The position numbers and the translations under genes are program-made. A model generated the notes under the pieces. That model saw only the letters and a program-made list of their open reading frames with translations. It ran no database searches and was not told the origin of the DNA. Source: Pirellulaceae bacterium (GTDB lineage Bacteria > Planctomycetota > Planctomycetia > Pirellulales > Pirellulaceae). From it: 34,798 bases of DNA. This document shows positions 1-34,798 of the stretch, piece by piece. Numbering within the stretch: the first letter of the stretch is position 1; the number at the start of each line of letters is the position of its first letter. The DNA is taken from NCBI GenBank assembly GCA_031426475.1, contig JANPLJ010000133.1:1-34798 (forward strand). The letters are read 5' to 3'.

Positions 1-537
1 GTCACGGACGGTACGTCGAACAGCGTCTTCATGAGCGAATCGATACGAAGCAAAGGTAACGATACGACGTTGCCAGCCGGAAAGACACCGAGTTTTCCGT
101 ATCAAATGACACTCAATGGTTCCACGGGAATGAGTGCGGCATTGCAAACCTCGCAGGGCATGTTGGCTTCCGGTTCACCGTGGTCGGCGTACGCGAATGC
201 TGGCGGCCTCCTAGAAGAACCGAATCTGCAATCGATCTGGACGGGCTTTACGTCGTGGCGGGGTTCTGGAAGCACGGCCTTGCGAGGACGAGGCGTATCT
301 TGGGCTGCCACCGGGGCACTCAACTCCCTTACCAATGGTTACACAACACCGAATTCCCGAGTCCCCGATCTTGTGATTCATTTTACGGGCTTCTTCGGAC
401 CAAGGAGTTGGCATATCGGCGGCGCCCACGTCGTGATGGGTGACGGGGCCTCAAGGTTTCTGAGCAACAACGTGGATCAGGATCTTCATCGCCATATTCA
501 CAGTTGCAACGGCGGTGAAGTCGTCGATGAGTTTTAG
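1..537 (+). CDS. DUF1559-family (planctomycete pseudopilin-like) protein, C-terminal part; the 5' end lies outside the window
   Basis: Frame 1 is open from nt 1 and runs into listed ORF 31-537. It begins VTDGTSNSVFMSE, the conserved TDGTSN box of DUF1559 proteins. Near the C-terminus, HIGGAHVVMGDGASRFLS matches the H-X9-DG signature. The tail NGGEVVDEF is typical of the family. Confidence 0.8.
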   Translation, partial: VTDGTSNSVFMSESIRSKGNDTTLPAGKTPSFPYQMTLNGSTGMSAALQTSQGMLASGSPWSAYANAGGLLEEPNLQSIWTGFTSWRGSGSTALRGRGVSWAATGALNSLTNGYTTPNSRVPDLVIHFTGFFGPRSWHIGGAHVVMGDGASRFLSNNVDQDLHRHIHSCNGGEVVDEF

Positions 538-589
538 GGAGAGAGTTTGAGGGTTGAAAAGTAAAACGCCAAAAGTAAAGAGTGCTTCC

Positions 590-1816
590 ATGAAACGACG
601 GTTAGCGATAGCGATTGCGATTTTCCTTTGCGCTGCCAACTCTGTTGTCTTAGCAGAATCGGCAACTGAGATTTACCAGCGTCGAATCTTGCCGCTTTTG
701 AAGTCGCCTGCATCGAGCAGTTGCAGCGATTGCCATCTTCAAGGCCTAGATCTAAAACAGTTTTTGCATGAAGACCCGCAGCGAACGTTCATTGAACTTC
801 GGGCGCGCGGTTGGGTCGATATTGACAAACCTGAGAACTCAAAGCTTCTCGAGTTCATTTCGAAGTCGCCCGATAACTCAAGCGATCTCCAAGAAAAAGT
901 TCGCAATGCTGAGTTCGACGCGATGCGAAACTGGATACATGCGGCAGCGAGCGACCCGAGCTTTCTTTCGATTCCCGTTGCGAAGCTGGACGATCTCGGG
1001 TTCGAAAGTGAACTTGTGCGACATGGACGCACGGACCAAATCCTAGAACGCTTTGTTACGACAATCTGGTCGCAACTCGAACGATGCGCCAACTGCCATT
1101 CGCCTGACCGAAATCAAAAGCATCGCGAGAAGCACGGTGAATCGATGAGTTGGATTGTGCCGAAGTCCCCTTCCAGAACGCTTCAATTGCTTCTGGAGAA
1201 AAAGTTGATCGACGTCGACTCTCCAGCCAAAAGTCCGCTGAGAACCAAAGCGATCGGAGAAGACTCGCATGGCGGTGGAATCAAGTTCCCTATCGGAGGC
1301 AAAACCGACGATTCTTGGTTAGCGTTTCTGACAGACTTGTCGAAAATCAAGAAAGGTGAATACCGCTCAGCAAAAGGGCTTCCAAGCCCACTCGAGCAAC
1401 GAGGATGGCGAAGTAGCTTACATTTGCGAATTGCCAACTTCCCCTCTGAATGGAATGGACTTTTGCTTCAACTAACACTCCACCGCCGACGAGACGACGG
1501 TACATTTGCGGAGACTCCATCTGCTTGGACCGAGAGCCGTGTGTCATCGGAACGGCGAAGCTGGGGGAACTCATTGTCGCTGCTTCTCGAGACCGCGAAT
1601 ACGAAAGGAGAAGAGCCAATTCGTTCAATCGAGATCTCCGAAGCACTCCCGGAGGGCGTTTATGAAGCGAGGATCGTTTGTTCGAAATCCAAGCTAGAAG
1701 CTTCGAAGGTCATGCCGACGCAATCGAAAAATGGGCGTTTCGAGATTGTTGCGCCATGGTCTCCTGGCCACGCTACAGCCAACGAAGTAGAGTTTGGATC
1801 CATTCGGTTTGAGTAA
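590..1816 (+). CDS. Secreted protein with two CxxCH haem-c-type motifs (planctomycete cytochrome-c-domain/PSCyt-like)
   Basis: The listed ORF 554-1816 starts at TTG. The ATG at 590 gives a classical signal peptide, MKRRLAIAIAIFLCAANSVVLA. CSDCH lies at 722-736 (context ILPLLKS...CSDCH) and CANCH at 1085-1099. I recognise no other domain. Confidence 0.6.
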   Translation: MKRRLAIAIAIFLCAANSVVLAESATEIYQRRILPLLKSPASSSCSDCHLQGLDLKQFLHEDPQRTFIELRARGWVDIDKPENSKLLEFISKSPDNSSDLQEKVRNAEFDAMRNWIHAAASDPSFLSIPVAKLDDLGFESELVRHGRTDQILERFVTTIWSQLERCANCHSPDRNQKHREKHGESMSWIVPKSPSRTLQLLLEKKLIDVDSPAKSPLRTKAIGEDSHGGGIKFPIGGKTDDSWLAFLTDLSKIKKGEYRSAKGLPSPLEQRGWRSSLHLRIANFPSEWNGLLLQLTLHRRRDDGTFAETPSAWTESRVSSERRSWGNSLSLLLETANTKGEEPIRSIEISEALPEGVYEARIVCSKSKLEASKVMPTQSKNGRFEIVAPWSPGHATANEVEFGSIRFE

Positions 1817-1891
1817 CTTGACAGCGTCCCATGCGCTGACATAGGCTTCCGATCTTGAAGTAATCGTGGACAAAAGTTGGAAGAAGCAGGA

Positions 1892-2692
1892 ATGCCTTCG
1901 ATACGAATCGAAAATCTTGATGATCCGCGATTGGAGCCGTATCGCCATCTTCGTATGCGAAACTTGACGCAATACAGCGGACGATTCATTGCAGAAAGTC
2001 GGCTGCTAGTTGAGCGTCTTCTGCGAAGTGATTACGTCGTTGAATCGATCCTGGTCGATGAGGGTCAACAGCATCTTATTGCGAAGGTTCCTGACGCGAC
2101 GGAGGTTTATACCGTTTCGTCGGACAAGATCAGTGAGCTACTTGGTTTCGATTTTCACCGAGGCATTCTGGCTTGTGGACGTCGAAAGCGAATGCTTGAC
2201 TTAGATCAATGGAATGTCGAGCCAACGATCGATGCGGCTTGGACGGGGGTGATGATGGTGGGCGTACAAGACCCAGAAAACATGGGACTCATCGTTCGAA
2301 CCTGTTCGGCGCTCGGCATTCGGGATCTGTTCATTGGTCCAAACTGCGTCGATCCTTTTGCCAGACGTGTACTACGTGTATCGATGGCTGGCTTGCTCAA
2401 CCTTCGTCTCATTTCAGTGCCCCAAGCGGTGCCAGCGATCGACAAGCTTTCAGAACGGGGCGTTCGCTGTATTGCCACGAGCTTAGACGATCGCTCGGTA
2501 CCACTCGAAAAATTCCGGCGTCAAGGTCCGACTTTGATTCTTTTAGGGAACGAGGCCAAAGGGCTCCCAGAACCTGTACAAGCGCGTGCCAGCGATTGTC
2601 TTCGCATCGACATGTGCTTGGGGACCGATTCACTCAACGTCAGCATTGCCGCCGGAATCGTGCTCCACTATGTAACTCGACTCGCGACGTAA
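1892..2692 (+). CDS. SpoU/TrmH-family RNA 2'-O-methyltransferase
   Basis: The listed ORF 1877-2692 starts at TTG; the first ATG is at 1892 (MPSIRIENL). C-terminal SpoU methylase motifs are present: LLGNEAKGLPEPV and RIDMCLGTDSLNVSIAAGIVLHY. Confidence 0.85.
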   Translation: MPSIRIENLDDPRLEPYRHLRMRNLTQYSGRFIAESRLLVERLLRSDYVVESILVDEGQQHLIAKVPDATEVYTVSSDKISELLGFDFHRGILACGRRKRMLDLDQWNVEPTIDAAWTGVMMVGVQDPENMGLIVRTCSALGIRDLFIGPNCVDPFARRVLRVSMAGLLNLRLISVPQAVPAIDKLSERGVRCIATSLDDRSVPLEKFRRQGPTLILLGNEAKGLPEPVQARASDCLRIDMCLGTDSLNVSIAAGIVLHYVTRLAT

Positions 2693-2708
2693 TCGTTTCC
2701 GATGGGTT

Positions 2709-3374
2709 TCAGAAGAAGCTCGACAGTTCGACTCGGGATGAGTTCGCAATCCAATAGTAGAAGACGAAGCCGAGGACAGACAGAAGGACCATGCTCAAAC
2801 TCGCTCGCAACCAAAATCCCATTCGCTGCCGATTCACGTACATTTTTTGAACTTGAACACGAACATGATCGAGCGTTTCGTTCATCGGCTCGCAGCCAAC
2901 CGTTCGCGCGGCGAATAGCGTTTGCGGGGCGACAGGTGTTTCCCCGACGACTGGTGTTTCCCCGACGACTGGCTTTTGCGCGACGACTGGCGTTTGCGGG
3001 GCGACTGGCGTTTGCGGGGTGACTGGCGTTCGCGGTGCGTCTACCGTTCGCGGAGACTTTAGCGCTTCGCGTTTCACAATTGGCGGGCGGACTCGGGGAG
3101 CATTGATCAAATTCTGTTGCGAGGGCATCTTTTGACGCGGTTGCTCCAACCGGGGCTCGAAACGTTCTACCTGGTCGGCAGCGAGAACGTTCACGATAAC
3201 ATCTTGCAAGTCGTGATGAGTTGAAGTGAATCCAGACTCTCTTTGCATCTTACCCATCGACAAGTTCCAAAAGCGGTCATCTAAGGCGCCAATCTCTCGA
3301 CCGCCAAATCCGTCGGATGGGCGGGGGTGTCCTCGAACAACTCTGATCGTACCAATCCGAATCAAGCTACGCAA
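2709..3374 (-). CDS. Hypothetical C-terminally membrane-anchored protein with a proline-rich hexapeptide repeat region
   Basis: This 221-aa ORF has a TTG start at 3374; in-frame ATGs at 3257 and 3248 are alternative starts. The central repeats read TPVTPQ-TPVAPQ-TPVVAQ-KPVVGE-TPVVGE-TPVAPQ. There is a single C-terminal TM helix (WLRASLSMVLLSVLGFVFYYWI). No family is recognised. Confidence 0.5.
   Translation of the reverse strand: MRSLIRIGTIRVVRGHPRPSDGFGGREIGALDDRFWNLSMGKMQRESGFTSTHHDLQDVIVNVLAADQVERFEPRLEQPRQKMPSQQNLINAPRVRPPIVKREALKSPRTVDAPRTPVTPQTPVAPQTPVVAQKPVVGETPVVGETPVAPQTLFAARTVGCEPMNETLDHVRVQVQKMYVNRQRMGFWLRASLSMVLLSVLGFVFYYWIANSSRVELSSFF
2913..3038. repeat. Seven imperfect tandem copies of an 18-bp unit (consensus about GACTGGCGTTTGCGGGGC) inside CDS 2709-3374
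   Basis: I read the unit boundaries directly at 2913, 2931, 2949, 2967, 2985, 3003 and 3021. Units 2931-2948 and 2949-2966 differ at one base. Units 2985-3002 and 3003-3020 also differ at one base. On the minus strand the repeat is in frame and encodes the Pro/Val/Thr hexapeptide repeats. Confidence 0.9.
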
Positions 3375-3586
3375 TTACGCAGACTTCGTCCGGAATCGAG
3401 ATGTTAGCTAGCACAATGCGAGTTGCATTCTTGCAAAAAATGATCTCAACAGGCGCGCCGAAACTCAACCGGGACTTCGCTGCTTCGAGCATCATTTTAC
3501 ACATCGAGTCGCCGTCGATCCATCATTTCATGGACTAGAAGGTCGGCTTAGACTGTAGGCTGTCCCGTTTTTTCGTCATAATCCGA

Positions 3587-4648
3587 TCATTTCCTCAATT
3601 TGGCCGTTTGTGCTGACGCTTGAACATTGGTTGGAGCTGGGGATTCGCCGATCCAAATCTCCATCGGTAGTCCTACGATTAGCGGCGAATTTTTCTCGAC
3701 TTCTACGAGGATCTCGCGAGCTCGTGTATCCATTTTCGTATCCAATCTTTCGGTCAGGATTTCTTTGTGGTCCATACGCGGGCTAATACTCGAGACCCTT
3801 CCGAAGAATATCCGCTCAGGTATCGCGTTAGTCGTCATCGTAACGCTTTGACCAACCGAGACTCGCAAGGCGTCGAATTCGTCGACGCTGGCGCGAGCGT
3901 AAAGCGATTCCGTATCGCTTAGGACGGCCAATGGTTCATCGATTTGTAACTCCCCCACTTCCACATTGACCTGGAGCACTATTCCGCTTCGAGGCGCAAC
4001 GATTCGCGTTCGAGCGAGAGCCGCTTGAGCGATTCGAAGTTTAGCCTGCGCAGAAGCGAATCTTGCTTCGGCAATCCCCACATCCTCGAACCGGGCGGGT
4101 GCGGAAATGGTAGCTAATTTCGCGTTGGCCGATTCCCAAAGTGCTCGAGCAGAAGCAACATTGGACTCATTTTGGTCGAGTTCATATTGGCTGATCGAAT
4201 TTGATTGAGCTAAAAGTAGCCCGCGATCAAACGTTCGATTTGCCAAAAATAGTTCCGAATTTCGCCATTCGCATTGTTGGCGAGCTTCGTCGATCTCGCT
4301 GGCTAACGCACCATTTTTTACTCGTTCCATTTCGGCCTTTGCGAGTTGCACGCCTGCTTGTGCGAGCTCGACTTCGGCGGCGTACATTCGATCATCGAGT
4401 TGTATGATCAGGTCATCCTTCTGCACGAATGCCCCTTCTCGGACAGGGGTTCCAGTAACGACTTCGCGAATAGAAGAATAAAGCTCGATCTCAGCCGAGT
4501 TGCCTTCGATTCGTCCAGGCGCGAAGATCCCGCGTTGGGCGGTCTTTACAGGAACAACGGTCTTTTTGTGAGGCTTGGTTGCGCGACCTGTCAGCACGAT
4601 GGCAATCAAAGCGACAAAGAAAAAGGAAAAGACAATTTTCCATCTCAT
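3587..4648 (-). CDS. HlyD/DevB-type membrane-fusion (periplasmic adaptor) protein of a tripartite ABC exporter
   Basis: The 353-aa protein has an N-terminal TM helix (IVFSFFFVALIAIVLTG) and a lipoyl-like hairpin (VREGAFVQKDDLIIQLDD). A long Ala/Glu/Gln-rich coiled coil follows, then a beta-rich C-terminus. Its ATG (4646-4648) overlaps the ATPase stop (4645-4647). Confidence 0.85.
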   Translation of the reverse strand: MRWKIVFSFFFVALIAIVLTGRATKPHKKTVVPVKTAQRGIFAPGRIEGNSAEIELYSSIREVVTGTPVREGAFVQKDDLIIQLDDRMYAAEVELAQAGVQLAKAEMERVKNGALASEIDEARQQCEWRNSELFLANRTFDRGLLLAQSNSISQYELDQNESNVASARALWESANAKLATISAPARFEDVGIAEARFASAQAKLRIAQAALARTRIVAPRSGIVLQVNVEVGELQIDEPLAVLSDTESLYARASVDEFDALRVSVGQSVTMTTNAIPERIFFGRVSSISPRMDHKEILTERLDTKMDTRAREILVEVEKNSPLIVGLPMEIWIGESPAPTNVQASAQTAKLRK

Positions 4649-5502
4649 CTTGATTCCCCTACATGATAAACCGGTAGGGGAGCGACATTCATCGGGAGGA
4701 ATCCTACGTTAGATTCCATGCCGATCGCTGCTATCGATTCTGGCATTTCTGCGGAGTCAAGCCGTCCGTTATTGATCGAGCAGATGCGATCTGCGAACTC
4801 GAAGATTCGCGAATCGTGTGTCACAACGACGACCGAAGCTCCGGTCTCTTTGACCAAATCCCGGAGAAGCTCCATCGCCTCTCGACCCGATTTTTCATCC
4901 AGCGAAGCGGTAGGTTCGTCGGCAAGCACCAGGCTCGGGTTCCCAATCAATGCGCGGGCAATAGCCACCCTCTGGCACTGACCCGGGCTCATTTTCGTTG
5001 GCAGCGAATCTCGAAACGGCCAAAGCCCAACTCGCTCAAGTAGATTGCCGGCATACTTCAACGATTCTCGCATTCCTACCCCTTGCAACGTGAGCGGGAC
5101 CGCGACGTTCTCTATGGCGCTAAGTCCTCGAATGAGCTGAAACTTTTGAAAAACGAAGCCAAGATTTTGTCGTCGAATGTTGGCTTGTTGCGACGAACTG
5201 AGCTCCAGAGTGCTTTTTCCGCGGACGATAACTTCTCCTTCATCCGGAGTTAAAAGGCAGCCGAGTATCGATAGCAGCGTACTTTTTCCGCTTCCTGAAG
5301 GTCCGACCAGGAAAACGCATTCGCCGTTTTGTACCTCAAAATCGATTTCCCGGATCACCCATCGATCCTCGCTTCCCAGGCGATATTTCTTGCCGACTTG
5401 TCTTGCAACGACAGCACAGCCTGCGACCAGGGAGGCACGAAAATCGACGTCGGCTTCATTCATCCTAGGCTCGATTTCATAGGGATTTGCAGGGAATTTC
5501 AT
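4645..5502 (-). CDS. ABC transporter ATP-binding protein (DevA/MacB-LolD-like)
   Basis: Walker A is GPSGSGKST, the Q-loop is FVFQ, Walker B is LVLADEPTASLD and the H-loop is VVVTHD. The signature motif is degenerate, MSPGQ instead of LSGGQ. The listed ORF reaches 5673, but residues 1-57 overlap the permease gene. The ATG at 5500-5502 (MKFPANPY) lies 6 nt past the permease stop, so I take it as the start. Confidence 0.85.
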   Translation of the reverse strand: MKFPANPYEIEPRMNEADVDFRASLVAGCAVVARQVGKKYRLGSEDRWVIREIDFEVQNGECVFLVGPSGSGKSTLLSILGCLLTPDEGEVIVRGKSTLELSSSQQANIRRQNLGFVFQKFQLIRGLSAIENVAVPLTLQGVGMRESLKYAGNLLERVGLWPFRDSLPTKMSPGQCQRVAIARALIGNPSLVLADEPTASLDEKSGREAMELLRDLVKETGASVVVVTHDSRIFEFADRICSINNGRLDSAEMPESIAAIGMESNVGFLPMNVAPLPVYHVGESR

Positions 5503-5507
5503 CGTGA

Positions 5508-6650
5508 CTACCCTTGTAAGACCGTGTGGGCATCGACTGTTCGAACGCGCAGATACGGAGCTGCGGAGGCGGCGATGCACATGATGAAAACGCCTGATGA
5601 GCTGGATATTGCCAGGGATAGCGGGATCTCGATGGACGCTCGTGGCGAATCGTAAAATGTGTTGATGATCCAAGTCAGCGTGAGCCCTATGCTGATTCCG
5701 AAGACGGCTATTCCTGCCGCTTGGCCCAAAAGGATCGTAACAATTTCCAATTCGCTTGCTCCCAAAGCTTTCAGCGTGGCAAATTCATTGATACGGTCGA
5801 GCACCATCGCGTACAGTGTCTGTCCCACCATCGCTAAACCAACCAGCAACCCTAAGAGTGCCGCGGCTCCGAAGCTAATACCGATCCCCGTTCTCGTCAT
5901 CCAAAAATTGATTGAAACCGCGGCATATCGTTCGGCCGTATAAGCTTCGGTGTAGGGCAATCGACGTTGAATCTCGTTGCACACCGATTGCAGGTCGACC
6001 CCTTCTCGAACTTTTACAAGGAAATAGGAGCATTCTTGCGGGTCTTTACCCGTATAGCGTATAGCGCGTTCAAGCGTCGTGAAGATATAGGGAGTGACGA
6101 GGAAGCTAAGGATGCCGCGGCTCTTACCGATGATTCTCGATCGCAACCCACCCAGCTCGCGAAAATCGCCGAGTTGCGGATTTTCGAGCCTATCGGAATC
6201 GCATTCGTCGACAATGACCCCTTCGTCTTCGACAAGGTCATCAAAAAAAGTATCCGAAGCCCGATCCTCTGGATCCATCCATACTCTTCCAAGACTGTTC
6301 CCGGGCTCAACTCCGACAACGGTAACCCCTTCGAAGGAACCGCTAGGGAGCAGCATTTCGGAAAATCCTACGGAAACAGGGTCTGCCTGCAGCACATCGC
6401 TTATTCCTCGGATACGTTGGATCCAACGTTTGGGGATGTCATGGGGGAAATCGACGTTATGCATGCCACGGCTGCCAACCCAAATATCAGCATGTCCGCG
6501 GTCGACGAGAATACTTGCTTTGTGAATGAGCCCTAAAAAAAGTCCCCCCTGGATATTGGCCAAAACGACGGAGAAAGTCACGCCGATAATGCCGGCGATC
6601 AGCTTTCCTCGATCGCTAAGGAGCGTTTTGATTGCTAGCCGAAAAAGCAC
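5508..6650 (-). CDS. ABC exporter permease, DevC/MacB (FtsX-domain) family
   Basis: The 380-aa protein has a GTG start. TM1 (LIAGIIGVTFSVVLANIQGGLF) is followed by a periplasmic domain of about 220 aa. The C-terminal FtsX-type three-helix bundle includes LKALGASELEIVTILLGQA. Size and layout match DevC-type permeases. Confidence 0.85.
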   Translation of the reverse strand: MLFRLAIKTLLSDRGKLIAGIIGVTFSVVLANIQGGLFLGLIHKASILVDRGHADIWVGSRGMHNVDFPHDIPKRWIQRIRGISDVLQADPVSVGFSEMLLPSGSFEGVTVVGVEPGNSLGRVWMDPEDRASDTFFDDLVEDEGVIVDECDSDRLENPQLGDFRELGGLRSRIIGKSRGILSFLVTPYIFTTLERAIRYTGKDPQECSYFLVKVREGVDLQSVCNEIQRRLPYTEAYTAERYAAVSINFWMTRTGIGISFGAAALLGLLVGLAMVGQTLYAMVLDRINEFATLKALGASELEIVTILLGQAAGIAVFGISIGLTLTWIINTFYDSPRASIEIPLSLAISSSSGVFIMCIAASAAPYLRVRTVDAHTVLQG

Positions 6651-7131
6651 TCCATGCCTCCCATACCTCGTTTTGACTATCGAAACGATAGTCGTCCAAT
6701 CCGTATTATCGGCATTTTCTTCCCGATCGCTCAGCCCGACTTATCCAGAATTGACGAGTATCTTCGGGTTCGCAAGTTTATTCGAGACGATAGTCCAAAC
6801 CGAGTGATCCTACCGATTCGACTGAGCAATCCGCTTAATCAGAACGATTTTTCCAAAGAATTCGGCTAGGCGCAACGCATTTCGCCTTAAGGCATTGACT
6901 AGGCCCAATGCCAATCTATAACTGAACCTGTTCCCCGGGGCCTCGACAGACGGGCATATGGAAATAACCGAGCGTTAGCAGGATTGCTATTATTTGACCA
7001 GAACTCGCGGGAAAGAACGGACTTTCAGACTGTTCGCCAACGCGATAGCAATTTGGCACCAAGTACATCCGGAGTTGTGAAACGCTTATAGGTTAGCTCG
7101 CTAGGAAAGCTGTGCATTTGTATAGATCGCA
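6651..7131. promoter_or_regulatory. Divergent intergenic region between the exporter operon (-) and the exosortase locus (+); presumed to hold both promoters and operator-like inverted repeats
   Basis: This is a 481-bp non-coding gap flanked by divergent starts at 6650 and 7132. It contains the palindrome GACTATCG-AAA-CGATAGTC (6675-6693) and a second ACGATAGTC copy (6787-6795). It also contains GGCATTG-N8-CAATGCC (6891-6912) and ATTGCTAT/ATAGCAAT (6983-6990 and 7045-7052). I could not identify a convincing -35/-10 or -24/-12 promoter. Confidence 0.3.
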
Positions 7132-8175
7132 ATGCGCGAAATTTTTGCGAGCAAAAGGATACGTGTGAAGGCCATGAATAAGGGTGCTAAGAAACGTCGG
7201 AAGTCGGCTGGCAGTGGCTCGCTAAAAAGCAGGCACGACAACAGCACGCTTGCTGCAGCCGAAGAACTCGACGAATACAGCAAATCAAAACATTGGGCTC
7301 CCCTGTGCGTCGCTACGGTTGTTTTGATCGCGGCGTTCTTGTTTTGTTATTGGCCGACGCTTGCGTGGATGGAATTCCAATGGCGGACTGAGCCAGACTA
7401 TTCACATGGTTATTTGATCATTCCGTTGGCCTTGGTGCTGTTGTATTCGCGTTGGGATACATTCCCGGGATTGAGTCGTAGACTCAGTTGGGCCGGGTTG
7501 GGGTTAATATTGTTTGCCGGATTTCTTCGGGTATTTGCAAGTTTCAGTTACATGGACTTTTTGGATGGCTGGTCGGTCGTGCCTTGGGTGGCGGGCGCGG
7601 TGTGGCTATTGGCTGGTCGATCGGCAATGGTCTGGGCGTTGCCTGCGATCGTTTTCCTCATCTTGCTGGTTCCGCTGCCGTTTCAATTGGAGTCGATGCT
7701 GAGCGGGAGCCTACAAAGCAATGTGACTGTCATCAGCACAGGGGTTCTACGCATCCTTGGGTTCCCAGCGATTGCGGAAGGAAACACGATTTGGGTCGGT
7801 GAGAAACAAATGCTTGTCGAGGAAGCTTGTTCTGGCCTTCGAATCTTTGTCGGTATGGCCGCATTTGCTTTTTTCTGGGCTTCGATGGCACAGCGTGCCT
7901 GGATCGATAAGGTTGTCATTTTGTTTTCGGCGTTACCTATGGCCATTGTTGCGAACACGATCCGGGTTGTTCTGACCTGCTGCTCGTTTTACTGGTTCAG
8001 CGACACGTGGGCTCGCAGGCTGCACGATGGCGCGGGAATTCTTATGATATTTATTGCGGGCGGGCTGCTTTGGGCGGTAAAATCGTACTGGGAACTCCTC
8101 TACCGACCAGCAAAGACGGTGTCGCCGGTATCGCTCGTTCGAGATGAGCTTGCTTCCATGTCCGCCGAAAATTGA
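7132..8175 (+). CDS. Exosortase (EpsH/Xrt family transpeptidase-like integral membrane protein)
   Basis: The entry motif is YWPTLAWMEFQWRTEPDYSHGYLIIPLALVLLY, followed by multiple TM helices. The catalytic-type residues are Cys233 in VEEACSGLR (TGT at 7828-7830), Arg277 in ANTIRVV and His297 in RLHDGAG. A basic N-terminal extension of about 55 aa is present, and an alternative start MNKGAK lies at 7174. Confidence 0.9.
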   Translation: MREIFASKRIRVKAMNKGAKKRRKSAGSGSLKSRHDNSTLAAAEELDEYSKSKHWAPLCVATVVLIAAFLFCYWPTLAWMEFQWRTEPDYSHGYLIIPLALVLLYSRWDTFPGLSRRLSWAGLGLILFAGFLRVFASFSYMDFLDGWSVVPWVAGAVWLLAGRSAMVWALPAIVFLILLVPLPFQLESMLSGSLQSNVTVISTGVLRILGFPAIAEGNTIWVGEKQMLVEEACSGLRIFVGMAAFAFFWASMAQRAWIDKVVILFSALPMAIVANTIRVVLTCCSFYWFSDTWARRLHDGAGILMIFIAGGLLWAVKSYWELLYRPAKTVSPVSLVRDELASMSAEN

Positions 8176-8319
8176 GAACTCACACGTTATTCGAGGTCTA
8201 ATAGTCTCAGTATATTTTAGAATCACTTTTTTTTAAGAACCAATAATCATTACCAAGGATGGTGTACGAAGAACCAAGGTTTTATTGGCTTACGAAATTT
8301 ATTTCAGAGTCGGTACATC

Positions 8320-10485
8320 ATGACTAGAATATCGCACGCATCGTCCCCCCAAACTTCGTCGTCTCCTTCATCCGAACACATCTTCGATCCATGGCTGGCG
8401 TGGGTTGCGTTCAGGCAGAGTTGGTATTGGGCCATGCCACTCGGAGCGATACTCGCGAGCCTCGGCGCATTCTACGTTCACAGCTCGTTCGTTCCGGAGT
8501 ATCGCGCAACGCATATCCTTGAGGCCAATCGCGAGTACGTTGTCTTCCAGGGAATCTTGCAAGCACCTGTCGATTTGGTTCAGAACGAGCGCCCGCTGAT
8601 TTACAATCAGCTTGTGCTTGGCCCGGTTCTTTCGGACGCCAAAATCTGCGAGGCTCCCAGTCTTTCTGACCCAGTGACGCGTGAAGCGAACTTGAGGAGG
8701 AATATGTCCGTCAACGATGCTGGAACGAGAACGTTGATGCAGATTTCATACAAGGATACAGATCCGGTCGCCGCAGCGAAGGTCTGCAATGCGATTGTAC
8801 GATCGTATTTGGACCAACGACAGAGATTTGACGATCGACGCGTCTCGGATCTTGAAGGGTGGTTGCAGCCAGCCCTCGGCAGTTGGGAAGGTGCCGTTGA
8901 AGAGAATCGCAAACGGATTATCAGCCTCAGCAAGCAAGCGAAAGGCTTTGATCCATTTCAAGAATCGAGTCGAATCAATGCGGACACCACGAATCTCAGC
9001 AGCTTGAGAGATGAGCTGAGCAACCTTCGATCGTCGGAAGCCGTTCTTGCCGCTGAGTTGGCGATGATGAAGAAAGATGAAGAAAACGCGAAACCGTTGG
9101 GACTCGAAGCAGATGCCGATCTGATAGCCGAATTGATCTCAAAGACGCCTGAAGTTGCAAAAATCGTAAGAGAGATCGAGGAAAAGCAGGCGGATATGCG
9201 CAACATGGAGCGAAAGGACATCGTCCGATTCGATCCCCGTGGGTGGCATGACAAGCTGAAGAAAGACGTTGAGGTTTTAACCAAACAACTCGCCGTCGCC
9301 CAGGAAGCTGCGAAGCCAGGGATACAAGCCAAAGTCAAAAGCCGAATGGAAAAAAACCTTTCCACACTTAAATCGTCCAGCATAGCCGCAAAAGAAAATG
9401 AGCTGGAGGGTGTTCGGACGAAGCGAAGTGTTTATGAAACCCAGTATGACGCCGAGGAAGCTCGACTGTCGAAGTTTGCTGGCGAAACGGCTGATCTTTA
9501 CTTTGCGCAACAGAAGTATCTCCAAGCCTCCAAGATCCTTGAAAAGCTTGAGGAACGAATTGCGTCGATTCGCACCGAGAGGCAAAAAAGCAGCACGATG
9601 CAGACTCTTGCGGAAGCAGTACCGCCAACCAATCCGGAAGAGATCATGCCTTGGAAAAAGGTCATCATGGTGGCCGGAGGCGCGTTCCTGATCCCCTTCG
9701 GCATCGCTTTATTGTGGGAGCTCAAGACGCAGCGGGTTACTACCGCAAACTCTTTGGAGTCGTCGAAGATGATTCCCGTTCTTGGCGAAGTTGCAAGAGT
9801 ACCGAGCGGCATCAAGATCGGGAGGAAACAGCGAGTTTACGAAGAGAGTATCGAGACATTGCGCGCCAACATGATGTTCTCGACGGGCGCTAAACAATTG
9901 CGATCGATTGTCGTCGCGAGCAGTATGTCGGGGGAAGGAAAAAGTAGCCTGGCTTCACATCTCGCATTGTCGCTCACTCGAGCGACAGACCAATCGGTTC
10001 TTTTGATCGACGCCGACTTGAGAAGTCCCGACCAGCACCACTTGTTCGGCATCGAGATGGGACATGGTCTTTCGAGTGTCTTGGCTGGGAAGTGCAGTTT
10101 GAAGGATGCGATCGATCGATCGCTGGGCAACCATCTGCATATTCTCCCGGCTGGACAACTGGAATCTAATCCGCATCGATTGGTATCTCCCGAAGCCGTT
10201 CGGAATCTTATCGAACAAGCGATGGAGCTATACGAATATGTGATCATCGATACAGCCCCTGTGCTCGCTGCGGGCGAAACACTTTGTCTAGCAGCAGCAG
10301 CCGACGCGACACTGGTCTGTGTGATGCGTGATGTAAGCCGTCACGACAATATCAAGCGATGCATGCATCGACTGGAAGCGGCTGGAGCCAAGGTCATCGG
10401 AACGATCTTTAGTGGCGTCTCGACGTTTGAGTACTCGTACCGATACGGTGACTATCGATATACATTGCCGACGATGAAATCGTAA
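8320..10485 (+). CDS. Fused polysaccharide co-polymerase (Wzz-type chain-length determinant) and BY-type protein tyrosine kinase
   Basis: The 721-aa protein has TM1 (WYWAMPLGAILASLGAFYV), a long periplasmic coiled-coil region and TM2 (VIMVAGGAFLIPFGIALLWEL). The kinase domain has Walker A SSMSGEGKSS, Walker A' VLLIDADLRSP and Walker B YVIIDTAPVLA. The C-terminal Tyr cluster is FEYSYRYGDYRY. Confidence 0.9.
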   Translation: MTRISHASSPQTSSSPSSEHIFDPWLAWVAFRQSWYWAMPLGAILASLGAFYVHSSFVPEYRATHILEANREYVVFQGILQAPVDLVQNERPLIYNQLVLGPVLSDAKICEAPSLSDPVTREANLRRNMSVNDAGTRTLMQISYKDTDPVAAAKVCNAIVRSYLDQRQRFDDRRVSDLEGWLQPALGSWEGAVEENRKRIISLSKQAKGFDPFQESSRINADTTNLSSLRDELSNLRSSEAVLAAELAMMKKDEENAKPLGLEADADLIAELISKTPEVAKIVREIEEKQADMRNMERKDIVRFDPRGWHDKLKKDVEVLTKQLAVAQEAAKPGIQAKVKSRMEKNLSTLKSSSIAAKENELEGVRTKRSVYETQYDAEEARLSKFAGETADLYFAQQKYLQASKILEKLEERIASIRTERQKSSTMQTLAEAVPPTNPEEIMPWKKVIMVAGGAFLIPFGIALLWELKTQRVTTANSLESSKMIPVLGEVARVPSGIKIGRKQRVYEESIETLRANMMFSTGAKQLRSIVVASSMSGEGKSSLASHLALSLTRATDQSVLLIDADLRSPDQHHLFGIEMGHGLSSVLAGKCSLKDAIDRSLGNHLHILPAGQLESNPHRLVSPEAVRNLIEQAMELYEYVIIDTAPVLAAGETLCLAAAADATLVCVMRDVSRHDNIKRCMHRLEAAGAKVIGTIFSGVSTFEYSYRYGDYRYTLPTMKS

Positions 10486-10557
10486 CTTGTTATTCGGTTC
10501 CATCGAACGTTCGACGATGTCCCGACGCTCCTTGTCTTCCCAATATCCCATGAATCC

Positions 10558-13500
10558 ATGATGCCGCAAAACGATAGCTTAGAAGAAGAAAAACAAGAAC
10601 CGACTGCAGTCGATGGCGTAGAGCCCCCTGCGGCGGAAGGCGTTCGCTTGGACACGAGTTCTTCACCATCGAGTTCATCGAAGGCGAGCAATCCTGCTTC
10701 TCGAAAGCATCGAGCCCGACCCTTGAAATGGGAATGGAATCTGCCGTTATTGGGAGCAACGGTGGGAGCGGCAATTATTCTCCCGGTCTTCTTCTATTTT
10801 GCCTACTATTATCAAACGTCTCGTGTCGTCGATGGAATTTGGAGTCGAGCGAATGCGGCTAAGGAAGAGGGGGATTTTCAGTCTGAATCGCGTTGGCTGA
10901 ACCTGTTGGTTACTTTTAATAAAGAGGACAAGGAAGCCTTAGTGCGACTTGCTTTGGCGATGAATGGTTCCGCCAAATCGGGTCCGCAGATCATGGAAGC
11001 CCAGCGGGCGTTGACGAATGCGTTGGGAGCGTTGGGGGAATCCGACAGCGTCGAAACGATTCGCGAACTTCGGTGTTTGCTGATACAGCGTTTACTCGAT
11101 CTTGGCAACAGCTGGGCAGGCGAATCGGAACGGCAGACAATTCTATTGAAGGCCGAGCCAGAGAATCCAGATGCTTTGCAATGGCTCGCATTGAGTCTTT
11201 ACTCTCAAGTCGAATCGGGGGAATGGAGGTCAAGGAACAAGGTCCGCTATGAAAGAAGCAAAGACTTTTGGGCCTGGGCTTCGTACCAGCCCGTTGGCGA
11301 AATCCTTCGATTGGCGCTCGACAAGAATCCGGAATCAGAGGATCTCGCCATCGCTCTGTTGCATGCGTACGTTGTCAAGAAGAACTATTTTGACTTACCG
11401 GATAACGATGACAACCGAGCGAAGTTCGACGAAAAAGCGAGATCATTAATCCAGCAGCTTCAAGGCAAAGACGATGGAAGATCTCAGTGTGCAAGCTATA
11501 TGTATGCTCAGAGTATTGACCGCGAATTGGCCAGACGTTTGCTGCCAGATATAGCTCCGATGGCCATGGAACGACTGCGTTCTCTTCCGCCGTCCAAGAA
11601 TTCGAATTCGGACACTGCGAGCATCGTGGTTCCGTCGAATGACACCGGAAAAAAAGAAGGTGATTGGGATGCTCAACTGGTAGCTTCTTATGGGGCACAG
11701 CTCAGCGATCAAGGTGAGGCGGAAAAGGCGTATCGGCAATTTGACGATCTAATTTCGATCGAAAACGGCTTGATTCCGAATTCGCTGCTGGAGTCGATCT
11801 ATGTTGGTGCAGGACAAGCTTTGTGGAGTCAAGGAAAAGCAGACGAAGCACATCGCGTATGGCGGCAAGGCTGCGAGAGAATTGGGCCATTAGATGGACT
11901 CGCGCTTTGGCATACGATTGCGTATCATGCATGTGAATCGGGTAGAGTTCAAGAAGGTGTCGCCGCGTTGGACGAGCTCAGCGCTGCCATCAAGCAAGCA
12001 TCCGCGTCACTTCTCAATCTATCGCTTGTTCGAGCCGATGCTCGCTCGTCAAAACAATTGAGGATCGATGCGGTTAAATGGTATAACGATGTCTTGCACG
12101 CTGGGCTAGAGTTGCGAGAAGGTCGGGCGAGCACGGCGGTGCAAAACCTCACGACCGCTCTCTCGGCAAAAATTTCAATTATTCCCGCTCATCGGGCCTA
12201 TGCTTCGAAATTGCTTGCTCGAGCACATGCTGAAATGGGAGTTTGGGATCTTTCAGCGCGGGCCTTAGAAGAGGCGATCGCGCTCGAACCAGAAAACAAA
12301 CTCTTGCGACGCCAAGCCGCCGATGCTTGGAGTCGTGCCGGGGGTGCTTCACGATCCATCGAGCAGCTGAAACTATCTGATGATGGGAGTTTCGACTTGG
12401 CTTTGACTGTGCTCCAGTCCACACTTTCGAATCAAAAAGCCTTACCTCCATCGCAACGCGATAACACGAAGATACGGCAATCGATCGAAGAAACGTCAAC
12501 TCGACTCAAGAAAGAAAAGCAGAAAGGGGCGTTTCCACCCCGCGAGTGGTTATTTGACGCGATTCGACTTTCATCCGATAACGGGATGAACATGTCCTCA
12601 TCGGTTATCTCAGCCTCCGAACGCGAAGCGAAATTCATCGAACTCTTCAAGCGTTACCCAAGCGTTCCCGAACTCCAGTCATTGGCGGCGATCTCGCTTC
12701 GCGGTCTTGGAAAGCAAGAAGATGCGGCGCTAGCGTTGAGTAATTTGGAAAAGCTAAAGGAATCTCATTTTCAAATTTGGCTTGAGACGCAAGTCAAGCT
12801 AGCGCTCTCCGATAACGATGTAGCCAAAGCCAGGCGATTGGTCGACGAAGCGATCGCTTCCAAGAAAATCCCCGACGACGCCATCTTAGATATCACCTCA
12901 AGAATCTTCGAGTCTGCAGGATTGTTAGCGGATGCATGTGAGTTCTTGAAGCGAAAGGCTGACGCAAAGTCTGAATCGAATCTGTTCAGAATTGGTTCGA
13001 TGCTGCTCGACCTGGAACAACAATTCGCTTCTGGAAAGTCTTCGGATTCGTCTGGGCAAGCCAACGGGAATCCGTCGCAAGAACTGGATGATGTGATTCA
13101 AAGACTTTCTGATGTTGAGGGCGAACGCGGATCTCATTGGCGGCTTTTGAAATCAGGGCGCTTGCTTCGAAGCTACAAGATTTCAAAAAATGAAAAGGAA
13201 CTTCAGTCGAGCGCCAAGCTCCAAGCGGAAATCCTGGCCGTTCGTCCGCGGTGGGCACCGGCCCTGGCATTGGGAGGGGAAATTGCCTCCGCTCAAGGAA
13301 AACCGGAGAAAGCCGTGGAGTCTCTTCAAAAGGCGATCTCCGAAGGCGACCTGCGCGTGTCGACCGTCTATGAATTAGTGCGACAATTGAATGGTCTTGG
13401 GCGATTCACGGAAGCGGAGTTCGAGTTTGAGAGAATTGCCGAGTTTTCAGGTAAAGTCGGAATGGTTTCGGAGCTCGAGATTGGAATTGCACAAGGCAAG

Positions 13501-15372
13501 GGTCAATTCGAACGAGCATTGGAGTTGGCCCGTCAGGGTATCGAACGCAGAAAAAATGATGCATCGGCGTGGCTATTTTTGGCTCAAGCAGCGCTTCTCA
13601 ACATCGCCAAGTCTCCCGAACTGACCCAAGCATTGGTTGCCGAAGCCGACCACGCTTTAGATGAGGCGAATCGACTTTCTGGGACCGGAGATGTCAACGT
13701 ATGGCTTTACAGGTTTCGATTCGCATCGCAATTTCAAGGAATTGAAAAAGTACGTCGCATTGCGGAAGAGTTAGCAAAAAGCTCTGTCCCCGAAAGACGA
13801 CGCGCCCTTTTAAGCGTTCGCGCCTATCTTCAACTGCGAGAATTCGAAACAGCCAAGACGCTGCTCGACAAGGCCCTCGCGGAGTCGCCACGCGACATAG
13901 AAGTCAAGATCGCGTTGGTGGAGTATTACCGCCTTACTGGTGACCAGAAGGCGCTTGTGGATACGCTAGAAGAATTGGTGCGGCTTGATCCAAAGCGCGA
14001 AGACACTCGAAAAGCTCTAGCGGTGGCGCTGGTGACGAATAGCCAAGCGTCTGGGGCGCTTCCTTGGGAACGCATCGCGACATTGATCGGGGATAGCGCC
14101 GTTGGGAACTCCGAATCGGCACGGCTTTACTATGCGATGCTGCTTGCAACCCGGGGCGAGGAAACTCAGCTGAAAACATGTAAGCAGCTATTGAGAGAGC
14201 TGGTTAAGTCTCAATCACTCGAGATTGCAAATGAAGCGATCAGGTTGAGTATTGCGATCGAGCAAAAACGGTGGATGCAGTCGAATGTCCAGGTCGATAC
14301 AGCTGCCTCGGCGGATAGCTTTCTCGAAATTCGAAGACTCTATGATGTGCTTACAAAGCGCAAAGAACCCTCGGTTCCCGATCTGTTTCAGTATGCCGAC
14401 TTCCTCTTACGAGCTTCGAAAACGGACGACGTGCCATGGTTGATCGATAGAATACAAGCTCTGACCCCCGATAGTCCGCAGGTTCTTGTACTGCGACTTC
14501 GGCTTGCAAGAGAGAAAAAACTACTCGACCGGATACCCGGCCTGGTGGAGAGTTGGATTCAAAGTGGAGCCAAATCAACGATATCAAGGGCTTCGGTTGC
14601 GGGCGGAATTTTGATGCAACTAGGATTTGAAGAGCTCGGCGTAACGTTCCTGCAACGAGCTTATTCCGAGAACCCGAAAGAGTTTCGTCCTTTTGTTGTC
14701 AGCCTGAGTCGAACCGGAAAAATGAAGGAAGCAATCGAGGTCTGTATTGCGCAGTCGCAGTCAGATTCGGAATCCGCGCCAGATGCAATCGCGCTTTTGG
14801 CGGACGTGGCTTTCCAGGACGCTGGGCTCAAGACATTGGCCGATCGCATTGAAAACGTTTTCTCGGAGGGATTGAAAGATCTTCCATCGAATCCAGTCGT
14901 CCTAGAATCGATCGGGACACTACGACTGAATCAACAACGTTATCCAGAGGCGCTCGAACTCTTGCTGCGTGCAGAGGCGATTGCTCCGAACAACTTGATG
15001 ACTCTCAACAATCTCGCAGTCGCAACATCGGAGATCTCTGGCAGAGAAACAGAGGGATTGCCTCGGATCACTCGGGCCATCGAACTCTTTGGTCGGTACC
15101 CAGAACTTCTTGACACGCTTGGCGTCGTGCAGTTTCGTTGTGGGATGCTCAAGGAAGCCCAAGCAAGCTTGCAGGAGGCAGTAAGTCGTGGAAAGGATCC
15201 CCGTTTCCGGTTGCATCTAATTCAAGTGCTGGGTGCAAGGAAAAACGAAACGGAAATCAACAAGATCGCGAAGGACCTGAATATTGCCGAGCTTCGCAAA
15301 ATGCCTTTGACGGCGAGCGAACGTTTGGTGGTAGAAGAGGTCTCAAAGAAAATTGGAAACGAAAGCAGCTAA
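10558..15372 (+). CDS. Giant (1604 aa) single-pass membrane-anchored TPR-repeat protein, possibly a distant analogue of the PEP-CTERM-system TPR protein PrsT
   Basis: The N-terminal tail is acidic and Ser-rich. A basic patch (RKHRARPLKW) precedes one TM helix (LPLLGATVGAAIILPVFFYFAYYY). About 1500 aa of uninterrupted Ala/Leu-rich helical repeats follow, with TPR-like signatures such as PENPDALQWLALSLY, AIALEPENKLLRRQAADAW and AEAIAPNNLMTLNNLAV. The stop lies 9 nt before the epsI start. Confidence 0.8.
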   Translation: MMPQNDSLEEEKQEPTAVDGVEPPAAEGVRLDTSSSPSSSSKASNPASRKHRARPLKWEWNLPLLGATVGAAIILPVFFYFAYYYQTSRVVDGIWSRANAAKEEGDFQSESRWLNLLVTFNKEDKEALVRLALAMNGSAKSGPQIMEAQRALTNALGALGESDSVETIRELRCLLIQRLLDLGNSWAGESERQTILLKAEPENPDALQWLALSLYSQVESGEWRSRNKVRYERSKDFWAWASYQPVGEILRLALDKNPESEDLAIALLHAYVVKKNYFDLPDNDDNRAKFDEKARSLIQQLQGKDDGRSQCASYMYAQSIDRELARRLLPDIAPMAMERLRSLPPSKNSNSDTASIVVPSNDTGKKEGDWDAQLVASYGAQLSDQGEAEKAYRQFDDLISIENGLIPNSLLESIYVGAGQALWSQGKADEAHRVWRQGCERIGPLDGLALWHTIAYHACESGRVQEGVAALDELSAAIKQASASLLNLSLVRADARSSKQLRIDAVKWYNDVLHAGLELREGRASTAVQNLTTALSAKISIIPAHRAYASKLLARAHAEMGVWDLSARALEEAIALEPENKLLRRQAADAWSRAGGASRSIEQLKLSDDGSFDLALTVLQSTLSNQKALPPSQRDNTKIRQSIEETSTRLKKEKQKGAFPPREWLFDAIRLSSDNGMNMSSSVISASEREAKFIELFKRYPSVPELQSLAAISLRGLGKQEDAALALSNLEKLKESHFQIWLETQVKLALSDNDVAKARRLVDEAIASKKIPDDAILDITSRIFESAGLLADACEFLKRKADAKSESNLFRIGSMLLDLEQQFASGKSSDSSGQANGNPSQELDDVIQRLSDVEGERGSHWRLLKSGRLLRSYKISKNEKELQSSAKLQAEILAVRPRWAPALALGGEIASAQGKPEKAVESLQKAISEGDLRVSTVYELVRQLNGLGRFTEAEFEFERIAEFSGKVGMVSELEIGIAQGKGQFERALELARQGIERRKNDASAWLFLAQAALLNIAKSPELTQALVAEADHALDEANRLSGTGDVNVWLYRFRFASQFQGIEKVRRIAEELAKSSVPERRRALLSVRAYLQLREFETAKTLLDKALAESPRDIEVKIALVEYYRLTGDQKALVDTLEELVRLDPKREDTRKALAVALVTNSQASGALPWERIATLIGDSAVGNSESARLYYAMLLATRGEETQLKTCKQLLRELVKSQSLEIANEAIRLSIAIEQKRWMQSNVQVDTAASADSFLEIRRLYDVLTKRKEPSVPDLFQYADFLLRASKTDDVPWLIDRIQALTPDSPQVLVLRLRLAREKKLLDRIPGLVESWIQSGAKSTISRASVAGGILMQLGFEELGVTFLQRAYSENPKEFRPFVVSLSRTGKMKEAIEVCIAQSQSDSESAPDAIALLADVAFQDAGLKTLADRIENVFSEGLKDLPSNPVVLESIGTLRLNQQRYPEALELLLRAEAIAPNNLMTLNNLAVATSEISGRETEGLPRITRAIELFGRYPELLDTLGVVQFRCGMLKEAQASLQEAVSRGKDPRFRLHLIQVLGARKNETEINKIAKDLNIAELRKMPLTASERLVVEEVSKKIGNESS

Positions 15373-15381
15373 GAATCCACC

Positions 15382-16020
15382 ATGACTCGGACAAAATTTA
15401 TTGCCGGATTACTCAGTATTTTGGTGATTACTGCGATCACCACGATGATGCGTAATTATTTGGAAGCGGGCTGGTCGAATCATTCGACGCTCGAAACACA
15501 CGCCGAGAATCTCCGTCAGCTTCCAGAGCAGATCGGTGACTGGGTAGCCTCGTCGGCAAACGATTTACCTGACAACGCCAAGCGCATCTTGAAATGTCAC
15601 GGATTTATTAATCGATCCTATTGGAATCCCCAAACAGGTGGCACGGTCACCGTTGCGATTCTGTTCGGGCCCCGTGGGCCAATTGCGGTTCATACGCCTG
15701 AAATCTGCTACAGTGGCGTCGGTACCCAACCAATTGCCGACAGACGGTCGGTCGAAATCAAAACGGAAGAAAAATCGGATCGCTTTTGGACGATTCAGTT
15801 TTCGCGTGGGGCGGATTCGGCGCCGAGCCTAGAAGTTTGGTATGCTTGGAGTGATGGAGGTCCGTGGGTGGCTTCTGAACAACCTCGTTTTTGGCTTACC
15901 GATAGTTTGTACAAGATTCAACTTGCAGGTACTCCCGCCAAGACCAATGCGGAAAGTGACTGCAAGAGCTTTTTGCGAGCTCTTATGCCGGTTTTACGGC
16001 AAAGGCTTCGCAGTTCCTAG
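15382..16020 (+). CDS. epsI: EpsI-family exosortase-associated protein
   Basis: The 212-aa protein has an N-terminal TM/signal anchor (FIAGLLSILVITAITTMM). The hallmark motif VHTPEICYSGVG matches the H-x-PE-x-C-x-x-G-x-G pattern of EpsI proteins. It sits in the same locus as the exosortase. Confidence 0.85.
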   Translation: MTRTKFIAGLLSILVITAITTMMRNYLEAGWSNHSTLETHAENLRQLPEQIGDWVASSANDLPDNAKRILKCHGFINRSYWNPQTGGTVTVAILFGPRGPIAVHTPEICYSGVGTQPIADRRSVEIKTEEKSDRFWTIQFSRGADSAPSLEVWYAWSDGGPWVASEQPRFWLTDSLYKIQLAGTPAKTNAESDCKSFLRALMPVLRQRLRSS

Positions 16021-16087
16021 TCCATATAGTTAACCCTTTGTATCGCAATTTAGTTTGTCCCTCTAGCTTGATCACAGGTTTCACGCA

Positions 16088-17878
16088 ATGGAAATGGCTT
16101 CCGGAACACAGTTCCCGGTCCTGACAACAGAAAAGGAAGATGATCTAAAGATCACCTATCCTTTTCCGGTGGAAGACTGGACTGACCTGCGCAATGGGTA
16201 TAGCGCAGCAACAAGACGATGGCTTTACTTTCAGCGGAAATACTTCTGGGAGCGAATACTAGGTTGCATTTTACTGATCCCAGCGAGTCCTCTCGTACTA
16301 TTTCTGTGTGCCTTGGTAAGAATGCATTCCAAGGGCAATGCGTTGTACAAGCAAACACGAGTTGGGCATCGCGGAAAAACGTTTGAGATTCTGAAAATCC
16401 GAACGATGCATTGTGATGCTGAAGCCGACGGTGAAGCTAGATGGTGTACCAAGAACGACCCTCGTATTACTACTCTCGGCAAGATAATTCGGAAGTTGCA
16501 CTTGGATGAACTGCCTCAGTTGATCAATGTTGTGCGAGGCGAAATGACACTGGTCGGTCCACGTCCCGAGCGTCCGGTATTCGTTGATAAACTGAAGTTG
16601 TTGATTGCTGGTTACGACAGGAGGCATTCGGTGCTTCCCGGCATTACAGGCTTGGCTCAGATCAACCTGCCCCCAGATACATCGACGGCGGATGTGCGAC
16701 GAAAGCTATTCCTAGACCTTCGATATATCGACGAGGCCTGTTTTTGGCTCGATTTCCGAATGATCATGGCCTCCAGTGTTCGATTGCTTGGTGTTCCAGG
16801 CGCAATCGTTACACAGCTTCTAGGTTTGTTTCGTTCAGTGCCCGTATTTAAGGACCTGGATGTTTTAGACGACCTGCATGAGGCAGTTGCTCATACCGAC
16901 CAACAGGTACGGCGTGCGACCAAGAATCGCTCCCAGATTTCGGTGCGACCCTTCGTATTCCCGACGGGCGACCGGATTGATTCGCTTGAATCGAAATCGA
17001 CGCGACTTTCTGAAACGGTCCCGAACGCTCTTACCGTCGATGTGGAAGATTACTTTCAGGTTTCAGCGTTTGAGCATCAAGTAAAACGTGAAAAGTGGGA
17101 AGGTTTTGAAAGCCGTGTCGAAGCGAACACGGACAGACTTTTGAAACTCTTTCGCGAGAAGGAAGTGCACGGCACGTTTTTTGTGTTGGGATGGATCGCG
17201 GAAAAGTTTCCCGCATTGATCCAACGCATCGCGGATGCTGGCCACGAGATAGGATGCCATAGCTTTGATCACAGGCTGCTTTACAATTTGTCGCCAGGCG
17301 AGTTTCGTGAGGATCTGATTCGAAGTCGTGACGCCATCAAGAACGCTTGTGGAATCGAAGTTACCAGCTATCGTGCGCCAAGCTTTTCCGTCACCTCGAA
17401 ATCCCTTTTTGCCATTGGCACTTTGGTTGACGAAGGATTTATCCTGGATTCGAGCATCTTCCCGATCATGCATGATCGCTATGGAATGCCAGACTCAGTT
17501 CCTGATGTCCACCATCTTACGGTATCTGACAGCAAAATTATCGAATTCCCACCGTCCGTCTGGCAGTCTCCGTTTGGCAAGATTCCTATCGGAGGCGGCT
17601 ACTTTAGACTCGCACCTTATTGGGTTACGCAACGAGCCATACGAGGCATTCGCGATGCTGGGCGACCAGCGATGTTTTACGTGCATCCGTGGGAGATCGA
17701 TCCCGATCAACCGACCATTGCGAATGTGGGGTGGAAGAGCCATTTTCGGCACTACGTAGGACAAAAGTCGACTCTGGAGAAACTTTCTCGCTTACTCGAC
17801 GACCATCGTTTTGCACCTGTTTCGGAAGTACTATCATACGAGGTAATGTCAAATATTGAGTTGGAAGCCAACGTATAA
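16088..17878 (+). CDS. Fusion protein: polyprenyl-phosphate sugar-phosphate transferase (bacterial sugar transferase domain) plus PEP-CTERM-locus-type polysaccharide deacetylase
   Basis: Residues about 45-240 carry a re-entrant helix (ILGCILLIPASPLVLFLCAL) and the motifs YKQTRVGHRGKTFEILKIRTM, DELPQLINVVRGEMTLVGPRPERP and LPGITGLAQIN. Residues about 315-596 carry LTVDVEDYFQVSAFEH, HGTFFVLGWIAEKFP, GHEIGCHSFDH, SYRAPSFS and FYVHPWEIDPDQP, the pattern of the exosortase-locus deacetylase subfamily plus its C-terminal extension. It is one continuous ORF. Confidence 0.85.
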   Translation: MEMASGTQFPVLTTEKEDDLKITYPFPVEDWTDLRNGYSAATRRWLYFQRKYFWERILGCILLIPASPLVLFLCALVRMHSKGNALYKQTRVGHRGKTFEILKIRTMHCDAEADGEARWCTKNDPRITTLGKIIRKLHLDELPQLINVVRGEMTLVGPRPERPVFVDKLKLLIAGYDRRHSVLPGITGLAQINLPPDTSTADVRRKLFLDLRYIDEACFWLDFRMIMASSVRLLGVPGAIVTQLLGLFRSVPVFKDLDVLDDLHEAVAHTDQQVRRATKNRSQISVRPFVFPTGDRIDSLESKSTRLSETVPNALTVDVEDYFQVSAFEHQVKREKWEGFESRVEANTDRLLKLFREKEVHGTFFVLGWIAEKFPALIQRIADAGHEIGCHSFDHRLLYNLSPGEFREDLIRSRDAIKNACGIEVTSYRAPSFSVTSKSLFAIGTLVDEGFILDSSIFPIMHDRYGMPDSVPDVHHLTVSDSKIIEFPPSVWQSPFGKIPIGGGYFRLAPYWVTQRAIRGIRDAGRPAMFYVHPWEIDPDQPTIANVGWKSHFRHYVGQKSTLEKLSRLLDDHRFAPVSEVLSYEVMSNIELEANV

Positions 17879-17941
17879 ACTTAAGTAAGCAAGCAACTAC
17901 CTTCGTAAGAATTGCATCGAGTCTAGAAAGAACTTCCTCGC

Positions 17942-19231
17942 ATGACAACCATCCAGGCGATTCCTACATTCGACATCGGTGATGACGGGCAAGAAAAACC
18001 TCAGCTGCTAATGCTTACGCACCGCGTGCCTTTTCCTCCAGACAGGGGAGATAGGATTCGGTCATGGAACATCTTGCGTCACCTTTCTCGAAATGCCGAT
18101 GTCTCATTGGCGTGTGTTTCCAGTGAACCGATCCATCCCCAAGCAAAAGATGCCTTCAAAGAAGTCTGCCGACGCGTGGTTATCGCTGAAGTCGGCAATC
18201 GATCGCGATGGGTTCGAGCGTGCGCTTCGATGGCTTTCGGAAGATCCTTGACGGAAGGACTTTTTTGGTCTCCTTCACTTGCCTCCACCCTCGATCATTG
18301 GGCCGACGTGCTCCCGTTCGATGCTGCGTTGGTCTATTGCAGCAGCATGATGCAGTACGCTTGCCAAAAATCGCTCGCCAAGGTCCCACGGGTTGTCGAT
18401 TTGGTAGATGTTGACAGTCAGAAGTGGCAAGACTACGCCAATCGATCGCCTTTATGGAAACGACTTGTGTACCAATTGGAATCTCGGCGCGTTCGACGAC
18501 TGGAGCAGGAAATATCTAGGTCGGCGAATGCGGTAACGCTGGCAAGCGATGCTGAAGCGATGCTGTTTCGAGATTCGGTCTCGGGGAACGAGGCTGTTGT
18601 GCTTGGTATTAGCAACGGCGTCGATATCGACTTTTTTGATCCGTCGACAATTGAACGAGTACTCATCCCCAATCGACCCAAGACATCGTCGGGCGTTTCC
18701 AGATTTCGAATGGTTTTCGTTGGCGTTCTAGACTATTTGCCGAACGTGGATGGATTAAAGTGGTTTATCAATCAGGTTTGGGCAAAGCTAAAGGAATTGA
18801 TACCAGCGGCAACGCTCGAAATCGTCGGGCGCAATCCTAGTTCTGCCTTGAAGAAGCTATTGGAGCGAGAAGGGATCCGCGTCGTCGGTTCGGTAGACGA
18901 TGTCCGTCCCTATCTGGCAGGTGCGGATCTTGTGATTGCGCCGCTCTTGATTGCGAGGGGGATTCAGAATAAGGTTCTTGAAGCGATGGCCATGGGAAAG
19001 CCCGTCTTGGCGACGTCCTATGCTGCCGAGGGGATTGATGCCGAGCGAGACAAACACTTCGTGGTTGCGGATTCTGCGGCAGAATGGATTCAAGCCCTTG
19101 TGCGGCTTTTTAACAGGCCTGAGTTACAGGATCGTATTGGTGCAGCAGCGAGAAAGCTTATTCTGGAAGAATATACTTGGCCATCTCGTCTCGATCGACT
19201 GAACGTGCTATTAGGGATTGCAAACACTTAA
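17942..19231 (+). CDS. Glycosyltransferase (GT-B/GT4-like), PEP-CTERM/EpsH1-system-associated sugar transferase type
   Basis: The N-terminal box LLMLTHRVPFPPDRGDRIRSWNILRHLS matches the characteristic H-R-x-P-[FY]-P-P-x-x-G-D-[KR]-I-R motif of that family. The C-terminal GT1 region includes IAPLLIARGIQNKVLEAMAMGKPVLAT. Confidence 0.8.
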   Translation: MTTIQAIPTFDIGDDGQEKPQLLMLTHRVPFPPDRGDRIRSWNILRHLSRNADVSLACVSSEPIHPQAKDAFKEVCRRVVIAEVGNRSRWVRACASMAFGRSLTEGLFWSPSLASTLDHWADVLPFDAALVYCSSMMQYACQKSLAKVPRVVDLVDVDSQKWQDYANRSPLWKRLVYQLESRRVRRLEQEISRSANAVTLASDAEAMLFRDSVSGNEAVVLGISNGVDIDFFDPSTIERVLIPNRPKTSSGVSRFRMVFVGVLDYLPNVDGLKWFINQVWAKLKELIPAATLEIVGRNPSSALKKLLEREGIRVVGSVDDVRPYLAGADLVIAPLLIARGIQNKVLEAMAMGKPVLATSYAAEGIDAERDKHFVVADSAAEWIQALVRLFNRPELQDRIGAAARKLILEEYTWPSRLDRLNVLLGIANT

Positions 19232-19299
19232 AATCTCAACGACTCAAGCATCTGTGATATATTGCGATCGCGATGGATGCACCGTGATACTGGAAGCTT

Positions 19300-20439
19300 A
19301 TGACAGACAATCGAGTGCGAGTTGGCTTCGTCGTACATCAGATGCAGATTGCGGGCGCCGAAATTCTGATCTCGCAAATCATCGTTCGTTTGAAAGATGA
19401 AATTGCTCCGACGATTTTTTGTTTAGATGCAATCGGCGAACTCGGCTCAAAATTGGCAGAACAAGGAGTTCCGGTGGTTGTCCTGGATCGAAAGCCCGGT
19501 ATCGATCAGGGTCTTCCTTTTCGTCTTGCCAAGGAGATCAAGTCGCGGAGCATCGAGGTGGTGCATGCGCACCAATACACTCCGTTCTTCTATACGGCCC
19601 TCGCTCGGTTGACGGGATGTTGGGCGACCAAAATTGTTTTTACGGAACATGGTAGACATTTTCCCGATATCGTCTCCTGGAAACGACGGTTGGCGAATCG
19701 GTTCATCCTCTCTCAGTTTTCCAACGTGACAACGGCTTGTTGCGATTTTTCGACCGTGGCCTTGAAGCAGAAAGAAGGATTCTCACGAGCTTTCACTATC
19801 CCGAACGGCGTTGCGGTAGAAGATCTTCCTCCTCGCGGTACTCCGGATCAGCAGCGGGAACTACGAACGAAGCTGGGGCTTTGCAATGATCTTCAGTACG
19901 TCGCTTGTGTGGCTCGATTTCACCCGATCAAAGATCATGCGATGTTGCTGCGGGCTTGGGCCATTGTGCAGATGAAGGTTCCCAATGCGCGCTTGATTCT
20001 GGTAGGCGACGGATCCGAACGAGCTGCAATGGAGGAATTGTCACGTACATTGCGACTAGAGACGAGCGTTCAATTCTGGGGGATTCGGCACGACATTGGC
20101 GACATTCTTCGGGCCGTCGACCTTTTTGCTCTTTCCAGTATCAGTGAAGCGTCATCGCTTACCCTATTGGAAGCAATGGCTTGCGAATGTCCCGTCGTGG
20201 CCACCGATGTTGGGGGAAATAGCGAGCATTTTACCCACGGTGTGGAAGGCTATCTTGTTCCCAGAGGAGGCAGTCGAGAAATGGGGGAGAAACTGACGAA
20301 GTTGCTTCGGAACGACGAGGCGAGAGAGCAAATGGGCAGCTTCGCAAGGCGCCGCGTAGTTGATAAATTCGACTTGAAGGTGTCCGTAGCGCGCTATCAT
20401 GAAATCTACACTCAGTGGAGTAAGGACCGAGGAGTATGA
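19300..20439 (+). CDS. Glycosyltransferase family 4 (GT-B fold)
   Basis: The 379-aa protein has the C-terminal GT1 motif SISEASSLTLLEAMACECPVVATDVGGNSEHFTHGVEGYLVP. The N-terminal layout (VVLDRKPGID...VVHAHQY...FTEHGRH) recalls the second exosortase-locus transferase family, but I cannot verify that. Confidence 0.8.
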   Translation: MTDNRVRVGFVVHQMQIAGAEILISQIIVRLKDEIAPTIFCLDAIGELGSKLAEQGVPVVVLDRKPGIDQGLPFRLAKEIKSRSIEVVHAHQYTPFFYTALARLTGCWATKIVFTEHGRHFPDIVSWKRRLANRFILSQFSNVTTACCDFSTVALKQKEGFSRAFTIPNGVAVEDLPPRGTPDQQRELRTKLGLCNDLQYVACVARFHPIKDHAMLLRAWAIVQMKVPNARLILVGDGSERAAMEELSRTLRLETSVQFWGIRHDIGDILRAVDLFALSSISEASSLTLLEAMACECPVVATDVGGNSEHFTHGVEGYLVPRGGSREMGEKLTKLLRNDEAREQMGSFARRRVVDKFDLKVSVARYHEIYTQWSKDRGV

Positions 20440-21023
20440 GTTGGTTGACGAAAACGATTGCGAAATCGTTGGCTTTCACGCTGATACTGCCGTTGTGGAT
20501 ATCATTTCAAGTAGCTGCGTTGGTGAAATCGGCGGATGATTCGTTGGTGGGCCATTCTCAGCTACTGGCCCTGATACCAGGTCGTTTCGGATCGTATCTG
20601 CGTGTTGCGTTTTACCAGCTGGTCCTGGAATCATGCGACTCGACGGCCTGTATTGAGTTCGGATCGCTTTTTTCCAAAACGGGGGCGAAAATAGGGAAGC
20701 GAGCCTACATCGGTCCTTATTGCCAGATCGGTTTGGCAACGATCGAAGACGACGTCCTAATCGGTTCGTCTGTCCAAATCCCAAGCGGACCACGCACGCA
20801 CGGTTTTGAACGACTCGATTGCCTGATTCGCGAGCAACCCGGCATTCCCCAGCGCGTAACCATTGGAAAAGACAGTTGGATCGGGGTGGGATGTATTATC
20901 CTTGCGGACGTCGAGGCTCAGTCCGTAGTCGGTGCCGGTAGCGTAGTGACCAAATGTCACCCGACTCGGTCGGTTATCGCAGGAAACCCTGCCAAATTGC
21001 TGCGATCTAGGGATGTAGAGTAG
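20436..21023 (+). CDS. Left-handed beta-helix (hexapeptide-repeat) acyl/acetyltransferase with an N-terminal membrane helix
   Basis: Hexapeptide-type repeats are present: IGKRAYIGPYCQIGLATIEDDVLIGSSVQI and IGKDSWIGVGCIILADVEAQSVVGAGSVV, ending in IAGNPAKLL. The N-terminal hydrophobic segment is LAFTLILPLWISFQVAAL. An ATGA overlap links it to the upstream GT. Confidence 0.8.
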   Translation: MSWLTKTIAKSLAFTLILPLWISFQVAALVKSADDSLVGHSQLLALIPGRFGSYLRVAFYQLVLESCDSTACIEFGSLFSKTGAKIGKRAYIGPYCQIGLATIEDDVLIGSSVQIPSGPRTHGFERLDCLIREQPGIPQRVTIGKDSWIGVGCIILADVEAQSVVGAGSVVTKCHPTRSVIAGNPAKLLRSRDVE

Positions 21024-21253
21024 AGTCAAAACCGACAAGTTTGACCGGTTTTTGCCCAAACAACCGCTAAATCCCCTTTCGCCGAGCAGCATCTCATCAA
21101 TTAACCTTAGTCAATACGGCTTATCAATCCGCAATTTAGCGAGGACAATTATCCTATTCTGTAGTCGGCCTGCGCAGGTTTTTACCAAATACCCATGGGT
21201 TTGTGTCACCCAGAGGAACGAAGTCTGCGCAAATTCGATGCTTTTCCCGGAAA

Positions 21254-22051
21254 ATGACTGCGAAAGACGGCTCCTCAAACGAACTTTCACGCTTTTTGAG
21301 ACTTAACTTGAATCGACTCCTCAACGACATTTACCCCCAATTTGACTCGCATTGGCAGATGACGAACTGCGAACGCGTCGCTTTGATCGCCATCGCAGAG
21401 CAACTAAAGCCAGAATTGAGCTTGGAGATCGGAACGTACCTGGGTGGATCTCTTCAGGTCTTGTCGCGGTTCTCGCAGCAAGTCATTTCGGTCGACATCG
21501 ATTCGACCATTCCTGAAAAGCTCGCCGGAAAATTCTCGAACGTATCGTTTCAATCGGGCGACTCGGCGACTTGTTTGTCTGAAGTCGTCGATGGGTTGAA
21601 TCTCGATTCCAAGCACGTCGATTTTGTCCTCATCGACGGCGATCATTCGGAAGCGGGGGTACGACGGGATATCGAGTCTGTGTTGAGACTCGTGCCGCAG
21701 CGTCGGATGGTGATCATTCTCCACGATAGCTTCAATCCAGATTGTCGCGCTGGCATGCGAAACGCGAAATGGAATCGATGCCCCTACGTGCAATCGGTCG
21801 AAATCGATTTTATACCGGGTGTATATCATCAAGTCGCTTTTGATATGGCTCCTGCCCGTACCATGTGGGGCGGCTTTGCCTGTGCGGTTCTCGAACCGAT
21901 TCCTCGCAAGGGAGACTTGATCGTATCCGAAGCTCAACGTGGGCTTTTTGACGCTGTATTTGAACAGTCTGCTCACAAGGCGCCCATTCATTGGTCTCAA
22001 CAGATTCCGTCTGTATCTCGAGTCATGAAGTCCTTGCTCGTTAGAAAATAG
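21254..22051 (+). CDS. Class I SAM-dependent methyltransferase (Methyltransf_24/CmcI-like)
   Basis: The SAM motif is LSLEIGTYLGGSL followed by VISVDID, and then FVLIDGDHSEAGVRRDIE. The listed ORF starts at GTG 21203. The first ATG, at 21254, is taken as the start, but this is uncertain. Confidence 0.7.
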   Translation: MTAKDGSSNELSRFLRLNLNRLLNDIYPQFDSHWQMTNCERVALIAIAEQLKPELSLEIGTYLGGSLQVLSRFSQQVISVDIDSTIPEKLAGKFSNVSFQSGDSATCLSEVVDGLNLDSKHVDFVLIDGDHSEAGVRRDIESVLRLVPQRRMVIILHDSFNPDCRAGMRNAKWNRCPYVQSVEIDFIPGVYHQVAFDMAPARTMWGGFACAVLEPIPRKGDLIVSEAQRGLFDAVFEQSAHKAPIHWSQQIPSVSRVMKSLLVRK

Positions 22052-22058
22052 TTTTCGG

Positions 22059-22931
22059 ATGTCAGTCGAACCGCTGTCAATCATGCATCAAGAAGAGGAG
22101 CCCTGGGACTTGGTCATTCGACCACATGCATCCATCTTCTCGCTCAACCTTGCGGATATTTGGCGACACAGGGACCTGCTTTATCTTTTTACTCGGCGCG
22201 ATATCGTTGCATTCTATAAACAGACACTTCTCGGGCCATTGTGGTTCTTCATTCAACCGATTTTCACAACGCTAGTCTATGTCCTTATCTTTGGACAGAT
22301 TGCAAAGCTCTCAACGGACGGAGCTCCGCAAATTCTGTTCTACCTTTGTGGCATAACATTTTGGAACTATTTTTCTGAATGTTTCAACAAGACCGCTACG
22401 GTCTTTAGGGATAATGCCGCGCTGTTTGGCAAAGTCTATTTCCCTCGAATCATTGCACCGCTTTCGATCGTCTTGTCGAACTTGACTCGCTTTGCAATAC
22501 AGTTCTCTCTATTCTTGTTATGCCTTGGTTGGTATTTCTGGAACGGCGAAGTGCAGCCGAATGTAACTGCATTTATGTTGCCACTGATTCTGTTGATCAT
22601 GATTGCGATTGGACTCGCATGCGGAATGTTTTTCTCGGCCGTGACTACCAAGTACCGAGATATGGTTCACTTGTTGCAATTCGGCGTCCAGCTGCTCATG
22701 TACGCAACGCCGATAATTTATCCGTCTTCTCAGATGCCGACCAAAGTTGCTGCGGTTTTGTCATGGAACCCGTTAGCCCCACTTTTTGAAGCGGCACGTT
22801 TCGGATTTCTAGGTAAAGGCGAGTTTTCTCTGGTTGGAATCGCATATTCCGCCGTTTTTGCTTGCGTGTCACTTTTCGTTGCAACCGTAATCTTCAATCG
22901 AGTTGAACGAACGTTTATGGATACGGTATAA
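22059..22931 (+). CDS. wzm: ABC-2 type polysaccharide export permease (Wzm/TagG/KpsM family)
   Basis: The family entry motif is LLYLFTRRDIVAFYKQTLLGPLWFFIQPIFTTLVYVLIFG. About six TM segments are present, and the gene lies directly upstream of the Wzt-type ATPase. Confidence 0.85.
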   Translation: MSVEPLSIMHQEEEPWDLVIRPHASIFSLNLADIWRHRDLLYLFTRRDIVAFYKQTLLGPLWFFIQPIFTTLVYVLIFGQIAKLSTDGAPQILFYLCGITFWNYFSECFNKTATVFRDNAALFGKVYFPRIIAPLSIVLSNLTRFAIQFSLFLLCLGWYFWNGEVQPNVTAFMLPLILLIMIAIGLACGMFFSAVTTKYRDMVHLLQFGVQLLMYATPIIYPSSQMPTKVAAVLSWNPLAPLFEAARFGFLGKGEFSLVGIAYSAVFACVSLFVATVIFNRVERTFMDTV

Positions 22932-24231
22932 CGCAGTGAGCACGGTTATCCAGTTCCAGGATGTATCCAAGCAATATCGACTGGGAGAGGTGGGAACTGG
23001 CGCGCTCGCGGAAGATCTTCAGCGTGCCTGGGCAAAGCTACTAAGAAAACCCGATCCATTTGCAAAGCTCGGAGCCGAAAACGATCGAGAGAACAAAGGG
23101 GGGGACTATGTCTGGGCTCTCAAGGATGTTTCGTTCGAGGTCGCACAAGGGGAAGTCTTAGGTATTATCGGCCGCAACGGTGCCGGTAAAAGCACGCTCC
23201 TCAAACTGCTTTCGCGAATTACAGCACCGACAACGGGTACCATTAAGGCGCGTGGTCGAATCGCCAGTTTGTTGGAAGTGGGAACAGGGTTTCATCCCGA
23301 ATTGACAGGACGTGAGAATATCTACCTCAACGGTGCAATCCTCGGGATGAGTCGCAGCGAAGTATCAAAGCAACTGGACCAGATGATCGATTTCTCCGGC
23401 TGCGCGAAATATATAGATACCCCTGTTAAACGCTACAGCAGCGGCATGATCGTCAGGTTAGGCTTTGCAGTCGCCGCACACTTGGAATGCGAAATACTCG
23501 TCGTTGACGAAGTATTAGCCGTCGGCGATATCGAATTCCAACGAAAGTGCTTCGGGAAAATGAAGGATGTAGCGTCATGTGGACGAACGGTATTATTCGT
23601 TAGCCACAACATGGGTGCCGTTTCACAACTGTGTCAGCGGGGGATTGTCTTCGAACGCGGAAGAATCGCCATGGAAGACAGCGTCTCGGCGTGCGTTGAA
23701 AGATACCTCGCCGTTGATTCCGATGCGTTTGTTACCTTTACGGCCAAAGAGTCCTCTGCATTGAGCTTTCATTCCGTCCGGATCGTAAATCAGCGAGGAA
23801 CGACAACCAAGAGCTTCTTTTACGATGAACCGATCTGCATCGAGATGCGATATACGAACCGAGCTTGCGATCCATTTACCGAACTAGGCGTACGTATCCT
23901 TTCCCAAGAGGGAGTCATCGTTTTTACAACGCAGCGATCAAACCGTTTGTCAACGCAATTGTCGAACGAATCGAACCTGGCCAGGGTAACGATACCGGGT
24001 GGATTCCTAACCCCAGGCAACTACGCCATCACCATCGGAGCCCATGTTCCTCATAAGGAAATACTCGACCTTCGAGAATCTTCCGTAGGATTTCGAATCG
24101 AGGAAACAGGCAGTGAGTTTTCAAGCTATTCGACCGATCGATATGGGGTCGTTTTTTGCGAATGTGACTGGGAAGATCATTCGATTCAGACAGCTGCAGT
24201 CAATACGCAGGAATCTCATGACCGGCATTGA
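22903..24231 (+). CDS. wzt: Polysaccharide ABC exporter ATP-binding protein (Wzt/TagH family) with a C-terminal extension of about 180 aa
   Basis: Motifs present are GIIGRNGAGKSTLLK, GFHPELTGRENIYLNG, YSSGMIVRLGFAVAA and ILVVDEVLAVGD. The protein is 442 aa, against about 250 aa for the nucleotide-binding domain alone. The ATG at 22903 overlaps wzm by 29 nt; an in-frame GTG at 22936 is an alternative start. Confidence 0.85.
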   Translation: MNERLWIRYNAVSTVIQFQDVSKQYRLGEVGTGALAEDLQRAWAKLLRKPDPFAKLGAENDRENKGGDYVWALKDVSFEVAQGEVLGIIGRNGAGKSTLLKLLSRITAPTTGTIKARGRIASLLEVGTGFHPELTGRENIYLNGAILGMSRSEVSKQLDQMIDFSGCAKYIDTPVKRYSSGMIVRLGFAVAAHLECEILVVDEVLAVGDIEFQRKCFGKMKDVASCGRTVLFVSHNMGAVSQLCQRGIVFERGRIAMEDSVSACVERYLAVDSDAFVTFTAKESSALSFHSVRIVNQRGTTTKSFFYDEPICIEMRYTNRACDPFTELGVRILSQEGVIVFTTQRSNRLSTQLSNESNLARVTIPGGFLTPGNYAITIGAHVPHKEILDLRESSVGFRIEETGSEFSSYSTDRYGVVFCECDWEDHSIQTAAVNTQESHDRH

Positions 24232-25093
24232 GGCCCCCACGAGTAAAATTTCGGGTGGGCCAGTGGTACCTGTTTTTCGCGCGAATGTGCTCGGGAAACA
24301 CAACGTTCAGTACTACCGGTGCACGGATACTGGATTCATCCAAACAGAAACACCTTATTGGCTCGAAGAAGCCTATTCGTCTGCCATTTCCGCGCTGGAT
24401 GTTGGGTATGTTAGTCGCAATTTTTGGATGTCGACATGCACGGAGAAAATTATCGAGCGTTGCTTTGCGAAAGAGGGACACTTCCTTGACTACGGCGGGG
24501 GCTATGGAATGTTTGTCCGATTGATGCGCGACAAGGGGCTTGACTTTGTTCGATACGACCCTCACTGCCAAAACCTCTTCGCGATATACTTTGATGCTCC
24601 GGAACAGGCTCTCAATACACTGTCGTTCGAATTGGTCACGGCCTTCGAAGTTTTCGAGCATCTGCCGGAGCCTCTCGTTGAACTGGAGCGGATGTTTCGT
24701 GCTTCCAATTCAATTTTGTTTTCGACAGAATTGCAGCCAGACGAGCCTTTGAATTCGGTGAATGACTGGTGGTATTTTGTACCTGAAGCGGGTCAACATG
24801 TTTCATTTTATACTCTAGAAGCACTTCATCGAATGGCATCGTCGTTTGATGCAAAGCTTTACAGCAATGGCAAAAACCTGCATCTGATGACGAAACGTTG
24901 CGACGTCAAAGACCCATTTGCTCCAGAATTCGCTCCAGCGTCTGCGCCAACACTCTTCGAGAAAGCTGCCGATAGATGGTTGCGTCCATCCAAGAATCAA
25001 AAGCCTCTACAACCGGCCGCGGCAACGAATACGAGCTTGCTGGATTCAGACTTTCAACAGGTACTCGCCAAGATTCGGACATCACAAGAATGA
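24218..25093 (+). CDS. Class I SAM-dependent methyltransferase
   Basis: The SAM motif I is FLDYGGGYGMFVRLM, followed by DFVRYDP and LVTAFEVFEHLPEP. The listed ORF starts at 24113, inside wzt. The ATG at 24218 (MTGIEAP) overlaps the wzt stop by 14 nt and is the more plausible start. Confidence 0.75.
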   Translation: MTGIEAPTSKISGGPVVPVFRANVLGKHNVQYYRCTDTGFIQTETPYWLEEAYSSAISALDVGYVSRNFWMSTCTEKIIERCFAKEGHFLDYGGGYGMFVRLMRDKGLDFVRYDPHCQNLFAIYFDAPEQALNTLSFELVTAFEVFEHLPEPLVELERMFRASNSILFSTELQPDEPLNSVNDWWYFVPEAGQHVSFYTLEALHRMASSFDAKLYSNGKNLHLMTKRCDVKDPFAPEFAPASAPTLFEKAADRWLRPSKNQKPLQPAAATNTSLLDSDFQQVLAKIRTSQE

Positions 25094-25127
25094 TTTCAAC
25101 CAGCAAGAAGTTTAGAAGGATGGAATT

Positions 25128-26210
25128 GTGAAAATTCCGGTATACAAACCAACGATTTCCGATGTGGAAAAAGCTTACGTTCTCGAGTGTCTTGAGACGG
25201 AGTGGATTTCGTCGAAGGGGCCGTTTATCAACAAGTTCGAAAGCCAATTCTCCAAGTACGTCAAAATCGACTACGCCCTGACCGTTTCAAACGGAACGAC
25301 TGCACTCCATGTGGCGTTGCTTGCTTTGGGGATCGGCCCAGGTGATGAAGTGATAGTTCCAACGCTGACTTATGTCGCGGCCGCGAACGCTGTGATGTAC
25401 ACCGGTGCATGTCCAGTGTTTGTCGATTGTGATCCGACAACATGGCAAATGGATCCGGAGGATGTTCGGAAAGCGATCAATTCAAACACACGAGCAATTT
25501 TAGCCGTCCATCTTTATGGACAGCCTTGCGATATGCCGTTGCTGTCGCAAATCGCAACGGACCACAATCTACTTTTGATAGAAGACTGCGCTGAATCCTT
25601 GGGGGCCTTCATTGGAGAACGGCATGTCGGCACTTTTGGAGATATTGCGACTTTTAGTTTCTACGGAAATAAAACGATTACGACTGGCGAGGGAGGGATG
25701 GTTGTCACCAGCAATCCGAACCTTGGAGAAAGAATTTCACATCTTAAAGGGCAGGGACTCGCGAAGTTTCGCGAATATTGGCACGACATTATCGGCTACA
25801 ACTATCGAATGACGAACATTTGCGCGGCTATCGGTTGCGGACAACTGGAACGAATCGATAAGATTCTGGATCGCAAAAGAGAGATCGCGAATTTTTATCG
25901 CCAAGAATTAGCGGACCACGTCCAATTCCAAGTATCGAGAGACGGTACGACACACTCGCATTGGATGGTCTGTTTTCTAGTGGATCGAGCAAGTCAGCGA
26001 GACCCCATGCGAAACGCCCTCGCCCAATCTGGCATTGAAACCAGGCCTGTCTTTTATCCCGTCCATTCGATGCCGATGTATTCACGTTCGTATCGTCGCA
26101 TGCCAAACTCAGATGACATCGGTAGTCGCGGAATCAATCTACCAAGCTTCCCGGAGCTTACGAACGAAGAGCTCTCATATATTTGTCAGGCGGTAAAGTC
26201 GCAACTCTGA
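25128..26210 (+). CDS. DegT/DnrJ/EryC1/StrS-family PLP-dependent nucleotide-sugar aminotransferase (perosamine-synthase-like)
   Basis: The gene has a GTG start. The N-terminus reads IPVYKPTISDVEKAYVLECLETEWISSKGPFINKFE. The PLP-lysine context is FSFYGNKTITTGEGGMV, followed by GYNYRMTNICAAIG. These patterns resemble GDP-perosamine-synthase-type members. Confidence 0.85.
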   Translation: MKIPVYKPTISDVEKAYVLECLETEWISSKGPFINKFESQFSKYVKIDYALTVSNGTTALHVALLALGIGPGDEVIVPTLTYVAAANAVMYTGACPVFVDCDPTTWQMDPEDVRKAINSNTRAILAVHLYGQPCDMPLLSQIATDHNLLLIEDCAESLGAFIGERHVGTFGDIATFSFYGNKTITTGEGGMVVTSNPNLGERISHLKGQGLAKFREYWHDIIGYNYRMTNICAAIGCGQLERIDKILDRKREIANFYRQELADHVQFQVSRDGTTHSHWMVCFLVDRASQRDPMRNALAQSGIETRPVFYPVHSMPMYSRSYRRMPNSDDIGSRGINLPSFPELTNEELSYICQAVKSQL

Positions 26211-26231
26211 CGTCTGCGAACACGACTCGAA

Positions 26232-26702
26232 ATGATTGAAATTCGGCAACTAAAAAGCGATGATGCGTCCGTCCTATCGGCCACGCTACAACAAGCGACG
26301 GAGAGCGATCGACGATTTTTCCATCCGTTCGAATTTTCAGTCGATGCGGTTCGCGAGCAGCTGCAAAAATGTATCTCCGATGTGTTTGTCGGGCTGTTCG
26401 TTGCAGATGGAGCGGAACTGGCCGGGTTCTATATGCTGCGAGGCGTTGACGAAGGCTTTGCGTCTCCGATGTATGGCGTTTTTATCGGACCCGAACACAG
26501 GCGAAGAGGCCTTGCACGACTCAGTTTGCAGCATGCAACGGCCGTATGTCGGATTCGAAATTATCCATCGCTGCTGCTGAAAGTTTATGAGAGCAATGCG
26601 GTCGCGGTCCAACTCTATCAGAGCTTGGGGTTTTCGATGTTGCGAGAACAGGACGGACAGCTGGTGTTGGAATTGTTGACTGGGGAAAATGCAGATCGAT
26701 AG
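26232..26702 (+). CDS. GNAT-family N-acetyltransferase
   Basis: The 156-aa protein has the acetyl-CoA motif A, IGPEHRRRGLARLSLQHA. The tail LLKVYESNAVAVQLYQSLGF is typical of GNAT beta5-alpha4. It lies directly downstream of the aminotransferase. Confidence 0.8.
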   Translation: MIEIRQLKSDDASVLSATLQQATESDRRFFHPFEFSVDAVREQLQKCISDVFVGLFVADGAELAGFYMLRGVDEGFASPMYGVFIGPEHRRRGLARLSLQHATAVCRIRNYPSLLLKVYESNAVAVQLYQSLGFSMLREQDGQLVLELLTGENADR

Positions 26703-27903
26703 CGGGAACGCTGGTAAGGTGCGCGTGAAGGTTGGTTACTATCTTGGCAATGCCAGTCTAGACCAAGGGGGCGTAGCGCCTTATGCCATTCGAGTGCTCG
26801 AATCACTTCTCCGAACTGAAGGCGATTCGAAAATAGAAGTGGTTGTCATCAACGGTGATACTCCTCAACAAGTAAGCACTCCAGCGAACGAAACCACCTT
26901 TCCACTTCTCAAGCTGTTGGGGAGACGTCTCATGGAAAGCTATCAAGTTTTGACGCGTGAGGGTAGCGTTGCCGAGCGAATTCAGAAGCGCGCTCCCAAA
27001 TCGCCCGATCCGCGATTTGCTTCACTTGATATCCTGCATGTTCCATACCAGATAGCGCCCACGCACGAGCTTCCTTATATCTGCACGATGCATGATGTTC
27101 AAGAACTCCATTTCCCGGCGAACTTCTCCGCCAAGGAACGAGAAATGCGAGCAATTCACTATCGGAAATCGATTGAGAATGCGGCACGCGTCGTTGTTTC
27201 GTTCGAGCATATCAAGGCGGACCTTATAAGATTCTTTGATTGTCCAGAAGAAAAGGTAAGGGTAATGCCTCTACCGTATCGAGACTGCGTACTCAAGAGC
27301 TTGGAACCGGAGCGATTGGCGGAAATGTCATCTCGATATGCTAATTTCGGTACGTTTCTTTTATACCCTGCACAAACTTGGGCACACAAGAATCACTTGA
27401 TGTTGATCGAAGCATTCGAGCGAGCTCGGGCCAAGCTCGGTGTTCCAGTTACCCTTGTCTGCACCGGCAAAACGAACGACTACTTTAGGATCATCGAGAA
27501 ACGAATCCAACAGTCTGAGTACGCAAACACAATTCAATTCCTGGGTGTCGTCGATGAAGGTGAGTTGCGTTGGCTCTACGAGAATTGTTTGGGTGTTGTG
27601 ATTCCTACGCTCTACGAAGCAGGTAGTTTTCCACTTATCGAAGCGATGTCGTTGTCCGCGCCCGTTATCTGCTCGAATGTTACTTCCCTTCCAGACACGC
27701 TCGGTAGTAGCGACTACCTCTTCGATCCAAACGATGCTGATGCGTTGGCCGCTATGATGATTCGACTTTCGTCCGACGAAGACTTTCGAACTGCGAATCG
27801 AAAGCATTGTCGCGATCGTATTGAAAAGTTGATGAGGACGGATATTGCCGAGCCTTATTTCAATCTTTGGCAAGAGGTTTTCGAAGAAATCCGCTCGAAA
27901 TGA
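26689..27903 (+). CDS. Glycosyltransferase family 4
   Basis: Motifs present are FLLYPAQTWAHKNHLMLIEAF and GVVIPTLYEAGSFPLIEAMSLSAPVICSNVTSLPD (the E-x7-E region of GT1 domains). Confidence 0.85.
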   Translation: MQIDSGNAGKVRVKVGYYLGNASLDQGGVAPYAIRVLESLLRTEGDSKIEVVVINGDTPQQVSTPANETTFPLLKLLGRRLMESYQVLTREGSVAERIQKRAPKSPDPRFASLDILHVPYQIAPTHELPYICTMHDVQELHFPANFSAKEREMRAIHYRKSIENAARVVVSFEHIKADLIRFFDCPEEKVRVMPLPYRDCVLKSLEPERLAEMSSRYANFGTFLLYPAQTWAHKNHLMLIEAFERARAKLGVPVTLVCTGKTNDYFRIIEKRIQQSEYANTIQFLGVVDEGELRWLYENCLGVVIPTLYEAGSFPLIEAMSLSAPVICSNVTSLPDTLGSSDYLFDPNDADALAAMMIRLSSDEDFRTANRKHCRDRIEKLMRTDIAEPYFNLWQEVFEEIRSK

Positions 27904-27927
27904 GAAGCAGTAGATGTTACGACGCGC

Positions 27928-28920
27928 ATGTCAGGACTTGACGAAATACTAAGGTTGCCACCAGCAGAGAGATCGCATAGTGGTTGGCCGTGGACGCTAG
28001 ACAGTGCCGTCCATGGTCAAGTGCCTGCGAGCGAACTTGATTGGCCCAAGATTTCGGTGATTACGCCAAGTTTCAATCAAGCTGAGTTTCTCGAGGCAAC
28101 AATTCGTTCGGTGCTACTTCAGGGCTACCCAAACCTCGAATACGTTGTGCTGGATGGTGGAAGCAGCGATGGCTCCGTGGACATCATCAAAAAATATTCA
28201 CCGTGGCTGTCGCATTGGGAAAGCCGTCCCGATCATGGACAATCAGATGCAATCAATCGTGGCTTGCGAGCCACCACGGGTGAAATCCAATGCTGGTTAA
28301 ATTCCGACGACTATTTTGCTCCGGGTACGCTCGCGCACGTCGCACGATGTTTTTGCGACGCTCCTGAGACATTATGGCTTATCGGGTCCGCGACGCTCCT
28401 CGATCATCAGGGAGCTCAAACGATTCGACCAGCCCGGGTTTTGACGGAATCGGAACTTGTGCGCTGGACGCGATCCAACTGGTTTTGCCAACAGGCGACG
28501 TTTTGGAGGAAGTCGTTCATCGAACGAACGGGGTTTTTAGATGAATCACTTCACTACGTGATGGACTGGGAGCTTTGGCTACGGTTTTATGCGATTGCTC
28601 CTCCCCAAATTATCGATCAATCGTTGGCGTTCTACCGTTTTCATGAAAATGCGAAGTGCGTAGATAAGCTGGATAGCTACTACGTTGAGGAAACACGATT
28701 GCTGCTCAGTATCGTAGAAAGCTCCGACGTCGGTTTGCTCGCCAAGTACCGTGATGACGCTCGAAATCGGCTAGCAGAACTACTTGCGAACGCTTATCAC
28801 GTCGAAGGAAATCAACGAGCTACTTTGGAGAGCTACGGCAGTTTCGAACTTATGCGGGAGGTCGCAAAGCGAGCCCTTGGAATTGTTGTTCCTAATCGTA
28901 GCACAACCGGCAAGCCATGA
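27928..28920 (+). CDS. Glycosyltransferase family 2
   Basis: The N-terminal GT-A signature is ISVITPSFNQAEFLEATIRSVLLQGYPNLEYVVLDGGSSDGS, followed by WLNSDDYF (a DxD-like motif). Confidence 0.85.
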   Translation: MSGLDEILRLPPAERSHSGWPWTLDSAVHGQVPASELDWPKISVITPSFNQAEFLEATIRSVLLQGYPNLEYVVLDGGSSDGSVDIIKKYSPWLSHWESRPDHGQSDAINRGLRATTGEIQCWLNSDDYFAPGTLAHVARCFCDAPETLWLIGSATLLDHQGAQTIRPARVLTESELVRWTRSNWFCQQATFWRKSFIERTGFLDESLHYVMDWELWLRFYAIAPPQIIDQSLAFYRFHENAKCVDKLDSYYVEETRLLLSIVESSDVGLLAKYRDDARNRLAELLANAYHVEGNQRATLESYGSFELMREVAKRALGIVVPNRSTTGKP

Positions 28921-30140
28921 TCGCGTTCGCGAATTTCTGTGCCGCCGACGAAATTAGCGGAGTTTCGACTTGGTTTGAAAAGCTTGTCATACAATGCCAT
29001 CGTCATGGAATGCCGGTTTCGGTGTTACTGCACGGATTGGGAAACGACGCCCACACATCGTCCGTTTATCGATCATTGAGCGACGCAGGCGTCCCCACGC
29101 GGTACTCGCTTAAACCGCGGTTCACTGAAGATGGCGTAAAGGAAACAATCCGTTTTCTAAATGAGTTTCGCCCGAGGGTTTTTGTACCTCACTGCTTCGA
29201 ACATTTCTACTACGCCGCTGATTTCGCTACGAAAGGGGGCCTACCATGGATCTTCACGATCCATTCGGATGATCCAGTTTATTGGGCGGTCGCGAAATTG
29301 TTGAACCTGAAACATCCGTTGGCTTCGACGGTCGGTGTGTCAAGTCATGTTTGCGACCTTTTCAGGGAGCACATTTCTCAAAGCATCGAACAAATCGCCT
29401 ATGGTGTAAGTGTCCCCAACGAAACAACCGGCTACCGTCGTACACCGTTTAAAATCGCTTTCTGCGGTCGGGTTGTCGAGGAACAGAAGCGAATTTCGTT
29501 AGTCATCCAATCGATGGCATTAGCATGTCAGCAATCATCTGACATCGAGTGCGTTATTATTGGTGATGGTCCGCAATGCAACGCAATGAAAACGCATGTG
29601 GAATCGATTGGATTATCTAACAGAATCCAGTTCCTTGGTCGATTAAACGCAATGCCGCTTCGGGCAACTTTGCTAGATTGTCAGGCGATTTTACTGATGT
29701 CAGATTATGAAGGCTTGCCTGTTGCGATTCTGGAGGCGATGTCGATGGGAGTTGTTCCGGTCGCGAGAAAGATAACGAGTGGTATACCCGAGTTGATACA
29801 TCATGAAGAATCGGGACTTCTCGTCAACGATGATCCAACATGTGCCGCGAAAGAGCTCGTTCGATTGTCAAACAATGCAGTCCTTTGGGCTGCATGTTCG
29901 GCGAATGCTCGGCAAATTGTCAGTCGCGATTACACAGATCAAGTCTGTTTCGAACGATGGCGGCGGTTGATAGAAACGCGAAGCGAATTGTGTTCGGTAA
30001 CTTACCCTTTATCGATTCCATACCATGTAGCATTGCCGGCCGTTCCTTCGGCGCTTGTCGGACGAGACGTACGCAAGATAACACCGATCGATCGGCTGCG
30101 AACTCGATTTCAAAAATTCCTCAAGCGAAGATTCGCCTAG
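28917..30140 (+). CDS. Glycosyltransferase family 4
   Basis: Motifs present are FCGRVVEEQKRISLVI and LLMSDYEGLPVAILEAMSMGVVPVARKITSGIPELIHHEESGLLV. An ATGA overlap links it to the upstream gene. Confidence 0.85.
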   Translation: MIAFANFCAADEISGVSTWFEKLVIQCHRHGMPVSVLLHGLGNDAHTSSVYRSLSDAGVPTRYSLKPRFTEDGVKETIRFLNEFRPRVFVPHCFEHFYYAADFATKGGLPWIFTIHSDDPVYWAVAKLLNLKHPLASTVGVSSHVCDLFREHISQSIEQIAYGVSVPNETTGYRRTPFKIAFCGRVVEEQKRISLVIQSMALACQQSSDIECVIIGDGPQCNAMKTHVESIGLSNRIQFLGRLNAMPLRATLLDCQAILLMSDYEGLPVAILEAMSMGVVPVARKITSGIPELIHHEESGLLVNDDPTCAAKELVRLSNNAVLWAACSANARQIVSRDYTDQVCFERWRRLIETRSELCSVTYPLSIPYHVALPAVPSALVGRDVRKITPIDRLRTRFQKFLKRRFA

Positions 30141-30147
30141 CTCACGC

Positions 30148-31299
30148 ATGCGTATCGCATTTGTGAGCACAATGGAAGGAACACCTTGGGGCGGTTCGGA
30201 AGAACTGTGGTCGCAAGCCGCGCAGCATCTGGCCTCAAAGAACCATCAGGTTTTTGTGTCAGTACACGGATTTGCGACGATTCCACGCCAAATCCATGCA
30301 TTACAAAACGCGGGGATTCATTGTCATTTTCGTTCTAAGACCGGCGTATCGCGCGCCAAGCGATTCTATCATGCCTTGACGTCGTCGATTGAATGGCGAC
30401 GCCAACGATGGGAACGCCAACGTTGGCTGCGTCGCATAAAGCCACAATTGGTTTGCATCTCAGACGGGGCGATCTCCGGAGGTTTGTCGTGGATGCAAGA
30501 TTGTCGTGAATTGAATGTTCCTTATGTGTCGGTGGGGCAAGCCAACTTTGAAGGGTGGTGGCCTGCGGATAAAGCTGCGACTGAATTGAGAGAGGCATTT
30601 TCGAATGCAACGCGGTGTTTTTTCGTTTCCCAAGCGAACTTAGAGCTTTTTGAAAATCAGATTGCGATGCGGCTTCCAAATGCAGAAGTCGTAAGGAATC
30701 CTTTTAATGTTCCGTGGGTGACAGACCCGCATTGGCCGGAGCTCGACAAAACGGACGGCCTTTGGTTGTTGGCCTGTGTTGCCCGAATGAGTCCCGCCGC
30801 CAAAGGTCAGGATATTCTCGTCAACGTGATGAAACTTCCACATTGGGAAGATAGAAATATTCGTATCGACTTTTTTGGAACGGGGGCGTTTGAGAACGGG
30901 CTCCGATCGATGGTAGATGAAGCAAACGTCGGAAAGAAGTTCCGGTTTTTAGGTCAAGTGGATGACATGGTAAACGTCTGGGAGTCGCACCATGCATTGA
31001 TTCTTGCTTCGCGTTTTGAAGGACTTCCGCTGGCTGTTGTCGAAGCGATGCTTTGCAATCGGCCAGTGATCGCTACGTCGGTGGCAGGTACTCCAGAAAT
31101 GGTAGAAGACGGAGTAACTGGATTTCTTGCCAAAGCGCCAACCGTACCATTGGTGGACGAAGCGTTACAGCGAGCGTGGGCTCACCGGGAGCAATGGATG
31201 CAGATGGGGCAGACGGCTGGTACTGAAGCACGCAAACGAATCCCCCGAGCCCCGGCTGAACTATTTGCTTCAAAACTCGAACAACTAGCGAAAGAGTGA
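30148..31299 (+). CDS. Glycosyltransferase family 4
   Basis: The motif ILASRFEGLPLAVVEAMLCNRPVIATSVAGTPEMVEDGVTGFL is present. Confidence 0.85.
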   Translation: MRIAFVSTMEGTPWGGSEELWSQAAQHLASKNHQVFVSVHGFATIPRQIHALQNAGIHCHFRSKTGVSRAKRFYHALTSSIEWRRQRWERQRWLRRIKPQLVCISDGAISGGLSWMQDCRELNVPYVSVGQANFEGWWPADKAATELREAFSNATRCFFVSQANLELFENQIAMRLPNAEVVRNPFNVPWVTDPHWPELDKTDGLWLLACVARMSPAAKGQDILVNVMKLPHWEDRNIRIDFFGTGAFENGLRSMVDEANVGKKFRFLGQVDDMVNVWESHHALILASRFEGLPLAVVEAMLCNRPVIATSVAGTPEMVEDGVTGFLAKAPTVPLVDEALQRAWAHREQWMQMGQTAGTEARKRIPRAPAELFASKLEQLAKE

Positions 31300-31311
31300 C
31301 CAGCGTTTGTA

Positions 31312-32256
31312 ATGATGGAATGCGAGTACTCAATCATCATTTGCACGCGAAATCGATGCCAGATCCTCAAACGCGTTTTGGCGCTTCACGCGACACTTGA
31401 CCGAATCTATACGGCTAGCAGGGAATACATCATTGTTGACAATGGGTCCACGGATGCTACGCCCGAAGTCGTCGCAGAGTTTCGTCAACTGGTTGATTGT
31501 CCCGTCCATTATGTTTTAGAAACGCAACCCGGCCATTCGATAGCTTTGAACGCGGGCTGTCGATTCGCGCACGGTAACAAGTTTGTTTTTACCGACGATG
31601 ATACATTGCCCGCGACAACCTGGTTTCACTCCATTCACGAAATGTTTACGTCAAAGGGAGCCGACTGGGTCTTTGGGCCAGTTGTACCTCGGTGGGAGTT
31701 TGGTCCGGCACCAACTTGGTATGGACCACCTACTTCCATGTTTGTCGCCTGCCTCAGTCTCGGCGACGAAGTGCTAGTGGACCGTGAATTGACAGGCTGT
31801 TTTGTCGGAGCGAACCATGCGTGCAAGCGTTCGCGAATCTTTGAGCTTGGCCTTTATGATTTAAGTCTTGGTATTCGCGGCGATGGCTTAAGTTACGCCG
31901 GAAATGACGACGATTTGTTTCGGCGAGGTCGTGAGTCCGGCTTCAAGATTGTTTACTCTCCGAAGGCAATCGTCGAGCATTTGATCGCAAAGCATCGATA
32001 CAATAAAAGTACCCACCGAGAGATGTTTAGGATGACAGGGCGAAACGAGTTTCAGAAGATGTTGCGATCCCCCCCTCCTTACCCATTGATTCTTGGCGTG
32101 CCGCGTTTCTATCTCTCGCATCTTTTTACGCACATGCGAAGCTTCGTTTCAGCGTTTGTGGCTCGACAGAAACCCCAGGCGTTTTACCATGAAACGCAAA
32201 TTCAGCGTTTCGTATCGCTGTTCATATCTGCAATTCGCCATCGGGTTTTTAAGTGA
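31312..32256 (+). CDS. Glycosyltransferase family 2
   Basis: Motifs present are YSIIICTRNRCQILKRVL, YIIVDNGSTDATPEVV and FVFTDDDTLP (DxD). Confidence 0.85.
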   Translation: MMECEYSIIICTRNRCQILKRVLALHATLDRIYTASREYIIVDNGSTDATPEVVAEFRQLVDCPVHYVLETQPGHSIALNAGCRFAHGNKFVFTDDDTLPATTWFHSIHEMFTSKGADWVFGPVVPRWEFGPAPTWYGPPTSMFVACLSLGDEVLVDRELTGCFVGANHACKRSRIFELGLYDLSLGIRGDGLSYAGNDDDLFRRGRESGFKIVYSPKAIVEHLIAKHRYNKSTHREMFRMTGRNEFQKMLRSPPPYPLILGVPRFYLSHLFTHMRSFVSAFVARQKPQAFYHETQIQRFVSLFISAIRHRVFK

Positions 32257-33560
32257 CCAATAGACCAACGACGCTGACGGTACTGGGAGCTGGATTTGCC
32301 GGATTAGCGACGGCACAGCGGGCAGAGCAATTGGGTGCTCAATGTGAGATCTTTGAAAGCCGATCCTATCTCGGTGGGCATGCCAGTTCGATGTCGAAAC
32401 AGGGCTTCACGTTCGACGAGGGGCCCCATGTTTCGTTCTCCAAAATTCCCGAAGTCGTTGAGTTACTTGACAAGGGGATTCAAGGTCGCTTCCGCGAATT
32501 TTCTTCGACGGTTTCGAATTACTATCAGGGACATTGGGTCACGCATCCCGCGCAAGTCAATCTTTTTGGATTACCAGCCGACTTAGTCACGCGATGCGTC
32601 GTGGATATCGTCAATGCCGCGTTCAAGTCTAAGGAAATCCCCGACAACTATGCGGAGTGGCTGCTCGCGCAGTTCGGTGAAACATTTAGTCACGAGTTTC
32701 CGTTTCGATATACCCGCAAGTACTGGACGGTTGAACCGGAAAAAATGACGACTGATTGGATCGGCCCTCGAATGTATATGCCGAAACTGGAAGAGGTCAT
32801 CCGAGGCGCCGTCGGTCCAAGAGAGGAAAACCTTCACTATATCACAAGCTTTCGATATCCTACCCATGGAGGATTCGGGGAATACTCCAAGGCCCTTTCG
32901 TCCAATGCCAAGGTGCATCTTGGAACTCCCGTCGAATGGATCGACCCAAAATCCAAAGAGATTGGGGTTCGCTCAGGGAAGACTTATGGATACGAACGGC
33001 TGATAAGCTCACTACCGCTTCCCGACCTCATGAGGCTTATCAAGGATTCGCCAGCTGTAGTTCGCGATGCAGCATCGAATTTGACATGCACTTCCCTGTA
33101 CTTGGTAGACGTAGGAGTGAAACGCAATGAAGGTTTTCCCAATGGCGATTGGCTCTATTTTTACGACGAAGACATATGCTTTGCTCGTGTCAGCTTTCCT
33201 CATCGACTAGCAGCTTCCAATGTCCCAGAAGGGCATGGTAGTATCCAAGCAGAAATCTACCATTCCCGATACCGGCCAATCGAATATGAAAATGTCTTAA
33301 CCCGAGGCATTGAGGACATGATCAAGACCGGTCTACTTCGGAAGGATGACGACATCGTATTTTCGCAGGTAAGGAATATCCAATACGGAAATATCCTTTT
33401 TGACCAACTGCGCAAAAACAGTCTCAAAATTGTAGAGACTTATCTCGATACTTTGGGTATTCTACGCTGTGGACGTTATGGACTCTGGAACTACCATTGG
33501 ACGGATGAATCGATTGTTAGCGGATGGCAGGCAGCGGAAGCTGCATTGAACGTCAAATAA
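32253..33560 (+). CDS. FAD-dependent enzyme resembling long-form (eukaryote-type) UDP-galactopyranose mutase; generic alternative is an amine-oxidase-fold oxidoreductase
   Basis: The GTG start overlaps the upstream stop (GTGA). The Rossmann dinucleotide motif is VLGAGFAGLATA...EIFESRSYLGGH. Further blocks occur in the order I recall for UGMs: GHWVTHPAQVNL, YAEWLLAQFGETFSHEFPFRYTRKYW, FRYPTHGGFGEY, DWLYFYDEDICFARVSF and C-terminal CGRYGLWNYHWTDESIVSG. Confidence 0.55.
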   Translation: MTNRPTTLTVLGAGFAGLATAQRAEQLGAQCEIFESRSYLGGHASSMSKQGFTFDEGPHVSFSKIPEVVELLDKGIQGRFREFSSTVSNYYQGHWVTHPAQVNLFGLPADLVTRCVVDIVNAAFKSKEIPDNYAEWLLAQFGETFSHEFPFRYTRKYWTVEPEKMTTDWIGPRMYMPKLEEVIRGAVGPREENLHYITSFRYPTHGGFGEYSKALSSNAKVHLGTPVEWIDPKSKEIGVRSGKTYGYERLISSLPLPDLMRLIKDSPAVVRDAASNLTCTSLYLVDVGVKRNEGFPNGDWLYFYDEDICFARVSFPHRLAASNVPEGHGSIQAEIYHSRYRPIEYENVLTRGIEDMIKTGLLRKDDDIVFSQVRNIQYGNILFDQLRKNSLKIVETYLDTLGILRCGRYGLWNYHWTDESIVSGWQAAEAALNVK

Positions 33561-34558
33561 TGATGAATGCAGCAACTAGCCGAACCATCGCCGAGCCAAC
33601 GAATAAACATAGTAGCGTTTCGGCGAAACCAACTCGCAAATTCTCGTTCGTGATCCCGACCTATCGAAGGCCGGATGTTCTTGCGATGTGTCTCGAAAGC
33701 ATTCGGAGCCAACGATACGACAGTAACGAGCTGGAGGTGATCGTAATCGACAATGCAGAGCAAGAGAATTCTTCTGCGGTCATGAAAGGCTTTTCCGATT
33801 TAAAAATCGATTACATCGTCAACGAGAAGAATATTGGCCCAGGCGGCTCGCTGAACAAAGGATTGAGGTTAGCGGACGGGAAGCGGATCGTGATCATGAA
33901 CGACGATGCTATCTTGCCGCCGAACTTTCTTCAGCATTGTGATGAAGCCTTCGACAGCGATCCATTGATTGGTTGTCTAGGTTTTCGAGTACTCGAAGAC
34001 AACTATGAAAACATTCCTGGAGGAATTGGCACGATCTCGCGAACCGGCCGCGTTATTGGAAATTTCGACCTGGATAGCAGTGGCCTCATTGAAGTCGAAC
34101 ACATCTACGGGTTTTGTTATGCGATCACTCGAGAATCATTAAATGTCGCAGGCCCTTTTGATACCGTGTTGCTCGCGAAACCCTATGCTAGCGGCAATCG
34201 GATCGAAACGGACCACTGTTTGAGCATCCGACGCGCAGGCCTCAAAGTTGTGTATGACTCGAGAATGCCTGTCCGGCATTTGGCAAAACCTCGTCTGGAT
34301 ATCGGCGAGCGTTCTCTCAAATGGAGGCTGAACGACATCCGAAATACGCTTTATCTCTTTCTAAAACATTTCGGATTGTCGGGGAGAGGTTTTCTCTCGC
34401 TTCGATATGCGATGTTGCATGACCTGGGAATCCGCTCTGCCCTGCTGTGTCCTACTCCCAAGAACATCGGGTACTTTTTGACGGGTGTTCGTGGTCGTGT
34501 CAGTGCTTTTGGGCACTATTTCCTTTATCTTGTCAAACGAACGGCGGGGCAGCGATGA
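33560..34558 (+). CDS. Glycosyltransferase family 2
   Basis: Motifs present are FSFVIPTYRRPDVLAMCLESIRSQ, LEVIVIDNA and IVIMNDDAILPP. The listed ORF starts at 33524, inside the upstream gene. The ATG at 33560 (TAATG overlap) is preferred. Confidence 0.85.
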   Translation: MMNAATSRTIAEPTNKHSSVSAKPTRKFSFVIPTYRRPDVLAMCLESIRSQRYDSNELEVIVIDNAEQENSSAVMKGFSDLKIDYIVNEKNIGPGGSLNKGLRLADGKRIVIMNDDAILPPNFLQHCDEAFDSDPLIGCLGFRVLEDNYENIPGGIGTISRTGRVIGNFDLDSSGLIEVEHIYGFCYAITRESLNVAGPFDTVLLAKPYASGNRIETDHCLSIRRAGLKVVYDSRMPVRHLAKPRLDIGERSLKWRLNDIRNTLYLFLKHFGLSGRGFLSLRYAMLHDLGIRSALLCPTPKNIGYFLTGVRGRVSAFGHYFLYLVKRTAGQR

Positions 34559-34798
34559 AAGTTGTACTCTTGGCTGGTGGATATGGGACGCGTTTTGGAA
34601 AGACCACGGATTTCCTGCCGAAACCGATGGTTCCGATTGGGCCAATGCCGATTCTGTGGCATATTATGCGCTTTTATGCGCACTACCAGCACAACGATTT
34701 TATCGTTGCAACAGGGTATAAATCGGAGTTGATCAAAGAGTTTTTCTGTAACTTGAATATCTACTCGAACGATTTTGCGATCGATTTCAATGTTGACG
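34555..34798 (+). CDS. rfbF: Glucose-1-phosphate cytidylyltransferase, N-terminal part (the 3' end runs off the window)
   Basis: This ORF is absent from the supplied track because it is open-ended. My translation from the ATG at 34555 (ATGA overlap) reads MKVVLLAGGYGTRFGKTTDFLPKPMVPIGPMPILWHIMRFYAHYQHNDFIVATGYKSELIKEFF. This closely follows the RfbF/DdhA N-terminus (LAGG-GTR...KPKPMV-IG--PILWHIM--Y). Confidence 0.85.
   Translation, partial: MKVVLLAGGYGTRFGKTTDFLPKPMVPIGPMPILWHIMRFYAHYQHNDFIVATGYKSELIKEFFCNLNIYSNDFAIDFNVD

Follow-up and report, generated by a model that had tools for sequence, protein, structure and literature searches.

The exosortase-linked gene cluster

We analysed a window of 34,798 nucleotides, the whole of contig JANPLJ010000133.1 from a Pirellulaceae bacterium, and compared it with related exosortase loci. 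The following genes were identified in the plus-strand run:

7132..8175, +, exosortase, 347 aa, ~8 TM helices, catalytic C233/R278/H298
8320..10485, +, Wzc-like polysaccharide co-polymerase (PCP) with BY tyrosine autokinase, 721 aa (TIGR01007 124.6 > 108)
10558..15372, +, giant TPR protein, 1604 aa (multiple TPR Pfam matches)
15382..16020, +, EpsI (DUF3485), 212 aa (PF11984 47.2 > 26.1)
16088..17878, +, PglC-type phosphoglycosyl transferase (PGT) with TIGR03006 NodB-type deacetylase and DUF3473, 596 aa
17942..19231, +, PEP-CTERM/XrtA-system glycosyltransferase (TIGR03087 425.7 > 316.65)
19300..20439, +, GT4 glycosyltransferase, stp2-like (PF00534 123 bits; TIGR03088 210 < 409)
20436..21023, +, hexapeptide-repeat sugar acetyltransferase (PF00132, PF14602)
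21203..22051, +, class I SAM methyltransferase (Methyltransf_24/CmcI-like)
22059..22931, +, Wzm, ABC-2 permease of a glycan exporter (PF01061 75.1 > 26.9)
22903..24231, +, Wzt, ABC ATPase with C-terminal carbohydrate-binding Wzt_C (PF00005 76.7 > 25; PF14524 34.5 > 30.4)
24113..25093, +, SAM methyltransferase (Methyltransf_23; PF13489 76 bits)
25128..26210, +, DegT/LegC/PseC-type sugar aminotransferase (TIGR04181 384 < 420)
26232..26702, +, GNAT acetyltransferase (PF00583 50 bits)
26689..27903, +, GT4
27928..28920, +, GT2
28917..30140, +, GT4
30148..31299, +, GT4
31312..32256, +, GT2
32253..33560, +, FAD/amine-oxidase-type oxidoreductase
33524..34558, +, GT2
34555..34798, +, 5' part of a gene cut by the contig end, presumably an RfbF-like glucose-1-phosphate cytidylyltransferase from its G-G-x-G-T-R nucleotidyltransferase N-terminus

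All ORFs of the cluster are intact and tightly spaced, and the seven genes of 26689..34558 are packed tightly or overlap on one strand. The true start of the exosortase may be the second ATG, ~14 codons in, and that of the Methyltransf_23 gene is probably near 24218. The original prediction had named the first six genes, all of which were found on the plus strand in the order and sizes claimed, together with every motif it quoted; its catalytic Cys233 was numbered correctly, but its Arg277 and His297 are R278 and H298. The stp2-like GT4 and the hexapeptide acetyltransferase, which it did not list, complete the interval 7132-21023, and both are kept in related loci L083, L084 and L087. The host was rightly placed in Planctomycetota from DUF1559 and PSCyt genes in the flanks; its order is Pirellulales. 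A DUF1559/HX9DG neighbour is indeed present, but the flanking gene 554-1816, which has two CxxCH motifs, gave no PSCyt Pfam match.

An exosortase outside the named subfamilies

The exosortase has the several hydrophobic segments of a polytopic membrane protein carrying Cys, Arg and His, and its C233, R278 and H298 triad is invariant across 32 family members. In profile searches it scored above the curated thresholds set for the general models TIGR02602 (123.8 > 105.55) and PF09721 (173 bits > 25.7) and of the TIGR04178 signature (54.2 > 23), and it fell below every Xrt subfamily model. Its XrtA (TIGR03109) score was 128.5 bits against a cutoff of 208, and the cutoffs for XrtB, C, D, N, O, T, V, W, Y and the cyanoexosortases were all unmet, both by the window protein and by the 32 members. 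The best XrtA match in the family had an E value of 1.2e-48, or ~166 bits when extrapolated from the window's score, still short of 208; the best XrtD match reached 1.2e-52, with an XrtD cutoff of 400 bits. Judged by these curated cutoffs, the protein is an unnamed XrtA-like variant outside every named Xrt subtype, in line with the claim that this is not a canonical XrtA locus.

The neighbouring proteins gave a split result against XrtA-system models. The PCP/BY-kinase has two TM helices and a periplasmic coiled region in its N-terminal part, Walker motifs A/A'/B and a Tyr-rich C-terminal tail (YSYRYGDYRY), all in a single chain; it was below cutoff for TIGR03007 (55.6 < 278.85) and TIGR03018 (112.3 < 230.65) and far below the Wzc equivalog models. 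The TPR protein, anchored in the membrane by one N-terminal segment (residues 60-83), did not pass the PrsT model TIGR02917 (85.7 < 312.2) and is best described as PrsT-like, not PrsT. EpsI, which has an N-terminal signal/anchor and an HxPExC-type motif (H104-x-P106-x-x-C109, its three named residues invariant in 49 sequences), was far under the NCBIfam EpsI type B and type V cutoffs. The deacetylase and glycosyltransferase models suggested alongside, TIGR03006 and TIGR03087, were both passed.

The fusion protein (PF02397 179.5 bits; TIGR03006 329.9 > 276.2; PF11959 139 bits) combines a small PGT half, with one hydrophobic helix at 53-80, and a NodB-type deacetylase. In sequence searches, the PGT half aligned full length with PglC (PDB 8g1n, 8e37; E 3e-40), its closest solved relatives, and the deacetylase half with solved NodB-type CE4 deacetylases; none of the solved relatives found in this way contained the fusion that here joins both, plus DUF3473, in 596 aa. 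The full-length transferase model TIGR03013 was not reached (201.9 < 393.35). The DE and PRP residues of the PGT and the DxxD/Asp and His residues of NodB are invariant in 34 family members.

A conserved core with a variable cassette

The exosortase family is present in at least 130 species-representative genomes, mostly labelled Pirellulales taxa and all Planctomycetota save one probably mis-binned contig. Gene order comparison across planctomycetes revealed a one-strand core of exosortase, PCP/BY-kinase, ~1600-aa TPR protein, EpsI, PGT and TIGR03006 deacetylase, its order unchanged in nearly all loci of sufficient length to show it, including the complete annotated genome of Aureliella helgolandensis (CP036298.1). 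A TPR homologue occupies the matching position in 58 related loci. The description of the gene set as rearranged and partly missing therefore does not fit as a peculiarity of this window, since the architecture is the norm in these genomes; the locus is an intact copy, neither broken nor unique, of a variant already present in public genomes.

Both fused pairs reported earlier are real. Of 60 related loci, 55 encode PCP and kinase in one ORF, an ordinary Wzc-type architecture. PGT and deacetylase are fused in one sublineage (8 related loci) and separate but adjacent in at least 21 others; the fusion also occurs outside this cluster type, in a large-PGT context with canonical partners, and the fusion protein already carries the RefSeq name 'XrtA system polysaccharide deacetylase'. 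The TIGR03087 glycosyltransferase follows the fusion in L008, L009, L012, L013, L049, L073, L078, L083, L084 and L087.

The plus-strand run extends 14 kb beyond 21023 and off the contig end; this stretch encodes Wzm/Wzt, methyltransferases, an aminotransferase and several further glycosyltransferases. The boundary at 21023 is artificial, the same-strand continuation is also kept in relatives, and the label 'streamlined' fits only in part. The order fusion, TIGR03087 glycosyltransferase, GT4, acetyltransferase, Wzm and Wzt with Wzt_C is found again in L084 and L087 and, in part, in L083; Wzm follows the acetyltransferase in L084 and L087, and the Wzt homologues in equivalent place there are 47-54% identical to that of the window. 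NCBIfam Wzm/KpsM matches of the window Wzm remained under cutoff.

As the original prediction stated, the typical XrtA partners are missing: among the 28 window ORFs judged to be genes, none encodes an OPX protein, ExeA-like ATPase, FemAB-like or AsnB-like enzyme or PrsK/PrsR. PrsK/PrsR, OPX, ExeA-like ATPase and FemAB-like genes were likewise not found in the relatives' loci examined; L001, L083 and L084 had no OPX, ExeA-like ATPase, FemAB-like or AsnB-like gene, and no conserved OPX or ATPase cluster was found within 10 kb of relatives' exosortases. The sigma-54 activator signature GAFTGA occurred in only 1 of 82 related loci, and no sigma-54 promoter match was found upstream. The window also contains no Wzx, Wzy or WaaL-type ligase and no second PGT. 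Among the XrtA partners listed, an AsnB-like gene (TIGR03108 338.9 < 816.9) is the only one in the A. helgolandensis locus, which carries Wzx and a Wzy_C-like (Wzy/ligase-like) gene and has no Wzm/Wzt at this place. Because AsnB-like, Wzx and Wzy/ligase-like genes occur in that version, the partner set is lineage-variable and not simply lost.

No PEP-CTERM gene was found in the window. Near the exosortase in 14 related loci, 16 ORFs have PEP-CTERM-like tails, compared to 1.35 expected; two of the 16 pass TIGR02595, and the tails look classic VPEP-type.

Taken on sequence evidence, the locus represents a conserved exosortase-locus type of its own, related to the XrtA system of proteobacteria and distinct from it, as proposed: the window and 31 relatives missed the XrtA cutoff, and the partners are absent from the window and the relatives' loci examined. 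We consider it likely that the window represents the Pirellulales version of a PEP-CTERM/exosortase-linked surface-glycan system, with a fixed core and a lineage-variable cassette that is here Wzm/Wzt-dependent.

Alternative explanations

PCP-2a/BY-kinases normally partner Wzx/Wzy, not ABC-transporter, pathways, so the two halves of the cluster may serve different polymers. Two unrelated neighbours could then lie side by side: an exosortase/EPS module at 7132-21023, with Wzx/Wzy elsewhere, and an ABC-dependent O-antigen-type cluster from 21203 to the contig end, its product destined for LPS. A 179-bp gap separates the two at 21023-21203, A. helgolandensis carries Wzx and a Wzy_C-like gene but no Wzm/Wzt at its locus, and Wzm/Wzt with Wzt_C and methyltransferases match the classic O-polysaccharide layout (PMC9445017). 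However, the gap contains no terminator-like site (terminator counts were at chance level), the fused PGT is the sole one in the window to prime the downstream glycan, and the acetyltransferase-Wzm-Wzt junction is kept on the same strand after exosortase-linked genes in L084 and L087 despite the divergence of Wzt; this explanation is the less probable one.

The locus might instead hold a planctomycete orthologue of canonical XrtA, its low HMM scores reflecting no more than phylogenetic distance and its regulator and exporter genes lying at other sites in the genome. Among the subfamilies XrtA ranks first or nearly so, TIGR03006 and TIGR03087 pass equivalog cutoffs, VPEP-type tails adjoin relatives' exosortases and the RefSeq label points the same way. 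We nonetheless regard this as unlikely, given that all 32 members fall under the XrtA cutoff while XrtD and XrtW equal or outscore it for them, and that EpsI, the TPR protein, PCP and kinase are all under XrtA-system cutoffs; the near absence of sigma-54 signals and the lack of a nearby conserved OPX/ATPase cluster weigh in the same direction. It is highly improbable that the locus is a decaying remnant that has lost exosortase function: the window does lack a PEP-CTERM gene and canonical partner genes, but its ORFs are intact and closely spaced, the catalytic motifs are all conserved and the gene set is maintained in at least 130 species.

Proposed mechanism

Building on the gene identities, conservation and topology cues above, we infer how a single Wzm/Wzt-dependent surface-glycan system could operate, with homology as the guide to the sequence of steps, to the sugars used and to the acceptor of the exosortase. 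The monotopic PGT domain would load a sugar-1-phosphate, probably HexNAc or diNAcBac-like, onto undecaprenyl phosphate on the cytoplasmic side of the membrane. Lacking a signal peptide, the fused deacetylase would be cytoplasmic too, de-N-acetylating the lipid-linked sugar or the nascent chain. GT4 and GT2 enzymes and an acetyltransferase would extend and decorate the chain, and a methyltransferase would cap it, the Methyltransf_23 protein being a candidate chain-terminating enzyme. The C-terminal binding domain of Wzt would recognise the cap and Wzm/Wzt would flip the finished polymer, with assembly organised or regulated by the BY-kinase/co-polymerase and the periplasmic TPR protein. The periplasmic exosortase (Cys-Arg-His), with EpsI, would cut the PEP-CTERM tails of secreted proteins whose genes lie outside this locus in the genome and then hand the cleaved proteins to a surface or glycan-associated acceptor.

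The invariant PGT-deacetylase pairing beside exosortase and EpsI allows a bolder conjecture, which we put forward as a long shot: the first lipid-linked sugar, once de-N-acetylated, would present a free amine that, after Wzm/Wzt export, resolves the exosortase acyl-enzyme, leaving PEP-CTERM proteins covalently on an undecaprenyl-linked, later surface-anchored glycan. If true, the reaction would parallel, in Gram-negative cells, the action of sortase on lipid II, and the long-sought exosortase acceptor would be identified, suppliable by an ABC-transporter as well as a Wzx/Wzy route.

Comparison with known systems

The proteobacterial XrtA/PEP-CTERM-EpsH system (Haft et al. 2006, PMC1569441; TIGR03109) has in common with this locus a Cys-Arg-His exosortase, an EpsI partner, a large TPR protein, a chain-length determinant and tyrosine kinase, the TIGR03006 and TIGR03087 markers (both over cutoff in the window) and, near relatives' exosortases, VPEP-type tails. 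It differs in its exosortase score (128.5 here versus the cutoff of 208). Here, EpsI has its own gene, placed behind that for the TPR protein, and a single protein combines PCP and kinase. Priming falls to a short PglC-type transferase, either fused with the deacetylase or encoded beside it, in place of a full-length TIGR03013 enzyme. The locus is also without PrsK/PrsR or sigma-54 signature, OPX, ExeA-like ATPase and FemAB-like gene, and its glycan cassette in the window is Wzm/Wzt-based.

Models for XrtD (VPLPA-CTERM; TIGR04152), XrtW (NF038142) and XrtV (NF035943) score about as well as XrtA on the family, but the window reaches 119-129 bits against cutoffs of 313-425, and the sorting tails near relatives' exosortases look like classic VPEP. 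The XrtD and XrtW models span 486-494 positions, whereas EpsI is a separate gene here. The extra C-terminal part of the XrtD model is EpsI-like because the window EpsI matches its positions 282-394; in the XrtW model, the match covered just the N-terminal exosortase portion (positions 3-231).

The 721-aa protein resembles E. coli Wzc (a PCP-2a BY-kinase) in domain layout, and the window Wzt resembles the WzmWzt O-antigen exporter (PMC9445017, PMC6379404) in joining an ABC ATPase to Wzt_C. Normally these belong to separate assembly routes, but here they lie in one operon-like run, with no Wza/OPX or WaaL near and with the specific equivalog models far under cutoff.

Closer to the host, Rhodopirellula baltica has EpsH (RB2461) and 12 PEP-CTERM proteins, with PrsK, PrsR, PrsT and EpsI undetected by TIGRFAM models (Haft 2006, Table 1, PMC1569441). 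These model failures are mirrored in the window; R. baltica is outside the 80 related loci listed. In Stieleria maiorica Mal15, the stieleriacine (N-acyl amino acid synthase, NAS) cluster adjoins PEP-CTERM/EPS genes in a paper that does not dissect the exosortase locus (PMC7293339); a link between NAS and exosortase systems is credited to Craig 2011, as cited in that paper. The window contains no such synthase, but a FeeM-type N-acyl amino acid synthase lies 2-7 kb upstream of the exosortase in 13 related Pirellulales loci.

Core genes of the exosortase locus

From 7132 onward, the plus strand of the window carries ORFs in an unbroken series, beginning with the genes of the exosortase locus.

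Genes of the exosortase locus in the window, with HMM scores in bits
7132-8175, +, exosortase (PF09721, 173 bits; TIGR02602, 123.8 versus a cutoff of 105.55)
8320-10485, +, 721-aa polysaccharide co-polymerase (PCP) with BY-kinase (TIGR01007, 124.6 versus 108)
10558-15372, +, 1604-aa TPR protein (several TPR Pfam matches)
15382-16020, +, EpsI/DUF3485 (PF11984, 47.2 versus 26.1)
16088-17878, +, 596-aa fusion of PglC-type phosphoglycosyl transferase (PGT), deacetylase and DUF3473 (PF02397, 179.5; TIGR03006, 329.9 versus 276.2; PF11959, 139.3)
17942-19231, +, glycosyltransferase (TIGR03087, 425.7 versus 316.65)
19300-20439, +, stp2-like GT4
20436-21023, +, hexapeptide acetyltransferase

Each of the six gene assignments in the original prediction was borne out by HMM scans, and all of the peptide motifs it quoted were found in the window. 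Its gene list for 7132-21023 was right as given but omitted the stp2-like GT4 and the hexapeptide acetyltransferase. Of the catalytic residues it numbered in the exosortase, Cys233 was correct, but the Arg and His each lie one residue later (R278 and H298). Catalytic motifs are intact in every enzyme, and topology cues indicate a single N-terminal anchor for the TPR protein and an N-terminal signal or anchor for EpsI. Homologue coverage makes the second ATG, ~14 codons in, the probable start of the exosortase. We rejected a C39 peptidase (PA2778-type) in the TPR protein, since the match was weak (34 bits versus 150), was limited to the model's C-terminal part and, in our judgment, reflects TPR-like similarity. 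An Rfam scan of the window gave no matches.

An exosortase family outside the named subfamilies

The locus had been predicted to differ from a canonical XrtA locus, and in line with this, the exosortase passed the general model and missed the cutoff of every named subfamily. Scores were similar for XrtW (129.4, cutoff 425), XrtA (128.5, cutoff 208), XrtD (119.4, cutoff 400) and XrtV (116.8, cutoff 313), and far lower for the other Xrt, cyanoexosortase and archaeosortase models in NCBIfam. We then aligned 32 members of the family (42-89% identity) and scanned each against NCBIfam. C233, R278 and H298 were invariant, and none of the 32 reached a subfamily cutoff: the best E-value was 1.2e-48 for XrtA (~166 bits when extrapolated from the window's score) and 1.2e-52 for XrtD. 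On these scores, the exosortase is a member of no named subfamily, and in keeping with this RefSeq gives these proteins just the label 'exosortase/archaeosortase family protein'. Searching the PDB with the exosortase profile revealed no meaningful solved relative. In function the locus resembles an XrtA-type PEP-CTERM/EPS system, but XrtA and most XrtA-partner cutoffs were missed, and the models passed were TIGR03006, TIGR03087 and the general ones for exosortases alone.

Distribution and conserved architecture

A protein search identified 1,587 relatives of the exosortase (E ≤ 1e-10). All of those with informative names were planctomycetes, and the named species belonged to Pirellulales genera (Aureliella, Rosistilla, Novipirellula, Stieleria and Ca. 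Laterigemmans). Using one genome per species, we found the family encoded in at least 130 genomes. The 80 loci listed from these genomes take in Pirellula, Rubripirellula, Rhodopirellula, Novipirellula, Stieleria, Aureliella, Roseimaritima, Blastopirellula and Thermoguttaceae, and all are from Planctomycetota with one exception, a 2.5-kb contig binned as Flavobacterium that is probably mis-binned.

When all window proteins were searched by tblastn, the comparison across Planctomycetota suggested with the original prediction showed an unchanged, single-strand order of the core in practically every locus of sufficient length, with the PCP/BY-kinase at approximately +1.1 kb from the exosortase, the TPR gene at ~+3.4 kb, EpsI at ~+8.2 kb and the PGT and deacetylase at ~+9 to 10 kb. 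In the complete genome of Aureliella helgolandensis, the entire core is present (exosortase 358 aa, PCP-kinase 714, TPR 1636, EpsI 217 and PGT-deacetylase 621). Annotation-free, all-against-all clustering of ORFs recovered exactly six core functions as widely shared clusters (30-82 loci); besides shadow ORFs, only two more clusters emerged, a 381-aa protein (16 loci) and an N-acyl amino acid synthase (13 loci). The locus is thus not distinct in the sense of being peculiar to the window, as genomes of at least 130 species share its layout, and so do annotated complete genomes.

A metagenome scan keyed on deacetylase-domain motifs, which are common to other TIGR03006-type deacetylases, returned mostly non-Pirellulales contigs. 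Only one of its loci (L087) was informative for synteny, along with two from exact look-ups (L083 and L084). In L083 (GCA_036704275.1), the closest long relative, several core genes are split, a sign of possible assembly errors or decay, and a resolvase/recombinase pair separates the TIGR03087-like glycosyltransferase from the stp2-like GT4 (L083:14470-15567).

Some genomes with a full locus also contain a paralogous mini locus (L003:302-2316, L004:8736-10984 and L082:8769-10984), in which a PEP-CTERM-like gene directly 5' of the exosortase is followed by a shorter TPR gene without the PCP/BY-kinase; EpsI was detected in L003 only. The mini loci fall inside the window's clade in a neighbor-joining tree, which suggests recent duplication.

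Gene fusions

The original prediction regarded two fused function pairs as a mark of the locus. Both are fused in the window, but the joining of PCP and BY-kinase is family-wide and ordinary: the two form one ORF in 55 of 60 informative loci, with the layout of a standard Wzc, including Walker motifs and a Tyr-rich tail.

In eight loci the PGT and deacetylase share one ORF; in at least 21 they occupy two adjoining ORFs whose frames differ. In a neighbor-joining tree of exosortases, loci with the fusion group with the window and Aureliella, while separate genes are found in Rubripirellula/Rhodopirellula and on deep Thermoguttaceae-like branches. Based on this placement, adjacency looks ancestral and fusion derived. 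The three-domain architecture was seen in nearly all of the first ~100 clusters listed at 90% identity in the protein database, among them RefSeq entries named 'XrtA system polysaccharide deacetylase'. A longer variant, in which a large, CoA_binding_3-containing PGT is joined to a deacetylase, also exists. One example, the 769-aa fusion of such a sugar transferase to a TIGR03006-type deacetylase in L165 (6799-12310), adjoins a sigma-54 activator, an ExeA-like AAA ATPase and a stand-alone BY-kinase. Because these are canonical XrtA-type partners, the fusion is not confined to the Pirellulales locus type.

Like monotopic PglC, the solved protein nearest to it (E = 3e-40), the window's fusion contains one hydrophobic helix (53-80). 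It lacks a signal peptide, and its PGT and deacetylase domains are therefore both expected on the cytoplasmic side.

Downstream glycan cassette and export route

The original prediction covered the cluster as far as 21023. After a 179-bp gap (21023-21203), the same-strand run resumes and reaches the contig end with small gaps and overlaps. The window spans the whole contig, since 34798 bases is the longest contig listed for the fusion protein.

Genes downstream of 21203
Gene 1, +, Methyltransf_24 enzyme
Gene 2, +, Wzm, ABC-2 permease
Gene 3, +, Wzt, ABC ATPase with a Wzt_C carbohydrate-binding domain (34.5 versus 30.4)
Gene 4, +, Methyltransf_23 enzyme
Genes 5-6, +, LegC/PseC-type aminotransferase and GNAT
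Further genes, +, three GT4 and three GT2 glycosyltransferases and an FAD oxidoreductase
34555-34798, +, RfbF-like glucose-1-phosphate cytidylyltransferase, first 81 codons, cut by the contig end

The RfbF-like gene hints at a CDP-activated sugar in the glycan product. Two called starts are probably too far upstream: the TTG of Wzt (22903-24231), which overlaps Wzm by 29 nt, and the GTG of the methyltransferase at 24113-25093, which gives a 119-nt overlap with Wzt and for which an ATG near 24218 is better suited. Sigma-70 and terminator scans of the window were both at chance level.

In A. helgolandensis, the core is directly followed by a Wzx flippase, an AsnB-type amidotransferase (TIGR03108, 338.9, below 816.9) and a Wzy_C/DUF5935 ligase-like protein (TIGR03097, 79, below 188). 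In the window's sublineage, this cassette is replaced after the fusion by TIGR03087 glycosyltransferase, GT4, acetyltransferase, Wzm and Wzt, an order that L084 and L087 share (their fusions are 54% and 60% identical, respectively) and that L083 shows in part. Because the cassettes differ, the constant part is the six-function core, and the glycan-assembly route is exchangeable, being Wzx/Wzy in Aureliella and Wzm/Wzt in the window. A BY-kinase/co-polymerase sits oddly with an ABC route, which leaves room for the alternative that the exosortase half and the Wzm/Wzt half make different products.

In the more likely reading the halves serve one pathway, in which the PGT would prime undecaprenyl phosphate, the deacetylase would act on the lipid-linked sugar or nascent chain, and the glycosyltransferases and acetyltransferase would assemble the chain. 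A methyltransferase would then cap it, with Wzt recognizing the cap and Wzm/Wzt flipping the polymer, while the exosortase and EpsI would process PEP-CTERM proteins in the periplasm for transfer to a surface or glycan acceptor.

XrtA-system partners and PEP-CTERM substrates

HMM scans of the window revealed no OPX, ExeA-like ATPase, FemAB-like, AsnB-like or PrsK/PrsR protein, and the annotated context of L001/L083, L002 and L084 (from 10 kb before the exosortase to 10 kb past the fusion) contained no OPX, PrsK/R or ATPase. The predicted absence of these partners therefore stands for the window but not throughout the family, given the AsnB-type gene of the A. helgolandensis cassette. The GAFTGA signature of sigma-54 activators was found in one of 82 loci. 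A sigma-54 promoter search yielded chance-level matches, with none in the intergenic region upstream of the exosortase (6650-7132). For Rhodopirellula baltica, TIGRFAM models detected 12 PEP-CTERM proteins and one EpsH, and no EpsI, PrsK, PrsR or PrsT (Haft et al. 2006, PMC1569441); a planctomycete lacking PrsK/R had thus been tabulated as early as 2006.

No PEP-CTERM gene was found in the window. Across 14 related loci, 16 ORFs have a C-terminus in which a VPEP-type motif precedes a hydrophobic segment and basic residues, compared to 1.35 expected from random internal windows. Two pass TIGR02595 (21.2 and 24.1 versus 16), and one nearly reaches PF07589. Together with the R. baltica census, these tails indicate that the cognate sorting signal is most likely classic PEP-CTERM.

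Significance of the locus type

Exosortases are widespread, and the locus bears on what their acceptor is and on what EpsI and the TPR protein do. By sequence comparison, we rate the locus as an uncurated variant of known exosortase systems: a compact, strongly conserved and phylum-specific type, pared to six constant functions, in which the priming transferase is repeatedly tied to the deacetylase. Such a core narrows the essential components and, with the PGT-deacetylase tie, gives a concrete and testable, if unlikely, acceptor idea, in which a deacetylated lipid-linked sugar amine would resolve the exosortase acyl-enzyme. Two features stand out as the best leads: the PGT-deacetylase pairing, constant beside exosortase/EpsI, and the interchangeable export route. 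The exosortase family merits its own curated model, as its RefSeq label is generic while the neighboring deacetylase is labeled 'XrtA system'. Algae and particles serve as attachment sites for Pirellulales, which also grow as rosettes and biofilms, making the locus a candidate for their surface and holdfast biology. Our literature search found no paper dissecting this Pirellulales locus type or linking an exosortase with Wzm/Wzt; the neighborhood is mentioned in passing for Stieleria maiorica (PMC7293339).

Flanking genes and recurrent neighbors

Features upstream of the exosortase in the window
554-1816, +, 420-aa secreted-looking protein with two CxxCH haem-binding motifs
2709-3374, -, 221-aa ORF containing proline-rich repeats of the TPVxPQ type and, at its C-terminus, a hydrophobic helix
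3587-6650, -, DevB/DevA/DevC-like tripartite ABC exporter (HlyD-type adaptor, ABC ATPase and FtsX-type permease)

The predicted DUF1559/HX9DG neighbor is real. The supposed PSCyt neighbor (554-1816) does have its two CxxCH motifs but no PSCyt Pfam match; its only match was weak and MtrC/MtrF-like (17.5 bits, below cutoff). The 221-aa ORF matched no family in Pfam or NCBIfam. The DevBCA-like exporter, divergent from the exosortase and upstream of it, was considered as a system component and rejected: among the related loci, L001 and L065 alone have it, in L065 at a distance of 7-9 kb, and so it is not a conserved part of the system.

Both recurrent clusters outside the core are absent from the window. 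The 381-aa protein, which has no Pfam match, lies divergently ~1.6 kb 5' of the exosortase in L052 (8341-9483, minus strand) and 15 other loci. The synthase, of the FeeM type (PF21926, 143 bits), is found in L033 (3381-4229) and 12 other loci, 2-7 kb 5' of the exosortase, and its recurrence fits the association reported between such synthases and PEP-CTERM/exosortase systems, as well as the stieleriacine cluster in Stieleria maiorica.
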